A stretch of 64,000 bases of DNA from positions 45,611-109,610 of the forward strand of contig CADBLE010000006.1 of NCBI GenBank assembly GCA_902795435.1, in the 5' to 3' direction. The notes under the pieces were generated by a model. The model made no database searches. It saw only the letters and a program-made list of their open reading frames with translations, and had not been told where the DNA came from. Origin of the DNA: an uncultured Pseudomonadota bacterium. Its GTDB lineage: Bacteria > Pseudomonadota > Alphaproteobacteria > Rs-D84. A program made the position numbers and the translations under genes. How positions within the stretch are numbered: position 1 is the first letter of the stretch; each line of letters starts with the position of its first letter. Below, one piece after another: positions 1 to 64,000 of this stretch.

Positions 1-67
1 TGTAAATTTGCTTATATTACGCAAAAGGGACACCACAGAGAGACGAAAAACAGGAAAGAAGGAAAAA

Positions 68-709
68 ATGGCAAAATTACATTTCTTTTACGGTGTTATG
101 GGCGCTGCTAAATCTACAGAACTTATTATAAATGCTTATAAATTAAAAAATTCCGGCAAACAATACGAAGTATTAAAACCTGCTGCTGATAACAGAGATT
201 CAGATTCTGAAATTGTATCTCGTATCGGATTAAGAGAACCAGCCAAGGCCCTACAAAATTTACAATCTTATATTCCAAAAGAAGACACTCAATTTATATT
301 GATTGACGAAATCCAATTTTTTTCGGTTCAAGATATAGATATATTAAACCATATCGCAAAAGATTTAGATAAAACTATATTTTGCTATGGTTTGTTGATT
401 GACAGTAATGGTGGTAAATTTTCTGCATCAGATTGGCTTTTCAAGGTATGTAATGAAAAACACCGTCTTGAAGCGGTTTGCGAATTCCAAGATTGCAGAA
501 AATTAGCAACACATCATTTAAGATTCAGCACAAAAACCGGAGATGTTGTCCGTAATGGAAATCAAGTAGAGATTGGCGATTCAAAAGAACAATCTTCGGA
601 CAAAAGTTTTTATAAATCGGTTTGCCCTTGCCATTTTAATATGGCCTATTTTAAGCAACCATCTTTTAATTGGTACAGATATATAAAAGAAGCACAAAGA
701 ACAAAATAA
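68..709 (+). CDS. tdk: Thymidine kinase
   Basis: ORF 8..709. The ATG at 68 gives MAKLHFFYGVMGAAKSTELI (P-loop). Also LIDEIQFF acidic motif and two C-terminal Cys pairs (CEFQDC, CPCH) as in the TK zinc site. The start (68 rather than 8) is chosen from the canonical N-terminus. Confidence 0.9.
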   Translation: MAKLHFFYGVMGAAKSTELIINAYKLKNSGKQYEVLKPAADNRDSDSEIVSRIGLREPAKALQNLQSYIPKEDTQFILIDEIQFFSVQDIDILNHIAKDLDKTIFCYGLLIDSNGGKFSASDWLFKVCNEKHRLEAVCEFQDCRKLATHHLRFSTKTGDVVRNGNQVEIGDSKEQSSDKSFYKSVCPCHFNMAYFKQPSFNWYRYIKEAQRTK

Positions 710-721
710 TTGTATTTTTAC

Positions 722-749
722 TTGCAATTGAAATAAAATAATATAAAAT
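722..749 (+). promoter_or_regulatory. Sigma70-like promoter for tRNA-Arg (TTGCAA, 16 nt, TAAAAT)
   Basis: TTGCAA at 722-727 and TAAAAT at 744-749, about 10 nt upstream of the tRNA 5-prime end. Confidence 0.4.
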
Positions 750-759
750 ATACCTCGTT

Positions 760-836
760 GCGCCCATGGCTCAATTGGATAGAGCATCTGACTACGGATC
801 AGAAGGTTGAGGGTTCGAATCCTTCTGGGCGCGCCA
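760..836 (+). tRNA. tRNA-Arg (anticodon ACG), CCA encoded
   Basis: Hand-folded cloverleaf. Acceptor GCGCCCA/TGGGCGC, D-arm GCTC/GAGC, anticodon stem TCTGA/TCAGA with loop CTACGGA (ACG at 794-796), T-arm GAGGG-TTCGAAT-CCTTC, then G + CCA. Confidence 0.93.
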
Positions 837-844
837 GAAATTCA

Positions 845-867
845 AAACCGGTTTTATACCGGTTTTT
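845..867 (+). terminator. Rho-independent terminator after tRNA-Arg
   Basis: AAACCGG / CCGGTTT 7-bp stem, 7-nt loop, T-run. Confidence 0.7.
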
Positions 868-880
868 AATTTGTGCCCAG

Positions 881-1053
881 ACGGACGAGAATACTCAACA
901 GGGTTCGACAACAAGTAGATTTTGCAAACGAAGTGCAGCGAAATCGTTACGGTTGCCACGCAGGGCTTTGCCCGAGTGACCACAAGTAGATTTTGCAAAC
1001 GAAGTGCCGTGAAATCGTTACGGTTGCACCGCAGGCATTTATGCCGAGGTAAT
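881..1053 (+). repeat. tRNA-associated conserved element: leader motif GGACGAGAA...GTTCGA plus two tandem 71-bp units (913-979 and 984-1050 cores)
   Basis: AAGTAGATTTTGCAAACGAAGTGC... starts at 913 and again at 984. The core of unit 1 is 62/67 identical (by eye) to 55765-55831 downstream of tRNA-Lys. Each unit ends in a small hairpin (GGGC-TTT-GCCC in unit 1, GGCAT-TT-ATGCC in unit 2). Confidence 0.8.
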
Positions 1054-1104
1054 CTTCTGGGCGCGCCAGAAATTCAAAACCGGTTTTATACCGGTTTTTT
1101 AATT
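1054..1104 (+). repeat. Direct duplication of the tRNA-Arg 3-prime end plus terminator (copy of 822-871)
   Basis: CTTCTGGGCGCGCCAGAAATTCAAAACCGGTTTTATACCGGTTTTT(T)AATT occurs at 822-871 and 1054-1104, identical apart from one extra T. The second copy contains a second terminator hairpin (1077-1100). Confidence 0.9.
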
Positions 1105-1137
1105 GTTTATCACGGGGAATGAATGGGCGCGACAGAA

Positions 1138-2061
1138 TTAATACAACATTGGTTGTTGGCGTATCATCTTTATCCATTGTTCCAGAGATTTCTTAGTCAA
1201 AAACATATTTGGCATTACATCGTCCAATGGTTTTCCGCCATGTCTGTAATAATCATCAAGAAAATGTTCTGCACTCGCCGAATAATCTATTACAAATTTG
1301 TCGTCTTGTTTATCTGCATATATGTATTTAGCATTTTCCATAATTGGTGTTTTATTTATGTTGGCAAATTCTGTCATAAGCGAATAAGTATTTTCTATTG
1401 GTTCTGTGATTGGTGGCAATCTGTATCCCAATGAATAATGAAATGGGAAAGAATTTCCTTCGGCTACGATAAAAGAATTCCCAAGTTTGCATTGTAACAT
1501 TCTTTCTATTCTGATTTGATGCAATCTGACCCCGATTCCCGCATAATCTGTATTTTCCAATGATTTCATATATGAATCTATACGTTCTTCTGTCATAAAT
1601 GCCTTAGTATGTTTGTCTATATCAACACTGTGGCTGACAGATTCAAATCGTGGCATAACCATTTTACGTTCTGTATTTATGTAAAAACGAGTCATACCAA
1701 CAATTCTGTATCTTTTTCCCGCATGTTGTAATTCACCGTTTGAATCTTGCAATGCAATGCCGTATTCTTCTTCGTTTGGTTGCATATTTTCTTTCTGTAA
1801 TTTTACAGCATACGCAACAACTGGTTTTCCGGTCTTTTTATCTATCAAAGTAGTCATTTTCATACCAGTTTCATCAACATTTTTTTCAAGTCTAAATTCA
1901 GGCGTCATCAATTTATAAAATGTTTTAGATGTGATACCCTGTTGATTTACCTTTAACAAATCTAATAAAACATCAAATTCAGTATATCGCACAATAAGTT
2001 TAGGACTTCTGAATTTCAAGAAGTTTTGGAATTTACACTTAAAAAATTCTAATTTATTCAT
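1138..2061 (-). CDS. Hypothetical protein (307 aa)
   Basis: Long ORF with no motif I can assign. Ends just before the duplicated terminator. Confidence 0.6.
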   Translation of the reverse strand: MNKLEFFKCKFQNFLKFRSPKLIVRYTEFDVLLDLLKVNQQGITSKTFYKLMTPEFRLEKNVDETGMKMTTLIDKKTGKPVVAYAVKLQKENMQPNEEEYGIALQDSNGELQHAGKRYRIVGMTRFYINTERKMVMPRFESVSHSVDIDKHTKAFMTEERIDSYMKSLENTDYAGIGVRLHQIRIERMLQCKLGNSFIVAEGNSFPFHYSLGYRLPPITEPIENTYSLMTEFANINKTPIMENAKYIYADKQDDKFVIDYSASAEHFLDDYYRHGGKPLDDVMPNMFLTKKSLEQWIKMIRQQPMLY

Positions 2062-2141
2062 ATTTTTCCTACTTATGATAAAAAATATATTACACCAAAA
2101 AATATTTTTGTCAAATTTTGTTTATTCCCCTATTTTTTGTA

Positions 2142-2170
2142 TTGCACAAAATATAAAAATTATGTAAAAT
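2142..2170 (+). promoter_or_regulatory. Sigma70-like promoter (TTGCAC, 17 nt, TAAAAT)
   Basis: TTGCAC at 2142-2147 and TAAAAT at 2165-2170, 26 nt upstream of the ATG at 2196. Confidence 0.4.
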
Positions 2171-2195
2171 ACAAAGTATTAATGGGAATGTAAGT

Positions 2196-3683
2196 ATGAA
2201 GTTTAAATCCTCTATCTTTGCAATTATGACCGTCATACCATGTGTAACATTGTATGTTAATGATGCAAAAGCTACAAATTGTTCTGCTGGTGATTACCAA
2301 TGGGCACTTGCCTGTCACAAATGCTCAAAAGGTTGCTATTGTGAAGGACACGGCGACAATCAATCATGGGGCGCTTTGACGTGTTATCCTGAATCTGGAT
2401 CATATAAACTTGGCGCAAAATCATTCGGTTCTGCTTATGCTCCTCATAAAATTGGCGTATGTCCAAAAGAATTTCCTGAATCAGATGCAGGTACTAACAG
2501 CGAAAGAAATTGTTATAAAGAATACAACGGAAAAAGATTATATAACAGATCGGAAACCTGTAAAGCTGGATGGTATTTTCCGAAAAACTCTAATGGTTGT
2601 GAACCATGTCCAAAAGGGGAAAAAGATTATTGTCCGGGTGGAACCTTTAAACCAAAAACCATCGACGACCAGGGATTATCCCAATGTTCCAGTTCACAAA
2701 AAGCAAATTCAAATCATTCCGGATGCGAAAACAAAGCTATAAATGTAACTTGTAAAGCGGGACAATATTTACAAGCCGGAATGACATATTGCACACCATG
2801 TCGCGACAGATATTATTGTCTTGGCGGATCATTCACTACAGCATCTATTGACCAAGGGTTAAAAAGTTGTACCAACAACAGCAAACCAAATGCAGCAAAG
2901 ACAGCGTGCGTTATCACTTGCAAGGCGGGACAATATTTACCTGGGAAAGCAGCTTCTTGTAGATCTTGCAAAGACAGATATTATTGTCCAGGCGGAACAT
3001 ATTTTGCCAGTCCAAATGTGTTAGCATACAATCGTGACCAGGGTTTATTATCTTGTCCATCTAATAAAGTACCAAACAAGGACAAGACCGCATGTGAATT
3101 TCAAAAAAATGTCCATGATGCAAAACCTGTAGATTCACAACCTGTAGAAAATGGTCCGGAAACATTTAATTGTTCTGTGGGTCAATATTTACCTGCAAAA
3201 GCAAAAAATTGCCAACAATGTAAATCAGGTTATTATTGTACCGGTGGTGATTATGCTTATGCCGATATTGACCAGGGTGCCGCCCAATGTCCTGCTGGAT
3301 TCCATCCAAACGATGTACAAACAGAATGTGAAAAAGATTTACCAAACGAAGTTACATGTGGCGCAGGATTTTATTTGCCATCCAAAACGATGGAATGTAA
3401 AAAATGTACAAATTCTAAACGCTATTGCCCTGGTGGAAAAACTTTCAAGAAAGCGGATTTTGACCAAGGTATCTATAATTGCCCAACAACCAGTGTGGCA
3501 AACGATGATAAAAGCGCTTGCGTTTTGAAATTGTCAAAATCATTCTTGCAATACGGTTCAAATGAAAAAGCATCATTGTCCGAACAATGTTGGGCAAATA
3601 CAGATTCAGCAAAATATAAAATATGCTTGTTTGGAAACCAAGTCGTTTTGCCAGAAGTTGTCATTGACACTGACGCTGAATAA
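2196..3683 (+). CDS. Secreted Cys-rich repeat protein, paralog 1 (ephrin-receptor-like / furin-like six-Cys modules)
   Basis: N-terminal signal peptide (MKFKSSIFAIMTVIPCVTLYVNDAKA). At least 5 modules of the form C-x-[AV]-G-x-Y-[LF]-P-x(3-5)-C-x2-C-x(3-5)-Y-C-x-G-G-x(6-12)-DQG-x3-C-x(8-10)-C. Conserved C-terminal block CVLKLSKSFLQYG...SEQCW...C. Confidence 0.8.
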   Translation: MKFKSSIFAIMTVIPCVTLYVNDAKATNCSAGDYQWALACHKCSKGCYCEGHGDNQSWGALTCYPESGSYKLGAKSFGSAYAPHKIGVCPKEFPESDAGTNSERNCYKEYNGKRLYNRSETCKAGWYFPKNSNGCEPCPKGEKDYCPGGTFKPKTIDDQGLSQCSSSQKANSNHSGCENKAINVTCKAGQYLQAGMTYCTPCRDRYYCLGGSFTTASIDQGLKSCTNNSKPNAAKTACVITCKAGQYLPGKAASCRSCKDRYYCPGGTYFASPNVLAYNRDQGLLSCPSNKVPNKDKTACEFQKNVHDAKPVDSQPVENGPETFNCSVGQYLPAKAKNCQQCKSGYYCTGGDYAYADIDQGAAQCPAGFHPNDVQTECEKDLPNEVTCGAGFYLPSKTMECKKCTNSKRYCPGGKTFKKADFDQGIYNCPTTSVANDDKSACVLKLSKSFLQYGSNEKASLSEQCWANTDSAKYKICLFGNQVVLPEVVIDTDAE

Positions 3684-3704
3684 TATTCGTTCCTGTTTTT
3701 TATC

Positions 3705-3733
3705 TTGTATAAAATTTATATTTTCTGTATAAT
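3705..3733 (+). promoter_or_regulatory. Sigma70-like promoter (TTGTAT, 17 nt, TATAAT)
   Basis: TTGTAT at 3705-3710 and TATAAT at 3728-3733, upstream of the ATG at 3772. Confidence 0.4.
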
Positions 3734-3771
3734 ATGCAATATATATATGGAAGGATTTTTTACTGTAAAAA

Positions 3772-4902
3772 ATGAAGCAAGAAAAATCTGTATTTTTAAC
3801 GGCAACATTGGTGTCTATATTGTCGCTGTATGGTATTGATTCACACGCAGAATCTGTTGTGTGCGGTGTTGGTTATATGTTACCTGCGGGGCATAAATCT
3901 TGCGTTCCATGTGATGATTTCAATCTGAAAAAAGCATCTAAAAACAACCCTGCTACATTATGGTGTCCGGGTGGTAAATTCGTTATTGAACAAAAGCACC
4001 AGGGAATTCAGATTTGCAGTGCGGAAACGTTGGCTGATTCTAAACACAAAAAATGTGAAAAAAAGAAACTTGTTTCATCTCGTTCCGCTAAAAAAACAAA
4101 TTCTTCTGTTAAACCATCTGCAAAAAATTCTGTTGCACGCGCACCCATTGTAAAAACCGATGCGAAAAAGAAAATAAACCCTACAATTAAATCTGCAAAT
4201 TTTGCACAAATAACCTGCAAACCAGGAACTTATTTACCAATGAACGGTAAATCTGCCAATGATTGTAAAAGTTGTTTGGACGGATATTATTGTACCGGTG
4301 GTAAATGGACACCTGACCCAAGTATGAACCAAGGTTTAACAAAATGTGCCGCTGGGTTGGTTCCTGATTCAACAAAAACAAAATGTTATGATCCTAAATC
4401 AAATGAAATAACTTGTAAACCTGGAACTTATTTGCCAATGGACAGTAAATCCTGTGTTTCCTGTTTGGACGGATATTATTGCACCGGTGGTAAATGGACA
4501 CCAAACCCAAGTATAAATCAGGGTTTAATAAAATGCGCTGCGGGTTTGATTTCTAATTCTGATAAAACATTGTGTAAGACACCTGATGCTATGGATTGCA
4601 AGGCTGGCGAATATATACCTGCTAATTCAACAAAATGCGCAAAATGTACGGGTGATAACAAATATTGTCCGGGTGTGGCTGGTAAAAAATCCGATGTTGA
4701 CCAAGGTATTTATTTATGCCCTGACCCAAGCAAAACTAACGCTGAAAAGACCGCGTGTGTTTTGAAATTGGATAAAAACATGATGCAATACGGTCCAGGC
4801 GGACAAACAGTTGCTATATCTGAACAATGTTGGAAAAACATAAGTGCAGAAGAATATATAAAATGTATGTTCGGTGGCAAGGTTAAATTGCCTCAAAAAT
4901 AG
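3772..4902 (+). CDS. Secreted Cys-rich repeat protein, paralog 2
   Basis: Signal peptide, then a K/S-rich linker, then the same six-Cys modules (CKPGTYLPM...CLDGYYCTGGKW...NQGL.KC). Same C-terminal block (CVLKLDKNMMQYGP...SEQCW). Confidence 0.8.
   Translation: MKQEKSVFLTATLVSILSLYGIDSHAESVVCGVGYMLPAGHKSCVPCDDFNLKKASKNNPATLWCPGGKFVIEQKHQGIQICSAETLADSKHKKCEKKKLVSSRSAKKTNSSVKPSAKNSVARAPIVKTDAKKKINPTIKSANFAQITCKPGTYLPMNGKSANDCKSCLDGYYCTGGKWTPDPSMNQGLTKCAAGLVPDSTKTKCYDPKSNEITCKPGTYLPMDSKSCVSCLDGYYCTGGKWTPNPSINQGLIKCAAGLISNSDKTLCKTPDAMDCKAGEYIPANSTKCAKCTGDNKYCPGVAGKKSDVDQGIYLCPDPSKTNAEKTACVLKLDKNMMQYGPGGQTVAISEQCWKNISAEEYIKCMFGGKVKLPQK
4210..4575 (+). repeat. Intragenic tandem duplication of one Cys-rich module (units 4210-4407 and 4408-4575)
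   Basis: ITCKPGTYLPMNGKSANDCKSCLDGYYCTGGKWTPDPSMNQGLTKCAAGL versus ITCKPGTYLPMDSKSCVSCLDGYYCTGGKWTPNPSINQGLIKCAAGL. The nucleotide sequences are also visibly similar. Confidence 0.85.
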
Positions 4903-4916
4903 GTCTTTAAAAGCGG

Positions 4917-6212
4917 ATGAGAGAAAGTATGATTTTTAATAAGATTCTTCTTTTATCATTATCTGTTTATGCCTTTATCGGTATTGAATCCGTGATGGCT
5001 GCTTGTTACAGTTCTGCCGCGGGTGAATATTGTTTAACAAATAAAAGATATACCTGCCCTGCGGGATGTTATTGCGGTTCTGCATCAGAACCAGATGGTG
5101 CATTAGACAAGAAAGGAAACAAACAAAAAGACATTTATCAAGATGAAGTTGCGGCGTGGTGTAAAAACGGTTCATCTTGTCCTTGGTCTGCGGGTGGCGG
5201 ACAATGTGGAACATCTGATAAAGCAAAGGTTTTTAGATGTCCTGCGAATTTCAGTTTTTCTGACAATGGGGCAAAAACAATAGAAAATTGTTATACACAT
5301 CATGATGGCGATTATAAAAAACCAAAACTGTATTATAAAAAAATCACATGTTCTGCAGGTCAATATTTGCCAAAAAATTCAGATTCTTGCACATCATGTA
5401 AAGATGATACGGGCGCATATTGTCCAGGTGTAAAAAATGTAGTACCTTCTACCTCTATTGACCAGGGATTAAACATTTGCCCAGACAAGCAAAAACCTAA
5501 TTCTGAAAGAACCGCTTGTGAAGACACTTCTATTCATTGTGACGCGGGTCAATATTTACCTGCAAATTCCACTTCGTGTGTCGCATGCAAAGATAAATCT
5601 TATGCATGTACAGGTGGTAAATTTTATCAAGAATCTTTTGACCAAGGCATAACCACTTGTGGCGATGGATATGCACAGAATGATGATAAAACACAATGTA
5701 TATATGTGGCAGATACAGATTATAATTGTGAAGTTGGTTATTATTTACCAGCACACGGAACAAAATGTGAAAGATGTGCTTCCAGTAAAAAATATTGTCC
5801 AGGCGGAACGTTTCACTATTATGATTTAGACCAAGGTATATATACATGCCCGTACACCAGTGTGGCGAATTCAGACCGTTCTGCATGTGTTTTGCGTTTA
5901 AGTCAAGATTCTATGAAATATGGTCCAAATGGTGCAAATACCCCATTATCTGAACAATGTTGGAACAAAAAAACAAGAGAAGATTACACAAGATGTATAT
6001 ATTCTGAAAAAGATACGAAACTAATCCAACCTTTATTAAAAAAGCCATTGGCTAATGTTGGTATTCTTGACAATATAATCGACATAAAAAACACTAATCG
6101 TTCTTTGCCAATGGCAACCCCAGAAGACAAAGCATCAAAATTCCGCAATGCCCCTGTTGTCATTGAAAAAAATTCTGTTGTCCAGGCGCTGGTAGATTCT
6201 GTAACGAAATAA
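4917..6212 (+). CDS. Secreted Cys-rich repeat protein, paralog 3
   Basis: Signal peptide (alternative start at 4929, MIFNKILLL...). Has the six-Cys modules (CSAGQYLPKNSDSCTSC..., CDAGQYLPANSTSCVAC...) and the shared block CVLRLSQDSMKYGP...SEQCW, followed by a unique tail of about 70 aa. Confidence 0.8.
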   Translation: MRESMIFNKILLLSLSVYAFIGIESVMAACYSSAAGEYCLTNKRYTCPAGCYCGSASEPDGALDKKGNKQKDIYQDEVAAWCKNGSSCPWSAGGGQCGTSDKAKVFRCPANFSFSDNGAKTIENCYTHHDGDYKKPKLYYKKITCSAGQYLPKNSDSCTSCKDDTGAYCPGVKNVVPSTSIDQGLNICPDKQKPNSERTACEDTSIHCDAGQYLPANSTSCVACKDKSYACTGGKFYQESFDQGITTCGDGYAQNDDKTQCIYVADTDYNCEVGYYLPAHGTKCERCASSKKYCPGGTFHYYDLDQGIYTCPYTSVANSDRSACVLRLSQDSMKYGPNGANTPLSEQCWNKKTREDYTRCIYSEKDTKLIQPLLKKPLANVGILDNIIDIKNTNRSLPMATPEDKASKFRNAPVVIEKNSVVQALVDSVTK

Positions 6213-6222
6213 TTATTTCTAT

Positions 6223-6252
6223 TTGACTATATCTTATGTGCTTTTGTATAAT
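6223..6252 (+). promoter_or_regulatory. Sigma70-like promoter (TTGACT, 18 nt, TATAAT) for the 6270-11031 operon
   Basis: TTGACT at 6223-6228 and TATAAT at 6247-6252, in the 57-bp gap after paralog 3. Confidence 0.5.
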
Positions 6253-6269
6253 ATCAACCAACTGAACAG

Positions 6270-7253
6270 GTGTTTGATATGTTTTTTATTCCGAAATTTC
6301 TGAAACCTAAAAAAAATCTTGTAAATTTATTACGCGTGTTGGCTGGTGTAAATAAAAAACCAAATATACAAAAATTGATTAAATCTGTTGATGTTTATAA
6401 CGAACCTTTGCAAAAGGTATTCTTGCTGGCGTCGGTGGTATCTAAATTCGACAAATCTTTGTTATCAAAGCAACTGGCCGGGGTTTTAAGCCATGAAAAA
6501 TTTGGGAATGCTATGAATATGGCTGCTTTCCAAAAAATCTGTAAATTATATAACAACAATGGCATTGTACCACTTGCTCAAAAGGGATTGGTGCAAAAAT
6601 TATTATATCCACAGAGCACCCGCCCTATGAATGATGCAGATTTCGCGGTTCCTAAAAATGTTTACCGTAATGCGATAAATTTGGCCACCACAGACGGTTT
6701 TCATATCAACCATGATATGTTATTCAGTGCTGATTTACAATTACGTGACCAGGGCTGTGTTGATGTCCATTACGCTTTATTCAAAGGGGCAAATCCACGC
6801 ATGGACGATGAAATATTTAATCGCGCATCACATTTAAACACAATGGGGTGTGATGTTTTGATTCCGTCCCCAGAAGACATCATTGTTATAATTATGTGCG
6901 AATTTTATGGGAACTTTTTGTTTGAAGCGGGTTCCGCAGATACAGATACAAATAAAATATTTGATTCGCACCCACAATGGGTATTGGATACATATAAAAT
7001 AATTCACGATTATCCTGAATTAAATTGGGGCAAAATTATGAAGACCGCTAAAATGTCTGGATATGATTATCAAATCAGAATTTTAACCAAATTATTAAAC
7101 AAAATTATTCCAAATATTATTCCACACCACGCACAAAAAGTTATGGAATACATGTGTCCAGACCGCGTTGTAAAACATTATCTGAAACGCGATAAAAAGT
7201 TGGTATATATGCATCAGCAAAGTTATAAATACTATCAAATGGAAAACCTGTAA
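6270..7253 (+). CDS. Uncharacterised nucleotidyltransferase-family protein (PF14907-like)
   Basis: GTG start (alternative ATG at 6279). KGLVQKLLYPQSTRPMNDADFAVP resembles the lKG..lY...R...D.D.lV signature of the family that co-occurs with HprK-like and PqqD genes. The stop overlaps the next start (TAATG). Confidence 0.55.
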   Translation: MFDMFFIPKFLKPKKNLVNLLRVLAGVNKKPNIQKLIKSVDVYNEPLQKVFLLASVVSKFDKSLLSKQLAGVLSHEKFGNAMNMAAFQKICKLYNNNGIVPLAQKGLVQKLLYPQSTRPMNDADFAVPKNVYRNAINLATTDGFHINHDMLFSADLQLRDQGCVDVHYALFKGANPRMDDEIFNRASHLNTMGCDVLIPSPEDIIVIIMCEFYGNFLFEAGSADTDTNKIFDSHPQWVLDTYKIIHDYPELNWGKIMKTAKMSGYDYQIRILTKLLNKIIPNIIPHHAQKVMEYMCPDRVVKHYLKRDKKLVYMHQQSYKYYQMENL

Positions 7254-8290
7254 TGCCTACCAATTACATAAAAAATCTTGGTCAAAAAAATTTTGATGAA
7301 ATTTGTAACAAATTTCAAAATGTAATTATGCAAAACAAACCTGTTTGGCGTGGCACAGTATATATCGGCGAAAAACCTTTGTATATTGAATGTAATGTAA
7401 AATGGTTGGCTGAAAAAATTCCTTTGTATTTCGTAAAGGCAATAGAAAACACAAAAATCAACGGATGTAAAGAATTATACATATTGAACCATGGCGTTCA
7501 TAAATTCGTTCCATCTCCCGATTGTTGCACCACAGATTTAGCATTTGTTGGTTCAAATATTTATAAACACCCAGATATAATTATTCATAATAATTGTGTG
7601 TTTGTCAGAAAAAATCCTGTATTTTATCTGTCTATTACCGAAGAATACGGAACTAATTTTTACCATCTGGGCGAAAACCATTTATTGATGCGATTATTAA
7701 ATTACATATTTGATGATGATTCTAATATTGTGTTGCATGGTGCGGCGGTTGGAAATGAAGATTACGGTGTTTTAATTACGGGCTTAAGTGGTTCTGGAAA
7801 ATCTACATTGTCCGCATATTGTTTGGCAAATGGTATGAAATTTGTTGGTGATGACAGAATTGCTCTGCACCGTGAAAACAATACTGTTTTTGCCAACCCG
7901 ATATACACAACATTATCTTTAAACGAAACAATAGACGGTGTAAAAACAACTTTTTCATCGCGTCCAAACGGTTGCAATAAAGATGTTTATGTCGTTGATA
8001 AATCCCAAATTTCAAACCATATTCCAATTAAAGCAATTATTGAACCAATTAAATCTGGGAAAGACAAACCAATTATAGAAAGATGTAATCTATCCCCTAT
8101 TTTAACACGCATTTGTATGGATTATTCGTATTTCAGTTTATTATCCAGAAACACAAATCCTATGAATGATTACAAGAAAATTTCAAACTTGCTTACCGGG
8201 GTAGAATCATTTAACATAGAATTATCAACAGACATAAACGAAAATGCAAAAGCAATTTGTAATTTAATTTCAACCAAAGGGGTTATTTAA
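7253..8290 (+). CDS. HPr kinase/phosphorylase C-terminal-like serine kinase
   Basis: LHGAAVGNEDYGVLITGLSGSGKSTLSAYCLANGMKFVGDDRIAL matches the P-loop plus DD motif pattern of HprK-related kinases. Confidence 0.7.
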   Translation: MPTNYIKNLGQKNFDEICNKFQNVIMQNKPVWRGTVYIGEKPLYIECNVKWLAEKIPLYFVKAIENTKINGCKELYILNHGVHKFVPSPDCCTTDLAFVGSNIYKHPDIIIHNNCVFVRKNPVFYLSITEEYGTNFYHLGENHLLMRLLNYIFDDDSNIVLHGAAVGNEDYGVLITGLSGSGKSTLSAYCLANGMKFVGDDRIALHRENNTVFANPIYTTLSLNETIDGVKTTFSSRPNGCNKDVYVVDKSQISNHIPIKAIIEPIKSGKDKPIIERCNLSPILTRICMDYSYFSLLSRNTNPMNDYKKISNLLTGVESFNIELSTDINENAKAICNLISTKGVI

Positions 8291-8712
8291 TGTATAAAAA
8301 GAATCCAGATTTTTTCTCTGATATAACTGGCTCTCAGGTTATTTTTATAGACATGGAACAAGGTGTTTTTTATTTGCTACCTCTGTTTGCGAGTTTGGTG
8401 TTGAAATTTTTAATCAAAGGTTTTGATTTATCACAAATCAAAGAAACTTTTTCTAAAATCCCTGAAATACCAAGCGATTATGAATCACGTATAGATTCTG
8501 TATTGGAAAATTTGTTGAAATTCAATTTAATCGTTGAATCTGACACACCAGATACAATAGAAGATGTTGTATTAAACGATTTAACATATCAAGATTTACA
8601 AGAAGAAGATTTTGCTTTTGTTATTACACCATCAACAGATGTCCAAAAATTATTATTGGACGACCCTATTCATGATGTATCTTTGGACGGTTGGACACCA
8701 ATTGAAAAATGA
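8290..8712 (+). CDS. PqqD-family (RiPP recognition element-like) protein
   Basis: 140 aa. The pattern GVFYLLPLFASLVLKFLIKGFDLSQIKETF...VLENLLKFNLIV fits PqqD. Its start overlaps the upstream stop (TAATG). Confidence 0.55.
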   Translation: MYKKNPDFFSDITGSQVIFIDMEQGVFYLLPLFASLVLKFLIKGFDLSQIKETFSKIPEIPSDYESRIDSVLENLLKFNLIVESDTPDTIEDVVLNDLTYQDLQEEDFAFVITPSTDVQKLLLDDPIHDVSLDGWTPIEK

Positions 8713-9350
8713 TTTCTGTTATAATACCTGTGTTTAATGGCGAAAAATATCTTGATGAATGTCTATCAAGTGTCAATCACACGGGTATTGAAATAATCGT
8801 TGTAAATGATGCCAGCACAGACAATTCAATCACTATCGCAAAAAAATACACAGATAAAATTATAACTATATCTAAAAGCGGGCCTGTTATCGCACGAAAT
8901 ACAGGACTGAAATCTGCAAGTGGCGAATATGTTATGTTTATGGATGCAGATGATGTTTTGGTTGACAATGCTTTTGATATTTTAACACAACAAATAAAAG
9001 ATTTTGATGCGGTTATTGGATTACGACAAGATTTCATTTCCCCAGATTGTGTTGATAATTACACACCTGTATCAGAACAAAAAAAATCTTCACATGGTGT
9101 TATTTCTGGGTGTGCGTTGCTCAAAAAAACTGTGTTTGATACTGTTGGTGATTTTGATAGTGATTTAATGTGTGGCGATGGATATGATTGGTTATTGCGT
9201 GCCGAAAAAAACGGTGTAAAAATAAATAAAATAGATTCTGTTATATGTCGTCGCAGATTACATAATTCTAATATGGGACGCACATTGAAAGCCCAAGAAT
9301 GTGCCGACTATGTAAAAATAATAAGAAAACATTTTACAAAGAAGAACTGA
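8709..9350 (+). CDS. Family 2 glycosyltransferase
   Basis: ISVIIPVFNGEKYLDECLSSV...VVNDASTDNS...MDADD (DxD). ATGA overlap with the upstream gene. Confidence 0.85.
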   Translation: MISVIIPVFNGEKYLDECLSSVNHTGIEIIVVNDASTDNSITIAKKYTDKIITISKSGPVIARNTGLKSASGEYVMFMDADDVLVDNAFDILTQQIKDFDAVIGLRQDFISPDCVDNYTPVSEQKKSSHGVISGCALLKKTVFDTVGDFDSDLMCGDGYDWLLRAEKNGVKINKIDSVICRRRLHNSNMGRTLKAQECADYVKIIRKHFTKKN

Positions 9351-10327
9351 TGACAAAAATCATTCATGTTTGTGTTGCCGCTGATAATAATTACAAACTG
9401 CCATTGACGGCGGTGCTGAATTCTTTTGTAAAAAATGTTAAAAACAAAACTGTTTTACATATTTTATATACGGGCTTTTCTGAAAAATATAAAAACAAAT
9501 TAAATCGTTTTTGTTGTGGGACAAATATCTCTCTTGATTTCAGAGATATGTCGAAATACGATTTTGATTTTCACGGTCTGGATATGCAACATTGGACACG
9601 TGCTATATTTTACAGAATTATGATTCCAGAAATGTTTTCTGATTTAGACCGTATGATTTATCTGGACGGCGATACTTTGGTTCTGGACGATTTATACGAA
9701 TTATACAACACACCTATGGATAACGATTTTATGTTGGGCATGGTTGTGGACAGGTTTTCCTATAAAACGCGTATTGGCGAATTGAAAACATCTAATTATT
9801 TCAACAGCGGTATGATTTTATTTGATATAAAAAAATGTCTTGAATTTAATTTTTCTGAAAAATGTGTTCAATGGATACACGATAACCCGGAAACCGCTAA
9901 ATTCCCAGACCAAGACGCAATAAACATTATTGCTGACAATAAAATTTTGAGAATAAACAACATATACAACAAACAATTTGCAACAAACGATTCAATAGAT
10001 TGGTCCAAACAATATGTTGTCGCACATTTCTTGTCTGCTATAAAACCATGGCATTATAATGCGCCTTCGTTTTACAGCAAAAAATACAGAAAATATATTC
10101 CAAACAAATTCAGTGCTTTCAAAATTTATGTATCTCAAAAAATACACGAATTAAAATATTTCTGTTTTCATGAAAAATATGTAATGAAATTAGTAAACAT
10201 GAAAATCGTTGAACAAGTTAAATTTTATGTGTTTAATATGTGTATTAAAACAAAAACTTTGGATACTAAAAAACCAAATTTAATAGATGTTCTGCAAAAC
10301 AACAAAGGTGCCAGAAAATGTATATAA
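9350..10327 (+). CDS. Family 8 glycosyltransferase (LgtC/RfaJ-like)
   Basis: MTKIIHVCVAADNNYKLPL..., YLDGDTLVLDD (DxD), FNSGMILFD. The ATG at 9350 overlaps the TGA of the GT2 gene. The ORF track start at 9299 is probably upstream read-through. Confidence 0.8.
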   Translation: MTKIIHVCVAADNNYKLPLTAVLNSFVKNVKNKTVLHILYTGFSEKYKNKLNRFCCGTNISLDFRDMSKYDFDFHGLDMQHWTRAIFYRIMIPEMFSDLDRMIYLDGDTLVLDDLYELYNTPMDNDFMLGMVVDRFSYKTRIGELKTSNYFNSGMILFDIKKCLEFNFSEKCVQWIHDNPETAKFPDQDAINIIADNKILRINNIYNKQFATNDSIDWSKQYVVAHFLSAIKPWHYNAPSFYSKKYRKYIPNKFSAFKIYVSQKIHELKYFCFHEKYVMKLVNMKIVEQVKFYVFNMCIKTKTLDTKKPNLIDVLQNNKGARKCI

Positions 10328-11031
10328 ATTCAGAAAAAATTACACAAATTGTAATCAGAACACTGGATAAACCTGTGTCATACGATTTATTTGAAAATTT
10401 TATACGCAAATCACCTTTTATTCGCCAGATTGCATTTATTGGCAAAGGAATCTTTGATTCACCTGATTTTACAAAAATACTTGATTTATGTCGTCTAAAA
10501 AGTATTGCTTTAATTTTCGGTGAAATGGCACGCAATGTTCCTATTGAAATCGTTGATGCAATGGTTCGTGCAGGTAATATAATCGCAGTAAATATACATG
10601 ACGGCGACCCAAATATAAACAATATGATTGAATTAAAGAACAAATATCAAATGCCTGTACCAGAGGTAAATGCAATTATCCAAACAGAACCACGCACACC
10701 GCAAGATTCATTGTCTGAATCATCATACGCTTTCTATAATCTCGCAGACGATAAAAACAATATACCATGTTGGAATTTATTATATGAACCAATGATTGAA
10801 TTTAATGGTTCCCTGTTGGGTTGCTGGGCAAATCCAGATAAAAAACACCCTATCAATGCATTTGAATTGGGTATGGAATCAGCATTAAACAAATCCCCTT
10901 TTATAAACATGATAAAGATGCTTAAATCTGGAAAAATAAATACAAAATGTCCATGTGCCAGATGTCCTGTATTTGCCAGTTTGGTTTGGGACAATTCAAC
11001 CATAGATATTTATACCAGAACACAAAAATAA
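10318..11031 (+). CDS. Radical-SAM-fold / SPASM-like protein lacking the CxxxCxxC cluster motif
   Basis: IAFIGKGIFDSPDFTKILDLC...IAVNIHDGD resembles the rSAM barrel. The C-terminus CWNLLYEPMIEFNGSLLGCW...KCPCARCP looks SPASM/twitch-like. The N-terminal region (IVIRTLDKPVSYDLF) has no Cys triad. Confidence 0.45.
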   Translation: MYINSEKITQIVIRTLDKPVSYDLFENFIRKSPFIRQIAFIGKGIFDSPDFTKILDLCRLKSIALIFGEMARNVPIEIVDAMVRAGNIIAVNIHDGDPNINNMIELKNKYQMPVPEVNAIIQTEPRTPQDSLSESSYAFYNLADDKNNIPCWNLLYEPMIEFNGSLLGCWANPDKKHPINAFELGMESALNKSPFINMIKMLKSGKINTKCPCARCPVFASLVWDNSTIDIYTRTQK

Positions 11032-11033
11032 AA

Positions 11034-11285
11034 TTATTCTTGCGGTTCATCCTCTTGGTTCTCTGGGATAAATTTGAAAAAATCATTTGGACACGAATTT
11101 GTCGCTTTCAATATTTTTGCAATAGACAACATAGATGGCCAATGTGGTTGTCCATAAAGAGATGAACGTTTGCTTCTGTTAAAAGAAGTTGGATCTAAGC
11201 CACTATATTTTGCCAACCCAGATACAGAAAAACCGTGTTCCTTTGCGAACAATTCTATTGCTTGCCATATTTGATTATGTGTCAT
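11034..11285 (-). CDS. HTH transcriptional regulator (repressor N-terminal domain only)
   Basis: MTHNQIWQAIELFAKEHGFSVSGLAKYSGLDPTSFNRSKR...WPSMLSIAKILKAT resembles the DNA-binding N-terminus of alphaproteobacterial S24/LexA-like repressors. No peptidase domain is present. Confidence 0.6.
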   Translation of the reverse strand: MTHNQIWQAIELFAKEHGFSVSGLAKYSGLDPTSFNRSKRSSLYGQPHWPSMLSIAKILKATNSCPNDFFKFIPENQEDEPQE

Positions 11286-11473
11286 TTTGTTTTCCTCCTG
11301 TTATTCACACATATTATGTTTATATGCTACCATATAACGATACTATTTCAACATATACAACCACAATTAGAATCTAATCCTAAATTTTACGACAAAACAC
11401 ACTATTTTATAAAAACACAAACGATTCGGATTTCTTGTATTTTTAGCATTTAATTTGTGGTATAATATGAATT

Positions 11474-11728
11474 ATGAAAAACACCCTGCATCTTGTCTTG
11501 AAACATCATTGGTTTGATAAAATCGTATCTGGCGAAAAAACTTCTGAATATCGTGTGTGTTCTGAATATTGGAACAAGCGTCTAACAAACAACCACTATG
11601 ATACCGTCATTTTTCACAAGGGCTATACAAACACCACCGCAACATATAAAATTATATCCATCGCAATCACAACAGAACCAAACGATTTGCATCTGCCAAA
11701 ATGTTGGGAAATCAAGTTAAAGAAATAA
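11474..11728 (+). CDS. ASCH (PUA-like) domain protein
   Basis: LVLKHHWFDKIVSGEKTSEYRV... is typical of small ASCH-domain proteins. Confidence 0.55.
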   Translation: MKNTLHLVLKHHWFDKIVSGEKTSEYRVCSEYWNKRLTNNHYDTVIFHKGYTNTTATYKIISIAITTEPNDLHLPKCWEIKLKK

Positions 11729-11929
11729 CCCCCACACAACTACCGGTTGTATGAATATATTCTTACACACAATAAACCGCAATATAAATTCATATAAAAT
11801 TCTACCACAGGTTGAAATTATGTTTTTTACACGCTTATACCTAGTAATAATCTTGCATATTATTTTTTATCTATAATTTCACAATGAAAATATTCTAAAG
11901 ATAAAAAACATAAAAATTTTATAAAACAC

Positions 11930-11958
11930 TTGACTTGCATGCCAAATAGTTATATTAT
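11930..11958 (+). promoter_or_regulatory. Sigma70-like promoter for tRNA-Asn (TTGACT, 17 nt, TATTAT)
   Basis: TTGACT at 11930-11935 and TATTAT at 11953-11958, about 12 nt upstream of the tRNA. Confidence 0.5.
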
Positions 11959-11970
11959 AAGCGCAGTTAT

Positions 11971-12046
11971 TCGGGCATAGTTCAGTCGGTAGAACAACGG
12001 ACTGTTAATCCGTATGTCACTGGTTCGAGTCCAGTTGCCCGAGCCA
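11971..12046 (+). tRNA. tRNA-Asn (anticodon GTT), CCA encoded
   Basis: Acceptor TCGGGCA/TGCCCGA. Anticodon stem-loop CGGA-CTGTTAA-TCCG. T-arm ACTGG-TTCGAGT-CCAGT, then G + CCA. Confidence 0.92.
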
Positions 12047-12116
12047 CAGATTACAAGGCTTTCAAGACTTTTTGTTTTGAGGCCTTTTTTCTTAAATCCT
12101 ACTAAAATCCAACTAA
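12041..12116 (+). repeat. Left island junction (attL-like): tRNA-Asn 3-prime end plus 60-bp direct repeat
   Basis: 12057-12116 (GGCTTTCAAGACTTTTTGTTTTGAGGCCTTTTTTCTTAAATCCTACTAAAATCCAACTAA) matches 33678-33737 at 58/60 by eye. GAGCCA(C)AGATT also recurs at 33663. Weaker similarity continues for about 30 bp further (ATTAATTTCTGTTAATTATGGTTAAT versus ATTAATTCTGGTTAAATCTGGTTAAT). Confidence 0.85.
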
Positions 12117-12361
12117 ATATATTAATTTCTGTTAATTATGGTTAATATCAAATATGTTAGTATTCTGTTATTTTTATGATTTTATTCCCAAACAAATCCC
12201 GATAAAGACACTCTTATATTTGCTATATTGATTATTTGGAATCAAAATTTATCAAGAATATGATTATAGAGATATAAGGATATAAAATAAATAATATATA
12301 GATTGATTTTTACGGTAAAATTCGCTACATTCTCAGCAGAACAAACATATAGGTAAAAATT

Positions 12362-13606
12362 TTGACAGCCGAAGTTATAACTTATAATAAAAATGCAATC
12401 GCTATGGCAGCAGATAGTGCTGTAACCGTGTATGGTAGCAAAACCTATAATTCTGCAAACAAATTATTCATGTTATCTAAATATCACCCTGTAGGAATTC
12501 TGATTTATAATTCTGCATCTATAAATGGTATATATACGGAGATTTTAGTAAAGGAATACCGTAAACAACTAGGAAAAAAATCTTTTGATTCACTCAAAGA
12601 ATATAAAGATAATTTTATATTGTTTTTACGAGATTTTTTACAAACCCACATTAGTGACGAAGATAAAAAATTTAGTATAATAATCCAATTAAATAATCTT
12701 TTCGATTATGTATTTAATCGCTCCGATTTTCCCCAAATTAATCCAGGAGAAAATTTCTTTAATGTCGCAAATAAATTTCTAGAAGGACTAACAACAACTA
12801 TAAAACAAACGTATAATATTGAAAAAGAACTTGATTTGTCTGGAATTGATTTAGCACAAGAAATAAAAAATATCTTTTTGTATCGCATGAAATTACCAGA
12901 CTCTGAAGAATTGAATGGGTTGGTTAGTAAACTAATTGATATTTTTGCTTATTATATCAACATCCCATACAACCCTAATATTACAGGTATAGCTATTTGT
13001 GGTTACGGAGAAAAAGAATTTGCCCCAAAAATATATAATTTTGAAACATTGGGTTTTATAAATAACACTTTTAAAGTTAAAGACATTGGGGATAATGAAA
13101 GCCAAGATCAAGGGGTTATACCCCTTGCACAACGAGATATGACAGATTTGTTCATACAGGGTGTAGATTATAGGGTTTATAGTTTTATTACAGAACAATA
13201 CGAAGCTTTTATTGAAGGTATTGCTGATAAAATAAAAAAAGCAGATGTAGATTTATCCAGATATATAGGAGCTAATAAATATGTGATTTCAAAAAGAATC
13301 AATGAAGTACTTAACAAAGAAAAAGTTAAACCTTTATTGGATGTTATAGGTATTTTATCAAAAGATGAACTTGCAGAACTATCAGAAAGTTTGGTAAATT
13401 TGCAGGCGTTAAAACACAAAATGTCATTGAATCTTGAAACTGTTGGCGGACCTGTCGATGTAGCAATAATTTCAAAACACGATGGTTTTATTTGGAAAAA
13501 AAGAAAACTATATTTTGACAAAGAGCTGAACCCTCATTTTTTTGAAAATTACTTTTCTGAAGAATCTATTTGTGGTATACTAAAAAACAAAGAAGGAGGA
13601 AAATGA
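12362..13606 (+). CDS. Proteasome beta-subunit-like Ntn hydrolase with large insertions (414 aa)
   Basis: TTG start with AGGT 9-12 nt upstream. After Met removal the N-terminus TAEVITYNKNAIAMAADSAVTVYGSKTYNSANKLF places Thr1, Asp17 and Lys33 exactly as in 20S beta subunits (compare [35 protein letters not shown]). The C-terminal GGPVDVAIISKHDGF matches SGGMIDVAVITRKDGY, and ICGYGEKEFAPKIYNFE matches LLVGGIDTAPHVFSID. Confidence 0.7.
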   Translation: MTAEVITYNKNAIAMAADSAVTVYGSKTYNSANKLFMLSKYHPVGILIYNSASINGIYTEILVKEYRKQLGKKSFDSLKEYKDNFILFLRDFLQTHISDEDKKFSIIIQLNNLFDYVFNRSDFPQINPGENFFNVANKFLEGLTTTIKQTYNIEKELDLSGIDLAQEIKNIFLYRMKLPDSEELNGLVSKLIDIFAYYINIPYNPNITGIAICGYGEKEFAPKIYNFETLGFINNTFKVKDIGDNESQDQGVIPLAQRDMTDLFIQGVDYRVYSFITEQYEAFIEGIADKIKKADVDLSRYIGANKYVISKRINEVLNKEKVKPLLDVIGILSKDELAELSESLVNLQALKHKMSLNLETVGGPVDVAIISKHDGFIWKKRKLYFDKELNPHFFENYFSEESICGILKNKEGGK

Positions 13607-13779
13607 TGAATTTGCTCTTACAACAAAAGTATTTTAATCAGGTTACCTCTGTTCCGCTTTTCAGCAAATATAAAAACCTTGGAAAAGATATAGCTGAAGA
13701 ATTTTATAAAAATGCAAAACACAAGACTTGTAAAATTAAAACACACCCTAAAAAGACTTATGTTAAAACAACAAAATAA
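13606..13779 (+). CDS. Small Lys-rich protein (about 57 aa), translationally coupled to the proteasome-like gene
   Basis: A strong SD (AAGGAGG, 13593-13599) lies inside the end of the upstream gene. ATG codons at 13603 and 13606 overlap or abut its TGA. The ORF is in frame with track ORF 13570..13779. Confidence 0.45.
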   Translation: MNLLLQQKYFNQVTSVPLFSKYKNLGKDIAEEFYKNAKHKTCKIKTHPKKTYVKTTK

Positions 13780-13872
13780 AAGACTTATTATATAAATTTT
13801 ATTTGTTTTATATTCTGGTAGAGCACACTATAAAAATTATTATATTATATTTTTCTTGACTTTTATTTTTAA

Positions 13873-13893
13873 TGCAGTACCATTGCTTCTGCA
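13873..13893. promoter_or_regulatory. Palindromic operator-like site TGCAGTACCAT-N5-CTGCA (copy 1)
   Basis: TGCAGTACCATTGCTTCTGCA lies 80 nt upstream of the HTH gene at 13973. A nearly identical site lies at 31769-31789 upstream of the integrase. A half-site TGCAGTA is at 13932-13938. Confidence 0.45.
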
Positions 13894-13972
13894 ATAAAGA
13901 CCACGTCATGGTTTTTCTTTTTAACAACATCTGCAGTAGTACAAATACCGCATACAAACAAAGGAGTAAAAG

Positions 13973-14206
13973 ATGATACAAATTACAGAAAATGCTGATC
14001 CGTTATTAAGTACAGCCGAAGCTGCCAGATATTTAGGAACTACTCCTGGTGTATTGGCAGTATACAGATGCAAAGGAACAAAAGAAGACCTTCCCTATTT
14101 TAAAAATGGGAAAAAGGTCTGTTATTTGAAAAGTACTTTGGATAAATACATAGCAAAACACATGGTTAACTTTACCACAGCAAGATGTGACAACTTTTTA
14201 TTCTAA
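13973..14206 (+). CDS. Excisionase/AlpA-type HTH DNA-binding protein
   Basis: LLSTAEAARYLGTTPGVLAVYRCKG...PYFKNGKKVCYLKSTLDKYI is the typical excisionase-family HTH pattern. SD AAAGGAG is upstream. Confidence 0.7.
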   Translation: MIQITENADPLLSTAEAARYLGTTPGVLAVYRCKGTKEDLPYFKNGKKVCYLKSTLDKYIAKHMVNFTTARCDNFLF

Positions 14207-14425
14207 GTTTTTCAAGCAAATCATGTGTTATACACAATATATAACACCAAGGACTATCGTCATAAATACAGTAGTTCTAAATAATATAAAAGTAATCTGT
14301 GTTAAAGATCCTGTCTTTATCAATTTGATTACTGGTCAAACAAAATATTCAACCCACAATGTAAGAGAAATTGCTGGGTTGAAATACTATTAATAATAAT
14401 ACTAATAATAAATAAGGAGGATTAA

Positions 14426-15400
14426 TTGAAACCTACCACAAATATAAAATCATTAAGTAATGAAGAATTAGAAATATTAACATCTAAGTATGGTGAAGTA
14501 ATAAAAACAAAGTCTTTTTATACAGGGTGGGATAAGAAAAAATATCATTTATCTCTACAAGAGTTATTAAGAGTTTATGGTGGTGAATTTGATTATACAG
14601 ACAAAGGAAAATTCAGACAAAAAACATCTGAATACACAGATTATCCAGAAGATGTAATTTTAACAAGCTATCAACAAGAATGGTTTGATAATCTTAGTCA
14701 GTATAATCCCACGTATTTTATTACAATAAAATTACCGCACGCTAATAAAGAGGGATTAAAAAGAACTCGTAATCATGATTTAGCTAAGAAATTATATAGA
14801 CAGATTCTCAGAGAGTTTGAATATTATTTTGTAGGATCTAATAGATGGAAGAAACCTGGTTGTGCATTACCTTTTAAAGGTGTTATGGAGTGTTGTGAGA
14901 AAGGGTTTTATCATATACATTTATTTATTATTGATTGGGAACCCACATGGAGAGAGAGGTTTTTCGATAATATTGTAACACAATTAGATATGGCAGCATC
15001 TGCAGTTATAAAAAAACACAAATTTTATAAAACTGTATTTAAAATTCAAAGGGTTTATTATAAACCAGGATTATTGGCATATATGCTAAAAAATCTAAAA
15101 GAAACAACAGCAGAGCAAGAAAAAAGCTATATATTTGATTTAAAGACATGGTTTAATATTGATTGGGAACAGTATGTAAATAAAACACCAAAAATTAAAC
15201 AAATATATACTACTGGATTTGGAACACCTATTTATACTTCAGTCAAAGAGACAACTTTTAAGCTTTATGAGATAATATTCTCATGGTTATCTGTCTGGTT
15301 TGTTATAATGAAGCATCCAAATATTATAAAAGGAAAGGTTTTAGACAAAGCCAAGTGGATAACTTTAAAGATGATTCGATATACAATAATCAATAAATAA
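14426..15400 (+). CDS. Putative HUH-type replication initiator (Rep-like)
   Basis: TTG start preceded by AAGGAGG. GFYHIHLFII is a candidate HUH motif and GLLAYMLKNLKE a candidate catalytic Tyr motif. The assignment is tentative. Confidence 0.4.
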   Translation: MKPTTNIKSLSNEELEILTSKYGEVIKTKSFYTGWDKKKYHLSLQELLRVYGGEFDYTDKGKFRQKTSEYTDYPEDVILTSYQQEWFDNLSQYNPTYFITIKLPHANKEGLKRTRNHDLAKKLYRQILREFEYYFVGSNRWKKPGCALPFKGVMECCEKGFYHIHLFIIDWEPTWRERFFDNIVTQLDMAASAVIKKHKFYKTVFKIQRVYYKPGLLAYMLKNLKETTAEQEKSYIFDLKTWFNIDWEQYVNKTPKIKQIYTTGFGTPIYTSVKETTFKLYEIIFSWLSVWFVIMKHPNIIKGKVLDKAKWITLKMIRYTIINK

Positions 15401-15426
15401 CGAAAGGATAACTAGAAACAGAAGAT

Positions 15427-15657
15427 CTAAAAAAAGTTTATGGGTTTACTGAATTCTTTATCTATCATGTCTTTGACATCGCTAGTTCTATAAAAGATAC
15501 GTCCACCCAGCTTTATATGAGGTAACAAAGGTCTAGTGTGTTTTTGTTTGGCTTTATAAATATCATGGTACAGGAAGCTTTTACTAAGATGTAACATATC
15601 TGCAAGTTCTGCCACTGTGATCAAAGGACATTCATAAAGCATCTTATTATTGATCAT
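15427..15657 (-). CDS. Excisionase/AlpA-type HTH DNA-binding protein
   Basis: LITVAELADMLHLSKSFLYHDIYK...LPHIKLGGRIFYRTSDVKDMI. An internal Met (MINNKMLYE...) is chosen as the start. The longer ORF to 15810 adds an implausible hydrophobic leader. Confidence 0.6.
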   Translation of the reverse strand: MINNKMLYECPLITVAELADMLHLSKSFLYHDIYKAKQKHTRPLLPHIKLGGRIFYRTSDVKDMIDKEFSKPINFF

Positions 15658-15967
15658 AATATTCCTTGTGTTCTTATATATAAGAACCTCAAAAACATAT
15701 GGAAGTGCACTCATAAAAATTAATAAAAAACTGCTTATATACAGTATTTTTGTGGGAATCTGTGAGCTTAGTACCGAAAACATACCCCTTTTCTGAACAT
15801 GTATAAGCATAGCATATAATCACATTATATAGCAAATAGTTTGTTGTTTTATCTCCTGTTTCAACCACTAAAAAAATTTTTTCAGAAAATATTTTTACAA
15901 AACGAGTTCTATTTATATGTACAGATAACACGTACAAATAATAGTTACTAAACCTAAGGAGTACATT

Positions 15968-16810
15968 ATGTCTAACAATATAATAAATAATAAAATAAAA
16001 ATGGGGGTAAAAGTACAAAACTGCAACCCGGACACCAGAATAGCTTTCAGAGGGGAAGGATTTTTTTGCCCATATACAGTCACAGAGTTAGCAAAGAAAC
16101 ATATCGAAAACAAAATTATGAAACAGGCCAAGGATTTCTCGTGGTTAAAAACCAATACAAACGAAAAATCATTTGCAGATCTGATTTTCCAGTATAAAAA
16201 CTCTGTATTTGCTATAAAATTTGTGTATTTCATCAATGGAGAACGACAAGAAGAAGAATTTCCACCTGATGAAATAAATCCAACAGAAGAATTCATAAGC
16301 TACTCATATGAGTATAAGTTTATTCCGTGCTTTTTATATATTTATGGAAAAGATACAGGTATATCACGAACCTTTTCTGTAGCTTTAAAATTGGTGGACG
16401 TAGAGACAGAACAAGAAATAAATCCTTTAACTGTCGCATCTGATGATCCGACACCAATATCCACATACGAAAGACTTCTTATTTCCGTAAGAACAATAAT
16501 TGGTGCAATGGAAAGCAAAGAGATGGAAATATTTTCATGTAACATCTTTCGGGATGACTGGCCTTTCGACAATATACGCTTTTGCGATTTCGAAGGAAAT
16601 GTCTGTCAGGTTTTTGTAAAGCAAGTCGATAACAGGGAAAAACTACAAACATATAACGCAACCGATTTTAAAAATAATTATTTTATTGATGATCGTTATA
16701 AATGCTATGTTGCCCCTATTTGCCTTGGTGACGGCACAAACGAGATATATAGAAACGGTATATGCACTATTAGTTATTTAGAAGATATTCTGATAGAGAT
16801 ACCAAAATAA
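15968..16810 (+). CDS. Hypothetical protein (280 aa)
   Basis: ATG preceded by AAGGAG. No recognisable motif. Confidence 0.6.
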   Translation: MSNNIINNKIKMGVKVQNCNPDTRIAFRGEGFFCPYTVTELAKKHIENKIMKQAKDFSWLKTNTNEKSFADLIFQYKNSVFAIKFVYFINGERQEEEFPPDEINPTEEFISYSYEYKFIPCFLYIYGKDTGISRTFSVALKLVDVETEQEINPLTVASDDPTPISTYERLLISVRTIIGAMESKEMEIFSCNIFRDDWPFDNIRFCDFEGNVCQVFVKQVDNREKLQTYNATDFKNNYFIDDRYKCYVAPICLGDGTNEIYRNGICTISYLEDILIEIPK

Positions 16811-17040
16811 ACACAAATAGAAACATGCATTTTGGCACTTTTACAAAGCTAGGCGATGTCAACTCTATAAACAAAAGGATTAGACAATAGACTAATAAAA
16901 TCCTGACCAACCATAGGAGACAAAAAACATCAAGATCTTATCAATTCATCACCTAGCTTATGTATACAGAACAACAAAAAAACTCCAGACACATATTTTC
17001 GGAATTAAAAACGAGTTCTATTAAATATGAGAGGTTTATC

Positions 17041-17367
17041 ATGCAAATTACAAAATTAAAGACAGAAGCAAAGGATGGAAACGTAAACAAGCAAGAAGTA
17101 GTATTAGTTTTAGATAATTATATCCAAATTTCTGGATTTATTGTATCTTTTGATGAAAGTGGCGAATTTTCGTCTATAGACATTCCTGTAAATATAGAGT
17201 TCCTGGATAAAGAGTTTGAACTTAAGATGATTGCTGATTTGATAAATAAGTTAAGTATGCTCATGCAGGCTGCCCCAGAGGCATTTGAAGAAAACAACTA
17301 CAAAGGAAGCAAGTTTGGGAAATACGTTAAAGAACAAGAGCAGAAAATATTGAATAAAGAATATTAG
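17041..17367 (+). CDS. Hypothetical protein (about 108 aa)
   Basis: The ATG at 17041 is preceded by GAGAGG. The track ORF starts further upstream at 16960. Confidence 0.45.
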   Translation: MQITKLKTEAKDGNVNKQEVVLVLDNYIQISGFIVSFDESGEFSSIDIPVNIEFLDKEFELKMIADLINKLSMLMQAAPEAFEENNYKGSKFGKYVKEQEQKILNKEY

Positions 17368-17918
17368 ACATTAGCCAATTCTTTTAAAACAGATTCTCTG
17401 TATGCTTCTTTCGAAATATAACAAGAGAAATGTTTTATTTTTACAATAGTATATTCACCAGATAGATATTTTACCAGTGCATTATACACCTTGTCTCCAA
17501 GAGCTATTAGCACAGGTTTTATGCCCAATAATGCGATTTCTTGTGTAAATGCTTGTACATCATCAGCCGAAACAGAAACCTTGTTAGAATCCGTTTCTTT
17601 TACACCATTAAGATCTGTGATATAAGCACCCCAGAATTTAGTGTTTTTTATAGCATATCTTAATTTATAATCGTTTTGCCTTTTTGTATCGGTGCTGTGA
17701 AAATTATGCCAAATTTCTTCACTGGTATCTTGAACAGAGGGATTTAAACCAACAAACACATAATTTGGGTTTAGTCTTTTATAGATTTCAAGATCGTCAA
17801 ATATACTTAAATCACCAATGTTTGATTTCGGGGTATTCCATTCTTCTGCCCAAACAGCCCAACTAGCAGATTTGCCATATTCGCATTTTATCTGATTATA
17901 TATTTCTGGTTGTAACAT
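17364..17918 (-). CDS. Uracil-DNA-glycosylase-superfamily-like protein (tentative)
   Basis: VFVGLNPS (motif-A-like, compare GINPG/GEAPG), AYITDL, KPVLIALGDKVYNAL and IKHFS (motif-B-like HPS) appear in the order and spacing expected of the UDG fold. It lies 2 nt downstream of the helicase-nuclease gene. Confidence 0.45.
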   Translation of the reverse strand: MLQPEIYNQIKCEYGKSASWAVWAEEWNTPKSNIGDLSIFDDLEIYKRLNPNYVFVGLNPSVQDTSEEIWHNFHSTDTKRQNDYKLRYAIKNTKFWGAYITDLNGVKETDSNKVSVSADDVQAFTQEIALLGIKPVLIALGDKVYNALVKYLSGEYTIVKIKHFSCYISKEAYRESVLKELANV

Positions 17919-17920
17919 GT

Positions 17921-20431
17921 TTATATTCCTAAAAGATTATCTAATGTCTTGATTAATTTGGTCTTTTCTTGGCTACCGTCTGTTCTGAAACGTATAAGAG
18001 GTAGGTTATATATTGCAAATATATTGTCCTTCATCTTATCCCTTTTACCTTGTGTGGAGTTTTCTTGGTGATATCGTGTTCCATCTACCTCAATACCTAG
18101 AATTGGATTTTTGGTTATACGGTTAAAGATTATAAAATCACAATGAGCGAGGATGTTATTTGCGTACTCGTATTCTGATCCTTCTAACTTTGATAAATCC
18201 CTAAATATGTATTTCAAAGGGACATGTGTTGCTACATTCAGAGAATTGAAACGACTGATAGCTAAAACTTCTTTTATTAAATCATACATAAGATTTTCAC
18301 TATCAAATTCTGAAACTTTAGACTTAATAAGTGATTTTCTTTTTGATTCATAACATTTATACAAACAATCAAAAATTGAGCAAACTTCACTTTTGACTAT
18401 TGTTAAATTGTTATAGTTTATGTAATCTATTAAGGATTTTACGTTTGTATCTTTTTCTTCTTCATTACCATTGGTAACGATTATCAATTGGTCTATAGCA
18501 CGAGATACTGCAACATTTAATCTATTAGGTTGGTCGGCAAAATCAGATATGCTATTATCAACCATAGATAACACGATAATATCTTTTTCTCTGCCCTGAA
18601 ACTTGTCGACTGTATCTGCTTGGATAGATGTGTCTTTAAACATTTTTTGTAATGCAGTTACCTGATTTCTGTAAGGTGTAACTATGCCGATTGAATCTTT
18701 ATTTACATCTAGTTTCTGTTGAGGAATGACTTCATCAATAATTACATCTATTTGTCTATTATTAACATGGTTTCTAGCATGGTTACCAGGTTTGGTTTTA
18801 TAAACGACCAAAGGTATCCTATCTGATTTTGGTTTACTTAATGTTATAAGTTGACCGTTATAAAATTTCTGGTTACAAAACTCAATAATTTTTGGATGAC
18901 ATCTATAATGTTCTCGTAATAACACAGAAGGAATATCAGGAATTAATTCCGTTATAGCAGATAAAATGCTGTGATTTTTATATCTATATGTCTCTGGAAG
19001 CGTGTATTGTTTGAATATGTTGTCCGTAGTCTTTGCAGATTGATCATCCACAACATTTGGTAATTGCTTTAAATCGCCAACTATAACTGCATTGCTTGCA
19101 CATCCCAAAGCCAATGCACCAGTAACTAAGTCTACCTGTGATGATTCATCTATAATTACATAATCATACAACCCATCAAAGATACAATTAGATAAAGAAT
19201 ATGCTGTACTCAGAATAACAGGGTATTCTTTAAGAAATTGCTTTGAACGAATTGATAGGTTTGCACGTTTGCTATCACGATACTTATGAGCCAATTTATG
19301 TTTAAATAACATCATGGATAGTTCAGAATATCTGGCAATTTTAGCATTAAAATCAAACTTTGATAGATGAGCTTCGGCTTTCTTTATGCTGGATTCTAAA
19401 TCTTTTGTGTGTTCATTATACCAATTTTTTTGACACATTAATATTATTTGATCTGGTGTATCCAAATAAAAAGAAAAATCATGAATTCTGTATTTGAAAT
19501 AGTTTATTATTTTGCGTAACAGATTTATTGTCTTATTGTTACCAGAATATTGTTCTGTTTCCAGCCATAAACTCATGCTTTTATCAGCATTTAAATGGTG
19601 TATTTTATCTGTGTTAATATTCGGGTGTTCAATACAGAAATGTTTGTATTCTATTTCTAGAACATCCAATTCTTGTTTGTTTTTTGCTAGATTGTTTTGT
19701 ATTTCTAACATATCCAGCAATTCGTTGTACAGATTATTTAAATCTTTTCTGGTTGTAATTTTCCATCTAAAATCTTTTTCCCATGTGGACATATCTGGCA
19801 AATCGTGTTTAGCTTCATTGAAAGCCGAGACGTTACTACTATTACCTAAGAAAGCCACCATAAAATCCAGGTTATACTTTTGTAATTTCTCAACAATATT
19901 AGCCGTAGCTGAATTATTGGCAGACGTAACAGCTACTGTCTGATCAGACATAATTATATTGGCAATAATATTCAATATAGTTTGTGTTTTACCTGTTCCC
20001 GGTGGACCTTCTATTACAGACAATCGATTAGACATAGCATTATCTGTTGCTTGTCTTTGGCTAAGATTGAATCCAAAAGGATAAATTGGGGTTTGGTTAG
20101 GCTCATGTTTCATATGTTTTATTTCCCCAGATAAAACATTAAACAATATAGATTCTTCGGATAAATTTTCGACTTTAGAAAAGTTATTCAATAAAATATT
20201 ACGATTATGTTCGTCTTTCAGTCCCACAACTTCAGCTACGGTTTTGAAATAATTCAGGATGTTATTAATTTCTTGATTTTTCTCTTCTATTCTCACATTT
20301 TGTCTGTTATAGGTATAAGAACGACCGTTTTTATACATAACATTTATCTTGGTGCCGTCTAATTCAACATCCAAAATATCATTGGTTACATCTTGATCTT
20401 TTATGAAAATCTTGAATTTTTCTAAATCCAT
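17921..20431 (-). CDS. SF1 (Upf1/DNA2-like) helicase fused to a C-terminal Vsr/DUF559-like endonuclease domain
   Basis: VIEGPPGTGKTQT (Walker A), YVIIDESSQV (Walker B), LREHYRCHPKI, VDKFQGREKDIIVLS, NRLNVAVSRA. The C-terminus HCDFIIFNRITKNPILGIEVDGTRYH is typical of the Vsr-like/DUF559 nuclease fold. Confidence 0.8.
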   Translation of the reverse strand: MDLEKFKIFIKDQDVTNDILDVELDGTKINVMYKNGRSYTYNRQNVRIEEKNQEINNILNYFKTVAEVVGLKDEHNRNILLNNFSKVENLSEESILFNVLSGEIKHMKHEPNQTPIYPFGFNLSQRQATDNAMSNRLSVIEGPPGTGKTQTILNIIANIIMSDQTVAVTSANNSATANIVEKLQKYNLDFMVAFLGNSSNVSAFNEAKHDLPDMSTWEKDFRWKITTRKDLNNLYNELLDMLEIQNNLAKNKQELDVLEIEYKHFCIEHPNINTDKIHHLNADKSMSLWLETEQYSGNNKTINLLRKIINYFKYRIHDFSFYLDTPDQIILMCQKNWYNEHTKDLESSIKKAEAHLSKFDFNAKIARYSELSMMLFKHKLAHKYRDSKRANLSIRSKQFLKEYPVILSTAYSLSNCIFDGLYDYVIIDESSQVDLVTGALALGCASNAVIVGDLKQLPNVVDDQSAKTTDNIFKQYTLPETYRYKNHSILSAITELIPDIPSVLLREHYRCHPKIIEFCNQKFYNGQLITLSKPKSDRIPLVVYKTKPGNHARNHVNNRQIDVIIDEVIPQQKLDVNKDSIGIVTPYRNQVTALQKMFKDTSIQADTVDKFQGREKDIIVLSMVDNSISDFADQPNRLNVAVSRAIDQLIIVTNGNEEEKDTNVKSLIDYINYNNLTIVKSEVCSIFDCLYKCYESKRKSLIKSKVSEFDSENLMYDLIKEVLAISRFNSLNVATHVPLKYIFRDLSKLEGSEYEYANNILAHCDFIIFNRITKNPILGIEVDGTRYHQENSTQGKRDKMKDNIFAIYNLPLIRFRTDGSQEKTKLIKTLDNLLGI

Positions 20432-20445
20432 ACTTTTATATGTCT

Positions 20446-23232
20446 TTAATTCAATAATTTTTGAATTTCAGTTGTAACTTCAGATGCTCTGGTGACTTTT
20501 TTCCATTTTACGTTTTCTATTTTATCAAATAACTTTTCTTGTGCGTTCAAAGCAATAATGTCGGTATCTCTGAGATTATCGGATTTTGTTTCAACAAATA
20601 AAGTTAATTTTATATTATTACCATTTGTAACCGCGTAAACAAAATCAGGCGAAGTTGTCCCGCCAACATATGTCGGGATTTTTATACACTTTCTTGGTAA
20701 TTTACCGAAAACATTGACTTTATTGTCCGGAGTTAATTTTAACACTTCTCGTTCTATTGAAGTATCGTACACCTTCTTGTCATAAAGATAATTAGGTTCC
20801 ACCATCAAATCTGTAGCTTCGTGTGTTCCAACTAAACCTTGTGTTATTTCATCTACAAAATTGCCATCTTTAATAAGAGTTGTATTGGCTGAAAAATCTA
20901 AAGATTGGTAATTAAACTTCTGCATAAATGTAGACAAGAATTTTTCATGAAACCTTTTTAATACATTATCTAAACTGCCCTCGTTGATTCTGTCCGGGAC
21001 CATACCACAACCATACAATTCACACATTGCTTTATGCCATGTGTTTACGGGTATCAATGTTCGTTCGGATAATCTACGCATAAACTTACCATAACTCAAT
21101 CTGATTAATGGTGTACTAATGTGTTTTGTTGTAGCTTTTGAAACAATTTTTCCGTCTTGTGACTCTAAACTGTAAGTTGTAATTTGACCTTCTGAAGGGG
21201 TAAAAGATTCAAGTAAAGCATGCTTTAAAATGCTATTTAAATCTTCATCGGATATTTTGTCGTACACAACCATGTATCTTTTTGTAACTTCTTGCCAGAC
21301 ATCTTTCAATTTTTCCCAGTTTTCTTTTCTTAGTTTTACGACAGGCTTTTTCTCTGAGTTAACAGTCACAACACCTTTTCTTAGCGAATAATTATCTGGT
21401 AATAGTTTTATCAAACCATCAACGTCTACTATATCATCAGATGCATTTATGACACCAGCAAACAACAAACCACCTTTAGCTCTATCAACACTGTCTGCAT
21501 ATCCATTTGCTACCAAAGCTTCCAAAATATTAATATTAATCTTCATATTTTGTACTATGCCACCATCACTATTAATTTCATTAATAAGTTTATCTGCAAA
21601 ATCTTTTTCGGACCAATCTATCAAGAAATCTAATCTAAATTCTTGTGTTGATATACGTTTGTGATTTTCGTCCACAGGCAAACGCAAACCACGTCCTACT
21701 TCTTGAATTTTACTGCTTTCGCTACCACTGGTTCTTAATTTAGCAATAGTGAATACATTTGTATTATCCCACCCTTCACGTAAAGTCCATTTAGAGAACA
21801 AGAAGCGTCGTAAAACCCAATTCCCTTTTTCGTCTTTAAATGAAGTTAATTTATCTCTATTCCTTAAAATATCGTTTACTTCTGCTTGTATCCCGTCATC
21901 TTTTGCTGTTGCTCTGTCTTCTGCAAAATAACCACCATGTGTTTCCGCTATATTTGCTAAACTTTGTTCCAGGAAATCTTTATATTCTTGGTTCTTTTCT
22001 AAACCTATTAATTCCCTTAACTTGGCTCTTAAAAGACGTTCGAATGTTTGTTTTAGCCAACCATCTTCATTTCTGTATGACGCTATATTATCAATAAAGA
22101 ATAAGGTTAAGGTCTTTATTTTTGCAGGATTCATCCCACAATTTTCCCTAAACCAATTTTCACGTTCCTTTTTAAAATGGGATTCTATGGCTTGTTTAAT
22201 CAATAATTCTTGATAACTTGATGAAAATAGTGACGGAATTAAAATCATACCATCTGATAATTCCAAACCAGTAGATAACATTTTATTACCATCAAAGGTG
22301 ATTCCGCCTTCAAATTCGCTCGGCAAAGCATCACCTATGGCCATCTCATATCTATTACCAGATTCGGTTAATGTTAAACTTCTATTTGTTACTGATGTTA
22401 CCCTATATTTGCGTGCCGCTTGAGCTTGATTTATTTCTGGAAAAATGACGTTTATCCCTTTTACCAACCCATTATTAAAAGCATTAACAGCATTCAAATC
22501 ATATACAAGGTCTTCAAAATCATCTTTTTCGACCTTATTCCTTCCTGATCCAACTGTAATTTTTGGAAAAGTTGCACCAAATCTTACAATTAATTGCGGT
22601 TCTAATCCTTGAATTGCCTGCCAAGCCTTTGTTGTTTTAGCAAATCTGTGTGGTTCATCAATAATAACGACAGGTTTTACAGCCTTAATTGAATCAATCG
22701 GGCAAGAATAAGAATTAATCAAAGTTTGATCGTAATCATCACGTGTCATTGATTTGCTGATTAACATATCATCGTTAAGCAACAAGCATTTTATGGTCTT
22801 AGAATCATTTCTGGTTCCTTCTAAAAAATCCATCAAAGCAGCAGGGATTGTTTTTCGTCCCTTCTTTGTATTAAAATCACCAGCATTAATCATATCCAAA
22901 TCGATATGAATATTTTCATATAATCCAGAAAAATGTTGTTTTGTATCTTTGTGTGTGATAAAAGCTTTTGTGCCTTCTTTAATAGCCAAAGATGGAACAA
23001 AAATTATAAATTTGTTTAACCCGTATTGTTTAAACATCTCGTACATCATACGTGTATAAACATATGTTTTACCAGTAGCAGTTTCCATTTTTACATCAAT
23101 ATTCTGTTGAATATTAATGTTATGATTTGCATATGGATTATCGTTGTCTTGAACATTATCACGACAACCATTCATAGCATCCATAATGGCTTTTATCGCG
23201 TCTGATTGATGGGGCAGTTGTTCCAGATACAT
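20446..23232 (-). CDS. res: Type III restriction enzyme, Res subunit
   Basis: METATGKTYVY (motif I) and VIIDEPHRF (DEPH box). C-terminal PD-ExK-like motif TSPDFVYAV...LFVETKSD. Lies immediately downstream of mod (2-nt gap). Confidence 0.85.
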   Translation of the reverse strand: MYLEQLPHQSDAIKAIMDAMNGCRDNVQDNDNPYANHNINIQQNIDVKMETATGKTYVYTRMMYEMFKQYGLNKFIIFVPSLAIKEGTKAFITHKDTKQHFSGLYENIHIDLDMINAGDFNTKKGRKTIPAALMDFLEGTRNDSKTIKCLLLNDDMLISKSMTRDDYDQTLINSYSCPIDSIKAVKPVVIIDEPHRFAKTTKAWQAIQGLEPQLIVRFGATFPKITVGSGRNKVEKDDFEDLVYDLNAVNAFNNGLVKGINVIFPEINQAQAARKYRVTSVTNRSLTLTESGNRYEMAIGDALPSEFEGGITFDGNKMLSTGLELSDGMILIPSLFSSSYQELLIKQAIESHFKKERENWFRENCGMNPAKIKTLTLFFIDNIASYRNEDGWLKQTFERLLRAKLRELIGLEKNQEYKDFLEQSLANIAETHGGYFAEDRATAKDDGIQAEVNDILRNRDKLTSFKDEKGNWVLRRFLFSKWTLREGWDNTNVFTIAKLRTSGSESSKIQEVGRGLRLPVDENHKRISTQEFRLDFLIDWSEKDFADKLINEINSDGGIVQNMKININILEALVANGYADSVDRAKGGLLFAGVINASDDIVDVDGLIKLLPDNYSLRKGVVTVNSEKKPVVKLRKENWEKLKDVWQEVTKRYMVVYDKISDEDLNSILKHALLESFTPSEGQITTYSLESQDGKIVSKATTKHISTPLIRLSYGKFMRRLSERTLIPVNTWHKAMCELYGCGMVPDRINEGSLDNVLKRFHEKFLSTFMQKFNYQSLDFSANTTLIKDGNFVDEITQGLVGTHEATDLMVEPNYLYDKKVYDTSIEREVLKLTPDNKVNVFGKLPRKCIKIPTYVGGTTSPDFVYAVTNGNNIKLTLFVETKSDNLRDTDIIALNAQEKLFDKIENVKWKKVTRASEVTTEIQKLLN

Positions 23233-23234
23233 GA

Positions 23235-25070
23235 TTAAAATCTCTCTATAATTTCAACGTTTCCTTCTAAAACCGACTTCATGTTGTTTTTTAATTCCGT
23301 TAAAGTTTTAAAATCAAACGAATGGTTGTAAACAATTATTGTTTGTACACTTAATTCGTTACGCCCAATCAAATTTAACAATTCACGAGTATTATCGGTT
23401 GTCCATCCCACAGATATCAAATATAAACGGTGTGAATCTTTTGGTAAATAGGCAGTGTAATCACCAAATTTGATTTCTTGTATTGGCGTGGTCAAAGTAT
23501 ACCCATCATCAACCATCCATGTGGTTAATATTGTTTCTATCCCAGAAGCCATTAATTTGGTTCCTAAATCTTTACCAGAGAAAGGTTTAATCATATCATC
23601 CGCTAATAAATTAGGTTTAGTTGGATCAAACGTATCGATTTTATCTAAAACCAAATTATCAGATATTTTTGCCAATTTATAATGTTTAAATCCAGATTTA
23701 TCACCGATTTTATCAGCAGCCAGTTTTATACGATCACGGGATATTTCATCAATCGTTTTATATCCAGCTTTTTCTGCTTCACTGCCACTTGCAACAGGTT
23801 CATCCAATTGCACCATTATATACTTACGATTACCTTTATCTTCAGAATTCAATTGCATAACCGCATGTGCAGTTGTTGACGAACCTGCGAAAAAATCTAA
23901 AATTAGAGAATTTTTATCTGATGCTAAATTTAATATGACTTCCAACAAAGAAACAGGTTTTGGAAAATCAAACACATCATCAAGGGACAAATCTCTTAAA
24001 TTATCTGTTCCCAAATTATTCACATATTTAGAACTCATCAAATCATTTGTTGTCAATATCAGATTAGGATCCTTATCAACTAATATATTAGTTCCAACTT
24101 GAAATTCTTTATTTATATAGTTTCTAACTCTTAACGTCGAAGCCGTTTCTACTACTATACCTAATTCTATGGCCTTCTGCATTCTGTCCTTTGTCCAAAG
24201 CCAACGTCTTCTATTGCCTTTAGAATCAACAGGCTTATAAATTTTTCCATTAAACTCTATATCATAATCCCCACCTGCTGAATATCCTTGAGTTGAACTA
24301 GCTAAAATTGGGCTTGTATCACCCTCCAAATATGTACCTTTGTCATCATGCTTTAAATTTGTCAAATTTCTTTGTACAACATGATGAAAATCATATTGCT
24401 TGTGTTTCGTGTAAACAACAATATAATCGTTAGTTTTAGATATATATTTTTCCTGTGCGGGTCTTTGTGCTGAACTTAATCTAGGTACTAATGCGATAAA
24501 GTTATCTTCTCCGAATATTTCATCACATATTAGTTTTAAATTGGTTACTTCATTATCATCTATTGATATAAATATAGCCCCATCATCTGCTAACATCCTT
24601 TTTGCAAGAACAAGACGTGGCAACATAAAGGTCAGCCATGCTGAATGCGAACATTTGCCGTTAAGTGCACGCAACCGTGCAACATCTGAATCTGCCATAC
24701 CTAATTTTTCTTTTAATTGGGCATCTGTAAAATTAAATGTATCATTATAAACAAAACCATCCGACCCCGTATTGTATGGAGGGTCTATATAAATACATTT
24801 TATCTGTCTTTCATAAGCATTAACCAAATGTTTCAATGCATCTAAATTATCCCCTGTAATGAATATGTTTTGACTATCTTTATTTTCAGCCTTGTTATTC
24901 CATTCTTTATCAGGGACCAAAACAGTTTCCGTTGGTAGTGTAGATACAAATTTGGCGTAATCTTTACCAACAAAACGCAACTGATACCCATCACGAATTT
25001 CATCGCGATCAGGATTTGTAATTGTCGCATTTTCTATTTCTTCACGAATTGCTTTAAGTCCTTCAAACAT
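23235..25070 (-). CDS. mod: Type III DNA methyltransferase, Mod subunit (beta-class N6A/N4C)
   Basis: IYIDPPYNTG (motif IV) is N-terminal and LDFFAGSSTTAHAV (motif I) is C-terminal, with a variable region between them. This is the beta-class order typical of Type III Mod. Confidence 0.85.
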   Translation of the reverse strand: MFEGLKAIREEIENATITNPDRDEIRDGYQLRFVGKDYAKFVSTLPTETVLVPDKEWNNKAENKDSQNIFITGDNLDALKHLVNAYERQIKCIYIDPPYNTGSDGFVYNDTFNFTDAQLKEKLGMADSDVARLRALNGKCSHSAWLTFMLPRLVLAKRMLADDGAIFISIDDNEVTNLKLICDEIFGEDNFIALVPRLSSAQRPAQEKYISKTNDYIVVYTKHKQYDFHHVVQRNLTNLKHDDKGTYLEGDTSPILASSTQGYSAGGDYDIEFNGKIYKPVDSKGNRRRWLWTKDRMQKAIELGIVVETASTLRVRNYINKEFQVGTNILVDKDPNLILTTNDLMSSKYVNNLGTDNLRDLSLDDVFDFPKPVSLLEVILNLASDKNSLILDFFAGSSTTAHAVMQLNSEDKGNRKYIMVQLDEPVASGSEAEKAGYKTIDEISRDRIKLAADKIGDKSGFKHYKLAKISDNLVLDKIDTFDPTKPNLLADDMIKPFSGKDLGTKLMASGIETILTTWMVDDGYTLTTPIQEIKFGDYTAYLPKDSHRLYLISVGWTTDNTRELLNLIGRNELSVQTIIVYNHSFDFKTLTELKNNMKSVLEGNVEIIERF

Positions 25071-25108
25071 ATAGGTATCCTTTGTTTTGTTTCTATTCTA
25101 CAATATTT

Positions 25109-25624
25109 TTAAAACTTTGTCCAATCACCAAATCTGCTGGTCCGCGTTTTAAATTTGTTTTTAATAGTAATATGATGATCATCTGAAAAATCTTTGTATT
25201 TAAAATCATTAAACGTGCCATAGTGCCCTCTGAAAAAGCCTATTTTTTTATAACAAGCATTGCAAAGAGGTAATTTACGCATTCCACCGCGATCCAATCT
25301 GAACATATTAGAATTATCGTATTTTACAACCCCAGTATAATCTTTTTCTTCCCCACGGTTCTTTTTATTGCTTAATGCATTGCAAAAATACATATGCACA
25401 CTAACATCTCTGCTACTATTTTTATCTTCGCCAGGCATATACAAGAAAACAACCTCTCCATTTGGGGTGCGGAATAATTCACCAGGTCTTGGTGGCAAAA
25501 TATCCCCACGTTTGACCATATCATCGATAGATCCTCTAAAAACGCCTAAAGGCAAAGCACCAATCTTGTTGGCTATTTCTTTTAATTTTACAATACAACC
25601 TTCAAATCCGTTTTCTGTTTTCAT
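25109..25624 (-). CDS. Hypothetical protein (171 aa), last gene of the MotAB-like module
   Basis: 14-nt gap after the MotB-like gene. Two C-N-A-[LC] pairs (FCNAL, LCNAC) but no motif I can name. Confidence 0.6.
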   Translation of the reverse strand: MKTENGFEGCIVKLKEIANKIGALPLGVFRGSIDDMVKRGDILPPRPGELFRTPNGEVVFLYMPGEDKNSSRDVSVHMYFCNALSNKKNRGEEKDYTGVVKYDNSNMFRLDRGGMRKLPLCNACYKKIGFFRGHYGTFNDFKYKDFSDDHHITIKNKFKTRTSRFGDWTKF

Positions 25625-25638
25625 ATATTACCAACTTT

Positions 25639-26382
25639 TTATTTTAATATTGTTTCCATGTTTGCTTCTGCTTTTAACAACACTTTAAACTCAACTCGTC
25701 TGGAAGCTTTCTGATTTTCAGAACCATCTGCATAGGTGATCAATTTTGAATAACTTAAGCCGTTGGCTGTTACATATTGTTTCATATATGCAAAATCAGG
25801 GTCCAAAGTTAAACAATACGACAATACATTTCTGGCACGGGCTTGAGACAAACCCATGTTGTATAAATAATTCTTTTGTTCGTTAGTATATTTACCAGCA
25901 ACAGCATAGGGACCTTCTTTCATAACACATTCTTCATTAGAATTAATCTTACATGGTCCGGAAGTATCTGTATGCCCTTCAATTCTAATTTCTTGAATTT
26001 GATCTTTATATGGCATAATCGTTTTTATATATCTTGGAAAGAATTCTTTTAACTTAGCTTGGAATTCTTCTTTTAAAACCGCTTCATTTTTATCAAATTG
26101 TGGGGTTCTTTCATTAAACTTGAATGATAAATCTTTATTTATTTCTGCGTCCCACTTAGATAAATCTTTGCTAAATTCTTGTTGCAAATCTGTATATAAA
26201 TTCTCTTTCTTATCAAAATATTCTTTGGTTATACGTTCACAACGACCATGATCTGCATATTTTTTTTGAATATCAAGAATAACCGATACTGATATAAACA
26301 AGAAAACCAGCATTAAAGCAGTCATAATATCTGACAAGGATATATAATGCGAATTATCTTCTTTTGCATTTGAAAATGACAT
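25639..26382 (-). CDS. MotB/ZorB-like protein (TM anchor with conserved Asp plus OmpA-like peptidoglycan-binding domain)
   Basis: ISLSDIMTALMLVFLFI is a MotB-type plug/TM region with Asp. The C-terminus IRIEGHTDTSG...LSQARARNVLSYCL...RRVEFKV is OmpA_C-like. Confidence 0.8.
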   Translation of the reverse strand: MSFSNAKEDNSHYISLSDIMTALMLVFLFISVSVILDIQKKYADHGRCERITKEYFDKKENLYTDLQQEFSKDLSKWDAEINKDLSFKFNERTPQFDKNEAVLKEEFQAKLKEFFPRYIKTIMPYKDQIQEIRIEGHTDTSGPCKINSNEECVMKEGPYAVAGKYTNEQKNYLYNMGLSQARARNVLSYCLTLDPDFAYMKQYVTANGLSYSKLITYADGSENQKASRRVEFKVLLKAEANMETILK

Positions 26383-26398
26383 TTAATATACCCTTTTA

Positions 26399-27511
26399 TT
26401 ATTTGTTTTTCTTTTTATTGTCTTTAACTACTTCATCTATACGCTTTTTTAATTCATCTATGGAATCAGGCAATGTTTTAGAGGCGTTTTCAAGGGCTTC
26501 ATTAACAGAATCAAAATTATCAGTTAGTTTTTGCATTATACCAGCAGCATAATTGCCGGCTTCTACCATCTGCGTATTGTGTTCAACCGCAACTTTTTCA
26601 AAGAATCTATTAGTAGAGTTTTTATATTCTTCTGTCATAATATTGATCTTTTGTGTTGCATCATCAATCAACGTATTTACAGTTGCAATTGATTCTGGAA
26701 TTGTTTTCAAAGAATCAACAGCATTTATAGATTTTTCTCCCAAATCTTTTATGGCCTTTAATGGTTTGTCTAAAGATTCTATGTTTTCGGAAATAACTGT
26801 TAACATATTTGTTGTTTTATTGGCAACTTGATTCATTTTTTCCATTTGTTCATCATATTTTTCTTGCAATCCAGATAACAAACTAATTTGAGTCGACAAA
26901 TTATTTACAGATTCTGTAAAATTATCTATGCTTTCTGTAAATTTTGAGGAAATATCGTCTGTTAAATTATTTAAAGCTTCTGCTAAACCTTCTTGAAGTT
27001 GATTACCAAAACTTTTCCCTATTTTCTTTATAAAAACGTCAAAGTTGCCATTCATTTGTTCCAATTGATCATATTCACTTTTTTCTATAATTGTAGAAAT
27101 ACCAAGTTTTGATAACCCTGTACGTATCATTGAAAAACCAACACCAGCAATACTTGTTATAAAGGCCAATTTTAATCCATCTAAAAGATTTGGTAAACTG
27201 TTACCTATATCTGTTGTATCAAAACCTTTTAACCCCAAATAAATACCAATAAAAGTACCGAACATACCAATTGTAGGATACCAACTTTTGCTATAAGTAT
27301 GCTTTACACAATCGTAAATCAATAAACCTGTTAAAGCAGAAATAAAGATTATATTAATGATTGTCGAAACAAATCTGATATTATCTGTACTCGAACTAAG
27401 CACAATCACTGCAATTATTAAGATAACAGCCAAAGACAAAAACAATACGTTTTTAACAGACATCTTGCCTATCACTTGTTCTATATATGATTCCTGTTTC
27501 GTTTTCTTCAT
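26399..27511 (-). CDS. MotA/ExbB/ZorA-like proton-channel protein with helical tail
   Basis: Four predicted TM helices, including WYPTIGMFGTFIGIYLGL and LKLAFITSIAGVGFSMI (MotA_ExbB signature region). They are followed by about 240 aa of heptad-like repeats (TESIDNFTESVNNLSTQISLL...). Confidence 0.75.
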   Translation of the reverse strand: MKKTKQESYIEQVIGKMSVKNVLFLSLAVILIIAVIVLSSSTDNIRFVSTIINIIFISALTGLLIYDCVKHTYSKSWYPTIGMFGTFIGIYLGLKGFDTTDIGNSLPNLLDGLKLAFITSIAGVGFSMIRTGLSKLGISTIIEKSEYDQLEQMNGNFDVFIKKIGKSFGNQLQEGLAEALNNLTDDISSKFTESIDNFTESVNNLSTQISLLSGLQEKYDEQMEKMNQVANKTTNMLTVISENIESLDKPLKAIKDLGEKSINAVDSLKTIPESIATVNTLIDDATQKINIMTEEYKNSTNRFFEKVAVEHNTQMVEAGNYAAGIMQKLTDNFDSVNEALENASKTLPDSIDELKKRIDEVVKDNKKKNK

Positions 27512-27525
27512 TATATTAACCTTTA

Positions 27526-28143
27526 TTACATTTGCATTAACCTTGCATAAGTTTTGGTTTTGGTAAATTCAGGGAATGTTTTTGCAAAATTCTTAACTGA
27601 AACATCTACCTTTACACCCTTATCAAGCAATAAGTTTACTATATTTAACTTATTTAATTCAATAGCTATCATCAATGCAGTATAGCCAAATTTATCTTGC
27701 GAATTGATAGCTGCATGTGCATCTAGCAATATTTGTACAATTTCCACGTCACAATGCATACAAGCCAACATTAACGGGGTTGCCATAGAATAATCTTCCA
27801 GCTTTATGTTTATATTTGCCCCAGAATCAATCAAAGTTTTAATATTTTCTTTTTTATTTCCAGCTAAAGCTGCTATCAACGCAGTTCGTCCGCTATTATC
27901 TCGCGTAGAAACAGAGAGTCCTGCTTGTAATAACATTCTTAAACATTCTGGATCATCTATTGTATTAGCCGCTTTCATCAACGGAGTTTGACCTTCTTCA
28001 TCAACAATATTGACATCCGCACCAGCATCCAACAACTTTTTTAAATCAGTACTATTCTTAATAATACCTGCCTGCCAACCACTTATAAGTTTTTCTGTGG
28101 CTTGATCTGCTGTTAACGAATTTATACTATTCAATTCTGACAT
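27526..28143 (-). CDS. Ankyrin-repeat protein (about 5 repeats)
   Basis: Repeated G-x-TPLM/TALI-x-A...(D/N)V(N/S) units: GQTPLMKAA, GRTALIAALAGN, ATPLMLACMHCDVEIVQILLDAHAAINSQD, GYTALMIAIELNKLNIVNLLLDKGVKVD. The start codon abuts the SNF2 stop with a 0-nt gap. Confidence 0.85.
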   Translation of the reverse strand: MSELNSINSLTADQATEKLISGWQAGIIKNSTDLKKLLDAGADVNIVDEEGQTPLMKAANTIDDPECLRMLLQAGLSVSTRDNSGRTALIAALAGNKKENIKTLIDSGANINIKLEDYSMATPLMLACMHCDVEIVQILLDAHAAINSQDKFGYTALMIAIELNKLNIVNLLLDKGVKVDVSVKNFAKTFPEFTKTKTYARLMQM

Positions 28144-30897
28144 TTACACCAACTTCCATCTAAAATTAAACAAATCAACAGCGTTAACAACCATGCCTAA
28201 TCTATTACGCAATTCTTCTATTAACTGTTTACGTTTAAGATCTAATTCATCTTGAGCATCCCAATATTCTCTTTTCAAGTCTCTTTGTCTTTTTTCTATA
28301 TTAGCAATTTGCTCTTGTAACAAAAGTTTTCTGGAAGGATCAGAAGCAGTCAATTCTTCTTTGGTCAATCTTTTCAATTCCGCCTGGTTTTCTTTCTCTT
28401 CTCTTTCTAGTGGTTGTAATTTATCCGCTATATATTTATCAATCTTTTCCACTTCTTCACGCACAAACAATGAATTTCTTTCATTTGACTCAAACTTTGT
28501 ATTTTCAATATTTTTCTTTTTAATTGCCTCTATTTTATTAATTTGTTCATTTGACATATCTGGTATAGCATTTTCAGATAAAATTGATACTTTAAATAAT
28601 CTTGATAACATTTCTGGATTAACCTCATTTAAATTATCATCTATGCCAGATAAAACTAAATACTCTTCTTTTTCTAAAGTTTCTATAGTTACCAGCTGAC
28701 AATTACACCACCCAGAAATTCCTTTTCTAAAAGCGTCCTGCAACAAAGGTTCATTATTATTATTGCTCACATCAAAAAGCACCTCTTCAGATGGAATATT
28801 ATCATTCTTTGCTACATTTAATACATGTTCACTAATTGGATGAGATAAACGCAAAATTAAAGAACTATCAACATTCTGTCTTTTATCATCATATGTTATA
28901 AAATAATACTTTCCAATCGTACCGAGTTCTGAATTTTGTAATGTGAAAGAAAATTCATTATCATCAAAAACACCATCATCCTTAAGAATAAATTTACATA
29001 AATCCCAAAACATCTTCTGATATGAGGTTAACTGTTTTGTTGTTTCTGCTAAATTACCTTTTAATCTGTCCAAAACAGGTTGTGCAAAACCAGATAACAG
29101 CTTTTCTTTTGTTTTTTTGAGTTGTTCTGCAATAGCCTCTTCCATCATTTTTTGAAGTTCATTAAAAGCCCTTTCTATTTCTTCAGCTGTTCTACAGGTC
29201 TGATTTATTCTTAAAATACGCTGTTCTATATCTACGCCATCCTCGATTGTTCCTAAAACCTCATCAGAAACCCCGAACACACCCTCAAACAAATGGAATT
29301 TATCTCTTAAAAGTTCAAAAACCCTTTGATCTGCTTTATTAGATTGATTTACAAAATTTATAACTATAACATCATGCTTTTGCCCATATCGATGACAACG
29401 ACCAATTCTTTGTTCCACTCTTTGTGGATTCCATGGTAAATCATAATTAACAACGACGGAGCAAAATTGTATATTTAAGCCTTCCGCTCCCGCTTCTGTT
29501 GATATCATTATTTCTGCGTCACCTTTAAACTTTTCTAAAGTTTCTCTTTTTTGTGCTTTATTTCCACCGTTAAATAAAACTATTTTATCTCTATAACCAT
29601 TTTCTGTCAGATAATTAAACAAATAATCCTGGGTTCGTCTGCTTTCAGTAAATATCAACGCTTTCTTTAACGGCGGTTCCGCATCTTTTGAATTTTCTAT
29701 ATGAGAAAAGGTAACCTCTAAGGCTTTTTTTAAAGCCTCTGTCTTTTTATCAATTTTTATGGTGTTTGCACATTCAATAAAATGTTTAACCTTCGTTATT
29801 TCTTTATTAAGTTTTTCTTTATCTATTTTTCCTTCATCTTCGGTGGAGACTTCATCTATTTCATCCAGATCATCTATCATTAAACCTAATTTTTCATCTT
29901 CTTCAGAAGTATCTATTCCTGCTTTAAGGTTTTCTAATCTGACCAATATGGTTTCAAAAGTACCCGCAATAGCAGCCGAAGAAGATGCCAACAATTTATA
30001 TACAACCAAACTCACAAGCTGTCTTGATTTTTTTGGTAACGCGTACTCGCTTTCATGTAAATAGTCTTTTATTTCATTGTACAAACTAAGTTCTTCATCA
30101 GATGGAGTAAAAGGAAATGTAGACGCTTTACGTTTTGTATATCTTATGTATTCTAAAACATTTCGTCTTAATGTTCTTTTGCAAAAAACGTTTAATCTTT
30201 CTTGCAATCTTTCATCATTTTGCTTTATACCTGTAGTATATTGGGCCCTGAAAGATTTTGCATCGCTAAATATACCAGGATCAATAATTTGGCTCAAGCC
30301 GTATAATTCCATTAATGAATTTTGAAGTGGAGTAGCCGTTAACAACAGTTTCTTTCTACCGTTCAAAGCGGTTTTTAAGGTATTACTCATAATGCTACTT
30401 TCTTTATAAACATTACGTAATTTATGAGCTTCATCCATAACCACTAAATCCCAACAAACTGGCTGCAAATCCGCCTCTACCCGAACAGCAAAATTGTACG
30501 ACATTATTATGATTTTATCTTTAAGATTTAAAATCCCTTTTGAATAATTTCCCTTATCTACAATAACTGCTTTTAATCCAAATTTATCTTCTAATTCACT
30601 TTTCCATTGTTCTCGTAAAGATGCAGGACAAATAACTATCAAATGTCTTTTGTTTTCAGCCCAAAATTGAGCCAACACCATACCAGCTTCAATAGACTTT
30701 CCCAATCCTACCTCGTCAGCCAATAAAACACCTTTTGATAAAGGAGAATGAAGTGCAAAAACAGCAGCATCAACTTGGTGTGGCTGCAGATCCACTTGAG
30801 CGTCCATAAGTGTTCTGGATAAAGCCCCTAAAGTATCATCCTTATTGATTCTAGTCAATTCGTATGCAAAATATTTGGCCTGTTGTCGAGAAATCAT
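28144..30897 (-). CDS. SNF2-family helicase with C-terminal coiled-coil region
   Basis: LQPHQVDAAVFAL, LLADEVGLGKSIEAG (motif I), VVMDEAHKLRN (DEAH), LLLTATPLQNS, QRIGRCHRYGQ (motif VI). The last 350 aa or so are coiled-coil rich. Confidence 0.85.
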   Translation of the reverse strand: MISRQQAKYFAYELTRINKDDTLGALSRTLMDAQVDLQPHQVDAAVFALHSPLSKGVLLADEVGLGKSIEAGMVLAQFWAENKRHLIVICPASLREQWKSELEDKFGLKAVIVDKGNYSKGILNLKDKIIIMSYNFAVRVEADLQPVCWDLVVMDEAHKLRNVYKESSIMSNTLKTALNGRKKLLLTATPLQNSLMELYGLSQIIDPGIFSDAKSFRAQYTTGIKQNDERLQERLNVFCKRTLRRNVLEYIRYTKRKASTFPFTPSDEELSLYNEIKDYLHESEYALPKKSRQLVSLVVYKLLASSSAAIAGTFETILVRLENLKAGIDTSEEDEKLGLMIDDLDEIDEVSTEDEGKIDKEKLNKEITKVKHFIECANTIKIDKKTEALKKALEVTFSHIENSKDAEPPLKKALIFTESRRTQDYLFNYLTENGYRDKIVLFNGGNKAQKRETLEKFKGDAEIMISTEAGAEGLNIQFCSVVVNYDLPWNPQRVEQRIGRCHRYGQKHDVIVINFVNQSNKADQRVFELLRDKFHLFEGVFGVSDEVLGTIEDGVDIEQRILRINQTCRTAEEIERAFNELQKMMEEAIAEQLKKTKEKLLSGFAQPVLDRLKGNLAETTKQLTSYQKMFWDLCKFILKDDGVFDDNEFSFTLQNSELGTIGKYYFITYDDKRQNVDSSLILRLSHPISEHVLNVAKNDNIPSEEVLFDVSNNNNEPLLQDAFRKGISGWCNCQLVTIETLEKEEYLVLSGIDDNLNEVNPEMLSRLFKVSILSENAIPDMSNEQINKIEAIKKKNIENTKFESNERNSLFVREEVEKIDKYIADKLQPLEREEKENQAELKRLTKEELTASDPSRKLLLQEQIANIEKRQRDLKREYWDAQDELDLKRKQLIEELRNRLGMVVNAVDLFNFRWKLV

Positions 30898-30994
30898 AGT
30901 CGATCCTATATGTTTGTCTTCCTATAAAATACAACACATAACAAAAGTTATCAACTAATAAAACGAATATTTATTAAGATATATTCAAGATTAA

Positions 30995-31651
30995 TTATTC
31001 AGCCACAATACTATTATAAACAAGCTCCATTCCCATACAATAATCTTTGGTTGCTTGTTTATATTTATCCTCTATACGCTTTTTTTCTTCGTTCAAACTA
31101 TCCGTTAATTTACGAAAGTTTGATTGTGCTTTACGAATTTCAGCAACGATTTTACGTTGTTCTTCTATGCTTTTTTTAGGGACAGATACAGAAGATAAAT
31201 AATCTTTGGTTAATAATCTTACACTAGGTTTTTTACCTTCTTTTATCTTTTCTTGTTCTTGTTTTTCCAACATATCTTGAAATTCTTGACGTTCAAAGAA
31301 ACAATTAATAAACGCAGATACATATTCAGGAAGATATTCTGTGCTATTTAAACGTATAATAAAGAGACCTGAATTTGCAATAACTGGTCCGGTTAACCAT
31401 TCTTCTTTCACAACCATTGATACAAATTTATGTCTTATTGAGCATAAAATATCACCAGATCTTAATAATCTGTCTTGGAGAACGCCAACTTTTTCCCTTT
31501 TAACAAAGATTGCATCATCTATGCTTTCGGAAAAAACCTCTTTTGGTTGCAATACCTTTATATCGCCTTCCTTATCTGCCTTAATAGAGCCTCTAAAATC
31601 TCTACCAAGACTTATATCTGATATTTCACCCAATGTCGCAATTTTTGACAT
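30995..31651 (-). CDS. Type I restriction S-subunit-like protein (single target-recognition domain)
   Basis: N-terminal ATLGEISDISLGRDF. LRSGDIL. The conserved-region signature VSVPKKSIEEQRKIVAEIRKA matches IPxPPLxEQxxIxxxL, followed by a coiled coil. No hsdM or hsdR in the window. Confidence 0.6.
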   Translation of the reverse strand: MSKIATLGEISDISLGRDFRGSIKADKEGDIKVLQPKEVFSESIDDAIFVKREKVGVLQDRLLRSGDILCSIRHKFVSMVVKEEWLTGPVIANSGLFIIRLNSTEYLPEYVSAFINCFFERQEFQDMLEKQEQEKIKEGKKPSVRLLTKDYLSSVSVPKKSIEEQRKIVAEIRKAQSNFRKLTDSLNEEKKRIEDKYKQATKDYCMGMELVYNSIVAE

Positions 31652-31734
31652 AAAAGACTCCTATTTATGTATTCATTTTTATGTATTCATTAAGCACATT
31701 GTACAAAAAATTTTCAAAAAATCAACAAAAAAGC

Positions 31735-31763
31735 TTGCAATATTGAAACTATTGCATTATATT
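31735..31763 (+). promoter_or_regulatory. Sigma70-like promoter of the integrase gene (TTGCAA, 17 nt, TATATT)
   Basis: TTGCAA at 31735-31740 and TATATT at 31758-31763. The predicted transcription start falls inside the palindrome at 31769-31789. Confidence 0.45.
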
Positions 31764-31768
31764 AGTAT

Positions 31769-31789
31769 TGCAGTACCATAACTACTGCA
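31769..31789. promoter_or_regulatory. Palindromic operator-like site TGCAGTACCAT-N5-CTGCA (copy 2)
   Basis: TGCAGTACCATAACTACTGCA. The first 11 nt and the last 5 nt are identical to 13873-13893. Confidence 0.45.
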
Positions 31790-31843
31790 TTATTTAGAAC
31801 CAGATTTACAGTATAATAACTATTGCAACCAAAGGAGTGATAA

Positions 31844-33190
31844 ATGGAAATTAAAAAGTCATTAAAATTAAGTAGCAAAACAAAAGTACAAGAATTACAA
31901 CCAGATCCAAACAAAAAGTACAGAGTACACGATAGCGACCAAAGCGAATTATGTATTCTTGTCTACCCTTCCGGTAAAAAGAGCTGGGAAATTTATAAAA
32001 AAATTAAGGGCACTAACAAAATCAAAGAAACTATTTTGGGGAACTTCCCGGATTTACTATATGAAAGAGCACGTGCAGAAGTACAGAAACAACTATTAGA
32101 AATGGCTTCAAACGCCCTTAATCCTAAAGCTAACTTATGTCCAAAATTGGACCCTAAAACCACTTTATCAGAATGGTTTTATAATGAATACATTCCTAAA
32201 TTTTGTTGTGATAGAGATCCCAAAACAAACAGCAAAGATGAAGGGATGTTTAGAATTTTATTAAATAGTTTACACGATAAACCTATCTTCTCTATTCAGA
32301 AAGCAGAATTAATGCAACTACATAAACAGATAAAAGATTCTAATCTAAGCCCACAAACAGCAAATCGGGCAATAGGTATATTAAAAGCAATGTTCAACAT
32401 ACTAATAAGGGAAGATTTGGCTCCAGATACATTCAGAAATCCTGCTATTGGTATAAAATATTACCCAGAAGAAGCAAGACACGTATTTATAACACCCGAA
32501 CATCTGCCATTTTTTATAGAAGAATTAGAAAACTGGCCAAATCCGGGATTCATAAATTTCGTCAAACTAAGTTTGTTTTCTGGTCTAAGGGAAAATGAAA
32601 TCTTACAATTAAAATGGTCAAATCTGAAAACAATAGACTTAACAACATCAACTGTGACCCCAAATGAGGTTGTACACATTGAACAACCCAAAGGGCATAA
32701 CAAAAGTGGTGCGAAAGATTTTGCCATATCGGCAGAATTCAAAAACGTATTGAAACAAATGAATTCTATAAACCATAACCCAGAAGATTATTTATTTCCT
32801 AGTCGAGAAGATACGACAAAACATGTAAAAAACTATACACACGTTTGGCATAGATTTTTAGACCGCCTGAAGGCCAGATTGAAACAAGAAGGGATTGAGT
32901 TTCACGATCCTATAGACGAAGAACCAGACACATATATACAATATAAAGTCAATGGTAAAATTGTTACAAGAAAAAAACGTAAAAATCATATGTACAGAAT
33001 CCATGACCTTAGACGTAGTGTCGGGGCTTATATGATCAAGGCCGGCAGATCTTGTGAGCAGATAGCCAAGGTATTAGGAAACACACCAGCTGTTGTACAG
33101 AAAACTTATTCCCCTATGCTTAAAGAAGACCAACAGGTTTATCTTGAATCTGGCATGGCTGAACTTACTGATGCAATGAAAATAAAATAA
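31844..33190 (+). CDS. int: Tyrosine recombinase / phage-type integrase
   Basis: SAM-like N-domain. Catalytic residues are in the expected order: GLRENEILQLKW (Arg), HDLRRSVGAYM (His-x-x-Arg), VVQKTYSPM (Tyr). SD AAAGGAG. Confidence 0.85.
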   Translation: MEIKKSLKLSSKTKVQELQPDPNKKYRVHDSDQSELCILVYPSGKKSWEIYKKIKGTNKIKETILGNFPDLLYERARAEVQKQLLEMASNALNPKANLCPKLDPKTTLSEWFYNEYIPKFCCDRDPKTNSKDEGMFRILLNSLHDKPIFSIQKAELMQLHKQIKDSNLSPQTANRAIGILKAMFNILIREDLAPDTFRNPAIGIKYYPEEARHVFITPEHLPFFIEELENWPNPGFINFVKLSLFSGLRENEILQLKWSNLKTIDLTTSTVTPNEVVHIEQPKGHNKSGAKDFAISAEFKNVLKQMNSINHNPEDYLFPSREDTTKHVKNYTHVWHRFLDRLKARLKQEGIEFHDPIDEEPDTYIQYKVNGKIVTRKKRKNHMYRIHDLRRSVGAYMIKAGRSCEQIAKVLGNTPAVVQKTYSPMLKEDQQVYLESGMAELTDAMKIK

Positions 33191-33215
33191 CCCTTATTGT
33201 TTTGTATATGAATTT

Positions 33216-33239
33216 AGCACCCGTTATGGGTGCTTTTTA
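33216..33239 (+). terminator. Rho-independent terminator after int
   Basis: AGCACCC / GGGTGCT stem, 5-nt loop, T-run. Confidence 0.7.
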
Positions 33240-33306
33240 TTTCTTATATTTGACTAAATTTCTATTATAATAGAAAAAATATTTGTGAGATCCGGTAGGA
33301 TTTTTC

Positions 33307-33326
33307 AATCCTACCAAAATCCAACT
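33307..33326 (+). repeat. Third copy of the att-core-like 20-mer AATCCTACCAAAATCCAACT
   Basis: Matches 12095-12114 and 33716-33735 with 1-2 mismatches. The following CCATTAATTAACCACGATTAAATCT resembles the sequence following the other two copies. Confidence 0.7.
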
Positions 33327-33502
33327 TGTTGCCTTAAAAACCATTAATTAACCACGATTAAATCTATGTTGTTTTGTAAAAAATTAACACTAAAAGACAC
33401 CTATATTAAATGATTCACAACATGCTTACACAGCAGATTTCCGGGGTTTTATTAACAAACAATCCGTATCAAGTTACAGCCCATTTTTACAGTAGCACTA
33501 CT

Positions 33503-33520
33503 ACTGTTAATCCGTCTGTC
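33503..33520 (+). pseudogene. tRNA-Asn anticodon-arm fragment
   Basis: ACTGTTAATCCGTcTGTC versus the tRNA 12001-12018 ACTGTTAATCCGTaTGTC. It overlaps a perfect 7-bp inverted repeat ACAGTAG-N5-CTACTGT (33489-33507). Confidence 0.6.
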
Positions 33521-33662
33521 GAGGTCTACAAAGTACCAAAATAGTAAAAAATCCCAGATTCCTCTATTGTTTATCGATTTTTGGTAGGTTTATCTTATTT
33601 AGGTCAGAGGTTAAAGATAGTACCTCTTCATAACATTCTTTTTGAATCGATTTTAACGCTGG

Positions 33663-33737
33663 GAGCCAGATTTCCGGGGCTTTCAAGACTTTTTGTTTTG
33701 AGGCCTTTTTTCTTAAATCCTACCAGAATCCAACTAA
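33663..33737 (+). repeat. Right island junction (attR-like) direct repeat
   Basis: GAGCCAGATTTCCGG followed by the 60-bp repeat at 33678-33737 (see 12041-12116). CAGATTTCCGGGG also occurs at 33434-33446. Confidence 0.85.
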
Positions 33738-33871
33738 TTCCATTAATTCTGGTTAAATCTGGTTAATAATCCTACCAATTTTATCGCTAGCTCTTTAGGA
33801 TTAAATTTACATAAATCTATTGAAAAATCCGCTTTTATACCTATATAAATAGCAATAAAAAAGGTAAAAAA

Positions 33872-34720
33872 ATGGAATCCAACAACACAGCACGAAAATC
33901 TATATTTGAAATTCTTGAAGACCAGTATGATTTCAACAAAGAATTCAGAAAAATTTCGCATTTATTTGCTTGTAATATGGTTCATATCAATATGTACGGA
34001 TATCCAATAGAGATGTTCGTGAATAACATTTTTTATAAATGGAAGGGGCGTGGCAGTTGCGTTAATTGTGGAGACATGCGAACAGAACTAAATATTGATA
34101 CGATATTAAAACTCCAAACACCATCTCAAAACGACATTATTTTATGCCTCGAATATTATTCAAATATTTTGTATGTATTTTTGACAAAGTGGGCCACCGG
34201 TGCAGATTCAAACTGCATTAGCAAAGATATTGAGATATTAAAAACTAACTTAGATTTATTAATAGACCATATGAATTTAACAAAACAAATCGTAGAAGAC
34301 GAAGAAAGGGTAATTTTAGTTTCTAAAAATCCAGCTGCAACTGCTGTCGCAGAAACCGCATCAAAAGAGATTGCTTTTGCAATACTAAAATACAATCATG
34401 CCTCATTAAAAGGTCAGACAGAAGAAAAACGTAAGTTATTACATTCCATTGCCAATGAGTACGAAGATTTGCTAGATAAACCAACAAATGGTTTTAGTGA
34501 ATATTTTAAAACCGCTCGTGGTTTATTAAATAATTTGAATATTCGTCATAATAATAAGAGCGGTAAAAATAAAAACGATCTAGTACAAAAAATGTCCAAA
34601 GAAGAATTGGAAAAACAATATGATGAATTATATCAACTGCTTCTGTTCTGTATTTTAACTAAGGAAAATGTAGAACGCAAAAAAGCGGCAGATGAACTTT
34701 TAAAACAAATAAAAGGATAA
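33872..34720 (+). CDS. Hypothetical protein (282 aa), first gene of a three-gene cassette
   Basis: Long ORF with no motif assigned. 4-nt gap to the next gene. Confidence 0.6.
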   Translation: MESNNTARKSIFEILEDQYDFNKEFRKISHLFACNMVHINMYGYPIEMFVNNIFYKWKGRGSCVNCGDMRTELNIDTILKLQTPSQNDIILCLEYYSNILYVFLTKWATGADSNCISKDIEILKTNLDLLIDHMNLTKQIVEDEERVILVSKNPAATAVAETASKEIAFAILKYNHASLKGQTEEKRKLLHSIANEYEDLLDKPTNGFSEYFKTARGLLNNLNIRHNNKSGKNKNDLVQKMSKEELEKQYDELYQLLLFCILTKENVERKKAADELLKQIKG

Positions 34721-34724
34721 TAAC

Positions 34725-35006
34725 ATGGAAGCTATTGGTGTTATATTATTTATAGTTATTTCTATATGGTTTAACTATTTTAAACGCAAATTACGTAGAG
34801 ATTATTATAGAAATGATTATTTAAAATCTGAAGCATGGCAAAGGAAACGCTATCTTGTTTTAAAAAGAGATAACTGGAGATGTGTATACTGTGGAGCTAG
34901 AGCAACCCAAGTACATCATTTAAAGTATGCAAAAAACATCGGTCGAGAACCGATCGACTGGCTAGTTTCTATTTGTGATGAATGTCATAAAACCAAACAT
35001 AAATGA
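34725..35006 (+). CDS. Small HNH endonuclease with N-terminal transmembrane helix
   Basis: MEAIGVILFIVISIWFNYF (TM helix), then YLKSEAWQRKRYLVLKRDNWRCVYCGARATQVHHLKY...ICDECHKTKH (HNH with CxxC...CxxC zinc pairs). Confidence 0.75.
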   Translation: MEAIGVILFIVISIWFNYFKRKLRRDYYRNDYLKSEAWQRKRYLVLKRDNWRCVYCGARATQVHHLKYAKNIGREPIDWLVSICDECHKTKHK

Positions 35007-35029
35007 CCTAATAAAAACATGGTGTTATT

Positions 35030-35812
35030 ATGGATACAACTAAATATTTAAGTTATATAAAAGATTATCAAATAGCTGTTGACAACATCGTTCCTTTAAA
35101 TGGAAATGTACCAGGATTAAACCTAAAATTGTTAAACAAACGATTACATGATGCCAAAGAGGCTTTTTTGTGTTTGCATTATAAGAATATGCATATGGAC
35201 GCCATGTTAATAGCAGGACATATTTTAGAAATTTGTGCAGCAATATATTATATTAAATCGGCTAAAGACAAATTATTAAACACAAGAATTTATGTTGCAA
35301 AATCAACCGTTCAAAGTTTGTACGATTTGTTAAACGTAGATAAAACAGAACAACAAGATAAACTATACAAAGACACGATTAACGATTTTCTTAATTATTT
35401 GGAAGATATGGGGCACTTAATACTAAAACCCATTAATAAAGAGAACAAAAAAGAATTTAATAAACAACTTGTTGCAAAAATCAGATCCGAAAATTTAACA
35501 AATATCGAAAAAACAAAACTCATCAAGAAATACTATGACAAACCTATAGTAAACGATTCCATCGTTTACTTTATAGAAGGAATGAAAGAAAGAGCAAAAA
35601 ACAATCCAAATGAAAATGTTCAAAAAATAGAAGAAGCTATGAATCTTTTCTATGTTTCTTATTGCAGAATAAAACACGCAAGTGCGTTATTATATCCAGG
35701 GCATTTAGAAGAAGATAATATTGTAATAGACAATAACAAACCAGAGCTATCTATCCCTGCAGTATTTTTGTGTTTAGATATGATATCCGATAATCCTGTA
35801 CATCTAATTTAA
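35030..35812 (+). CDS. Hypothetical helical protein (260 aa), faint AbiV/DUF5677-like N-terminus
   Basis: LNKRLHDAKEAFLCLHYKNMHMDAMLIAGHILEICAAIYYIK vaguely resembles the N-terminal helices of AbiV-type proteins. Not a confident assignment. Confidence 0.5.
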   Translation: MDTTKYLSYIKDYQIAVDNIVPLNGNVPGLNLKLLNKRLHDAKEAFLCLHYKNMHMDAMLIAGHILEICAAIYYIKSAKDKLLNTRIYVAKSTVQSLYDLLNVDKTEQQDKLYKDTINDFLNYLEDMGHLILKPINKENKKEFNKQLVAKIRSENLTNIEKTKLIKKYYDKPIVNDSIVYFIEGMKERAKNNPNENVQKIEEAMNLFYVSYCRIKHASALLYPGHLEEDNIVIDNNKPELSIPAVFLCLDMISDNPVHLI

Positions 35813-35870
35813 CACTATTCTCAGAGTAAAAAGACTAAAAAACAGCCAAAAACTCATAAAAATTCATTTT

Positions 35871-37196
35871 TTACATTTTTTCTTGTTTTTTCTTTATATC
35901 AAGAATTGTTTGAAACGTTCCTATCAAATCAGCTGTTTTCAAATCTTGTTGTAAATTTATTTGGGCTGTTGTTACATAGACATCTTTCTCTGTTGTATTT
36001 TTCTTTTTTGTATCCTCATCTACATTTAATTTATATCTATGTTTTTCCTGTACAGTTTCATCTGTTGCTGGGTATAGCAATATAGCTTTACCAGAATTAT
36101 GTAATTTACAATATGTAACTACCTGGAATATATCAGCATTGTCAAAATCACCGCGATCGCCTGACTTAAGTTTATATTTAGTATCAATAACTATTCCTGG
36201 TTTTTTCTTTTCTTTTTTAACAAACATATCAACAAATGTATTTGCATAATAATGTTGATTATCTGTGGATTCTAGTAATCTGCGTCCCTTTTGATACTGC
36301 ACATCATATATACCAATAGATTCACAATTTCGTTTTAAGAATTCAAATACAAATTCTTCAAATAAAAGATTCATATCCCAAATTAGTGCAATATTATCAA
36401 ACTGATGTTTTGACATATCCACAGAAGAATGTTCTAAAAACATCTTTGCCAAATTAAATGGCTGCGCAAAAACCTGCTGTGATCGATTTAATCGTATACG
36501 CTTTAAATCGTGTTTTGTAAAGTGTTTAAAAGATATATCAGAATATATGTTAATAATAAACTTTAATATTTTTTTATTGTGTGCATCTTGTGACACAGAT
36601 TGCAATCGTGTAGCAACATACAAAAACAATTGATTTAATTCTGTGTCTTCTGTGAAAGAATCAAATTCACAAAAGAACTTGGCTTTATTAGCTAAATTAT
36701 ACCTGATATTTTCAGCAATTTTTAATTTCCCTTTAAACGCAGACGTATTTTCTTCACAAATTTCATAATTTTTCGGGATAAAACGCTTAAGAGCATCAAA
36801 CAAACGATTTGCAAATACTCTGATTAGTGTTTCTATAAAAGGGTTTGGACACGATGTTATATTTGCAACTTCATTATCCTTGATATCCAGTTGTTTTGTA
36901 TAAGACAACATATATAACAAATTCTTTAAAATTTGTTCTCTTGAATCATTTTTACCCAGTAATTTTGGTAAAATTTCAAACTGAATATTCTTGTACTTTA
37001 TTACACCGACATAATGAGTTGGTTTAATATGAGCCCTATCAAAAGAAATTACATTATCCAAATTATTTCTTTCTAAAAAATGCTCTATATTTAATACAAA
37101 ATTATTATCATTCAAAAATTTTTCAGAGACAACAGTATCAGTTATCTCTGAAAAATTTAATTTTGTATGTTCAAAAAGTGGTATCGATACAAACAT
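35871..37196 (-). CDS. mcrC: McrC-like endonuclease subunit
   Basis: PD-(D/E)xK core GIVIDTKYKL...DIFQVVTYCKL near the C-terminus. Immediately downstream of the McrB-like GTPase (1-nt gap). Confidence 0.75.
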   Translation of the reverse strand: MFVSIPLFEHTKLNFSEITDTVVSEKFLNDNNFVLNIEHFLERNNLDNVISFDRAHIKPTHYVGVIKYKNIQFEILPKLLGKNDSREQILKNLLYMLSYTKQLDIKDNEVANITSCPNPFIETLIRVFANRLFDALKRFIPKNYEICEENTSAFKGKLKIAENIRYNLANKAKFFCEFDSFTEDTELNQLFLYVATRLQSVSQDAHNKKILKFIINIYSDISFKHFTKHDLKRIRLNRSQQVFAQPFNLAKMFLEHSSVDMSKHQFDNIALIWDMNLLFEEFVFEFLKRNCESIGIYDVQYQKGRRLLESTDNQHYYANTFVDMFVKKEKKKPGIVIDTKYKLKSGDRGDFDNADIFQVVTYCKLHNSGKAILLYPATDETVQEKHRYKLNVDEDTKKKNTTEKDVYVTTAQINLQQDLKTADLIGTFQTILDIKKKQEKM

Positions 37197-37197
37197 T

Positions 37198-39414
37198 TTA
37201 TGCTAACTTATTTACCATCTCAACAAACTTTTTATCACCTAGATTATCTGGATTATCTGGATTATCTTCAATAAATTTATAAAATGTTTCACCATTGCAA
37301 TATTCTTTGATATCTTTTGGTATATCGTCTATCGGTACTACAAAATCACCTAATACCATCTTGATTTTTTCCCAATCGCCATAAAAATATTCGTTTATTA
37401 ATGGCATAATTTCGTTAAACCATGCTTTTCTTACATCTTCCACAGATTGACATTTCATCAAAAAGCTGTGTCCAATCATATGATCTTCATCCAATAAAAT
37501 TTCTATCTTTTTATTCATTTTTTTGAAAATAGAATTTAATTGGATATCCTTTACATCTTTTACCAAATTATCTTCTGGTCTCATAGCACGGAAAGAAAAT
37601 CTGCGTCTTAATGCGATGTCCAGAGAAGCAATTGACCGATCAGACGTATTCATTGTACCTATGATATACAAGTTGGCTGGCACCCCAAAAGGTTTCTTAG
37701 AATACGGCAATGTAACATATAATGTTTCGTCCGCACCGATACGTTTAGTTGGTTCTAATAATGTTATCAATTCTCCAAATATTTTAGATATGTTACCACG
37801 ATTAATTTCATCTATAATTAACACGTATTTCTTGTCTTTATTAGATGATTCTTTGCCAGATATAAGTTTGTTCAAATACTCTGTGTTTATATTTGTATTG
37901 TATTCAGACGTTCCTTTTTTGCTTTCGTTATAAAAAGCATAAATAGACTGCATAGATAAATTTTTATTATAAATTGCTTTTATAGGAATATCTCCCTTGT
38001 ATAACCACTTAACTTTTCTAAAATTAGTGTAATCGATTTCTGTATCTGTTTTATATTCATATTTTCCTTTCACTTGTGCAATGGCTGCCACAGATGATTT
38101 ACCATCTGCAATCAAGACAATATCACCTGGTTTCATCCATAAGATAAAACGCTTCATAGCTTCCACAGAGAAATCATATTTATTATCAGATTTTACTTTT
38201 TTGATAATATCTTGTTTATTTTTTACCCCGCTAAAATCAATACCATTGCCATATCCATTAGCAATAACGTTATTTTCCATACAATATTTAAATATGTCAT
38301 TGTCCGTTCCCTGACCTAAAGACATCTTGAATATGCGTGTCTTGGTAAAATCTATACTTTCTCCATGCAAAGAAATTGTTTCCGCACCAGCTCGCTTTGC
38401 TATCCGTTTGAAAATACCGTCTTCTATTTTGTATTGCAAATCAGATTGTTCTTCCGATTCCTGCATCACCGGTTTTATACCCTCAACAAATTCTTCATAT
38501 GAAGTCGATGGATGAAAGGTAACAAATTCTATCTGTCCCTGGTCTTTTAATTTATTAAATTCAGCCAAATATTCTTTATATTGTTCTTTTCGTTCTTGCA
38601 AATCATTAGATAATTTATATGTTTTACCAGTTATTATTTCCAATGCTTTGATAACCGTGTTATATGTTTTGCCCGTCCCCGGTGCACCATATAAAATTTG
38701 ATTTAATGGTATATCTGATCCCGAACCATTATTTTTTTGTTGTTTTGTTGTTTTATCTGAATCTTCTGCTTGTGAATTTTCTATTGTTGAATTCAATTCA
38801 TCGACTTCTTTTTTATAATTTTTTAAATTTTCTATTATTTGTCCCATCATATTTCCATTTTCTTGTATTTGTATTGTTTCACAATATTTATCTTCCATTT
38901 TGGCATTATCCCATATACCAACAGACAATGTGCCGTTTTCAAATCTTATAAACAAAGCATTATCGTTATTATCTTTTGAGGTCCAAACGTTATAAATCTT
39001 AGGAATTACCGTGTTTTTATACAAAACTGTTTTTTCTTGTTTATATTTATCCAACTTTACTTCTTTTGTTATACAATCACAAACATGTTCAAATTTGGTT
39101 TTAACATTTTCTTTGTCTGTAAGAAAGAATGGCCACAAGTTTTCGAATGTAATTTCTCTACCATTCAATAAGTCTTTTATTTGTTCTTCGTCTAAATTTT
39201 CATTATTTTCTAAATTATCAGCTAAATCATACCATGATGTTTTAAGTGGTCCGTCTTGTCCTTCATAGTTATTTCGTACTTCTTCAAAAACATTATTTTC
39301 AAGTTCATTTAATCTTTGTACTAAATCATTTTCACTTAAATCTTTCATTTCTTGTACTTCGTTGGTTTTTTCAGAAAGTTCTGCTATATATGTATTCAGT
39401 GTATCTGTATCCAT
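37198..39414 (-). CDS. mcrB: McrB-like AAA+ GTPase with novel N-terminal domain and an inserted domain between Walker A and B
   Basis: ILYGAPGTGKTY (Walker A), VTFHPSTSYEEFVEGIKP, YVLIIDEINRGNISKIFGELITLLE (Walker B / McrB signature), IIGTMNTSDRS, LRRRF. About 170 aa lie between IEDGIFKRIAKRA and the Walker B. Confidence 0.8.
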   Translation of the reverse strand: MDTDTLNTYIAELSEKTNEVQEMKDLSENDLVQRLNELENNVFEEVRNNYEGQDGPLKTSWYDLADNLENNENLDEEQIKDLLNGREITFENLWPFFLTDKENVKTKFEHVCDCITKEVKLDKYKQEKTVLYKNTVIPKIYNVWTSKDNNDNALFIRFENGTLSVGIWDNAKMEDKYCETIQIQENGNMMGQIIENLKNYKKEVDELNSTIENSQAEDSDKTTKQQKNNGSGSDIPLNQILYGAPGTGKTYNTVIKALEIITGKTYKLSNDLQERKEQYKEYLAEFNKLKDQGQIEFVTFHPSTSYEEFVEGIKPVMQESEEQSDLQYKIEDGIFKRIAKRAGAETISLHGESIDFTKTRIFKMSLGQGTDNDIFKYCMENNVIANGYGNGIDFSGVKNKQDIIKKVKSDNKYDFSVEAMKRFILWMKPGDIVLIADGKSSVAAIAQVKGKYEYKTDTEIDYTNFRKVKWLYKGDIPIKAIYNKNLSMQSIYAFYNESKKGTSEYNTNINTEYLNKLISGKESSNKDKKYVLIIDEINRGNISKIFGELITLLEPTKRIGADETLYVTLPYSKKPFGVPANLYIIGTMNTSDRSIASLDIALRRRFSFRAMRPEDNLVKDVKDIQLNSIFKKMNKKIEILLDEDHMIGHSFLMKCQSVEDVRKAWFNEIMPLINEYFYGDWEKIKMVLGDFVVPIDDIPKDIKEYCNGETFYKFIEDNPDNPDNLGDKKFVEMVNKLA

Positions 39415-39504
39415 TATTATTACTCCTTATGTGAAGATTATCTCATTTATTGAAATGAAAAACAAGCAAAACCATACTATTACCCCACCATAGTTATCAT
39501 TATA

Positions 39505-39533
39505 TTGATTTTATTTCGGTGGTTTGTTATACT
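39505..39533 (+). promoter_or_regulatory. Sigma70-like promoter of metK (TTGATT, 17 nt, TATACT)
   Basis: TTGATT at 39505-39510 and TATACT at 39528-39533. Implies a leader of about 175 nt. Confidence 0.45.
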
Positions 39534-39539
39534 ATTCTT

Positions 39540-39713
39540 AATCAAGGTGGATTTAACCTGACTTGTCCTACCTCTAAATGGACTAAACAAGGAGTTGTTA
39601 TATGCAAATTTTCCTATACTTTATGCCGCATTTTGCACAGTGCTTTTGCACCTGTGTTGGTAGCTACATGAATCCACCTTTGGTTCTTATTGCAAAAACC
39701 AAAGGAGTGAATT
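39540..39713 (+). promoter_or_regulatory. Structured metK leader (candidate riboswitch or leader-peptide control region)
   Basis: 10-bp long-range pairing AAGGTGGATT (39544-39553) with AATCCACCTT (39671-39680). 9-bp hairpin CCTTTGGTT (39677-39685) with AACCAAAGG (39697-39705) that buries the metK SD. The two structures compete for CCTT. An SD-preceded uORF lies at 39602-39757. Confidence 0.4.
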
Positions 39714-40727
39714 ATGCAAAGAACAGCAGAAGCGGTGTCGCTTGGACACCCAGATAAAGTCGCCGATTACATTTCCAGTTACATTTTAGACCGTATGATT
39801 GAACAAGATAAAAATGTTCGTTATGCGGTAGAGGTTATGATAAAAGATAACACTATCGTTTTAGGTGGTGAAATAACCAGCACCGCAACACTAAACAATG
39901 CAACTGAATATGTCAAATGTGCACTGGCTGAAATCTGTTACGATAATAGATATGCTGATATCTGGGGCAAATATGCCATTGAACCAGATAAAATCAAAGT
40001 TATAAATATAATTGGTATCCAATCACCTGAAATATCACAAGGTGTTGATAATAACGGCTGGGGTGACCAAGGTGTTTTTGTTGGCTATGCCTGTCAAGGC
40101 GAAGGCAAGATAAATCGGGAATTATTCCTAGCAAAAAAACTGAATAAAGCCCTGTATGATAAAGCCCGTAGTTCTCACAATCTTGGCATAGATATCAAGA
40201 CACAAATCACATTGAACGACGATAAGATAGAAACGGCTATTGTGGCAATACCAATGCTGCACGATGAAGATTTGACGGATTTTGTGATTTCTGTCCTGGG
40301 CGAAAAGCCAGCGAACATTATCATAAATGGCACCGGACGTTATACATATCATGGTTCCATCGCTGATTGTGGCATTACGGGACGAAAATTGGCCTGTGAT
40401 TTTTATTCCACCGCCGCCCCGATTGGTGGTGGCTCTCCATGGACAAAGGATGCCAGCAAGGCAGATTTGACCCTTAATATCTATGCCCGTATCTTAGCAT
40501 GCGAAAACTTGGCCGACAATGACGAATGTTTTGTTTACCTGTCTTCGTGCATTGGGCGTAGCGAATTACCAAGTGGTCTGATAAAAACTATAAAAAACGG
40601 CATTGTTTCTTATCACGATTTATGGTGCAATCAGAAACCAAGTAACCTGATAAAAGCATACGGGTTGGATAAACCGATTTATACCAAACTTTGTCTGAAA
40701 GGAATCTCTGGCATTTTACCAGAATAA
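39714..40727 (+). CDS. metK: S-adenosylmethionine synthetase, short divergent form (337 aa)
   Basis: SLGHPDKVADYIS (GHPDK), GDQGVFVGYA, ITGRKLACDFY, GGGSPWTKDASKADL. The order matches MetK, but several signatures are degenerate and the protein is shorter than usual. Confidence 0.8.
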   Translation: MQRTAEAVSLGHPDKVADYISSYILDRMIEQDKNVRYAVEVMIKDNTIVLGGEITSTATLNNATEYVKCALAEICYDNRYADIWGKYAIEPDKIKVINIIGIQSPEISQGVDNNGWGDQGVFVGYACQGEGKINRELFLAKKLNKALYDKARSSHNLGIDIKTQITLNDDKIETAIVAIPMLHDEDLTDFVISVLGEKPANIIINGTGRYTYHGSIADCGITGRKLACDFYSTAAPIGGGSPWTKDASKADLTLNIYARILACENLADNDECFVYLSSCIGRSELPSGLIKTIKNGIVSYHDLWCNQKPSNLIKAYGLDKPIYTKLCLKGISGILPE

Positions 40728-40754
40728 AAAAGGTGCCGATTGGCACCTTTTCTT
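40728..40754. terminator. Bidirectional rho-independent terminator between convergent metK and the SEDS gene
   Basis: AGGTGCC / GGCACCT stem flanked by an A-run and a T-run. Confidence 0.7.
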
Positions 40755-41801
40755 TTATTTCTTGTTTGTTGCGAATACAAAACCGAACAACATACACCAC
40801 ATCATATACATTGAAGCATAAAAACCAATAAATGGCCAATTTGCAGACGCAGACACCAAACCAAATGCCATTACAAATGATACAAATAAACATGTCGCAA
40901 ACAAAGTCAATGTTCCAATGGTTACATTTTTGCTGAATTTATCAGTAGTGTTTTTAATCATACCGGAAAGTTTTGCCAAAATACATCCATATAACCCCAA
41001 TATCAATAAACCAAACAACAAACCAAATTTAGCAATTATGCTGGTAACCATAAAATCATTGATTGAACCAGGTAATCTTGACAACGCACTTAAAGATTGT
41101 GTTGTATTACCGATAATAGCACTGTGTGTGATTGCATTTAACGACATTTGTGTAGCGTAATTACCAAAATTTAATATTCTGTATTGAACATGTGGCATAA
41201 CCAAAGCAGATATTACAAAAGCACCCAACACAATCAACATTCCGATATAGAAAAACTTTGGTTTAATTCTGTGTGATGCAACAACCATTATTCCGAACAG
41301 CAACAAATAAAGTTCTGCCATAAATACATACGGTGCCAAAAATGCGATAGTTGCGATAAACAATGTTATCAAGAACCCAACAGGCATTGCCCATTTATTA
41401 TTTTCATCAGACAGCCATTTTGACAGCAAAACAATATACGCCGGCAACATTAATGTAAAAGGATTTATCATTGTGCCAAACAAAAACACATAACGCGAAG
41501 AACCTGCAACATAATGTGGCGACACAGCAGTCATCAAAATTAAAATCAAAGAGATTATTCCGACAGCCCAACTGGTTGTGAATACAATTTTTTTAGACAT
41601 GCGACTGCACAACAACATAACCAGGAACCCCATTAACACAATTTGCCAATATCTGTGGAATAAAATATTTCTGCCCAATCTGGTTATTGTATATGGTGCG
41701 ACAAAATACATTGCTATAACACCGATAACCATCAAAGAACAAACAGAAAACCACAATAAATTATTGTCTGTTTTTAACCAATTTTTTAATTTTGATAACA
41801 T
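40755..41801 (-). CDS. SEDS-family (FtsW/RodA-like) polytopic membrane protein, divergent
   Basis: About 10 TM helices. GSSRYVFLFGTMINPFTLMLPAYIVLL aligns with Ga.RWi.lg..iQPSEf.K. LPGSINDFMVTSIIAKFG aligns with LPe.htDFIf..igEE.G. The C-terminal PFIGFYASM stands in place of PfiSYGGSS. Confidence 0.6.
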   Translation of the reverse strand: MLSKLKNWLKTDNNLLWFSVCSLMVIGVIAMYFVAPYTITRLGRNILFHRYWQIVLMGFLVMLLCSRMSKKIVFTTSWAVGIISLILILMTAVSPHYVAGSSRYVFLFGTMINPFTLMLPAYIVLLSKWLSDENNKWAMPVGFLITLFIATIAFLAPYVFMAELYLLLFGIMVVASHRIKPKFFYIGMLIVLGAFVISALVMPHVQYRILNFGNYATQMSLNAITHSAIIGNTTQSLSALSRLPGSINDFMVTSIIAKFGLLFGLLILGLYGCILAKLSGMIKNTTDKFSKNVTIGTLTLFATCLFVSFVMAFGLVSASANWPFIGFYASMYMMWCMLFGFVFATNKK

Positions 41802-41944
41802 ATTTTCCCCCTTTTGTTTTGAAAAAACTATACATTAAATTTTTGTATTTTCAAGACCACGAGAGAAATATTTTTATCCATATACAAAAAACCGCTGAAC
41901 AATGTATCCAGCGGTTAAATGTGTCTTGTTTTGTTTAAAACAAT

Positions 41945-43285
41945 TTATCTTTGACGCTGTGGCGCGCAATAAATTAATTCAAGACCAGTTGCGGTTCCAC
42001 TGTCGTTTGTGCGGTCTGTACCACCAAAACAGAACGTAAATGAAACCCTGTCAGAATTTGTATAATCTTCCCTGTATCCGTTACCCACAACTTCTACTTT
42101 ACCATATAAGTCTAAGAAATTACTCCTTGAAAGATTGGTTTTAAAACCATTGTTTTCGTTTTCTTCGTATGAACCAACCATGGCGAACAAACTGTTTGGC
42201 AAAATGGTTTCCATGTATTCATTTTCAACTTTATCTGTATGTATAAATTGCCATTGTGATGGAACAATATTTGCAGAATCAGTCATATATGAATATAAAT
42301 AACCAGGTGTTTTAATAATTGTGACGGTATACCAATTTTTGAAAGGCATCACAATTGTTTCGTTTTTTGCCTCATCGATAACATATCTGGCAGAATCTTT
42401 ACCCGTGCTGAGCAACAATTGTTCACTATCGCCACCCGGCCCACGTCTTTTAACATTTGCGAATGCAGTTAAATTCATTGATGTAGCAGGACAATTGTAA
42501 ACACTTGTTCTTGTTTCATCTTCCATATTTGGTGCTGAATACATTTGTGTTTCAGATTGGGTGCCATCTGTATATGTAAACGTTCCAAAATCAGAATGTT
42601 GCAACCCCTGTTGTGCACCTTTGGAATTAAATTGAACTGAGAAAGGATTATTTTGTGTAAATGTTCCAGAACGACCAGTATAAATATTTGCCCAAATACT
42701 GTCTGCATACGCTGTTTCATTCGGATTTCTCTGCAAAATAAAACTTCTTGCAACATCCGCTCTTTGTGCAGATGTAAGATTTTCTAAATTATTTACTTCA
42801 GATGCAGGGATATCTTCAATAGACCATGTGCGTGTTTCATTATTTTGTGTTTGATAAGAAGCAGTATAAGTCCATGTTGGTTCTGAAATAAAATGTGCGG
42901 TTCCATTTACAGATTGGTTATCTGTTCTGGTAAAATTCAAAGGATATAAAATATCTGTGCTTTTTTGTGCAACATCACGAACCTCTGTCATTTTATTGAC
43001 ATCACCATTTGCTGTTGAAAAATAAATCTGATGATTATCTTCCCTTGGTTGATAAAATTTTACATTTTCGATATTTGGAACATGTTTCATAAAAGAATCA
43101 ACCGGCATATCATTGAAAGGTGCATCATAAGAGAAAGATGTGTTTGGGTATTTTGATGGGTTTTCTGGTTCATTTATTTGCTGTTTGCAAGCAGGCATCA
43201 ACCCAATCAGCCCAGCCAACAATAATACTTTATTTTTTTTTGATTTAATTTTGTCAAAACCAAACAAGTTTTTTATATTTTTCAT
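41945..43285 (-). CDS. Putative lipoprotein / secreted protein (446 aa)
   Basis: N-terminal basic region plus hydrophobic stretch ending LIGLMPAC (lipobox-like Cys). The remainder is unassigned. Confidence 0.6.
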   Translation of the reverse strand: MKNIKNLFGFDKIKSKKNKVLLLAGLIGLMPACKQQINEPENPSKYPNTSFSYDAPFNDMPVDSFMKHVPNIENVKFYQPREDNHQIYFSTANGDVNKMTEVRDVAQKSTDILYPLNFTRTDNQSVNGTAHFISEPTWTYTASYQTQNNETRTWSIEDIPASEVNNLENLTSAQRADVARSFILQRNPNETAYADSIWANIYTGRSGTFTQNNPFSVQFNSKGAQQGLQHSDFGTFTYTDGTQSETQMYSAPNMEDETRTSVYNCPATSMNLTAFANVKRRGPGGDSEQLLLSTGKDSARYVIDEAKNETIVMPFKNWYTVTIIKTPGYLYSYMTDSANIVPSQWQFIHTDKVENEYMETILPNSLFAMVGSYEENENNGFKTNLSRSNFLDLYGKVEVVGNGYREDYTNSDRVSFTFCFGGTDRTNDSGTATGLELIYCAPQRQR

Positions 43286-43424
43286 ATCTTGTCCTTTCGT
43301 TGTTATTTATACTAAAAATGTGGCACAAAAAGATTACCTTGTCAACAATATATTTGAGCATGTAAAAAATTGGTCATATCCCTATAATTTTTATGGTATA
43401 ATACCAATTTAGAGAGAGAATATC

Positions 43425-44039
43425 ATGGCATTTATTATATTTGATACAGAATACACATCATGGCGCGGATGTCAGGAACACGGTTGGCGTGGTTCACAAA
43501 AGCGTGAAATTGTACAAATTGCCGCTATCAAGGTATCTGATGATTTAAGAGTTATTGGGACATTGAACATTTTATGCAAACCAATTATAAACCCTGTTTT
43601 GTCAGATTATTTTGTAAATTTAACAGGAATCACAAATTCTGCAATTAAATCACGTGGAATAAAATTCCAAAATGCCTATAAGAAATTCAAACAATTTGTT
43701 GGCGATTACCCTTGCCTGTCACATGGATTTGGTGGCAAATGGTTGGATAAATGCGATGGAGAAATTATTATTGAAAATATGAAACTGTATAAAATGCCAA
43801 TAGATAACGATATAAAATATTTCAATATATCCGCATGGTTATTGCCAAATTATAAAAAAGCGAGATTACGCGAATACCCAAAAAATTCGGGTCATATTGC
43901 AAAGGCATTGGGTATGGATTCATACATAAAAAATTTGGGCATAGATGAACACAATGCCCTGTATGATTCTTATTCTATTTTAATGGGAATAAAATATTTC
44001 CGCAAAGACATAAAATCATTATTGAAAAATATGAAATAA
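43425..44039 (+). CDS. DEDDh 3-prime to 5-prime exonuclease (KapD/ERI-1-like)
   Basis: FIIFDTEYTSW (Exo I, DxE), EIVQIAAIKV, HNALYDSYS (Exo III, H-x4-D). Confidence 0.75.
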   Translation: MAFIIFDTEYTSWRGCQEHGWRGSQKREIVQIAAIKVSDDLRVIGTLNILCKPIINPVLSDYFVNLTGITNSAIKSRGIKFQNAYKKFKQFVGDYPCLSHGFGGKWLDKCDGEIIIENMKLYKMPIDNDIKYFNISAWLLPNYKKARLREYPKNSGHIAKALGMDSYIKNLGIDEHNALYDSYSILMGIKYFRKDIKSLLKNMK

Positions 44040-45903
44040 AATTATCCTTCGTTTTCCGAACTTTTATCTGTCCCATCAAAAATTGCATTTTCTTTCTAGC
44101 CCTTTCGGTGTGTTTTACAAATAAATTATCCCCACTGAATAATTCTGTCAATATTTCTTTATCTTGTTGGGAAGAACCTGTTTGTGCGAATGTTTTTAAT
44201 ATTTTACGAAATTTGCTTGTTGCGTTTTTAGATATATCATACATTATATCAAATAATTCTTGTTTATCTTCATCTCTGACAGATATATATAAATTTATTA
44301 TTTTTTCAGCCGAAGAATCATCATTAAATTTTGTTATATTTTCCATATATTTTAATAAAATTTTTTTACGAATATCAAAATTTAAATTTTCATAATTTTT
44401 TAGATTTATTTTTCCTTCTGTATATCTTTCAATACATTTGTTCAATAAATCATTTAAATTTTCTGAAAATTTAGTTATGTAAAACTCTCTTATTTCCAGA
44501 GTTTCTTTGTTTCTGTTTATTAGCCAAGACATATCCAGATGTTCAAAATGATGATTTTTAAGGTAATCTGTATCAGAAATTTCAGATTGAATATTTTTCA
44601 ATTTATGTTCTATATCTTCTAATTTTTGTTTATATTCTGATACAGTTTTTTGATATTTTTGTATTTGTTGTTCAGAATCAAAATATTCAGAAAATTGTAC
44701 TGTATGTGTAAAGCCCGGACCTTCTGATAAATGCATTTTACCTAATTCATCAAATAACAAATCTAATTGTTTTTCTATTTCTTTAATTTTCTGATTTTGT
44801 AATTCAATTTTTTGTTGTTCTGCATTTCGTTGTTGAACCCGAGAATCTATATTAGATTGGACTGTTTCTAAATTTCCATCTTTCACAGGCATATAAGTTT
44901 TATTTTTTCCTTTTTCAGCAAGCCATGCATTAAATCTTTCATTTTTAGAATAACTTAAATATTCAGTGTTTGGTCTGGTGTATTCTTTTAACAACTGAAA
45001 TTCAGGTGAATTTTCATCTATTTTATACAAATAAAAATCGTTTGGATTATCCATAAAAGACCAAACAATATATGTTCCTTTGGTTTTGTTATCAAAACGA
45101 TTTACCATTGTTTCGTTGTGTGTTGACGGATTAGATTGAGTTTTATGTAATTCTATTCCTGCGTTATCGAAAAATATTGAATTTGGTGTTTGTTCGTATT
45201 CATAAACAAAACCAAATCTTATTTTTGACACCGGCAATTTATTTTCATGGCCGCTATAATCTTTTGCACCAAAAATTCCAGAAAATGTAATTCCATAACC
45301 AACGTCTGTCGTGGCATATCTTAAAAAACGAGTATTATAACCACTTACAACGGAATAAGCATCTGGTATGGTTGAACCACATAAAAGTGTTCCGTATGGA
45401 AAAACTTTTCTCAAATCTTCTTGATAACGTGAAGATTTTCTATCTATATTTATAACATCTGGTGATTTTTGTAATTTTGATAAAACATCGGCAATATCTT
45501 TTTCTTTTGGTCCATTTTGTGTTTGTCCTCTGTTATAACCAACCAATCTATTTAAATCAAGTATATGTGGATAAAAAATTTCTGTATCATCTGTGCCATA
45601 TTGTTCCCTGCGGGCAAGTTCGTATTCTTGCAGTCCCTGTTTTAACACATTCCAAAAAGTTTTTCTGTCTGCTGGTTGCAATGCCGGTGTAATAATTGAA
45701 TATGTTTTTATATCAGGGTGATTATCTATTCTTTCGTCTATTAAAATTTTATCTGTTTCCTTGCCATCAGTTGTTGTCTGGAAACCAAGACTTTCAAGGA
45801 AATCACGCAAAGCATAAATATTTTGTGTTTTTATTGGTATTTCTATTGCCACTGGTTCATTTACATTATGACCCAAGAAAAAATTATCATATCTATCAAG
45901 CAT
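43975..45903 (-). CDS. Hypothetical protein (642 aa) with C-terminal coiled-coil half
   Basis: Long uninterrupted ORF. The 3-prime end overlaps the convergent exonuclease gene by 65 nt. No motif assigned. Confidence 0.6.
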   Translation of the reverse strand: MLDRYDNFFLGHNVNEPVAIEIPIKTQNIYALRDFLESLGFQTTTDGKETDKILIDERIDNHPDIKTYSIITPALQPADRKTFWNVLKQGLQEYELARREQYGTDDTEIFYPHILDLNRLVGYNRGQTQNGPKEKDIADVLSKLQKSPDVINIDRKSSRYQEDLRKVFPYGTLLCGSTIPDAYSVVSGYNTRFLRYATTDVGYGITFSGIFGAKDYSGHENKLPVSKIRFGFVYEYEQTPNSIFFDNAGIELHKTQSNPSTHNETMVNRFDNKTKGTYIVWSFMDNPNDFYLYKIDENSPEFQLLKEYTRPNTEYLSYSKNERFNAWLAEKGKNKTYMPVKDGNLETVQSNIDSRVQQRNAEQQKIELQNQKIKEIEKQLDLLFDELGKMHLSEGPGFTHTVQFSEYFDSEQQIQKYQKTVSEYKQKLEDIEHKLKNIQSEISDTDYLKNHHFEHLDMSWLINRNKETLEIREFYITKFSENLNDLLNKCIERYTEGKINLKNYENLNFDIRKKILLKYMENITKFNDDSSAEKIINLYISVRDEDKQELFDIMYDISKNATSKFRKILKTFAQTGSSQQDKEILTELFSGDNLFVKHTERARKKMQFLMGQIKVRKTKDNFISYFSIMILCLCGNILFPLK

Positions 45904-45954
45904 AATAATACACCTATATTTAATATAGGTATTATATCATAAATAGTGTATATA

Positions 45955-46524
45955 TTAAATAGTTTTTGGGTTATATAAACCCTTTTTATATAATGCCTGA
46001 CGCAAACTTCTGTAATATTCAACACGACTGCGTAAATAATGATTATACAATGTTGAATTATTACTTATCATAACGATATTTACACCTTTGTCTAAACAGC
46101 CCTGAACAACGTATGGTGAATCATCAAAATGATATGTAGGTTTGATTTCTAATAATATATCTGATTTTTTACCTTCTTGATCAAAAACCTGACTGAAATC
46201 ACAATCTATTCCAGCCTTTTTCAATTGCATAAATGTTTTTTCAGGTTGTTTTAATCTGCGTTCTGTGACGAATAAAACCTCAACATCTGGTTGTTTCATC
46301 AAATTATTTAACATATAAGGCATTTTTTTATCCAACACAGGCATTTCATATAAAATATCATCAGACCATAATTGTTTAAGATTGTTGCAAACCGTTGGAC
46401 TATATATAGAATCTACATCCCAAGATGTTTGTTGCACATATTTTTCACCAGCCATTGCAAATGCCTTGCGACAAAGTGGTCGCAAATCAAAAATCACTGA
46501 ATCTAAATCAAATGTCAATCTCAT
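45955..46524 (-). CDS. HAD-superfamily 5-prime(3-prime)-deoxyribonucleotidase-like protein
   Basis: An internal Met gives MRLTFDLDSVIFDL (DxDxV nucleophile motif at the N-terminus, as in NT5C-type HAD phosphatases). Confidence 0.55.
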   Translation of the reverse strand: MRLTFDLDSVIFDLRPLCRKAFAMAGEKYVQQTSWDVDSIYSPTVCNNLKQLWSDDILYEMPVLDKKMPYMLNNLMKQPDVEVLFVTERRLKQPEKTFMQLKKAGIDCDFSQVFDQEGKKSDILLEIKPTYHFDDSPYVVQGCLDKGVNIVMISNNSTLYNHYLRSRVEYYRSLRQALYKKGLYNPKTI

Positions 46525-46564
46525 AGCGGGGCTATTATAACAAAAAACACTGAAAATCAAATAT

Positions 46565-47488
46565 TTATTTAATCAGATATATTACATACATAACATACAG
46601 CAAAACAAACAGAAATCCGCCAATTTTTCCCAATCTGAAATTTCTGTATGTGAATATCCACAATAATACCGCAGCGACAATCCCAATGGCAGAATCAACC
46701 AAAAACGCTGATTCAAATGCAATCGGACGGATAAGACCAGTTATTCCCAACACAAACAAAATGTTAAATATATTAGAACCGATAATATTTCCGATTGCTA
46801 AATCTGGTTTCTTTTTTATGGCCGCCACTATACAAGTTACTAATTCAGGCAAACTGGTTCCAAATGCAATTATAGTCAAACCGATAACACGTTCTGATAT
46901 GTGTAAAATGTTTGCAATATTTACTGCTGATTTTACAGTCAATTCACTGCCCAATACCAATGCAGCAATACCAAATATTATGAATAAAATCATTTTCCAT
47001 ACCGACATAGGTTTTGTGGTATCTGGTGTTTCAATAGAATCTGTTGAAACCTTAAACAAATAAAACAAAAACAAACAAAACAACAAACATAAAATAAACG
47101 CACAACCAAAATTTATTTGACCAAACAAAGCCCCCATACCCATCAATAATACGGATATAAAACATACAAACGGAATTTCAAATCTGACCGTATTTTTTTG
47201 GACCGGCAACGCAGAAATCATTGCGGTTATACCCAATATGAACAATATGTTTGCAATATTAGACCCCAACACATTTCCAACACCAACACCATTTGCCCCC
47301 TGAATCACAGATGATATTGAAACGGCTGCCTCTGGCGCGCTGGTTCCCATGGCAACGATTGTTAAACCGATTATAATTTCTGAAATATGAAATTTTTTTG
47401 CCATATAAGATGCGCCATCAACAAAAATGTCTGCACCACGCATCATTAAAAACATACCCGCCAATAAAATCAAAATATTTATAAACAT
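46565..47488 (-). CDS. Ca2+/cation antiporter (CaCA / YrbG family)
   Basis: Two alpha-repeat signatures, GTSAPE and GTSLPE, in a polytopic protein with about 10 TM helices. Confidence 0.85.
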   Translation of the reverse strand: MFINILILLAGMFLMMRGADIFVDGASYMAKKFHISEIIIGLTIVAMGTSAPEAAVSISSVIQGANGVGVGNVLGSNIANILFILGITAMISALPVQKNTVRFEIPFVCFISVLLMGMGALFGQINFGCAFILCLLFCLFLFYLFKVSTDSIETPDTTKPMSVWKMILFIIFGIAALVLGSELTVKSAVNIANILHISERVIGLTIIAFGTSLPELVTCIVAAIKKKPDLAIGNIIGSNIFNILFVLGITGLIRPIAFESAFLVDSAIGIVAAVLLWIFTYRNFRLGKIGGFLFVLLYVMYVIYLIK

Positions 47489-47497
47489 TTTTTTACC

Positions 47498-49255
47498 CTA
47501 TGCTAAAAAACCAGATGTTTGCATATCCCACAATTTTTTATATTCACCGTTTTTACGCAACAATTGTTTGTGAGAGCCAGATTCAACAATTTTTCCGTTT
47601 TTGATAATAACAATTCTGTCCATGTTACGCAATGTTGATAATCTGTGTGCAATAACCAAAGTTGTTTTTCCACGCATAGCAGTTTTCAATGATTTTTGTA
47701 TTGCGATTTCGTTTTCAGAATCCAGTGCAGAAGTTGCTTCGTCTAATATCAATATTGGTGAATTTTTCAATAATGCACGTGCGATAGAAACGCGTTGTCT
47801 TTGCCCGCCAGACAATTTGATTCCATTATTACCAACCAATGTATCATAACCATTTGGCAAAGATTTTATAAAATCGTGAATATTTGCTTTCTTGGCCGCG
47901 GATACGACTTCGGCACGGGTTGCGTGTGGTTTTGCATATTTTATATTTTCATATATTGAACGGTTAAACATACCTGTTTCTTGTGGAACAAAAGAAATCT
48001 GTTTCAACAAAGATTCTTGTTTAATATCACGAATATCATGTCCATCTATACTGATAGAACCATTATTCACATCATACATGCGCAAAATTAAATTACATAA
48101 TGTGGTTTTACCCGCCCCAGACAAACCAACAATTCCGACCTTTTCTTTACCAGATATAGACAGATTAAAATTCTTGAATACTTGGTTTTTACCATAACCA
48201 AAATCAACATTGTTAAAATCTATTTCTGCATTTTTTACAACTAATTTTTTTGCATTTGGTTTATCTGTTATATTTATTGGTTGAATCAGTTTTTCGTATG
48301 CTTTTTTTGCAGATGCTAAATCTTTAGAATAATTTTGTAATTCTTTGTTTAATTGTGCAAACGCATTATTTATTGTTGCCGAAGAAGTCATCACAAACAC
48401 AGCATCTGCCAAAGACAGAGAACCATTTTTTATTAAATAAAAGCATAAAACCAGCATAAACATACGAACACCAACCCACAAAAGGTTTGTTGGCAACCAT
48501 CTTAATCTGCTTAAAAAATATCCGCGTTTGGACAAAGCAATCAATTTATTTCTGCCATTATAGATGTATTTGTTTTCAAATTCAGTATTTGCAAAATATT
48601 TTACGATAAAGGCGTTATTTACACTGTCACTTAATATACCGTCATAAATCGCGCTTTCTTCCATTGATTTTGCAGAATTTTCTTTAATCTTTTGTTGAAT
48701 TGCCCATTCCCAAACCAATTTTATTATTCCATAAGATAATAAAATCACAACGAACCAAATATTCATTTTCCACAGAGAACCAACAATCAACAAAAACCCA
48801 GAAAAAACACCAACGAATTTCGCCCAAAATCCGTCCATTAAATTGTGTATTTTACCATTTACAGCGGCAGATTGACTGATTATTTGACCACTTGGTTTAT
48901 CCAAGAAAAAAGCCATATCGTTTTCATAAATTCTTTTATACAAAACATATAATTTATATCTGTTGAAAATCTGTTCCCGTTTTCCACGAATAACATTTTC
49001 TATCAAATTTAATACAATGCCATAAGAATACATCAACAACAACAAAAGAACCAAAACACCGACATCACGAAATTGCAGGTTTATTGCATTCTCAAAAATT
49101 TCAACCAACCATTTGGAAGACAGTGGTTGAAACAACATATTTAACATATACCCAAAAACACCACATAAAAAAACTATACCGACAGAAAACGGAAATTTTT
49201 TTATAACCAACCAATAAAAACCACGAACAGTTTTTGGAAAATCAGATTGAGACAT
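47498..49255 (-). CDS. ABC transporter, fused permease/ATPase (MsbA-like exporter)
   Basis: N-terminal 6-TM domain. GLSGAGKTT (Walker A), LSGGQRQR (signature), ILILDEATSALD (Walker B). Confidence 0.9.
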   Translation of the reverse strand: MSQSDFPKTVRGFYWLVIKKFPFSVGIVFLCGVFGYMLNMLFQPLSSKWLVEIFENAINLQFRDVGVLVLLLLLMYSYGIVLNLIENVIRGKREQIFNRYKLYVLYKRIYENDMAFFLDKPSGQIISQSAAVNGKIHNLMDGFWAKFVGVFSGFLLIVGSLWKMNIWFVVILLSYGIIKLVWEWAIQQKIKENSAKSMEESAIYDGILSDSVNNAFIVKYFANTEFENKYIYNGRNKLIALSKRGYFLSRLRWLPTNLLWVGVRMFMLVLCFYLIKNGSLSLADAVFVMTSSATINNAFAQLNKELQNYSKDLASAKKAYEKLIQPINITDKPNAKKLVVKNAEIDFNNVDFGYGKNQVFKNFNLSISGKEKVGIVGLSGAGKTTLCNLILRMYDVNNGSISIDGHDIRDIKQESLLKQISFVPQETGMFNRSIYENIKYAKPHATRAEVVSAAKKANIHDFIKSLPNGYDTLVGNNGIKLSGGQRQRVSIARALLKNSPILILDEATSALDSENEIAIQKSLKTAMRGKTTLVIAHRLSTLRNMDRIVIIKNGKIVESGSHKQLLRKNGEYKKLWDMQTSGFLA

Positions 49256-49317
49256 AAAAACCCCCGTACATATATACAGGGGTTATTATAACACAAAACA
49301 TTTTGTAAAAACAATTA

Positions 49318-51180
49318 TTATCTGATAATGCCACTGATTTGTTTTGCAAAAGACACTACATTTGATGGGTGTTTGTAAAAGTAATCAAACACTTTTTCCA
49401 TTTCAGGAATTTGTCCTTGCTTATACAATGAAACCAACGGCATAATATCTATATGAAATTGTTGCTGTATAAATTCTGCATCGCGTTCCAACATTTGTGC
49501 TTCACCCTGCAAGATTTTTTCACATCTTTGTATCAAACGAATATCTCTGTGTGCGTCATCTTTGACTTTTTCCGCGTTGTATGTGCGAGTGTTTTTTATA
49601 AACAATTTAATAATGTTTAACATTGTTTCTTGTTTAGTCACTATCGCAGGAACACTTTTTTTGCGAGAATTAGCCAAATAATCTGGACGGAACAATTCTT
49701 GAAAATCGTCCGGATTTAAATACGGATTAGATGCATTTATATTTGGATTCAATATCCTAATATCTGGCAAAACGGTTCTGTTTGCACCATTTACATAGAA
49801 AGGTTCTTTGTAATCTGGCGAAATAGAATGTCGTACAACCTTTCGTTCTTTTTTAACAGATGTTTTTTCAAGAACTTTTTCTGTTGCTTTTTCTTCAACA
49901 AAAGGTATTTCCAATTCTTTGATTGGTGTGTTTTGTGGTGCATTTTCTTGTTTTTTCTTTTTTTGTGCATCACGTTGTTTAACATACCTTTTTGCATAAT
50001 CAGAAAATACAGCTGTATAATTTGGGTTCAAGAAAGGATAAGGATATTCTTTTCCGTTTCTTGTTTCGTATCTGACCAAATCTGCATAGACTGGTTTTTG
50101 TGCCATATCTTCAAGAATTTCTGCGATTGTATCAGAAGATAAATTTACCAATCTGGTCAAACTTCCCACAGAAAGCCATGGATTTTTTCTGCGTAAATAC
50201 AGTTCCCATAATTCAGGATATTCATCTTCAAAAAATGCTTCGAATTCTGTTGCCTGCAAATAAATATTTTTTTTCATATCTTTTTGCAATTCGGACATTC
50301 CACAATGTTCAAATGCAGAACTTGCCAATAATTTATCGCGCACTTCCTGAACAGAAAATCTGTTTGCAAATACCGACATAGTCCCCATCTTTTTGTAAAT
50401 GTCGGCAATAGACAAATAATCTTTGTGAATTCTGTCTAATAATCTGCTTGCAAGATTGCTGATATATTCCATGACATACGACAATGTACCCGCAGATTCA
50501 ATCACAACAACATCTTGTTGGAGATATATTTCTTTACCAGAAAACAAAGAATCTTGTGAAGTAATCGCTTTAAAATGTTTTTTTATACCTGCATCATAGA
50601 CTGTTTCTGGGTCTAATTTGCATTTTTGTTGCATTACTTCTTTCAGATAATCAACCGAAACCCTGGCAACAGTTTTGTGTGTTGTTTTATCTTGTTCAAA
50701 AAAGATTTTAGGTTTTTGCTGTGAATCTAACAGAATTTCACTTTGTGCACTTGAATCTCTTTTTAAATATTTAGAAACAACGAAACCTGGCAATAACTCA
50801 GCCTTGATAAACTGCTCGTGATAATCATGCCCCATTTTTGTTGTGGCCATACTAACAACATTGTATTTATCGCCAGTTTTTACAATTCTGTCAATCAAAT
50901 CGGTGTAATAATAGGCATTTGGTCCCAAAACATCTTTTATTATTTCATGGGCCTTGCCTACTTCAATATAAGTTTTATCAAATTCACGACGTAAACCTGC
51001 TATGATAGAATCAAAATTTCCATTGATTTCTATGGCATAATCGCCGTAATACAAACAATAAGGTTTACGACTTTTTAAGCCCTGTAATATGAAATTATGT
51101 ATTTCCTCTATCTCGAAAGCATTGGTATTTGCACCGAATAATGCCCTGCAGATATCGAAATATGTATATTTTTTGGCCAT
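49318..51180 (-). CDS. Hypothetical protein (620 aa)
   Basis: Long ORF with no motif assigned. Contains a K/E-rich central linker. Confidence 0.6.
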   Translation of the reverse strand: MAKKYTYFDICRALFGANTNAFEIEEIHNFILQGLKSRKPYCLYYGDYAIEINGNFDSIIAGLRREFDKTYIEVGKAHEIIKDVLGPNAYYYTDLIDRIVKTGDKYNVVSMATTKMGHDYHEQFIKAELLPGFVVSKYLKRDSSAQSEILLDSQQKPKIFFEQDKTTHKTVARVSVDYLKEVMQQKCKLDPETVYDAGIKKHFKAITSQDSLFSGKEIYLQQDVVVIESAGTLSYVMEYISNLASRLLDRIHKDYLSIADIYKKMGTMSVFANRFSVQEVRDKLLASSAFEHCGMSELQKDMKKNIYLQATEFEAFFEDEYPELWELYLRRKNPWLSVGSLTRLVNLSSDTIAEILEDMAQKPVYADLVRYETRNGKEYPYPFLNPNYTAVFSDYAKRYVKQRDAQKKKKQENAPQNTPIKELEIPFVEEKATEKVLEKTSVKKERKVVRHSISPDYKEPFYVNGANRTVLPDIRILNPNINASNPYLNPDDFQELFRPDYLANSRKKSVPAIVTKQETMLNIIKLFIKNTRTYNAEKVKDDAHRDIRLIQRCEKILQGEAQMLERDAEFIQQQFHIDIMPLVSLYKQGQIPEMEKVFDYFYKHPSNVVSFAKQISGIIR

Positions 51181-51251
51181 AATGCCCCCTTTTATTACAG
51201 GACTATTTTAGTATCTTTTTTTATGATTGCAAGAAAAAAATTGACAAATTT

Positions 51252-51830
51252 TTATTTTGTGTTTATTTTGCTAAATTTATAAAACATAGGAAACAATCCC
51301 GCATTTTCTTGTGGTAAAACACCATTTGGATATTTGATACGTTCCACATTCCATCTGAATGGATTGAAAAATTCACCTGTGTTTATTGGGAAATACGTAA
51401 AAGTATTTCTGTCATTTAACACTTGTTGCACCAATTTTTCATCATATATCTTGGTCAAATACATAACATCTATCAAATTGTGTTCCAGCGCATATTTATA
51501 AATAACAGCCCCACCACAAATAAAAATTTTATCTTGGTCAGTATTGTTTTTTGCAAAATCTATGGCGTTTTCAAGGGTTGACGCATAAAAAACACCATCT
51601 TTTGTTTCATTTTTATATTGGCTTGAACAAACTATATTCAACCTTTTTGGCAAAGGTTTCTTTGGCATATTATCGTATGTATTACGTCCAAATATACATG
51701 GATACGGTATTGTAATTGCCTTGAAATGATAGAAATCTTGTTTGCTGTGCCATGGCATAGAACCATTTAACCCTATGACATCATAAGGTCCCACCGCAAC
51801 AGATGCACAAATAGATAAATCTTTGTTCAT
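51252..51830 (-). CDS. folA: Dihydrofolate reductase
   Basis: VIGLNGSMPWH, IFGRNTYDNMP, KRLNIVCS, IFICGGAVIYKYAL. Start uncertain: ATG at 51830 or 51839, or TTG at 51866. Confidence 0.8.
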   Translation of the reverse strand: MNKDLSICASVAVGPYDVIGLNGSMPWHSKQDFYHFKAITIPYPCIFGRNTYDNMPKKPLPKRLNIVCSSQYKNETKDGVFYASTLENAIDFAKNNTDQDKIFICGGAVIYKYALEHNLIDVMYLTKIYDEKLVQQVLNDRNTFTYFPINTGEFFNPFRWNVERIKYPNGVLPQENAGLFPMFYKFSKINTK

Positions 51831-51949
51831 GCTATACATATTTGTATAAAAAATATATTTTGTCAATGTTTTTCTTGATTTCTGTTGTTTATTATGCTAA
51901 TCTCATATTCCCTTGCCCACTTGAGAAAAAAGTTAAAAGAGGTATAAAA

Positions 51950-52159
51950 ATGAGTATTTATATTGAAAAATTTGAACAAATAGACAATGTCAAAGCACCT
52001 GTTATGCCAATGAAGAAAGGTTTATTGGTTTGCTATGTTCCATATTCTATCAACGGTGTTTGGTCCAGACATTATTGTCATGATATTTTACAGGCATCTG
52101 AATTCTTTGCCGCAGTAAGAAAAAATATTGCAAAAAGAACAAATCAAAAATCACTTTAA
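51950..52159 (+). CDS. Small hypothetical protein (69 aa)
   Basis: The ATG at 51950 is preceded by AAAAGAGGT. The longer track ORF (51842) has no SD. Confidence 0.4.
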   Translation: MSIYIEKFEQIDNVKAPVMPMKKGLLVCYVPYSINGVWSRHYCHDILQASEFFAAVRKNIAKRTNQKSL

Positions 52160-52292
52160 TTCTATCAAAATTATTTAATGTACGGACACTGAATTGTGCC
52201 CGTTTTTTTTATTCATAAAGACCCATATAAAAAGACACTTGACCAAATTTGCTTATTTGTTCTAAGATACCTATTAAGAAAGGGAGCGTATT

Positions 52293-55200
52293 GTGAAAAA
52301 TATCTATAATATTATATTGAAAACCATTGGTTTTTCGGCCTTTTGTTTATTGTTTAATACAAATTCGTTTGCGGCGTATTCAGATGCTGAATGTTTTGGT
52401 GGCACAGATGGTGTACCATTTCCAACAGCCAATCTCACCATTGTAGATTCTAGTAGCGAAGTTGCTTATGGTTCTACGGTATTAAATGCCGAAACTTTAC
52501 TCTATAACAACCCTAAACAAACATCTGCGGTTTTACACGAAGACGGCATTATTAAATGTACCGGCACGACCAATTGTACTTTAAAAGATTATAAATCATC
52601 TGGCATGGACGAAAATGCTTATACATCAGAATTAATACAATGGATTGATGGCATGTCTTGGTCTGTCAATTTCCAAGGAAAAGGAACGGTTAGTGGTTAT
52701 GCTTTTTGTGGTCCATCTGGTTGGTCAACAGATAAACAAATAAAAACTGGTAAGGTAGGTGGCACTTATAGTGGTTGCGGTTGTACAATAACTGATTTCT
52801 CTGACGAAAATACTACTGTTGCACAACATACATTTGTTGTTAATAAATACACACAATCATCAGGCGATTGGCAACAGAAAACTAATGACTGCCGTTCTAA
52901 ATGTCCGGCTTTGTGTGCAAACCGTATAGCAACAGATTCCGCGTTCCGTCAAATTTTATTCCAAGAATGCCCTGTATTTGAAACTGGTGGTGGTACTGGT
53001 GGTGAAGACACCCCAACCCAAATACATTGTGATGCCGGTTCTTATTTACCAGCGGGCGCAACAACATGTCAAACATGTGATGGCACAAATAATTATTGTG
53101 AAGGCGGTGATTTCTATCAAGATAACACTCAAAACCAAGGTATTGCAGAATGTCCATTTGGTTTTGAACCAAACAACTCTCATTCTGCATGTTCACCTTT
53201 GTCTATTATTTGCGAAGCTGGTGAATATTTGCCTGCTACAAAGACAATATGTGAAAAATGTAAAGACAATTATTATTGCGAAGAAGACATATTTAATTAT
53301 TCCACAACAGAAAACCAAGGATTAAAGACATGCGAATTTGGTTACGAACCAAACAGCGGACATACCGCATGCCAATTAAAATCTATACATTGTGGTAATG
53401 GTTATTATTTACCAAAGAATTCATTAACATGTACTGCATGTATCGGATTCGAATATTGCCCTGAAAACACATATAATTTCTCGGCTTCTGATGAACAAGG
53501 TAAAAACATCTGTGGTGCTGGAACGGTTCCAAATGAAAATCATTCTGCCTGTATTGAAAAAACAATCGTATGTCCTGCTGGAAAATATTTACCAAATAAC
53601 AGCCATGACGAATATGATTGCCAATGGTGTCCAGATCCTTATGAAGCCGGCGATTATTACTACTGTCCTGGCGGTGAATATGATGCAAATTATCCATCAA
53701 ATAATGGTATGAATTTATGTCCAGAATATTCATACAGCGAAGAAGAATCTTCATACTGCACATGTAATGAAGGTTACACAACCGATGGTAAAACCGCAAA
53801 TGCATCAAACAAAACAACAACTACAACTGCTTGTGTTCCAGAAGGTTCCGCTGTCTATAATGCAAGTTATTATTGCGACACAGACACAGAATCTTTAGGG
53901 TCTGCAACAATAAGCGTTGGTTCTTTGTTCACTTTGATATCAAATATTGATTTTGATAATCATGTGTTATGTGAAAAATCTGGTTATGATTTCGGTGGTT
54001 GGCGTGATGAATTTGGAAACGAATATTCCGCAGGTGATTCATTCACGTGGAATTATGAAACAGATGTCAGATTTACAGCCATTTGGAATCAAAAACCTGT
54101 TTATACCGTATCTTATTCATGCGGCAGTGACGCAACGGGTGGATATGCACCTGATTCAGACGATGTTGTTTCTGGTGACCAATACACAACACGTGCAAAC
54201 ACATGTGAAAAAACCGGAAATAATTTCTTAGGTTGGGTATATAATGATGACGATTTATACGAAGCCGGCGAAACATTCACATATAATTATAACTCTGGAA
54301 TCACACTTGTTCCATTATGGGAAGAAATAACCATAACTTGCCAACCTGGATTCTGGGCAACTGGAAACGCAACAACATGTGATTCAGAATGTTTGCAAGG
54401 ATACTATTGTGGTGGTGAAACATATAAATTTGACGGACAAACACACGGTCTGACAAAATGTGATTCAAATTTACCATCATGGGCATCAGCACATGTGTAT
54501 AGCGAATTTGGTGCTACATCCGAAAACGATTGCAGAATTTCTGTCGCGATGGGCGTTTATGCAGACGAAGACGGCCTGCACCAATGCGAAGAAATGTTCT
54601 ATTGTCCTGGGTTCAGCGGTTCTGTTGTTGAATTCAATTCTGCACTGAACAATTCTGGCTTCGTTGGTTTGGCAGATTGCAGTGATGCACCAAACTATAA
54701 AGATTGGGGTTGGACACATGGTATAACCAGCGCACAAGGTTCAACATCTGTCAATGATTGCAAAATCATTATCGCACCTGCGACATATATGGACACAGAA
54801 GGCGTATTACACCAATGCCCTGCTGACCATTTCTGTCCTGGTCATACATACGAATATATTGATGCAGATACATTCTTTGTTGATTTGGTTTCATTAGGTG
54901 CTGGTATCTATGAATGCCCTGTGAATGCAACATCTGACAGCGGTTCAACATCTTGCCATTGTGCAGATGGATATATGTTAAACACAGACACAGGTATGTG
55001 TACCGCAGAATGTGGCGCGGGATTCTATCTGCCAACAAATGCAAACGCATGTATAGAAGTTGGCGCGGGATATTATTCACCAAACGGCGATTCTGAAAGA
55101 TACAAATGCCCAGATTATTTAACAACCACTGGTTCTGGCATTGGTGCTGATGAATACAGCGATTGCGGTAGAACATTACATATTGGTAACGAAACATTGC

Positions 55201-55373
55201 GTATGCGCAGTGTCCGTAAAACAACACCATCATTAAATGTAAAAATTGGAAACGCAGTATATTATGGCGACATGACATTGGTTCCAACAAATATAAATGC
55301 GAACACAACCAAAAAATTACGTGTAAAATATGGTAATGTTGAACAATATGTTCATGACACTACAATAGATTAA
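52293..55373 (+). CDS. Large secreted Cys-rich repeat protein, paralog 4, with Listeria-Bacteroides-type repeats
   Basis: GTG start after AGGGAG. Signal peptide. Six-Cys modules (CDAGSYLPAGATTCQTCDGTNNYCEGG..., CEAGEYLPATKTICEKC...). Two Flg_new-like repeats (CEKSGYDFGGWRDEFGNEYSAGDSFTWNYETDVRFTAIW; CEKTGNNFLGWVYNDDDLYEAGETFTYNYNSGITLVPLW). The C-terminus differs from paralogs 1-3. Confidence 0.8.
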   Translation: MKNIYNIILKTIGFSAFCLLFNTNSFAAYSDAECFGGTDGVPFPTANLTIVDSSSEVAYGSTVLNAETLLYNNPKQTSAVLHEDGIIKCTGTTNCTLKDYKSSGMDENAYTSELIQWIDGMSWSVNFQGKGTVSGYAFCGPSGWSTDKQIKTGKVGGTYSGCGCTITDFSDENTTVAQHTFVVNKYTQSSGDWQQKTNDCRSKCPALCANRIATDSAFRQILFQECPVFETGGGTGGEDTPTQIHCDAGSYLPAGATTCQTCDGTNNYCEGGDFYQDNTQNQGIAECPFGFEPNNSHSACSPLSIICEAGEYLPATKTICEKCKDNYYCEEDIFNYSTTENQGLKTCEFGYEPNSGHTACQLKSIHCGNGYYLPKNSLTCTACIGFEYCPENTYNFSASDEQGKNICGAGTVPNENHSACIEKTIVCPAGKYLPNNSHDEYDCQWCPDPYEAGDYYYCPGGEYDANYPSNNGMNLCPEYSYSEEESSYCTCNEGYTTDGKTANASNKTTTTTACVPEGSAVYNASYYCDTDTESLGSATISVGSLFTLISNIDFDNHVLCEKSGYDFGGWRDEFGNEYSAGDSFTWNYETDVRFTAIWNQKPVYTVSYSCGSDATGGYAPDSDDVVSGDQYTTRANTCEKTGNNFLGWVYNDDDLYEAGETFTYNYNSGITLVPLWEEITITCQPGFWATGNATTCDSECLQGYYCGGETYKFDGQTHGLTKCDSNLPSWASAHVYSEFGATSENDCRISVAMGVYADEDGLHQCEEMFYCPGFSGSVVEFNSALNNSGFVGLADCSDAPNYKDWGWTHGITSAQGSTSVNDCKIIIAPATYMDTEGVLHQCPADHFCPGHTYEYIDADTFFVDLVSLGAGIYECPVNATSDSGSTSCHCADGYMLNTDTGMCTAECGAGFYLPTNANACIEVGAGYYSPNGDSERYKCPDYLTTTGSGIGADEYSDCGRTLHIGNETLRMRSVRKTTPSLNVKIGNAVYYGDMTLVPTNINANTTKKLRVKYGNVEQYVHDTTID

Positions 55374-55567
55374 AATGAATATCAGCCCAGGAAAACATAC
55401 CACCCAAATAGGTATATAAACAATTTGGTTTCCTGGGCTGTTTTTTGGCATAATACAAACATGGATTCGGGTATATCTTTGTCAACAAATTTTGTTTTCC
55501 AATTCAAGAAACGATTAAATACCCGAATTCATAAATTTATAAAAAAACAAAAAAACGCAATTTTTTC

Positions 55568-55596
55568 TTGATTTTATTTTTTTATTATGTCATAAT
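55568..55596 (+). promoter_or_regulatory. Sigma70-like promoter for tRNA-Lys (TTGATT, 17 nt, CATAAT)
   Basis: TTGATT at 55568-55573 and CATAAT at 55591-55596. Confidence 0.4.
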
Positions 55597-55623
55597 TCCC
55601 GTCAGCGACACACAGAACGCTAT

Positions 55624-55699
55624 GGAGGCATAGCTCAGTTGGTAGAGCAAATGACTTTTAATCATTGGGTCCAGGGTTCGAGTCCCTGTGCCTCCACCA
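55624..55699 (+). tRNA. tRNA-Lys (anticodon TTT), CCA encoded
   Basis: Acceptor GGAGGCA/TGCCTCC, D-arm GCTC/GAGC, anticodon stem-loop AATGA-CTTTTAA-TCATT, T-arm CAGGG-TTCGAGT-CCCTG, then A + CCA. Confidence 0.93.
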
Positions 55700-55710
55700 A
55701 AAAGATTTAA

Positions 55711-55732
55711 CGACCAGATTGGTCGTTTTTTT
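55711..55732 (+). terminator. Rho-independent terminator after tRNA-Lys
   Basis: CGACCA / TGGTCG stem, 3-nt loop, T7 run. Confidence 0.7.
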
Positions 55733-55742
55733 ATTGCACATG

Positions 55743-55831
55743 GGACGAGAACCCGTTCGAAAATAAGTAGATTTTGCAAACGCAGTGCAGCGAAATCGTC
55801 ACGTTTTGCACGCAGGGCTTTGCCCGAGTGA
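55743..55831 (+). repeat. tRNA-associated conserved element (single unit), homologous to 881-979
   Basis: GGACGAGAA...GTTCGA leader plus the 67-nt core at 55765-55831, which is 62/67 identical by eye to 913-979 and includes the GGGC-TTT-GCCC hairpin. Confidence 0.8.
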
Positions 55832-55885
55832 GTCCCTGTGCCTCCACCAGAAAAATAAAAATGCGACCTTTTGGTCGTTTTTTTT
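55832..55885 (+). repeat. Duplicated tRNA-Lys 3-prime end (copy of 55682-55699) plus diverged second terminator
   Basis: GTCCCTGTGCCTCCACCA is repeated exactly. It is followed by a CGACC-TTTT-GGTCG hairpin plus T-run (55864-55885), a diverged copy of the first terminator. Confidence 0.85.
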
Positions 55886-55901
55886 ATTTTCGCACATGCC
55901 C

Positions 55902-56603
55902 CTATTTCTCTTTTCTTTTCATTTTCATACGGGTTGTATATCCGGTGGCAGAAAACCAATCGTCTATCATTGACAATGTTGTTTCAATATATCGTGCGAT
56001 TTCGCGTTTGGAATTATGATATTTACATTCGTTTAATATTTGATTTATCTCTTGTGTTATGAAAGACAATATTTGTGTATGTTGGGAATCCAAGACATCT
56101 ATTTTGTCTGATTTATACAGTAATTCTTCCAATTCGTTTAATTCACGACGAATTGACCGCAGATATTTTCGTTCTGGGTTTAATTTTCTGAAATTCAGAT
56201 TCAAATCTTGCATTGGGATTTCTATGCGTGGCAACCCTATCATATTTTTCATTTGTGATAAAATTTTCAACAAATGACCATCTATGGTATTTATCAGATT
56301 ATTGTGTATATGTTTATGAACGCGTCGTGTGATTAAAAAATTAGAATAATCATAAAACAAAAACACCAACGGTATTGCCAACAAAGATGCGGCTACATTA
56401 TCCATTAAATCTATCCAGCCCGGATCATGCAAATATTGTTGTGAAAAATCAAAAACAATCACCCCGCCCGCAATAGACAGTACATACGGAATCATTTTCA
56501 GAAGAACAGTTGCAAAATTCATATAAAAAATTATACATAAAAATCCAAACTTTAACACAGGAAACAAAACCCAGAAAAGATTCCCCTGATTCTTGAAAAG
56601 CAC
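55902..56603 (-). CDS. Hypothetical membrane protein
   Basis: The N-terminal half has 3-4 hydrophobic helices. Start uncertain: GTG at 56603 or ATG at 56522. Confidence 0.5.
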   Translation of the reverse strand: MLFKNQGNLFWVLFPVLKFGFLCIIFYMNFATVLLKMIPYVLSIAGGVIVFDFSQQYLHDPGWIDLMDNVAASLLAIPLVFLFYDYSNFLITRRVHKHIHNNLINTIDGHLLKILSQMKNMIGLPRIEIPMQDLNLNFRKLNPERKYLRSIRRELNELEELLYKSDKIDVLDSQHTQILSFITQEINQILNECKYHNSKREIARYIETTLSMIDDWFSATGYTTRMKMKRKEK

Positions 56604-56658
56604 CTAGAAAAATGATATAATATGCACATAGGAATTGGTAAAGCCAAAAGGTTTTGTT

Positions 56659-59289
56659 ATGTCTTTAGAGGACTTTCTTAAAAAATATTATCGGCAGTTG
56701 CATTTTAACTCTATGGAACCAGAGGTTATGGCGCGTCTGCAAGAACTTATCAAGAAAGGTAATCTTACAGACAAAATGCAATTGTGGGTTTCTAAATATA
56801 TGCATCGTAATGCGGCCGGCAAATACGAACTGAACGCATTACCAGATACAACATCCACAAACGATTTACCAGATGATGTCGCGAGAGATTTATTCCAGGC
56901 ATGCCACCAGGCATTTGTTGGAATGGCGGGTGCCCGTGCAACATTTGCAGATTCTAATCCTCAGGCACGCGATTTCTTGGACAAATATTTCGGCCAAGGA
57001 AAAATGTTCAATGTTTCCAAGGCGACAGACGCCTGTAGAAACGGTATCATTGCCATAACAAATTTAATCAAAACAGACCATTATGTTAAACGTTGGTTAT
57101 TGACACAAACATATACCAACGAAAAAGGCGAACAAAAAAAACTGTTTGATAACGAAGAAAAACTGAACGATTTTCTTGCCAAATGCGACCGCGAAGAATA
57201 TAACACCAAAGGTAATGTTCAAGATAAAGTAAAGAAAGTTGCTGAAGCATTTGAAAGAGCAACCTATCAAGATTTATCAAACACCAGATTGGCCGCTATC
57301 ACCGGCATAACAGACCATATCAGTAATGTAACAGATTCTGGTGCATTTGCTCTGGACCAAACCAGCATTAATGCTCAATTACAGGCATTCAGGAATAACA
57401 TAAACGAAGACCAAGGTATTCTGCAGGTTCTTTATAAAAATAAAAACATTCGTTCACAATTTGCCAAACACGACAATGGTACAATAACCAGCATCATAGA
57501 AGGCAAAGCAATAGACGAAATTAATTATCAGAAAAAAGATTCTCCAGATTATATTGACCCAAAAGTAAATGATGTATTAACACCATTACAACAACTTGAA
57601 AAATGGGCGGGCGATACATATAGCGACACCTTGAAAAAATACGAAGAATTGCGCGGTGGGCATTTATTCTTTAAGGCAGAATCACAAGATATCTGCAAAG
57701 CAATAGATAAAGTCAGCGATAAAGCAAAAAATCCTGAAGATAAAATAACACCTGCAAACGGGTTGTTAAAATTACTTGAAAAATCCGAAGATGTTAAAAA
57801 GAAATTGGGGGCAAACCCGGTTGCAAGACAACATTTTGAATGGTTCGTTGAAACAATGAACGATGTAAAAGATAAAATTCCAAAAGCAATTGATGGTTGT
57901 TGGAAAAACGCAGAACAAATGAAGTGCGTTATTGAACAAATTATATTAAAGGCAACTGACCCTCAAAATTCTGACCCACATGCGATGGAAAAAGCAAAAA
58001 CCGCGATGGAAATCATGACCGTTATGAAATACGGTATGTTGACCAGCAAAGTTATGGACGCCATGCGCCGAGAAGAATTCAGTATGTTTTCCGATGGTAA
58101 ATTGTCATGGAATAAAAACGAAGGAATTCAATTCGTTACCAAGGCATTTGATAAATCTGTAAAAGCGGCATTTTTAGGGGTTGGATACGGCGTAACATTT
58201 GTTCGCAACAAAATTATGATGAGTGGTATGGAATTCACAAACCAAAACAATCGAAATGGCGCGTTGGGAAACAGAATGAACCAAGAACACCAAAGAATAG
58301 CCAGCGAACGAAATCTGGCCACTAATGAATTGAACTCTGCATTGGCAAACCGAACAAACGTACAAAATAATTTAAACGCATTAAATCAAGCGGGGGTTAA
58401 TGAACAAACTGTTAACGGTCAAGGCGGACTTAGGGAACAAAAAGAACAAATAGAACAAGTATTAAATCAACACGCACAAGCACGCGATAACGCTGCAACC
58501 CAAATGGAAGAAGCCGAAAGAAGACGTAACGAAGCACAAGGAATAATGGATACAAATCAACAGGCACATCAAAGAGGTCAAGAATTAGATGATATCTTGC
58601 ACGACAGGGACATTGATGCAAACGTTCAAAATTTGCAGAACCAAATGCAAACAATCACAGACCAAATAAATGAAATAAACAATAAATTAAATGCAAACCC
58701 ATTACTTGATGAACAAGGAAACCCTATTACCGACAACCGCGCGGCGGCCGCATATAAAAGACAACTATATGATACATTGGGGAATTTGTATAACCAAAAC
58801 AGACAATTGACCGCACAAATAAATGCAGAAAATGCAAGACGTGGCGACCAAGCAAGACATAATCAAGCAACCGCGGAATTGGCCACTATTCAAGATCAGA
58901 TAAACGCTTATAATAATGCACAAACTGCTTATAATGCTGCTGATGCTGACTACACTGCGGCCGAAAACGATTATAACAATGCCGACAATGCATACAATAA
59001 TTATGCCCAGGCACACAATTATGGCGACATATCAGACAAAGTAAATCGTTTTAATGACGCGACAAGCAATTTAACAGAAATCAACGACACGATTGATAAA
59101 AAACAACGTCTTTTGCAAGAAATGACACCAGAACAACAAAACAAGGTTGTTCAATTAGAAAACTTTTGGAACCTTTTGCAAAGTGGTCGCGCAACCACAT
59201 GGCGTTTATTTACAAGTCGTGCCCAGGCACAATTTAACCCAAACCAAGTTTATCAAAACTATGTCAACGACTATGGATTAGCGGCTTGA
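56659..59289 (+). CDS. Large hypothetical protein with Q/N/A-rich coiled-coil C-terminal third
   Basis: The ATG at 56659 is preceded by AAAGG (the track start at 56635 is TTG). The C-terminal 300 aa or so are low-complexity (NQ...AQ...NN repeats). Confidence 0.65.
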   Translation: MSLEDFLKKYYRQLHFNSMEPEVMARLQELIKKGNLTDKMQLWVSKYMHRNAAGKYELNALPDTTSTNDLPDDVARDLFQACHQAFVGMAGARATFADSNPQARDFLDKYFGQGKMFNVSKATDACRNGIIAITNLIKTDHYVKRWLLTQTYTNEKGEQKKLFDNEEKLNDFLAKCDREEYNTKGNVQDKVKKVAEAFERATYQDLSNTRLAAITGITDHISNVTDSGAFALDQTSINAQLQAFRNNINEDQGILQVLYKNKNIRSQFAKHDNGTITSIIEGKAIDEINYQKKDSPDYIDPKVNDVLTPLQQLEKWAGDTYSDTLKKYEELRGGHLFFKAESQDICKAIDKVSDKAKNPEDKITPANGLLKLLEKSEDVKKKLGANPVARQHFEWFVETMNDVKDKIPKAIDGCWKNAEQMKCVIEQIILKATDPQNSDPHAMEKAKTAMEIMTVMKYGMLTSKVMDAMRREEFSMFSDGKLSWNKNEGIQFVTKAFDKSVKAAFLGVGYGVTFVRNKIMMSGMEFTNQNNRNGALGNRMNQEHQRIASERNLATNELNSALANRTNVQNNLNALNQAGVNEQTVNGQGGLREQKEQIEQVLNQHAQARDNAATQMEEAERRRNEAQGIMDTNQQAHQRGQELDDILHDRDIDANVQNLQNQMQTITDQINEINNKLNANPLLDEQGNPITDNRAAAAYKRQLYDTLGNLYNQNRQLTAQINAENARRGDQARHNQATAELATIQDQINAYNNAQTAYNAADADYTAAENDYNNADNAYNNYAQAHNYGDISDKVNRFNDATSNLTEINDTIDKKQRLLQEMTPEQQNKVVQLENFWNLLQSGRATTWRLFTSRAQAQFNPNQVYQNYVNDYGLAA

Positions 59290-59386
59290 TTTTTATGCTA
59301 TTTTGTGATATAATATAAACCAATCTGACGGGGAAATTCCTCGTCTTTTTTATTTCCCATTTATTTAACAAAAAAAAGGATTTATT

Positions 59387-59953
59387 ATGACAAGAATTTT
59401 ACAAATTCGCAGGGGCACATCTGCACAAAACGATAATTTCACAGGATTGTCTGGCGAAATAACTTTTGATACAACAAATAAAACTGTGCGTGTGCATGAT
59501 GGCGAAACATTGGGCGGTTTTACACTCGCAAAATTTAGTGATGTTGAAAATGTTGTGTTTGATATAAATGATGTTTCGCCTGTATTCTGGACAGAATTAT
59601 TTGACACATACCAAAAAACATCTATCCAAAAATATGAAACCCAACCACAAACAATTTCATCTGAATCTGTATTCACAGATATAACGACCACTTTTGATAC
59701 AATTCCGTGTGTTTGTAATGCCGTTTTGGTGTGCATAACCCCAGATTGTGGATACAGCATAAATGACGAAGTAACCGCATTTGGAATTGGTATTTTTGAC
59801 ACACCGAAAATCAACACTTATATCAAAAATAATTTGATGCACATTCGCATGTTCACAGCGGGACAACCATTTTGGGTATGCAACAAAGACACAGGCGAAA
59901 AAACCAATATAACCCCAGAAAACTGGAAATTAAAATTTATAGTTTGTTATTGA
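59387..59953 (+). CDS. Protein with phage tail-fibre-type N-terminal motif (Mtd_N-like)
   Basis: MTRILQIRRGTSAQNDNFTGLSGEITFDTTNKTVRVHDGETLGG matches the LQLRRGT...GE...DT....R.GDG.T.GG motif found at the N-terminus of phage tropism determinants and tail fibres. Confidence 0.55.
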   Translation: MTRILQIRRGTSAQNDNFTGLSGEITFDTTNKTVRVHDGETLGGFTLAKFSDVENVVFDINDVSPVFWTELFDTYQKTSIQKYETQPQTISSESVFTDITTTFDTIPCVCNAVLVCITPDCGYSINDEVTAFGIGIFDTPKINTYIKNNLMHIRMFTAGQPFWVCNKDTGEKTNITPENWKLKFIVCY

Positions 59954-60019
59954 AACCTGTAAAATGATTTGCTATTCTTCGCATTGTAAAAAGAAATAAT
60001 CATAAAAAAAGGATAACAA

Positions 60020-61276
60020 ATGTCTTATGTACTCGCTTTGAATTGTGGGTCATCTTCCCTTAAATATCAGGTATTTGATGCAGATTCTTTGAAACCTGTT
60101 ATCAGTGGTAATGTTGAAAAAATCGGTATTGCTGATTCTTTCGTAACACAAAAATATCCTGATGGAACAAAGCAAAAGAAAGAAACAGAAATGAAAGACC
60201 ACAAAGAAGCATTAAATGTGGTTATGTTCATGTTACGCGAAGCATCTATTGACATGAATGAAATCGTTGCTGTTGGTCACCGTGTTGTTATGGGTGGTGA
60301 TAAATTCGCATCTTCTGTTAAAATAACTGACGAAGTTATCAAAACATTGCAAGAATTGTCCCCATTGGCACCTCTGCACAACCCAAGCGGTATCTTAGGC
60401 ATTGTCACAGCACAACAATTATTCCCAAATGCAACACACGTTGCTGTATTTGATACTGCGTTTCACCAAACAATGAAACCAGTTGCATATCGTTATCCTG
60501 TTCCAGAAGAATGGTACAAAGAATTGGGTGTTCGCAGATACGGTTTCCATGGAACATCTCATTTGTATGTTTCTAAACGCGCCGCAGCAATGTTGGGCAA
60601 ACCAGCCAGCGAATGCAATTTAATCACAGCACACATTGGTTCGGGTGCGTCTATTACGGCAATACGTAACGGTGTTTCCGTAGATACATCTATGGGTATG
60701 ACACCAACCGCAGGCTTGGTAATGGGCACACGTTCTGGTGATATTGACCCATCTATCCCATCTTATGTTGCATCACGCAAAGGTATTTCTATTGAATTGG
60801 TTCAAAACGAATTGAACAAAAAATCAGGTCTGATGGGTATTACAAAATGTTTCTCTGACAGACGCGACATAGAAGAAAACAAAGATGCAAACAATGACTG
60901 TATGCTGGCCATTGAAATGGAAGCACACAATGTTAAAAAATACATTGGTTCATATATGGCAGAATTGGGTCATGTAGATGCACTTGTATTCACCGCAGGC
61001 GTTGGTGAAAACGACGATTATTTGCGTGAAAAATTCTGTGAAGGTTTGGAAGAATTGGGTCTTAAATTGGACAAAGAAGCAAACAAAACTGCCCTGGCCC
61101 GCAAAGGTGTTGACGAAGCAGTTATCAGCACACCTGATTCCAAGGTTAAAATCTTTATGGTTGCTACAAACGAAGAATTGGTTATCGTAGAAGATACACT
61201 TGCAATTATGAACGGAACTTATAATCCAGACCATTTGAAAATGGCTTATTCATTTGCAGGTCAAAAAACAAGATAA
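60020..61276 (+). CDS. ackA: Acetate kinase
   Basis: VLALNCGSSSLKYQVF, GHRVVMGG, FDTAFHQTM, RYGFHGTSH, TAHIGSGASI, FTAGVGEN. Confidence 0.93.
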   Translation: MSYVLALNCGSSSLKYQVFDADSLKPVISGNVEKIGIADSFVTQKYPDGTKQKKETEMKDHKEALNVVMFMLREASIDMNEIVAVGHRVVMGGDKFASSVKITDEVIKTLQELSPLAPLHNPSGILGIVTAQQLFPNATHVAVFDTAFHQTMKPVAYRYPVPEEWYKELGVRRYGFHGTSHLYVSKRAAAMLGKPASECNLITAHIGSGASITAIRNGVSVDTSMGMTPTAGLVMGTRSGDIDPSIPSYVASRKGISIELVQNELNKKSGLMGITKCFSDRRDIEENKDANNDCMLAIEMEAHNVKKYIGSYMAELGHVDALVFTAGVGENDDYLREKFCEGLEELGLKLDKEANKTALARKGVDEAVISTPDSKVKIFMVATNEELVIVEDTLAIMNGTYNPDHLKMAYSFAGQKTR

Positions 61277-61302
61277 TCAACAGATTATAAAAAAAATAAA
61301 AT

Positions 61303-61328
61303 CGGTGGGATTTCCCACCGGTTTTTTT
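61303..61328 (+). terminator. Rho-independent terminator after ackA
   Basis: CGGTGGGA / TCCCACCG stem, 2-nt loop, G + T7. Confidence 0.75.
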
Positions 61329-61365
61329 ATTGGCTAAAATCAAAAATATTTGCTAAGTTTATAAT

Positions 61366-63432
61366 ATGGACAAAGAATTATTTGATTTTTTGTATACAGA
61401 TTTGCAATTTATCCACGGTGTTGGGCCGGTTTTGGCGTCTAAATTTAATGATTTTTTGGGCAACCGCAGGGTTCTTGATTTCTTGTTGCATATACCGTCT
61501 TATGTTCGCCCACGTGAAATTCTTGATTCTGTGGTTGGTGCGCAAAACGGTGATACAATTACAATTTCTTTGATGGTAAAATCTCACAAGAAAGGTGGCG
61601 CATTTCGTGGTCGCAGACGTCCAACACAAATATTATGCAACGACAGATTTGGTGCGCCGGTTGTTATTCAATTTTTCAATGTAAAATTTCTTGATTATTG
61701 GACTGAAAAATTACCAATTGGTCAATGGCGAATTGTCAGCGGTAAATTAGATGTAACAAATCGTGGTGCAACAATAAATCACCCTGAATTTATAGAATTA
61801 CCTGAAAATGCGGAAAAGATTCCTACACATCAGGCTATTTATCCATCTGGTATGGGATTGACCCAGAAAACTTTTGCAAATGTTCGCGACCAGATATTTA
61901 ATATTTTGCATGACAAAATCGCAAAAAACAGTTTCAGCGAAAATATGTTGGAATTTATGGACGCATTGGAACATGTGCATTATCCACAAACAAATGATGA
62001 TTTGGCACCAAATGGAACTTATATTTCTAAATTGGCATATTGCGAATTATTGGCTCACCAGAGCGCGATTGCTATCAACCGCCGTAATCGTCAAGAAAAA
62101 AAGAATATTCGTCCTGTGCGTGCAAAAAAATACGATTTAATGGATAAATTTTACAGCATATTGCCATTTCAATTAACAAACGCGCAACAACGAACAATAG
62201 ACGACATTTTCAATGATTTCCAAAAACCAACACCTATGATGCGTCTGGTCCAGGGTGATGTTGGTTCTGGTAAAACAATGGTTGCAATGGCGGCGGCTGT
62301 TAAAATGGCTGAAATGGGTGCACAATCTGTGTTATTGGCACCAACCGACACATTGGCACAACAGCATTTTGCAAAATTGTCTGTTATGTGTGAAAAACTG
62401 GGTATATATTGTGATGTTTTAACCGGTCGGGACAAAGGTGTTGCCAGACGCGAAAAATTGACTTCATTAAAATCTGGTCGCACAAAATTTGCCATTGGAA
62501 CACACGCTCTATTTTCAGAAGATGTAGAATACAAAGATTTGGGTTTGGTTATCATTGACGAACAACACCGTTTTGGTGTTGCACAACGAACCGCCATGCG
62601 TGCAAAAGGAAACAATCCAGATATGTTGGCATTGTCTGCAACCCCTATTCCACGAACTTTGTCTATGACGGTTTATGGCGATATGGATGTTTCAATTATA
62701 AACGAAAAACCGGCGGGTCGAATTCCAATTAAAACAACAAAATTACCGATTGCACGTGCGAATACTTTGATAGAACGCATTGTACCCCAGGTTAAAAGCG
62801 GCGCAAAAATATTCTGGGTTTGTCCGTTGGTTGAACAATCTGAAATCAGCGATATGACCGCGGCCCAAGAAAGATTTGATGAATTGAAAAAATATTTTCC
62901 AGGCACGGGTTTATGCCATGGTCAAATGGATAAAAAAGAACGCGACAAAGTTATGTCTGAATTCGCAGACCCAAATTCTAAAATGCGTGTATTGGTTTCA
63001 ACCACGGTGATAGAGGTTGGAATTGATGTCCCGTCTGCGACAATTATGGTTATTGAAAATGCGGAAAGATTTGGTCTGGCGGCATTGCACCAATTACGTG
63101 GTCGTGTTGGTCGTGGAAATTTACAATCATTTTGTGTATTGGTTTATGGCAACAATATTTCCCCAGACGGCATAAAAAGATTAGATGTGTTATGCGAAAC
63201 CGAAGACGGATTTGTAATCGCAGAACAAGATTTAATGATGCGTGGTGTTGGCGAATTATTGGGAACTAAACAAAGTGGTTGGATTCAATATCATTTTGTA
63301 GATTATCGCGAACACAGGGATTTATTCAAATTGGCACAATCTGCCGCTATGAATAATAATAGCGAAAATGAATCTGTGTGGTCTGCCAAATTGCGCAAGA
63401 TTTTTGATTGTTCAACAACTGTGGGTGCATAA
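61366..63432 (+). CDS. recG: ATP-dependent DNA helicase RecG
   Basis: Wedge-domain N-terminus. LVQGDVGSGKT (motif I), VIIDEQHRFGV (DEQH), LSATPIPRT, HQLRGRVGRG (motif VI). Confidence 0.92.
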   Translation: MDKELFDFLYTDLQFIHGVGPVLASKFNDFLGNRRVLDFLLHIPSYVRPREILDSVVGAQNGDTITISLMVKSHKKGGAFRGRRRPTQILCNDRFGAPVVIQFFNVKFLDYWTEKLPIGQWRIVSGKLDVTNRGATINHPEFIELPENAEKIPTHQAIYPSGMGLTQKTFANVRDQIFNILHDKIAKNSFSENMLEFMDALEHVHYPQTNDDLAPNGTYISKLAYCELLAHQSAIAINRRNRQEKKNIRPVRAKKYDLMDKFYSILPFQLTNAQQRTIDDIFNDFQKPTPMMRLVQGDVGSGKTMVAMAAAVKMAEMGAQSVLLAPTDTLAQQHFAKLSVMCEKLGIYCDVLTGRDKGVARREKLTSLKSGRTKFAIGTHALFSEDVEYKDLGLVIIDEQHRFGVAQRTAMRAKGNNPDMLALSATPIPRTLSMTVYGDMDVSIINEKPAGRIPIKTTKLPIARANTLIERIVPQVKSGAKIFWVCPLVEQSEISDMTAAQERFDELKKYFPGTGLCHGQMDKKERDKVMSEFADPNSKMRVLVSTTVIEVGIDVPSATIMVIENAERFGLAALHQLRGRVGRGNLQSFCVLVYGNNISPDGIKRLDVLCETEDGFVIAEQDLMMRGVGELLGTKQSGWIQYHFVDYREHRDLFKLAQSAAMNNNSENESVWSAKLRKIFDCSTTVGA

Positions 63433-64000
63433 TGAAGAAAATATTTGCGATTTTATTTTCATGTCTGATTATGTTTTCCGCAAATTCGGCAACACTTATC
63501 AACGATACCGAAACAGAAAAACAAATAACAGAAATCATATTGCCAATTGCACGTGCGGCGAAAATTCCAGATACCAGATTAAAAATATACATTGTCCGGG
63601 ATGACGATTTTAACGCCTTTGTCCGTGGTGGCGAAGATGTGTTTATATATACCGGTCTGTTGAAAAGAATCAAAGACCCAAACGCGTTGCGCGCGGTTGT
63701 TGCACACGAAATGGGACATACAATCGGCGGACACATGGTTCAAATGTCTGACAGAATGCAGGCCGAAATGATGCGCACAATGATAATCCAGGCATTGGGT
63801 GTTGGTTTAATGGTTGCTGGCGGAAATCCAACGGCGGGTGCTGGCATTATGGCGGGCGCAACGGGAATTGCGCAACAATCTATGTTATCTTTTTCAAGGG
63901 ACGAAGAAAGAATTGCAGACGATATGGCAATTGATTTAATGGTGAAAGCGGGCTATGACCCAAATTCTTTGATAGATGTATTTACACAAATGCGCGATAT
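63432..64000 (+). CDS. M48-family zinc metallopeptidase (partial, continues beyond the window)
   Basis: The ATG overlaps the recG TAA by one base. Signal peptide MKKIFAILFSCLIMFSANSA. HEMGHTIGGH (HExxH). Hand translation shows the frame stays open to the end of the window. Absent from the ORF track because there is no stop. Confidence 0.8.
   Translation, partial: MKKIFAILFSCLIMFSANSATLINDTETEKQITEIILPIARAAKIPDTRLKIYIVRDDDFNAFVRGGEDVFIYTGLLKRIKDPNALRAVVAHEMGHTIGGHMVQMSDRMQAEMMRTMIIQALGVGLMVAGGNPTAGAGIMAGATGIAQQSMLSFSRDEERIADDMAIDLMVKAGYDPNSLIDVFTQMRD

Follow-up and report, generated by a model that had tools for sequence, protein, structure and literature searches.

The tRNA-Arg(ACG) gene near the start of the window, as we call the whole 64,000-nt stretch of DNA analyzed here, is followed by a repeat of its own 3' end and by structured sequence in tandem, which raises the question of what kind of entity occupies this position. 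The tRNA gene itself (760–836, forward strand) is intact and encodes its CCA (ARAGORN; 68.2 bits with the Rfam tRNA model). It is followed on the same strand by an intrinsic terminator, terminator 1 (844–871), which consists of a hairpin (844–866) and a T-run. Terminator 1 and the preceding 822–843 form the first copy of a 53-nt direct repeat (822–874, forward strand), and the second copy (1054–1106) contains terminator 2 (1076–1103, forward strand). Both terminators were identified by direct-repeat analysis and a terminator scan. The two copies are 96% identical without gaps and differ only in one extra T in the T-run, as the earlier note had stated for the tRNA end and its terminator. No plausible ORF was found in the ~230 nt of the Arg element.

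The interior of the element can be assigned almost completely to pieces of a tRNA and to two inserted units, all on the forward strand. Repeat analysis of the window revealed an inverted repeat (806–830 and 875–899, 76% identity) that underlies a 5' arm at 873–899, which matches the tRNA-Arg 3' end in reverse complement, though in degenerate form. Its first nine nucleotides, GTGCCCAGA (873–881), pair with UCUGGGCGC, and its antisense T-loop is changed to ACGAGAA (885–891). Next come the T-stem 5' strand and the first five T-loop nucleotides (CAGGG-TTCGA, 899–908), which are the left flank of the units and their target. Unit 1 (909–979, 71 nt, type A) was recognized by the covariance model R1 (103.5 bits) and by covariation, and its minimum free energy fold gives the helices P2 (909–912 with 952–955), P1 (918–925 with 938–945, closing the 12-nt loop AAACGAAGUGCA) and P3 (957–978, CA..GGGCTTTGCCC..TG), with a terminal A at 979. 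Unit 2 (980–1051, 72 nt, type A) has the same architecture with a P3 of AC..GGCATTTATGCC..GT. The remainder of the tRNA-Arg copy, located by repeat analysis and alignment, follows at 1052–1068 and comprises T-loop nucleotides 59–60, the T-stem 3' strand with one C missing, the acceptor 3' strand, G73 and CCA. The T arm of the tRNA-Arg copy is thus split between A58 and N59. The sequence GAGGTAATCTTC, previously taken for a collapsed T arm, has to be divided: unit 2 has GAGGTA as its 3' end, ATC(C)TTC comprises T-loop nucleotides 59–60 and the T-stem 3' strand, and the other half of the arm, CAGGGTTCGA, lies upstream at 899–908. The tandem character of the two units was borne out by a repeat with a period of 71 (907–969 and 978–1040, 89% identity), and it is not a matter of chance: AAGTAGATTTTGCAAACGAAGTGC occurs at 913 and 984, and with one mismatch at 55765, while shuffled sequence gave 0 matches. 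An older array layer extends over 1099–1137 (forward strand), recognized by direct repeat and by homology to ..TTATTGTTTATCAAGGGGAATGAATGGGTGCGCCA in loci L009, L011 and L012. What remains of the right end of an AT-rich palindromic insert (TTGTTTATCACGG) is found there, together with a degenerate tRNA-Arg end, the third at this locus (GGAATGAATGGGCGCGACAGAA, 1114–1137).

The one-mismatch occurrence belongs to a sister element behind a second tRNA gene of the window, also on the forward strand. The intact tRNA-Lys(UUU) gene (55624–55699; ARAGORN, Rfam) is followed by a terminator found by the terminator scan (55709–55735) and by a 5' arm (55736–55760) in which GCACA-U-GGGAC pairs with GUCCC-UGUGC. 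This arm carries the same altered antisense T-loop, ACGAGAA, and then CCC-GTTCGA with the target TTCGA at 55756–55760. A single type A unit of 71 nt (55761–55831; R1, 92.6 bits) adjoins it and is 90% identical to Arg unit 1; P3 is identical in the two, and P2 has undergone compensatory changes (AAA(U)/UUUU). A copy of the tRNA-Lys 3' end from T-loop nucleotide 59 to CCA (GTCCCTGTGCCTCCACCA, 55832–55849) comes next, and then a diverged second copy of the terminator (55863–55885), after which GCACATG is repeated. The earlier note had passed over this sister element, the inverted copy at 873–899 and the tRNA-Arg end at 1114–1137.

Further copies were indeed found: the unit family comprises ~35 loci in rumen and gut Alphaproteobacteria ("Ca. 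Enterousia" relatives) of many species. It occurs behind at least 11 different tRNA genes. The conserved entity, which the earlier note had not recognized, is a gene-less unit of 71–93 nt that sits exactly between T-loop nucleotides 58 and 59. Among 31 distinct units, the left flank is TCGA in 29 and ends in GA in all (AACGA in L008); by position, G6 and A7 are invariant and T4 and C5 are conserved to at least 90%. The right flank consists of N59N60, the 3' strands of T-stem and acceptor, and CCA, all of the local tRNA, a rule obeyed by the units at Arg-ACG, Arg-TCT, Lys, Leu, Pro (three anticodons) and Ser (two anticodons) genes. The target is simply split (TTCGA|unit|ATCC) without target-site duplication, and the unit ends, CAACAAG.. 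and ..GAGNNA, are not inverted repeats. The orientation is that of the T arm and the tRNA throughout, and a terminator follows. The surrounding scaffold, made up of the inverted copy of the tRNA end, whose T-loop is altered in a consistent manner, a small hairpin with a GAA loop, and the direct copy, recurs with other tRNAs and is kept across contexts: the antisense T-loop reads A(C/T)G(A/C)GAA, the stems of the GAA-loop hairpin change in compensatory fashion, and the type of 5' arm travels together with the type of unit. In all loci, the 5' arm starts 3–10 nt past a strong terminator. Every scaffold seen holds a unit or another insert, so that neither an empty docking scaffold nor an occupied/empty polymorphic pair within one species was encountered in this sample, which had been chosen by the presence of the unit. 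The locus behind tRNA-Tyr (L028) has the TTCGA left flank, a disrupted P3 and no subsequent tRNA-end copy.

The three predicted helices P2, P1 and P3 are supported by covariation across the family. P1 (GAUUUUGC/GCGAAAUC) and P2 (CAAC/GUUG) are backed by both covariation and RNAalifold; in P2, pair 8–54 is CG in 17 and AU in 14 units, and pair 10–52 is AU in 17 and CG in 12. In P3, six of nine pairs are changed on both sides and 97% are paired. Slid controls gave 30–55% pairing. The two nucleotides before the terminal A covary with the two nucleotides 5' of the P3 hairpin (CC/GG, CG/CG, AC/GT, CA/TG). The differing hairpins that had been pointed out in the two window units, GGGC-TTT-GCCC and GGCAT-TT-ATGCC, are both present, and the compensatory change seen between them is genuine. 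Such change exceeds the controls in these helices and fits a structured RNA as well as folded single-stranded DNA. The second stem proposed at that time, GCAA-ACGA...TCGT-TTGC, is possible on paper, yet none of its pairs covaries and the GGGTTGCG variants disrupt it. Our own initial fold of the 5' half (GCAA/TTGC, GUG/YAC and GCG/CGU), which comes near that stem, was dropped, as variants in L053 and in the L003 Arg locus indicate P1 and P2, in agreement with RNAalifold. The model R1 was built on this initial GCAA/TTGC-type fold and still detects the units because the 5'-half region is ungapped. P1 and P3 (NNCGC-A-G..C-GAG-NN) are unrelated in sequence. Whole elements gave weak folding z-scores of −1.9 and −0.3, and units of −1.5 to −0.2, and duplexes between cognate 5' and 3' arms were only slightly more stable than non-cognate ones (−16.0 vs −13.3 kcal/mol, sd 4.0). 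A closing helix between the 5' arm and the 3' end can be formed with G·U pairs, as GUGCCCAGA/UCUGGGCGC in the window and GUGUCC/GGGCGC in L016. In Rfam 15, tRNA alone scored, the other best matches having E values of at least 1, far below threshold, so that the scan assigned the element to no known family.

Comparison among units and loci bears on how the arrays arose. Arg unit 1 is more similar to the Lys unit (0.90 identity) than to unit 2 (0.85) or to the unit of the orthologous L003 Arg locus (0.75), and unit 2 is 79% identical to the Lys unit; likewise, the Arg and Pro units of L043 share 0.88 identity, and the Pro units of L043 and L040 share 0.75. Judged by these identities, unit likeness tracks the genome, not the tRNA or the locus. 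Since unit 1 is nearer to the Lys unit than to its neighbor, the pair in the window is better accounted for by two insertions stacked on each other than by a tandem duplication in place. Stacks at one point also combine different unit types, with A+A in the window, B+A in L011 and L031, and A+C in L027 and L035, and an AT-rich palindromic insert sits two nucleotides beyond the unit insertion point. One docking position carries different units in different genomes: among orthologous TK-tRNA-Arg loci, the window has two type A units, L048 and L049 have one type B unit, L053 has one variant type A unit, and L051 and L052 retain a remnant only. In L008, a type-B-like unit lies flush and reversed within a type A unit (..GTAACGA|CTACGAG...GAGTGA|TTTCGC..) and disrupts P1 of its host. 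The site is not a tRNA, and such an arrangement can hardly arise in any way other than insertion into DNA.

On these grounds, it is quite possible, if somewhat short of probable, that the unit is a non-autonomous mobile cassette specific for the T-loop site. Such a cassette would insert at the DNA level, in a single orientation, 3' of (T/A)(T/A)CGA and without target duplication, through an enzyme acting in trans and, as we propose, a single-stranded intermediate. The array rests on a copy of the tRNA's own 3' end, with two units stacked between A58 and N59. TTCGA survives every insertion, and a second unit can therefore land at the same point; re-use of TTCGA would yield the apparent tandem pair, in which the unit adjoining TTCGA would be the younger. 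Units would survive only in spare T-arm copies because the loss of an essential tRNA would follow from a hit in its own T-loop. That the units move, pass through a single-stranded intermediate, arrived in this order and dock in tRNA-end copies for this reason is what we infer from the arrangement. Compensatory changes in the helices are as expected if the ends are recognized as folded single strands. The frequent loss of the tRNA-like 3' end from units that are themselves intact, and the decayed and truncated copies at the distal ends of arrays, likewise argue for the cassette. Several features speak against it: neither a transposase, integrase or reverse transcriptase gene in or beside the loci nor an empty scaffold or occupied/empty pair came to light in this unit-selected sample. 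The end hairpins P1 and P3 are unlike each other, and P3 stops one nucleotide short of the boundary; characterized IS200/IS605 ends differ in both hairpin likeness and hairpin-boundary spacing. The G·U pairs in the acceptor-like helix of the window Arg element and of L016 have the appearance of selection acting on RNA. Gene conversion, instead of transposition, could account for exchange between loci. In addition, the scaffold is conserved across contexts and the 5' arm type travels with the unit, and a larger module may therefore be what moves.

In its behavior, the unit is closest to the miniature derivatives of the single-strand IS200/IS605 transposons. Like those of the PATE type, it is gene-less, shorter than 100 nt, provided with hairpins near both ends and free of terminal inverted repeats. 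Target and orientation also agree, as both lie in one orientation 3' of a fixed pentanucleotide, lack target duplication and leave the site reusable. The covariation of right-end nucleotides with those 5' of the right hairpin is a further likeness, resembling the guide/cleavage-site pairing of IS608. The differences are that no TnpA, TnpB or full-length parent was found for the present unit, nor any Y1 (HUH)-encoding relative with the same ends, that its left and right hairpins are dissimilar, the right one ending 1 nt from the boundary, and that its target is a tRNA T-loop, seen in spare tRNA-end copies with a conserved scaffold. A search with a pattern placed in the unit's left end returned no longer element, and none of its ~35 true matches contained a gene. 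No transposase, integrase or reverse transcriptase lies in or beside any of ~40 loci, no transposase occurs in the annotated parts of the genomic scaffold that includes the window, and viral contigs, phage genomes and plasmids yielded no copy of the element.

Our literature search found group I introns in the T-loop of tmRNA genes and nothing that resembles the present element. In those introns too, a structured insert occupies a defined T-loop sub-site of a tRNA-like gene, the whole intron-form gene being at least 545 nt long (PMC11915505). The units, in contrast, measure 71–93 nt, lack a group I core, a −1 U and a terminal G, are preceded by A and end in A, and gave no Intron_gpI match; moreover, the interrupted tRNA copy is a fragment and not a functional gene that needs splicing.

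The main competing explanation, which we consider possible but less likely, is that the loci are a putative family of tRNA-like non-coding RNA genes, an idea already contained in the earlier note. A transcript would run from the 5' arm, through read-through of the first terminator or from a weak promoter overlapping it, as far as the second one. By pairing with the 3' strands of the copied acceptor and T-stem, the 5' arm would form a CCA-bearing, tRNA-like minihelix that RNase P and 3' trimming could process; UUCGA would be kept, and a domain of P2–P1, the conserved 12-nt loop and P3 would emerge at the insertion-tolerant 58/59 position. Units A, B and C would then be alternative functional domains, and concerted evolution with the neighboring tRNA gene would keep the ends matched. 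What the loci would share with tmRNA and YrlA-type Y RNAs is an acceptor-like helix with CCA, should it form, besides a retained T-loop motif and an additional structured domain; here, however, no model matched, the acceptor and T-stem are copied from the neighboring tRNA, the extra domain leaves the T-loop at 58/59, and the tRNA-like end is often lost. The covariation in three helices with conserved loops and the closing helix with its G·U pairs argue for this explanation, as do the constant orientation with the tRNA and the subsequent terminator. So do the preservation of the fold by compensatory change in orthologous loci (e.g., the window Lys element vs L039 Lys), the compensatory stems of the hairpin preceding the T-stem, and the parallel gain of G·G by the antisense T-loop in the Arg and Lys contexts, which could mimic the D-loop guanines docking on the T-loop. 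Yet a search for a promoter of the element's own gave no promoter-like site, the Arg element lying between two intrinsic terminators and the 5' arms beginning immediately past a strong terminator. The acceptor/CCA end is missing or pushed apart by further inserts in about half of the units, the unit itself staying intact (lost, e.g., in L006, L009, L011, L012, L014, L015 and L020), and one subfamily (L009, L019, L033 and others) lacks the 5' strand complementary to the acceptor. The small advantage of cognate duplexes and the weak z-scores add to this, and selfish DNA accounts better for the arrays, the decayed copies and the reversed unit nested in another. For the conserved loop we can suggest no function, and mRNA matches to the conserved single-stranded stretch were no better than chance. 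The loci also do not resemble a type III toxin–antitoxin system, as the genes downstream lie on the other strand and are not the same from locus to locus.

The earlier note had also suggested an att-flanked, CIME-like remnant of integrase-mediated integration at the tRNA 3' end, in which the tRNA-end copies would be attL and attR, a tyrosine integrase would act in trans and the unit would be an attP arm region. The brackets are real: as in CIMEs, direct repeats of the tRNA 3' end without a recombination gene enclose the element (822–874 and 1054–1106; 55832–55849, matching the tRNA-Lys end), and they start in the T-loop, where P4-family integrases cross over. Arrays with decayed and truncated copies at their distal ends fit as well, and in L019 and L051 the distal copy is a tRNA-Arg allele unlike that of the functional gene (GGGCGCGCCA vs GGGTGCGCCA), which suggests imported DNA. 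The window even contains a P4-like integrase gene (31844–33190), the candidate enzyme; it is the only integrase found and lies ~30 kb off in a separate island, for which no second, delimiting tRNA-Asn end was detected within the window. Nevertheless, we think this origin improbable. A single integrase specificity cannot account for a conserved interior found behind at least 11 different tRNAs, and no cognate integrase was found, none adjoining any locus. There is no overlap region because the unit ends have only A or GA in common with the target, and since the T-stem 5' strand and TTCGA stand directly upstream of the unit, the unit breaks up the tRNA copy instead of adjoining it at an att core. 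Boundaries are uniform and compact in ~35 loci, unlike those of deletion remnants; the hairpins evolve by compensatory change of a single-strand type, which double-stranded protein-binding sites do not need; and the family includes the non-tRNA insertion of L008. A plain local duplication of the tRNA 3' region, decaying and without function or mobility, would account for the almost perfect 53-nt repeat, and tandem-inversion-type rearrangements at hairpins could yield a direct–inverted–direct layout, but the occurrence of the same unit behind many tRNAs at >30 loci in many species, the three covarying helices and the identical insertion point contradict it so strongly that we give it very little credence. 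Least credible of all, to the point of being negligible, is a miniature tmRNA-like RNA, suggested by ..GGUUCGAC..UAG..GCAAACGA.. and the CCA end. The likeness to the tmRNA 5' motif GGAUUCGAC and to the E. coli resume region UAGUC-GCAAACGAC is superficial, although SmpB is encoded on the same scaffold as the window. The identity was rejected, as neither ARAGORN nor the Rfam tmRNA models gave a match; neither the stop nor the length of the frame that starts at GCA is conserved, since P3 differs in size by numbers not divisible by three; the acceptor stems belong to Arg, Lys, Pro and other tRNAs instead of being of the alanine type; and GCAAAC falls within P1 and its loop.

Beside the mobile cassette, we see some chance, well below even, that the module as a whole represents an entity of a new kind. 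It would either be a class of tRNA-mimicking RNAs, with a shell copied from the neighboring tRNA and exchangeable structured domains at 58/59, or a mobile element that uses a folded mimic of a tRNA gene to recognize or safely occupy T-loops. In the latter form, the mimic would be built from inverted and direct copies of the tRNA 3' end, with TTCGA unpaired opposite the altered loop; to our knowledge, such targeting has not been described for any transposon or integrative element.

The family is undescribed and apparently mobile. If it moves, its insertion specificity would be aimed at a universal T-loop pentanucleotide, for which we know of no precedent among small bacterial elements, and its survival in spare tRNA-end copies would show coexistence with essential tRNA genes in a reduced genome. 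If it is expressed, it would represent an uncharted family of tRNA-shaped RNAs, each genome of this widespread and uncultured lineage from gut and rumen having several of them. GC skew, inspected for the direction of replication, was uninformative, being dominated by gene orientation. The covariance model combined with the junction rule (TTCGA | unit | N59) is a ready tool for a genome-wide census of these loci, which are currently unannotated and can mislead tRNA, att-site and genomic-island callers that rely on duplicated tRNA 3' ends.

The window, AT-rich bacterial DNA, contains three tRNA genes according to ARAGORN and Rfam, tRNA-Arg-ACG (760–836), tRNA-Asn (11971–12046) and tRNA-Lys-UUU (55624–55699). 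The duplication of the tRNA-Arg end and terminator described in the earlier note was confirmed as a 53-nt direct repeat (822–874 and 1054–1106; 96% identical, with one extra T), which contains the final 15 nt of tRNA-Arg together with its terminator, and the tandem 71-nt unit was likewise recovered (907–969 and 978–1040; 89% identical). The 24-mer opening each unit had no match in 100 shuffles, and the same search located a third copy at 55765, right behind tRNA-Lys, where the element ends with a copy of the tRNA-Lys 3' end, not that of tRNA-Arg, and a terminator comes next. tRNA-Asn has no comparable element.

A common plan was drawn from the three window copies side by side and then from about 35 more loci. 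A locus starts with an intact tRNA and its intrinsic terminator, which are followed by a 5' arm, a degenerate reverse complement of the acceptor 3' strand and T arm of the local tRNA with the antisense T-loop altered to A(C/T)G(A/C)GAA. In many loci a small GAA-loop hairpin comes next. The T-stem 5' strand and TTCGA then lead into one or two units, after which the copy of the same tRNA resumes at T-loop nucleotides 59–60 and runs through the 3' strands of the T-stem and acceptor to N73 and CCA. A second terminator closes the locus. On this plan, the T arm of the tRNA-end copy, previously suggested to be collapsed, is instead split exactly at A58/N59. The Arg locus comprises the 5' arm (873–899), CAGGGTTCGA (T-stem 5' strand and TTCGA; 899–908), unit 1 (909–979), unit 2 (980–1051) and the tRNA remainder (1052–1068), and the Lys locus comprises the 5' arm (55736–55754), GTTCGA (55755–55760), one unit (55761–55831) and the tRNA remainder (55832–55849). 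At 1099–1137, downstream of the Arg array, the right-end remnant (1099–1115) of an AT-rich palindromic insert, intact in other loci, precedes a third, degenerate tRNA-Arg end. This separate mini-element, ~80 nt long and with terminal inverted repeats (..ACAATTAAGAAAAT...ATTTATTTATTGT..), was found in the fetched loci L010, L018, L034, L036, L041, L046 and L003 (about 6850–6950); it enters the tRNA-end copies that the units also use, either after N60, two nucleotides beyond the unit insertion point, or within the acceptor strand.

The terminal hairpin reported for each unit is real and belongs to a longer helix, P3, N1N2-CGC-A-G[variable hairpin]C-GAG-N2'N1', in which the two outer pairs covary (CC/GG, CG/CG, AC/GT and CA/TG) and the tip is fully compensatory. 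Across 16 units, both partners had changed in six of the nine P3 pairs, and 97% of cells were paired, versus 29–45% in a control with the partner slid. The second stem proposed earlier, GCAA...TTGC, showed no covariation and was broken in a large subfamily, and variants in L053 (GAUUUUGG/CCAAAAUC) and at the L003 Arg locus (GAUUUCAC/GUGAAAUC) pointed to a different fold. Here P1 (GAUUUUGC/GCGAAAUC) closes a conserved 12-nt loop (AAACGNAGUGNA), and P2 (CAAC/GUUG) is flush with the left unit boundary. P1 and P2 together were 97.6% paired in 31 units, with CG versus AU alternation at two positions of P2 (17 vs 14 and 17 vs 12), and RNAalifold recovered P2, P1 and P3 unprompted. Since single-sequence folding energies were unremarkable (z −1.9 to −0.2), the evidence for structure is comparative, and it holds for RNA and folded single-stranded DNA alike.

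Further copies, which the earlier note had suggested counting, were found: a covariance model of the unit gave 44 matches with E below 0.01 in the fetched DNA, including a second L003 element, located behind tRNA-Arg, as well as weak matches to a divergent unit, type B (the form in the window being type A). One sequence pattern was scanned against viral contigs (no loci), species-representative genomes (19 loci, 18 real and one a chance coding-region match) and metagenome contigs (17 of 26 loci real). Hosts of the real genome matches were almost all uncultured rumen or gut Alphaproteobacteria, several named 'Candidatus Enterousia', and the window matches a metagenome scaffold of this kind. As located with ARAGORN, units lie ~100–300 nt downstream of, and co-oriented with, many tRNA genes (Arg-ACG, Arg-TCT, Pro-CGG, Pro-TGG, Pro-GGG, Leu-TAG, Ser-GGA, Ser-TGA, Lys-UUU and Tyr-GTA), and three more tRNA-like ends without assignment to a tRNA adjoin units. 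Rfam 15 has no family for the element, and the phage and plasmid collections held no similar DNA. The unit family is real, non-random and previously unannotated. Types B and C are two further unit types at the type A insertion point (L011 1964–2045, L031 1895–1976, L043 6601–6682, L048 3835–3916 and L008 4291–4362; L012, L027 and L035). Type B starts with C(A/T)A(T/C)GAGTAAG.., has P3 and part of P2 in common with type A, and has an analogous P1 with a compensatory change (AGCG/CGCU vs AGCA/UGCU); type C starts with CACGATAGTTG... In L007 and L013 (about 2100–2530 in L013), the element follows a protein-gene terminator with no preceding tRNA gene, and its tRNA-like end, ATCCGTGCGCGACCA, opposes a convergent tRNA-Gln across a common terminator.

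Unit similarity tracks the genome, not the tRNA or locus. Arg unit 1 shares 90% identity with the Lys unit, which lies 55 kb away, against 85% with the adjacent unit 2 and 75% with its counterpart at the orthologous L003 Arg locus, and the Arg and Pro units of L043 are mutual nearest relatives (0.88), the two Pro-GGG loci reaching only 0.75. The contents of orthologous TK-tRNA-Arg loci, an unbiased sample, differ: the window has two type A units, its closest relative (TK 81% identical) one type B unit at the same Arg position in place of type A, a more distant genome a variant type A unit, and another locus only a remnant behind the terminator, whose tRNA-Arg allele differs from that of the adjoining gene. 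Unit types are stacked at one point (B+A in L011 and L031; A+C in L027 and L035), and distal array members are decayed or truncated. In L008, a type-B-like unit lies reversed inside a type A unit, with flush ends, after AACGA, and breaks P1 of its host. Taken together, the genome-wise similarity, differing orthologous contents, stacking, nesting and distal decay indicate that units have probably been copied between sites at the DNA level, inserting after (T/A)(T/A)CGA without duplication. The tandem repeat in the window would then reflect two units inserting in succession at a single TTCGA. A GC-rich, apparently highly structured region of ~250 nt (4200–4700, minus strand), with long-range complementary runs such as CCCTCCCC...GGGGAGGG and no Rfam family match, lies upstream of the L008 element; the stretch GGGGAACTAGTATCAG within it recurs at the element flanks. 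The L008 docking site may be another RNA gene.

In behaviour, the units are closest to miniature IS200/IS605 derivatives, sharing a short, fixed target that can be reused, a single orientation, the absence of duplication, a hairpin at each end and right-end nucleotides that covary with those 5' of the right hairpin. However, no transposase-bearing parent was found and the two end hairpins are dissimilar; because these are two defining tests, the units are not to be classed in IS200/IS605. Structured elements at sub-sites of the T-loop have a precedent in the T-loop group I introns found in tmRNA genes (PMC11915505); those introns are unrelated and ten times the size.

The most likely reading, which we hold tentatively, is that the units are non-autonomous, structure-dependent T-loop-site cassettes stacked in a spare tRNA 3'-end copy. 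Several observations sit poorly with a simple transposon: no enzyme gene was present in or near any locus examined, and no longer parent element was found. The scaffold (the 5' arm, GAA-loop hairpin and direct tRNA-end copy around the unit) is conserved across tRNA contexts and the type of 5' arm goes with that of the unit, and therefore the transferable entity may be a larger module of scaffold and unit. The conserved scaffold also keeps in play the main rival, a family of tRNA-like non-coding RNAs whose domains are exchangeable. So do the antisense T-loop, in which the same two positions are altered for Arg and for Lys (TC to GA or GC), leaving TTCGA unpaired opposite, the G.U pairs tolerated in the acceptor-like helix, the shared orientation of element and tRNA, and the terminator behind the element. 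We consider such a gene rather unlikely, given that no promoter-like site was found, two terminators box in the element, the CCA end is lost or separated in about half of the units, one subfamily lacks the acceptor-complementary strand, and cognate arms pair scarcely better than non-cognate ones. The CIME-like remnant suggested earlier retains its account of the flanking repeats and imported alleles, but leaves unexplained one interior behind many tRNAs, the absent overlap sequence and the split T arm, and is improbable. A tmRNA-like reading of the element was tested and rejected.

Both element-bearing tRNA loci are flanked by several large secreted cysteine-rich-repeat proteins (2196–6212 and 52293–55373; C..G.Y.P....C..C....YC.GG........DQG...CP) with no Pfam matches. 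Downstream of tRNA-Asn lies a defence-type genomic island (12100–35800) that encodes type III restriction-modification Res (20446–23232) and methylase (23235–25070), a Zorya-like ZorA/OmpA pair (about 25.6–27.5 kb), an SNF2 helicase (28144–30897), a P4-like tyrosine integrase (31844–33190; Phage_integrase plus Arm-DNA-bind_3), and ankyrin and HNH proteins; the tRNA-Asn 3' end is not duplicated anywhere in the window. In a public assembly with the window's genes, the window halves fall on scaffold_747 and scaffold_3108 (window position about 44000; compare L055 and L056), and thus the window assembly is the more contiguous one of the same or a near-identical organism. The gene cluster at 6270–11031 resembles one for peptide modification or glycosylation: it encodes an NTP_transf_5 protein and an HPr-kinase-like protein, together with a small ORF of PqqD-like size and two or three glycosyltransferases.

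Follow-up and report, generated by a model that had tools for sequence, protein, structure and literature searches.

The locus described here raises the question of what a set of peptide-tailoring genes decorates when neither a cyclase nor a leader peptidase nor an exporter is encoded with it. It lies in a window of 64,000 nucleotides, the whole stretch of DNA that was analysed, from a tiny gut alphaproteobacterial genome (Candidatus Enterousia; assembly 0.95 Mb, 90% complete). A sequence-only reading of this DNA had seen no precursor and had turned to the Cys-rich secreted proteins encoded directly upstream. We argue that the likeliest decorated item is instead the invariant tail of the operon's own PqqD-type protein. 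The features concerned are the following, with positions counted in the window.

2196 to 6212, + strand: three Cys-rich secreted-protein genes, directly upstream (signal peptides, 26-41 Cys each)
6223 to 6252, + strand: sigma-70-type promoter TTGACT-18-TATAAT, the best match within 6000-12500 (11/12)
6279 to 7253, + strand: g1, PF14907 (NTP_transf_5) nucleotidyltransferase (72 bits, E=6.7e-20)
7253 to 8290, + strand: g2, HprK/P-like P-loop kinase, from profile matches below cut-off and conserved motifs
8290 to 8712, + strand: g3, 140-aa protein of PqqD/RRE fold with a C-terminal extension (AF2 model, pLDDT 85)
8611 to 8634, + strand: g3 residues 108-115, FAFVITPS, a degenerate counterpart of the leader-type motif [FYW]xxPx[LIV], from alignment with the family motif
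8650 to 8700, + strand: g3 residues 121-137, the invariant tail LLLDDPIHDVSLDGWTP, from the homologue alignment
8709 to 9350, + strand: g4, small soluble GT2 glycosyltransferase (PF00535, 97 bits)
9350 to 10327, + strand: g5, GT8 glycosyltransferase (PF01501, 136 bits)
10318 to 11031, + strand: g6, 237-aa radical-SAM/twitch-derived protein without the SAM-cluster loop (AF2 fold, homologue in G031 of a sister family)
10768 to 10965, + strand: auxiliary-cluster-like cysteines of g6, C151-x12-G-x4-C169...C213-x2-C216, invariant in all homologues including that of G031

The six open reading frames are co-directional on the + strand (6270-7253, 7253-8290, 8290-8712, 8709-9350, 9299/9350-10327 and 10318-11031; overall span 6270/6279-11031). 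Their junctions are, in order, TAATG, TAATG, ATGA, TGATG and a 10-nt overlap, so that all five read as had been claimed for translational coupling of the six genes. Two starts were corrected from the N-termini of homologues: g1 is open from GTG 6270 and likely starts at ATG 6279 (homologues begin MFFIP...), and g5 is open from 9299 and likely starts at ATG 9350, which gives the TGATG junction (homologues begin M(D)T(I)H.C.AAD). The promoter, described before as a good one, is also conserved in relatives, with a TTGAC[TCA]...TA[TCA]AAT pair at the same place upstream of g1 in at least nine related loci; in four of these the gene before it ends in a terminator hairpin, which precedes the pair. 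The distance to the nearest Cys-rich gene is 57 bp, or 66 bp when counted from ATG 6279. Gene order is identical in 14 further loci, with intact catalytic motifs. The gene products are all cytoplasmic, none with a TM segment.

Regarding the enzymes, the earlier domain calls (NTase, HprK-like kinase, PqqD, GT2, GT8, SPASM-like) were found to be correct by Pfam, AF2/Foldseek and homologues, and the attachment of a GT2 and a GT8 enzyme to the operon holds with the scores listed above. The D-x-D motifs of g1 (NDADF) and g5 (LDGDT) and the DADD of g4 are each present in 15/15 orthologues. The NCBIfam model that fits g4 best over nearly its full length is TIGR04283 (MftF-like), and the protein shares 33-36% full-length identity with small GT2s beside tailed PqqD genes (Caldilineaceae, other contigs, G031). 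In the case of g2, an N-terminal domain of ~140 aa without matches is followed by the C-terminal kinase core. This protein reaches 32.1 bits against PF07475 (cut-off 33.3; HprK-type P-loop only) and, in NCBIfam, 40 bits against TIGR04355 and 32 bits against TIGR04352, both below cut-off; it also matches the PDB HprK chains 1jb1 and 1knx with E ~1e-4. Its GLSGSGKS (GxSGxGKS) is kept in 15/15 orthologues and its FVGDD in 14/15.

The central protein is g3. It has no match in Pfam, sampled relatives score above the PF05402 threshold, and a Foldseek search with its model returned the lasso B1 RREs TbiB1 5v1u and 6jx3 (probability 1.0, TM-score on target 0.73-0.79) as well as the RREs of SuiB, TigE and CteB. 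By its predicted fold g3 is a PqqD-type RRE, and it is a candidate both for scaffold and for acceptor. In the leader-like segment F108 is nearly invariant, the leader-type proline is missing in the Enterousia subfamily (F108-A-F-V-I), and the model places a beta-strand at 113-115 (pLDDT ~80-90). The tail is invariant in 19/19 close homologues and 14/14 loci, and a homologue in another family, at 25% identity, keeps it as IDPVHDVSADGWKP. It is predicted to be disordered from residue 128 (residues 128-140 with pLDDT <50 in AF2), being at once the most conserved and the least ordered part of g3, whose C-terminal end reads GWTPIEK. No second copy of the tail motif was found in the whole genome. 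The statement that no precursor is visible is thus probably wrong, as the PqqD protein itself bears an invariant, predicted-disordered tail, DDPIHDVSLDGWTP.

Through its tail g3 belongs to a large family (at least 873 representative clusters; 1236 clusters at 90% identity), whose signature is a PqqD domain with a C-terminal extension ending D-P-[IV]-H-[DE]-V-x2-3-G-W. Throughout this wide family the D, P, H, V, G and W do not vary; GW follows after three residues in 215/243 members, and a lasso-type motif [FYW]xxPx[LIVFAM] precedes D-P at a distance of exactly 18 residues in 197/243 tail-bearing members (81%). In Geobacteraceae and Caldilineaceae, tailed PqqD genes adjoin an HprK/ScmC-like kinase, small GT2s and PF14907. 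On a third contig the gene after it encodes a 605-aa protein that combines kinase-like and GT2 parts, and a row of GT2/GT4 genes comes next; in G031 the tailed RRE gene is coupled to a GT2. Among 37 related metagenomic cassettes, the kinase occurs in 35, the NTase in 32, GT2 in all 37 and GT8 in 15; fusions of kinase with RRE-tail (P0162) and of NTase with kinase were also observed. Because it is invariant, is predicted to be disordered and defines a family with the same enzymes in other phyla, the tail of g3 is the best candidate acceptor. Ser131 is the sole hydroxyl residue of the conserved tail. At this position the wide family (n=243) has D in 152, S in 29, E in 16 and T in 13 members; since the serine is not conserved there, the acceptor may not be the tail.

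The last gene, g6, has no match in Pfam. Its AF2 model (pLDDT 81) consists of five beta/alpha units and a Cys-bearing C-terminal domain, and the best Foldseek matches were SuiB (E=2e-4), SpeY (a twitch rSAM) and DesII. The SPASM-like label given to this gene is supported. The G031 homologue, which matches PF04055 and NF033640 weakly, keeps CSLGCPRC within a loop that is deleted in g6: CX3CX2C occurs in 0/14 orthologues, and CX9-15GX4C and CxxC in 14/14.

As a whole, the operon can be likened to the LPP clusters of Bacillota, LppA/K/B/S/D/N (Popov et al., Nat Commun 2026, PMC13381572). There too, an HprK-like kinase and a PF14907-type NTP transferase accompany a discrete PqqD-type RRE in one unit without a macrolactam cyclase, their RRE recognises a [Y/W]xxP-type leader, and they often lie amid glycosyltransferase genes. 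In LPP and lasso systems the discrete RRE binds the [Y/W]xxP leader and so guides HprK-like kinases, which polyphosphorylate a Ser of the precursor, and LppN was inactive in the sole experimental study (PMC13381572). In contrast, the operon has an alphaproteobacterial host and no separate LppA precursor, SipW-type peptidase or linked MsbA-type exporter; its RRE carries the leader-like segment and the conserved tail in the same chain, its core includes GT2 and GT8, and a radical-SAM relic joins the set. The phosphorylated and phosphoglycosylated lasso sets (paeninodin PadeK; pseudomycoidin PsmK/PsmN/B1, PMC8498205) share the B1 RRE, the HPr-kinase homologue and the nucleotidyltransferase, and the earlier comparison of the trio with phosphorylated-lasso tailoring is sound in that the same three protein families are involved. 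They also offer a precedent in Ser phosphorylation followed by transfer of hexoses onto the phosphate, by a PF14907-type NTase in pseudomycoidin (PMC8498205). However, known kinases work on a separate precursor, at its C-terminal Ser, whereas the g3 tail ends GWTPIEK, and the genome of the operon has neither lasso cyclase nor B2 peptidase.

Two in-silico NCBIfam systems also pair an HprK-like with a PqqD-like protein, namely HPr-rel-A (TIGR04352 kinase A, TIGR04353 PqqD_rel_X) and SynChlorMet (ScmC HprK-like, ScmD PqqD-like, ScmE/F radical SAM); the latter adds radical SAM enzymes, as did the ancestral form of the operon (G031). The models omit the tail, g2 scores 32-40 bits against a cut-off of 200, and relatives match ScmC and ScmD only faintly. 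Membership in HPr-rel-A, the catalogued system that had been mentioned for this trio, is not supported (g2 32 bits against the 200-bit cut-off, g3 without a match). In mycofactocin biosynthesis the RRE MftB, the radical SAM/SPASM protein MftC and the GT2 MftF act on a conserved C-terminal peptide. The likeness is one of analogy only: an RRE, a radical-SAM/SPASM-type protein and a small GT2, with g4 nearest to the MftF-like model. The operon differs in having a kinase and an NTase, a g6 without SAM cluster and no equivalents of MftA, MftD and MftE, and it gives no sign of small-molecule release.

We find it highly improbable that the operon is an orphaned tailoring set left over from a lasso or LPP cluster, with the precursor, the cyclase or peptidase and the exporter encoded at another site or in the missing 10%. 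The incomplete assembly leaves room for this, and four MsbA-type exporters and two MacAB-TolC sets do occur elsewhere in the genome. However, PF00733, PF13471, PF05402 and TIGR02228 have no match in the whole assembly, and this 90%-complete genome yielded neither a lasso cyclase nor a B2 or SipW-type peptidase, in agreement with the earlier remark that cyclase, peptidase and exporter are missing from the operon. The LPP-type leader motif (YxxPxVLxHQxIxFETxxS) is absent from every uninterrupted reading frame, no separate precursor motif was found in the genome, and no such genes lie near any of the 14 related loci or in the other-phyla contexts. The six ORFs, all intact and conserved at 29-92% identity among related loci, argue for a self-sufficient unit. 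The Cys-rich hypothesis, in which PqqD recognises the full-length secreted proteins and these receive their phospho-glycan in the cytoplasm, ahead of Sec export, draws on local synteny and appears improbable to us. A same-strand Cys-rich ORF with signal peptide lies directly upstream in 12/14 Enterousia loci with the upstream side visible, and on both sides of the operon in L023 and L024; by the same criterion only ~5% of the genome's ORFs are Cys-rich. Sec substrates such as HMW1C targets and serine-rich-repeat adhesins are glycosylated in the cytoplasm in other systems. Within Candidatus Enterousia this adjacency to Cys-rich ORFs does hold. Nevertheless, the loci are syntenic descendants, several sharing the upstream flank gene f13 (in the window just before tRNA-Arg), and are therefore not independent observations. 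Across 151 genus genomes the Cys-rich family occurs in 81 and the operon in 6; five genomes have the family, most of them with matches reaching the shared C-terminal block, and all lack g1. Divergent operon copies adjoin unrelated Cys-rich ORFs or none, an upstream partner of this kind is missing from all 37 related metagenomic cassettes, and a terminator and a separate promoter stand between Cys-rich gene and operon. The three proteins also share no leader-like ([FYW]xxP-type) motif.

A surface-glycan module, unlikely in our view, would make a glycan or glycolipid (lipo-oligosaccharide, capsule or exopolysaccharide) rather than a modified peptide, with the tailed RRE, kinase and NTase as primer, regulator or scaffold and GT2/GT8 as ordinary glycan builders. 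Cassettes in other phyla sit inside surface-glycan loci with ABC exporters, amid GT2/GT4 genes, a sulfotransferase, MsbA-type exporters, UDP-sugar enzymes and LpxB/DegT, a context that suits a glycan-pathway role and tail modification equally. An Enterousia relative (L015/L028) runs on into a GT8 and three GT2 genes, the sole NCBIfam match of g5 is an LPS alpha-galactosyltransferase, and LPP clusters too occur in capsule loci (PMC13381572). Against this, a polyprenyl-phosphate priming transferase, a flippase, a polymerase and an exporter are all missing from the six genes, whose products have no TM segment, and the invariant tail with its leader motif at fixed distance has no evident function in a pathway for glycans alone. 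To our knowledge, moreover, the PqqD/RRE fold occurs only as a peptide-binding adaptor.

Since g3 carries its own tail, the likeliest target, the operon is neither a broken lasso cluster nor a proven Cys-rich modifier. Our preferred reading, to which we give slightly less than an even chance, is a self-contained phospho-glycosylation cassette acting on this tail, kin of the LPP and phosphorylated-lasso tailoring sets. The RRE of g3 would hold its own leader-like segment in cis, a docking that we infer from the predicted strand only, and so present the tail to the partner enzymes. The kinase g2 would phosphorylate it, here with Ser131 (HDV-S-LDGW) as candidate site; its scores below all curated kinase thresholds count against the reading, as does the inactivity of LppN. 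Next, g1 would add a sugar to the phosphate, as in pseudomycoidin, and g4 and g5 would extend the glycan. Without a SAM cluster and with four auxiliary-cluster cysteines, g6 may serve as an accessory subunit that does no radical chemistry, either as an Fe-S scaffold or in peptide binding. As the six proteins are cytoplasmic with no linked exporter or peptidase, the product here would stay inside the cell as a protein-linked phosphoglycan, or serve as an intermediate for unlinked genes. Altogether, the operon is best read as the form that a widespread, uncharacterised cassette, found across several phyla, takes in Candidatus Enterousia.

The operon lies in a 0.95-Mb assembly of Candidatus Enterousia (15 contigs, 90% complete), in which the window covers G000:C6:45611-109610. 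Two tRNA genes bound the stretch that holds it. Between them, a 307-aa orphan gene is followed by three Cys-rich secreted-protein genes and then by six co-directional genes, encoding a PF14907 nucleotidyltransferase (g1), an HprK-like kinase (g2), a PqqD/RRE protein with a C-terminal tail (g3), two glycosyltransferases of the GT2 and GT8 families (g4 and g5) and an apparent radical-SAM derivative (g6). The main features are:

760-836: tRNA-Arg, upstream boundary of the stretch
2196-6212, plus strand: three Cys-rich secreted-protein genes
6223-6252: promoter TTGACT-18-TATAAT, the best match in the region, kept in at least nine related loci
6279-11031, plus strand: g1 to g6
11034-11285, minus strand: XRE/Cro-type HTH gene, between operon and tRNA-Asn
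11474-11728, plus strand: short ASCH-like gene, between operon and tRNA-Asn
11971-12046: tRNA-Asn, downstream boundary of the stretch

The six genes are joined by TAATG, TAATG, ATGA, TGATG and a 10-nt overlap, and there is no intergenic room for a precursor gene inside the operon. Starts were judged from homologues, giving ATG 6279 for g1 and ATG 9350 for g5. Four related loci (L018, L020, L021 and L027) carry a terminator, consisting of a GC-rich hairpin and a T-run, in the 100 nt upstream of g1, after the upstream Cys-rich gene and ahead of the conserved promoter; no such hairpin is present in the 57-bp spacer between the Cys-rich gene and the operon of the window itself. Given the conserved promoter and the terminator closing the upstream gene in these four relatives, the operon is therefore regarded as a separate transcription unit.

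Several neighbouring genes were considered. The small ORFs downstream (11032-12361) were ruled out as precursors, as this segment holds the XRE-type regulator on the minus strand, the ASCH-like gene and tRNA-Asn; a homologue of the XRE gene also lies near the operon in loci L013 and L027. The 307-aa upstream gene is itself accessory, being present in one of 80 genomes of the genus and there on a different contig, and thus of no use as a flank marker in looking for empty sites. In loci L018 (12733-17266), L020, L026, L027 and L021, the genes next to g6 are a convergent MacB/ATPase/MFP/TolC efflux set. The window genome has two MacAB-TolC copies on contigs C8 and C4, away from the operon, which is thus separated from that neighbourhood. 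MacAB-TolC was ruled out as a dedicated exporter because it is convergent, apparently housekeeping and unlinked in the window genome. PADLOC gave no defence-system match.

The central element of the operon is g3. It has no Pfam match even at E<=10, including PF05402, which its relatives do pass, and sequence-only PDB searches with g1 and with the g3 and g6 profiles gave no meaningful match. The AF2 model of g3 (pLDDT 85), however, shows an RRE topology of strands and three helices, for which Foldseek matched two lasso B1 proteins, TbiB1 and 6jx3, at probability 1.0 and TM-scores on target of 0.73-0.79; the RREs of SuiB, TigE and CteB came next. After the PqqD domain, g3 carries the tail DDPIHDVSLDGW, fitting D-P-[IV]-H-[DE]-V-x(2,3)-G-W, a motif that occurs once in the window genome. 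This tail, LLLDDPIHDVSLDGWTP, is the most conserved part of g3 and is left disordered in the model. In genome G031, from a different family within the order, a g3-like protein is 25% identical overall and ends in IDPVHDVSADGWKP.

A profile search of 1.84 billion representatives (E<=1e-3) yielded 873 clusters of this tailed-PqqD family, nearly all of 135-160 aa and matched end to end; a second search found 1236 proteins, the best annotation of which was 'PqqD family protein'. Examination of 262 members showed the D-P-[IV]-H-[DE]-V tail in 243. Of these tailed members, 215 have GW three residues past the motif, and 197 have [FYW]xxPx[LIVFAM] exactly 18 residues upstream of D-P. Leaders of lasso peptides and LPPs are bound by the RRE through a motif of this [FYW]xxP type (PMC13381572). 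The strict form is absent from g3, where F108-A-F-V-I has one residue fewer and no proline; the motif is degenerate across the Enterousia subfamily, and a strand is still predicted at that place. The sequence-only reading had seen no precursor. With a conserved tail predicted to be disordered, and a leader-type motif at a fixed distance from it in the family, the precursor is probably g3 itself.

Variants of the family were also seen. Among P0162, P0130 and P0177, P0162 has a kinase fused ahead of an RRE-tail part whose tail is degenerate and lacks the Trp, and the others have two or three tandem PqqD domains with the tail on the last only. At L089:9995-11353, an RRE-like N-terminus forms the beginning of a 452-aa protein, which looks like a fusion of an RRE with another domain; this cassette also has a TAT-signal radical SAM gene two genes upstream of its nucleotidyltransferase.

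Regarding the partner enzymes, Pfam scores were 72 bits for g1 (PF14907), 97 bits for g4 (GT2) and 136 bits for g5 (GT8), and over its whole length g4 shares 33-36% identity with GT2s of related cassettes. The similarity of g2 to HprK-type kinases is confined to the surroundings of the P-loop and falls under every curated cut-off; it includes a Walker A motif (GLSGSGKS), FVGDD and PDB HprK matches at E of about 1e-4. Translational coupling of g1, g2 and g3 places the nucleotidyltransferase, the kinase and a discrete RRE fold in one unit. Catalytic motifs were undamaged in all 15 operon copies examined, and all six proteins lack a TM segment.

In the case of g6, no Pfam match was obtained at E<=10. 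Its AF2 model (pLDDT 81) is built of five beta/alpha units, with cysteines in the C-terminal domain. The top Foldseek matches were the SPASM maturase SuiB (E=2e-4, probability 1.0) and the twitch protein SpeY, at TM-scores of just 0.39-0.46 and with generic TIM barrels close behind. None of the 14 orthologues has the CX3CX2C SAM-cluster motif: a 12-residue deletion falls exactly at CSLGCPRC of the G031 homologue, and the loop is gone in all Enterousia copies. That homologue weakly matches PF04055 (E=0.029) and the twitch radical-SAM model NF033640 (8.9e-5). The cysteines C151-x12-G-x4-C169 and C213-x2-C216 are invariant throughout, including in G031; with four invariant cysteines only, the domain appears, on its sequence, nearer to a twitch than to a full seven-Cys SPASM domain. 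Thus, the earlier 'SPASM-like' call was essentially right and can be sharpened: g6 appears to derive from a twitch-like radical-SAM protein and to have given up SAM chemistry, and the gene is still conserved.

A search of 185,579 species genomes found the complete operon at 14 loci, where gene content and order are identical as far as the contigs extend. Within the genus, 6 of 151 sampled species have it; the tailed form occurs in about 5 of 400 alphaproteobacterial genomes in a class-level sample. Related cassettes are widespread. Among 37 rumen and gut metagenome loci, each of at least 9 kb and obtained with a narrow query alignment, GT2 was present in all 37, the HprK-like kinase in 35, the PF14907 nucleotidyltransferase in 32, GT8 in 15, HIT in 12, an ABC exporter in 10 and a g6-like gene in one. 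The most frequent order, nucleotidyltransferase-kinase-RRE-GT2, is that of the window, where GT8 follows. The HIT-family gene of the 12 loci (L078-L097) is divergent and lies two genes upstream of the nucleotidyltransferase-kinase-RRE set; the G031 locus contains one as well. The pathway may include a HIT nucleotide hydrolase/transferase; the operon of the window has none. Clusters of Geobacteraceae and Caldilineaceae have the tailed PqqD gene followed by an HprK/ScmC-like kinase, together with small GT2s, GT4s, PF14907 and an ABC exporter, and on a third contig the tailed gene precedes a gene for a 605-aa protein that combines kinase-like and GT2 parts, and a row of GT2/GT4 genes. Neither a lasso cyclase nor a B2 peptidase was found in these three contexts.

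Genome G031 holds the components on two contigs:

G031:C13 (L016:7440-8518): g3-like gene with the tail, coupled to a GT2 gene of the g4 type
G031:C17 (L035:5686-10031): g6-like gene with CSLGCPRC, nucleotidyltransferase::kinase fusion of 712 aa, HIT gene and GT8 gene

Parts of the cassette are also linked by fusion, as nucleotidyltransferase::kinase and as kinase::RRE-tail (P0162).

Among published systems, the nearest is the LPP family, which comprises a precursor (LppA), a kinase (LppK), an RRE (LppB), a SipW-like peptidase (LppS), an exporter (LppD) and a nucleotidyltransferase (LppN), and whose clusters sit in capsule loci; LppK adds several phosphates to core Ser3, and LppN was inactive in a heterologous host (PMC13381572). 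The RRE/kinase/nucleotidyltransferase trio is common to both, whereas the operon is without a separate precursor, a SipW-type peptidase and a linked exporter. No LppS-like peptidase (TIGR02228) was found in the window genome and no peptidase in the operon, the nearest PF00664 gene for an MsbA-like exporter is about 37 kb away, and a six-frame search for the precursor motif YxxPxVLxHQxIxFETxxS over the genome gave three chance matches only, all stop-interrupted. Phosphorylated and phosphoglycosylated lasso peptides employ the same kinase and nucleotidyltransferase families (PMC8498205). Lasso clusters share the B1 RRE with the operon through the fold match of g3, but not the cyclase and B2: the macrolactam synthetase PF00733 had no match in the whole 0.95-Mb, 90% complete assembly (control positive in 13 of 14 genomes), nor did the leader peptidase PF13471. 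The reported lack of a cyclase, a peptidase and an exporter is hereby confirmed, as regards the exporter in the sense that none is linked. Membership in HPr-rel-A, the catalogued HprK-related-kinase system to which the sequence-only reading had pointed, is not borne out, since g2 reaches 32.3 bits on TIGR04352 (cut-off 200 bits) and g3 has nothing at E<=0.01 (TIGR04353, cut-off 35 bits); the operon belongs neither to this nor to the SynChlorMet equivalogs. A literature search on PqqD with HPr kinase and glycosyltransferase, PF14907 and SynChlorMet found no description of a tailed-PqqD cassette, which is defined here from our own data.

Taking together the directly observed gene anatomy, conservation, fold assignments, co-occurrence and fusions, we tentatively favour a reading in which g3 would present its own tail to its partner enzymes. 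The leader-like strand would dock in cis in the RRE groove, the kinase, the nucleotidyltransferase, GT2 and GT8 would assemble a phosphate-linked glycan on an acceptor residue of the tail, and g6 would be an accessory subunit without radical chemistry. This reading is weakest at the acceptor: Ser131 is invariant only within the order, the same position being mostly Asp in the wide family. A broader version is more doubtful: RRE, leader and core in one chain would make g3 a self-presenting acceptor on which soluble enzymes build the glycan, a glycogenin-like protein-primed synthesis in many phyla, aided in Enterousia by a non-radical Fe-S g6 and possibly coupled to the neighbouring Cys-rich surface proteins.

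Two other explanations were weighed against this self-presentation by g3. The chief rival, in which the cassette would serve surface-glycan synthesis as one of its modules, seems unlikely. Neither the six proteins nor their immediate neighbours include a lipid-carrier priming transferase, a flippase/polymerase, an ABC exporter or a TM segment; the LPS/EPS locus that the sequence-only reading had named as a counter-explanation was thus not recovered in the unit. That reading itself proposed the neighbouring Cys-rich proteins as substrates, which we consider improbable. The adjacency is real within the genus: a Cys-rich ORF lies directly upstream on the same strand in 12 of the 14 loci whose upstream side can be seen, as compared to 42 of 818 ORFs of at least 100 aa (about 5%, most with signal peptides) that are Cys-rich by the same simple criterion in the window genome. 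These loci are, however, syntenic and hence not independent, and divergent operons adjoin unrelated Cys-rich ORFs or none. The window-type Cys-rich family occurs in 81 of 151 genus genomes against 6 of 151 for the operon, and five genomes have the family, most of them with matches reaching the C-terminal block, but no g1. No [FYW]xxP-type motif is common to the three proteins, the operon is set apart from their genes by its own promoter (and in the four relatives by the terminator), and the 37 related metagenome cassettes have no Cys-rich upstream partner. The co-occurrence thus amounts to adjacency within the genus, and a functional link is not favoured. Other proteins of the Cys-rich module family are encoded well away from the operon, at 53007-55232 of the window (G000:C6:98617-100842) and at G000:C5:14104-27007; distant members include giant proteins of 1026, 1703 and 2594 aa.

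Genome mining for RiPPs presumes two features, a precursor gene of its own and an enzyme that defines the class. The cassette has neither and is therefore missed by RiPP mining tools, despite at least 873 clusters of its signature protein across phyla. Should the tail prove to be the acceptor, g3 would be the first RRE to carry its own leader and core, and RiPP-type recognition would be tied to phosphoglycan assembly. This could account for the presence of LPP and paeninodin clusters in capsule loci, and could show what the so far inactive PF14907 enzyme requires. As to g6, it appears to represent a radical SAM enzyme caught after loss of the SAM cluster and still under selection. With six genes and soluble proteins only, the Enterousia version is compact and thus a handy target for reconstitution. 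Its retention in the 0.95-Mb genome of a gut symbiont suggests a function at the interface with the host or the community.

Follow-up and report, generated by a model that had tools for sequence, protein, structure and literature searches.

Introduction

Homologues of the proteasome in bacteria are usually regarded as housekeeping proteases. HslV (ClpQ) is such a bacterial homologue: its Thr1 is exposed merely by removal of the initiator Met, and its gene is a vertically inherited housekeeping gene. Prophages carry accessory ("moron") exclusion modules, e.g., lambda cI-rexA-rexB, and Lit provides an example of protease-based abortive infection. The PMIs ("Proteasome homolog with Multiple Insertions") were described by Fuchs, Alva and Lupas (2021, Bioinformatics 37:4694; PMC8665760). 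PMI-4, by far the largest of the PMI groups and represented in the publication by HDY66466.1, was defined computationally, had already been seen in phages, and comprises sequences of Proteobacteria, Firmicutes, Actinobacteria, Bacteroidetes, the PVC group, Cyanobacteria, Euryarchaeota and phages (PMC8665760). In PMI-3 and PMI-4 the two insertion sites lie after H1/H2 and between H3/H4, and insertions at both sites were argued to clash with ring and double-ring assembly; Fuchs et al. did not find an informative genomic context for the PMI groups (PMC8665760). Connectase, a protein of methanogens, demonstrates that a proteasome homologue can be a sequence-specific protein ligase (PMC8665760).

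The Hydrolase Gene and Its Island

In the window (the whole stretch of 64,000 nucleotides that was analysed), a gene encoding a proteasome-like hydrolase was found close to a tRNA gene, together with a small downstream ORF. The features of the locus are:

11971..12046, + strand: tRNA-Asn(GTT), found with ARAGORN; adjoins the integration site of the island
12057..12102, no strand: attL-like, left-hand copy of a 46-bp perfect direct repeat (exact-repeat script search)
12351..12354, + strand: weak Shine-Dalgarno-like AGGT, 7 nt 5' of the hydrolase TTG; putative, from reading of the sequence
12362..13606, + strand: hydrolase gene, 414 aa, TTG start, Thr as codon 2 (ORF, alignment, model, phrog_5990)
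13593..13599, + strand: strong Shine-Dalgarno sequence AAGGAGG of the small ORF, within the hydrolase gene near its 3' end (sequence reading)
13603..13779, + strand: Lys-rich small partner ORF, 58 aa (57 if started at the second ATG), overlapping the hydrolase stop codon (ATGA)
31844..33190, + strand: tyrosine integrase (Pfam Phage_integrase, Arm-DNA-bind_3 and Int_N), at the island end distal to the hydrolase
33678..33723, no strand: attR-like right copy of the 46-bp direct repeat (exact-repeat script search)

The 46-bp repeats bound an island of 21.6 kb, which also holds type III R-M, Zorya-like, DrmD-like and Mokosh-like genes and in which the hydrolase gene is the first cargo gene inside the left copy, so the initial annotation, which had placed it as tRNA-proximal island cargo beside defence genes, is borne out. 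That annotation had also described the gene as lacking canonical proteasome partners, and a domain search of the neighbours agrees, because neither an alpha subunit nor an HslU, Anbu-type or ubiquitin-like neighbour was found near the hydrolase. The PADLOC-DB 2.0.0 models matched neither the hydrolase nor the small protein at E<=10. In DNA this rich in AT, a scan for promoters was not informative (20 promoter-like sites versus 16.6 expected), and the accompanying terminator scan found no terminator 3' of the small ORF.

The translated ORF starts with the residues MTAEVITYNKNAIAMAADSAVTVYGSKTYNSANKLF, i.e., M-T, and the protein without its initiator Met has Thr1, Asp17 and Lys33 in mature numbering. 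The same start was chosen in independent gene calls on two public contigs, and when 80 homologous loci, taken from different species, were compared, homology set in exactly at a start codon (ATG, GTG or TTG) followed by Thr in 79; several of the 80 have a stop codon directly 5' of the start-Thr pair. Residue 1 also corresponds to position 1 of the family profile in most of the 150 representative matches listed. An internal ATG (Met14) was considered as an alternative start and rejected, because residues 2-13 are kept across phyla and homology begins at TTG/ATG-Thr in 79/80 loci. The predicted start at the TTG before Thr is, on this comparative reading, not in doubt, and an alternative start, which had been named as the observation that would refute an N-terminal Thr, did not materialize.

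Active Site and Fold

An alignment of 32 diverse sequences showed T2, D18 and K34 (Met-numbered) to be invariant, as are G45 and the ETVGGPxD motif. The triad Thr1/Asp17/Lys33, which the initial annotation had regarded as intact, is therefore present and invariant. The exact spacing that it had stressed was recovered for the subclade of the window protein but not elsewhere: the other members have 1-7 additional residues between Asp and Lys, with the Lys column remaining invariant. The invariance of the three residues together with the start codon strictly before Thr argues for selection on an N-terminal nucleophile. The supporting residues of the proteasome, Ser129, Asp166 and Ser169, are not obviously conserved in the family, in which ETVGG(P) takes the place of DSASGG and IP(F/L)AQR that of the GSG region. 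When the oxyanion position Gly47 was tested, the invariant G45 might align to Gly42, as judged from the sequence alignment.

The AF2 model of the hydrolase (pLDDT 83, pTM 0.79) was compared with the PDB by Foldseek, and all 50 matches listed were 20S beta subunits (probability 1.00, E from 3e-5), with target-normalised TM values of about 0.5-0.6; 68 matches had E<=1e-3. The best structural match in BFVD was a phage "proteasome beta" protein. Profile comparison gave a similar picture at lower significance: the best match of the family profile among PDB sequences was Thermoplasma 20S beta (E 0.017). The N-terminal segment and the GGPxDVAxIxxxDG motif both fell into register, which reproduces the likeness to an archaeal beta subunit pointed out in the initial annotation. 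With hhalign, the family profile matched a single, approximate Thermoplasma beta sequence at a probability of 55% in the C-terminal motif only, and did not match a single E. coli HslV sequence that was likewise approximate. A phmmer search of the PDB with the single hydrolase sequence returned chance matches only, and PF00227 did not match the hydrolase even at E<=10; Pfam and NCBIfam scans of the hydrolase and the small protein gave nothing meaningful, and a precomputed Pfam domain was present in none of the 120 homologues listed. A proteasome fold had been proposed for confirmation by structure or profile searches, and the former recovered it while PF00227 did not. Sequence similarity to canonical beta subunits is thus marginal, and homology therefore rests largely on a structure predicted from 32 sequences. 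We consider the assignment to the proteasome-family N-terminal-nucleophile fold, as predicted by the model, to be secure.

The extra length of the protein had been attributed to large insertions in its middle, and the model does place helical insertions between core elements at about residues 99-198 and 296-331 (about 135 residues in total), the first after H1/H2 and the second between H3/H4. H1 (59-70) and H2 (78-96) are present in the model, in which the D17-K33 region is short and of low modelling confidence. Since insertions at both sites are expected to block ring formation (PMC8665760), the hydrolase is unlikely to be the self-compartmentalising protease homologue that it had been called, and by analogy with that argument its assembly into a proteasome-like barrel is improbable.

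A Small Partner Gene Forms a Cassette with the Hydrolase Gene

The small ORF has two candidate ATGs, at 13603 and 13606, so its product has either 58 or 57 aa; the hydrolase TGA occupies 13604-13606, and AAGGAGG sits 3 nt before the first ATG and 6 nt before the second. Independent gene calls on two public contigs gave the 58-aa version, 13 residues of which are Lys. The coupling to a small Lys-rich ORF, first noticed in the window, turned out to be conserved family-wide: a small ORF (45-80 aa) follows the hydrolase gene in 151 of 153 loci (window -30 to +120 nt), compared with 46% at the equivalent position for control genes. An HMM of the canonical partner finds about 50 partner ORFs that have a specific motif in common. 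Sixteen matched ORFs fell in the decoy set, where their coordinates were those of partner ORFs with another start codon, and the remaining small ORFs of that set, roughly 4,900 in number, gave no match.

The canonical partner is basic and combines a linear S-x-x-E-F-E-K-x-F-F-P motif with a C-terminal G-x-x-L-A-x-E-x-L helix, and often has a DP..(F/L)G motif as well. Partner sequences diverge rapidly between hydrolase loci. The small ORF of the window was not matched by the canonical-partner HMM, its product is without the FFP and DP motifs, and a comparison with the canonical helix G-x-x-(I/L)-A-x-E gave a weak profile match (P 6.6e-4, probability 27%); related partners sit 3' of the closest homologues of the window's hydrolase. 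No natural fusion of hydrolase and partner was found among 262 homologues, and no third conserved gene was found beside the pair in neighbourhoods family-wide. The hydrolase gene and the small gene are an autonomous, translationally coupled cassette that moves between unrelated contexts. As far as we found, the paired small ORF and the lack of any other conserved neighbour go beyond the 2021 PMI paper.

Distribution and Genomic Contexts of the Family

The hydrolase had been taken for a rare stand-alone oddity, which it is not: its relatives form at least 6,400 clusters when grouped at 50% identity (6,408 representatives), drawn from bacteria, archaea, prophages, phage satellites and plasmids, and this family is already contained in PHROGs as phrog_5990 ("function unknown", match E 4e-92). 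A scan for the exact motif confirmed at least 562 relatives in 185,579 species genomes, a sparse and patchy distribution, and the 80 loci that were retrieved come from both bacteria and archaea and show about 30-38% identity. The family is very probably PMI-4, an assignment made by architecture, distribution and size only. As to architecture, the helices modelled at 99-198 and 296-331 are inserted between core elements; as to breadth, the family has 6,408 clusters, a broad species list and 248 viral contigs.

These 248 IMG/VR contigs carry a relative. Neighbours of the gene within three ORFs on either side include CI-type repressors, Q antiterminators, Ant, holins and endolysins. In phages the pair occupies sites of accessory genes, either after a CI-like repressor or in the interval that separates Q from the lysis genes: the hydrolase gene follows the S24 repressor gene by 11 nt in the P0023 prophages, and stands between Q/methylase and holin in Providencia phage PSTRCR_117lys. 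Seven Streptococcus satellite phages (in Javan421 near a RelBE pair) and ten plasmids carry the gene, and a 60% identical homologue (in L010) directly adjoins an integrase. The cassette is horizontally mobile, travelling in prophages, phage satellites, plasmids and integrative islands. Synteny around the family is entirely absent. An association with defence islands, as suggested by the initial annotation, was seen in the window, and accessory-gene positions are common in phages, but a defence-island signature of the family as a whole is doubtful: in 80 diverse genomes the genes up to three ORFs away are mostly housekeeping or metabolic.

Proposed Function

We suggest, with a probability of roughly 0.55, that the locus is a mobile hydrolase-plus-regulator cassette that serves phage exclusion in a toxin-antitoxin-like or abortive-infection-like manner; the fold, the catalytic residues, the start codon, the size of the family, the conserved gene pair and its mobile settings are what the analysis shows, and the enzymatic activity, the role of the partner and the defence phenotype are what we infer. 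The specificity of methionine aminopeptidase permits removal of fMet before Thr, and Thr1 would therefore become the N-terminus with no propeptide involved, much as in E. coli HslV. According to this proposal, the hydrolase would be translated from the TTG and lose its fMet to methionine aminopeptidase, and Thr1, together with Asp17 and Lys33, would attack an amide bond. The small protein may dock on the hydrolase as inhibitor, pseudosubstrate or substrate, until a trigger, e.g., infection or loss of a labile partner, would free the Thr1 hydrolase, which might then cut a cellular or phage target. More tentatively, the cassette could be a widespread, hitherto unrecognised anti-phage system, in which a Thr1 protease is checked by, or processes, a co-translated pseudosubstrate peptide; this stronger version is possible but doubtful. 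In the literature, we found no experiment or paper tying the hydrolase family to a phenotype, and nothing relevant on a connection of proteasome-like or Ntn proteins with phage defence or toxin-antitoxin systems.

A pure addiction module, which would stabilise its mobile elements and have no anti-phage role, seems unlikely to us. The hydrolase might be the toxin and the small protein its labile inhibitor, or else the small protein might be a toxin that the hydrolase steadily degrades. Such a module would suit an autonomous, translationally coupled two-gene cassette with a fast-diverging partner, insertion sites scattered among ordinary genes, and plasmids, satellites and islands as carriers, but a large first gene followed by a tiny second one, with no DNA-binding antitoxin, is atypical of type II systems, and the repressor-adjacent and Q-lysis positions fit genes of benefit to the lysogen better. 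Many toxin-antitoxin modules double as defence systems, and this explanation therefore overlaps with phage exclusion.

The small protein might alternatively be a dedicated substrate, recognised through its linear motif and cleaved or transferred by the Thr1 enzyme to yield an active peptide or, in a connectase-like transfer, a protein modification. The strongly conserved S..EFEK.FFP and the frequent DP..(F/L)G of the canonical partner would be suited to a sequence-specific enzyme, and connectase is a precedent for a proteasome homologue acting as a specific ligase (PMC8665760). Peptide processing or ligation is nevertheless rather improbable, because the hydrolase is without the hallmarks of connectase (the S3/S4 two-helix insertion is missing and H1/H2 are present), genes for export, immunity or modification are not conserved nearby, and the partner in the window has neither the FFP nor the DP motif.

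An ordinary protease of housekeeping or stress response, comparable to HslV, Anbu or BPH, that came to the island by chance would be in line with the metabolic genes that surround most chromosomal homologues and with the failure of Fuchs et al. (PMC8665760) to find an informative context. It is quite improbable given the sparse, patchy distribution (at least 562 relatives in 185,579 species genomes) without synteny, the frequency of the gene in prophages, satellites and plasmids, and the failure to find an ATPase partner. A catalytically dead scaffold that has retained the fold alone, for which one could cite the lack of a PF00227 match and the non-evident Ser129, Asp166 and Ser169, is hardly credible, since Thr, Asp, Lys and many nearby residues do not vary between the bacterial, archaeal and phage members and the start codon is kept strictly right before Thr.

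The phage-exclusion proposal is of interest because the family is among the largest proteasome-like groups, yet has neither a Pfam model nor a name. The pairing with a partner, the lack of other fixed neighbours and the recurrence at accessory, satellite and island sites make a protease-based toxin-antitoxin or exclusion function a testable hypothesis, which, if true, would bring a new catalytic class into bacterial immunity and be the first function assigned to the "PMI" proteasome homologues. Should the anti-phage reading hold, the hydrolase would be the first prokaryotic immune effector built on a proteasome fold. The linear motif of the partner may prove useful if the enzyme is sequence-specific, as connectase is.

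Comparison with Known Systems

With the 20S beta subunit (PF00227; Thermoplasma acidophilum PsmB, PDB 1PMA) the hydrolase shares the predicted fold, Thr1/Asp17/Lys33 and the C-terminal GGxxDVAxIxxxDG strand motif. It differs in being twice as long, in being made without a propeptide or autoprocessing, in lacking an alpha subunit and an unfoldase, in the missing PF00227 match and the non-evident Ser129/Asp166/Ser169, and in its doubtful ring assembly. It resembles HslV in that Thr1 is presumably bared by Met removal alone, but it has no HslU neighbour, no sequence match to HslV, and insertions that HslV does not possess. Membership in HslVU was rejected, as no AAA+ unfoldase domain was found in the nearest neighbours and no conserved neighbour family-wide; Anbu was rejected because its ATP-grasp, alpha-E and transglutaminase genes are absent from the window and from conserved neighbourhoods, and BPH on account of missing partners or a different architecture.

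Connectase is likewise a proteasome-fold Thr1 enzyme that probably forms no barrel, and the hydrolase, like it, may act on one partner through a linear motif. However, connectase lacks H1/H2 and has a two-helix insertion in S3/S4, whereas the hydrolase keeps H1/H2, is without that insertion and has its insertions elsewhere; membership was rejected on these grounds, and no evidence for ligase activity of the hydrolase was found.

The P0023 pair, which lies immediately 3' of a CI-like S24 repressor on the same strand, mirrors rexAB in the lambda cI-rexA-rexB arrangement, and both are two-gene accessory cassettes, the P0023 pair being probably lysogen-expressed as judged from its position; there is no kinship in sequence or fold between the hydrolase pair and either rexAB or Lit. 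With PMI-4 the hydrolase has in common the proteasome-like core, Thr1/Asp17/Lys33, the absence of a propeptide, both insertion sites and a very broad distribution, but whereas the paper gives no informative context for PMI-4, here the gene is accompanied by a downstream small ORF and recurs in accessory-gene, satellite and island contexts.

The gene pair and its translational start

The initial annotation gave the position and description of the gene pair correctly. Two independent public contigs encode an identical protein, and their gene calls agree with the pair below in both the start codon and the small ORF.

Gene pair in the window (coordinates, strand, feature)
12362-13606, +, hydrolase ORF, TTG start, 414 aa, N-terminus MTAEVITYNKNAIAMAADSAVTVYGSKTYNSANKLF
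13593-13599, +, sequence AAGGAGG
13603-13779, +, partner ORF, 58 aa (57 aa if the second ATG is used)

The ATG of the partner overlaps the TGA of the hydrolase (ATGA), and 13 of the 58 partner residues are Lys. Without its initiator Met, the hydrolase carries Thr 1, Asp 17 and Lys 33. That Thr directly follows the initiator Met was borne out by comparison across 80 loci, each from a different species of bacteria or archaea: in 79 of them homology starts exactly at an ATG, GTG or TTG with Thr encoded directly behind it (the sole exception is truncated by a contig end), and several loci have a stop codon immediately 5' of the start. Profile position 1 corresponds to protein residue 1 in most of the best 150 representative matches listed. 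An internal ATG (Met14) as the start is ruled out, because residues 2-13 are kept across phyla in an alignment of 32 sequences. The hydrolase has no propeptide. Methionine aminopeptidase tolerates Thr as the next residue, so that Met removal would suffice to expose Thr1.

Proteasome fold and family assignment

No model of Pfam (including PF00227), NCBIfam or PADLOC matched the hydrolase, and a PDB search with the single sequence returned only noise. A family profile of 32 diverse relatives had the Thermoplasma 20S beta subunit as its top PDB match, in register at the N-terminal segment and at the GGPxDVAxIxxxDG strand, which reproduces, weakly (E 0.017), exactly the archaeal beta resemblance described in the initial annotation. 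Structural evidence for the proteasome fold, which rests on a predicted model, is stronger than the sequence evidence. The AlphaFold2 model from the 32-sequence alignment (mean pLDDT 83, pTM 0.79) yielded 68 Foldseek matches in the PDB at E<=1e-3, and all 50 of those listed are 20S proteasome beta subunits with probability 1.00, in agreement with the fold first proposed; the best match among viral models is a phage protein annotated as proteasome beta subunit. T2, D18, K34, G45 and ETVGGPxD (Met-numbered) are invariant in the alignment, the Ser129/Asp166/Ser169 support residues of the proteasome are not evident, and the exact D17-K33 spacing is limited to the subclade of the window protein. 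Very probably, the hydrolase is a proteasome-fold protein with a Thr/Asp/Lys triad, belonging to the family described here.

Segments of the hydrolase in the AlphaFold2 model (residues)
4-50, core strands
59-70, H1
78-96, H2
about 99-198, first helical insertion
208-256, core strands
about 259-292, H3
about 296-331, second helical insertion
334-353, H4
365-380, final strands

A survey by Fuchs, Alva and Lupas (2021; PMC8665760) described 22 new proteasome homologues and used insertions of this kind to define its PMI groups ("Proteasome homolog with Multiple Insertions"). Both PMI-3 and PMI-4 have them after H1/H2 and between H3/H4; no other PMI group comes close to PMI-4 in size (most bacterial phyla and Euryarchaeota), and PMI-4 is the only one flagged in phages (PMC8665760). 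Our profile search placed 6,408 representative clusters in the hydrolase family (E<=1e-3), 3,697 of which reach 1e-30. Species with a family member include Proteobacteria, Bacteroidota, Firmicutes, Actinobacteria, Nitrospirota, Planctomycetota and Cyanobacteria as well as methanogens, ANME and DPANN archaea. Relatives occur on 248 IMG/VR contigs, and the PHROGs entry phrog_5990 (function unknown) is a full-length match (E 4e-92). The hydrolase shares with PMI-4 the two-site insertions, the wide phylum range and the occurrence in phages, and because family size, species range and viral occurrence fit, it is likely a PMI-4 member, an assignment based on architecture, distribution and family size. 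The view of the hydrolase as self-compartmentalising is probably wrong, because the survey authors argue that neither rings nor double rings could readily form with insertions in both of these places (PMC8665760).

The small partner gene

In 151 of the 153 loci where the hydrolase gene could be located, a same-strand ORF begins -30 to +120 nt from the hydrolase stop codon, frequently overlapping it, and encodes 35-110 aa (median 59). Position alone is suggestive, because 46% of 304 other genes in these loci pass the same downstream-ORF test, and it is the sequences that settle conservation. One BLAST cluster holds 47 of 108 unique partners, and an HMM grown from one clustered partner recovers 50 ORFs; 16 of these came from the decoy set, where coordinates show them to be partner ORFs with an alternative start codon, and of the remaining decoys, ~4,900 small ORFs drawn from these loci, not one matched. 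The consensus of this canonical type comprises a basic N-terminus, S-x-x-E-F-E-K-x-(Y/F)-F-P, and ~20 variable residues (often D-P-x-x-(L/F)-G) followed by L-A-x-E-x-L-x-x-I.

Other clades have different partner types at the same position, e.g., "KDFF...NFF" in prophages and "ISDIIxxKL" in Bacteroidota. In one hydrolase subfamily (Bacteroidota and relatives; L019, L024, L029, L044, L047, L051, L054 and L064), MTAV(I/V)GILNK replaces MTAE, changing Met-numbered Glu 4 to Val, and all eight loci have their own partner type ending ...ISDIIxEKL.... Hydrolase and partner diverge in parallel. The window partner (NLGKDIAEEFYKN) clusters with those of the two closest relatives (ENLGQEIAESFYRK and QDLGRRMAREFRAN); the canonical HMM does not recognise it, and its match to the canonical profile is weak (P 6.6e-4, probability 27%) and confined to the G-x-x-(I/L)-A-x-E helix. 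It is probably a divergent homologue. An all-against-all comparison of 641 flanking proteins revealed no third conserved neighbour (largest cluster <=6 loci). The unit is in all likelihood a two-gene cassette.

The island in the window

Counting from attL, the cassette heads the cargo of a 21.6-kb integrative island, which carries several genes related to defence.

Features of the island and its surroundings (coordinates, strand where assigned, feature)
tRNA-Asn, ends 10 bp before the 46-bp repeat
12057-12102, left 46-bp perfect direct repeat (attL), ~70 bp if mismatches are allowed
13973-14206, +, HTH_17/AlpA-like gene
15427-15810, -, HTH_17/AlpA-like gene
17921-20431, -, Mokosh-like SF1 helicase fused to DUF2726, adjoining the type III genes
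20446-23232, -, type III restriction-modification res
23235-25070, -, type III restriction-modification mod (E 5e-271 and 6e-176 for the type III genes)
25639-26382, -, ZorB2-like OmpA protein
26399-27511, -, ZorA2-like MotA protein, short (370 aa only)
27526-28143, -, ankyrin-repeat protein
28144-30897, -, DrmD-like SNF2 helicase
31844-33190, tyrosine integrase, at the island end far from the tRNA
33678-33723, right 46-bp perfect direct repeat, closing the island
35871-37196, -, McrC-like gene, just beyond the right repeat
37198-39414, -, AAA_5 McrB-like gene, forming a McrBC-type pair with the McrC-like gene

The Zorya-like block (25639-30897, -) is atypical, its gene combination fitting no standard Zorya type. 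A 324-aa ORF between the two HTH_17/AlpA-like genes (14426-15400) has no match in Pfam, PADLOC or PHROGs and could be an island replication or regulation gene. The McrBC-type pair just outside the island points to the surroundings of tRNA-Asn as a hotspot for defence genes. Two large ORFs, 52293-55373 (1026 aa) and 56635-59289 (884 aa), have no Pfam match at E<=1e-3, and nearby MetK-like and FtsW-like genes match their families weakly. The host (33% G+C) seems to be a divergent organism; the closest hydrolase homologues are in MAGs labelled Alphaproteobacteria or proteobacterium.

Genomic contexts and possible function

The proposed association with defence genes holds in the window, where the cassette lies in a defence-gene island. 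The flanks in 80 diverse genomes speak against extending it to the family as a whole: most genes <=3 ORFs away serve metabolism or other housekeeping roles, and matches to integrase, transposase, PIN, HTH, methylase, terminase and AbiEii-like families are no more than scattered. A homologue 60% identical to the window hydrolase directly adjoins an integrase (L010), and ten plasmids carry the gene. In a set of 36 non-redundant viral loci, the genes seen most often <=3 ORFs away encode transcriptional repressors, other regulators, Q-like antiterminators, anti-repressors, holins and endolysins. The pair in Providencia phage PSTRCR_117lys has Q/methylase on one side and holin/lysozyme on the other. 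INPHARED holds 13 matching records, seven of them Streptococcus satellite phages, all seven with the hydrolase gene close to the record end (in Javan421, with a RelBE pair ~1.7 kb downstream of it).

The Thr codon directly behind the start codon, the two helical insertions in the hydrolase, the obligatory, translationally coupled partner, horizontal mobility and phage accessory-gene placement of the cassette are established. We propose that the hydrolase would act through Thr1 as an active amide hydrolase or transferase, that the partner would bind it, its conserved linear motif suggesting docking in the substrate cleft as substrate or pseudosubstrate, and that the pair may constitute a toxin-antitoxin-like or abortive-infection-type exclusion module, a tentative reading (probability roughly 0.35-0.45). 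Its rivals include a pure addiction module and a system that processes or ligates peptides in the manner of connectase. In many canonical partners (loci L011-L089) D-P-x-x-(F/L)-G precedes the C-terminal helix; it resembles KDPGA, the motif at which connectase recognises and cleaves its substrates, which may be coincidence. A housekeeping protease is a further rival, as is a catalytically dead scaffold, which the invariant residues make unlikely.

The family to which the hydrolase belongs as a new member has been described computationally and never characterised. Two observations appear to be new, the conservation of the partner gene and the systematic occurrence on phages, satellites and islands, since the literature searched links no proteasome-like or Ntn protein to phage defence or toxin-antitoxin systems and the 2021 survey found no informative genomic context (PMC8665760). 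The family is large and unexplained, and the window gene itself is ordinary among its relatives; while the function of the pair is a proposal, the partner gene and the mobile placement make the family experimentally approachable.

The distribution of the cassette is sparse, patchy and without synteny, often mobile and also as single insertions among core genes, the same pattern as toxin-antitoxin-like cassettes show. In a prophage-borne relative found on 282 contigs (P0023, 41% identical to the window hydrolase), the gene lies 11 nt 3' of an S24 CI-like repressor on the same strand and is followed by a 59-aa ORF. In phage lambda the position downstream of the CI repressor is occupied by rexAB, the same position relative to the repressor as that of the P0023 cassette.
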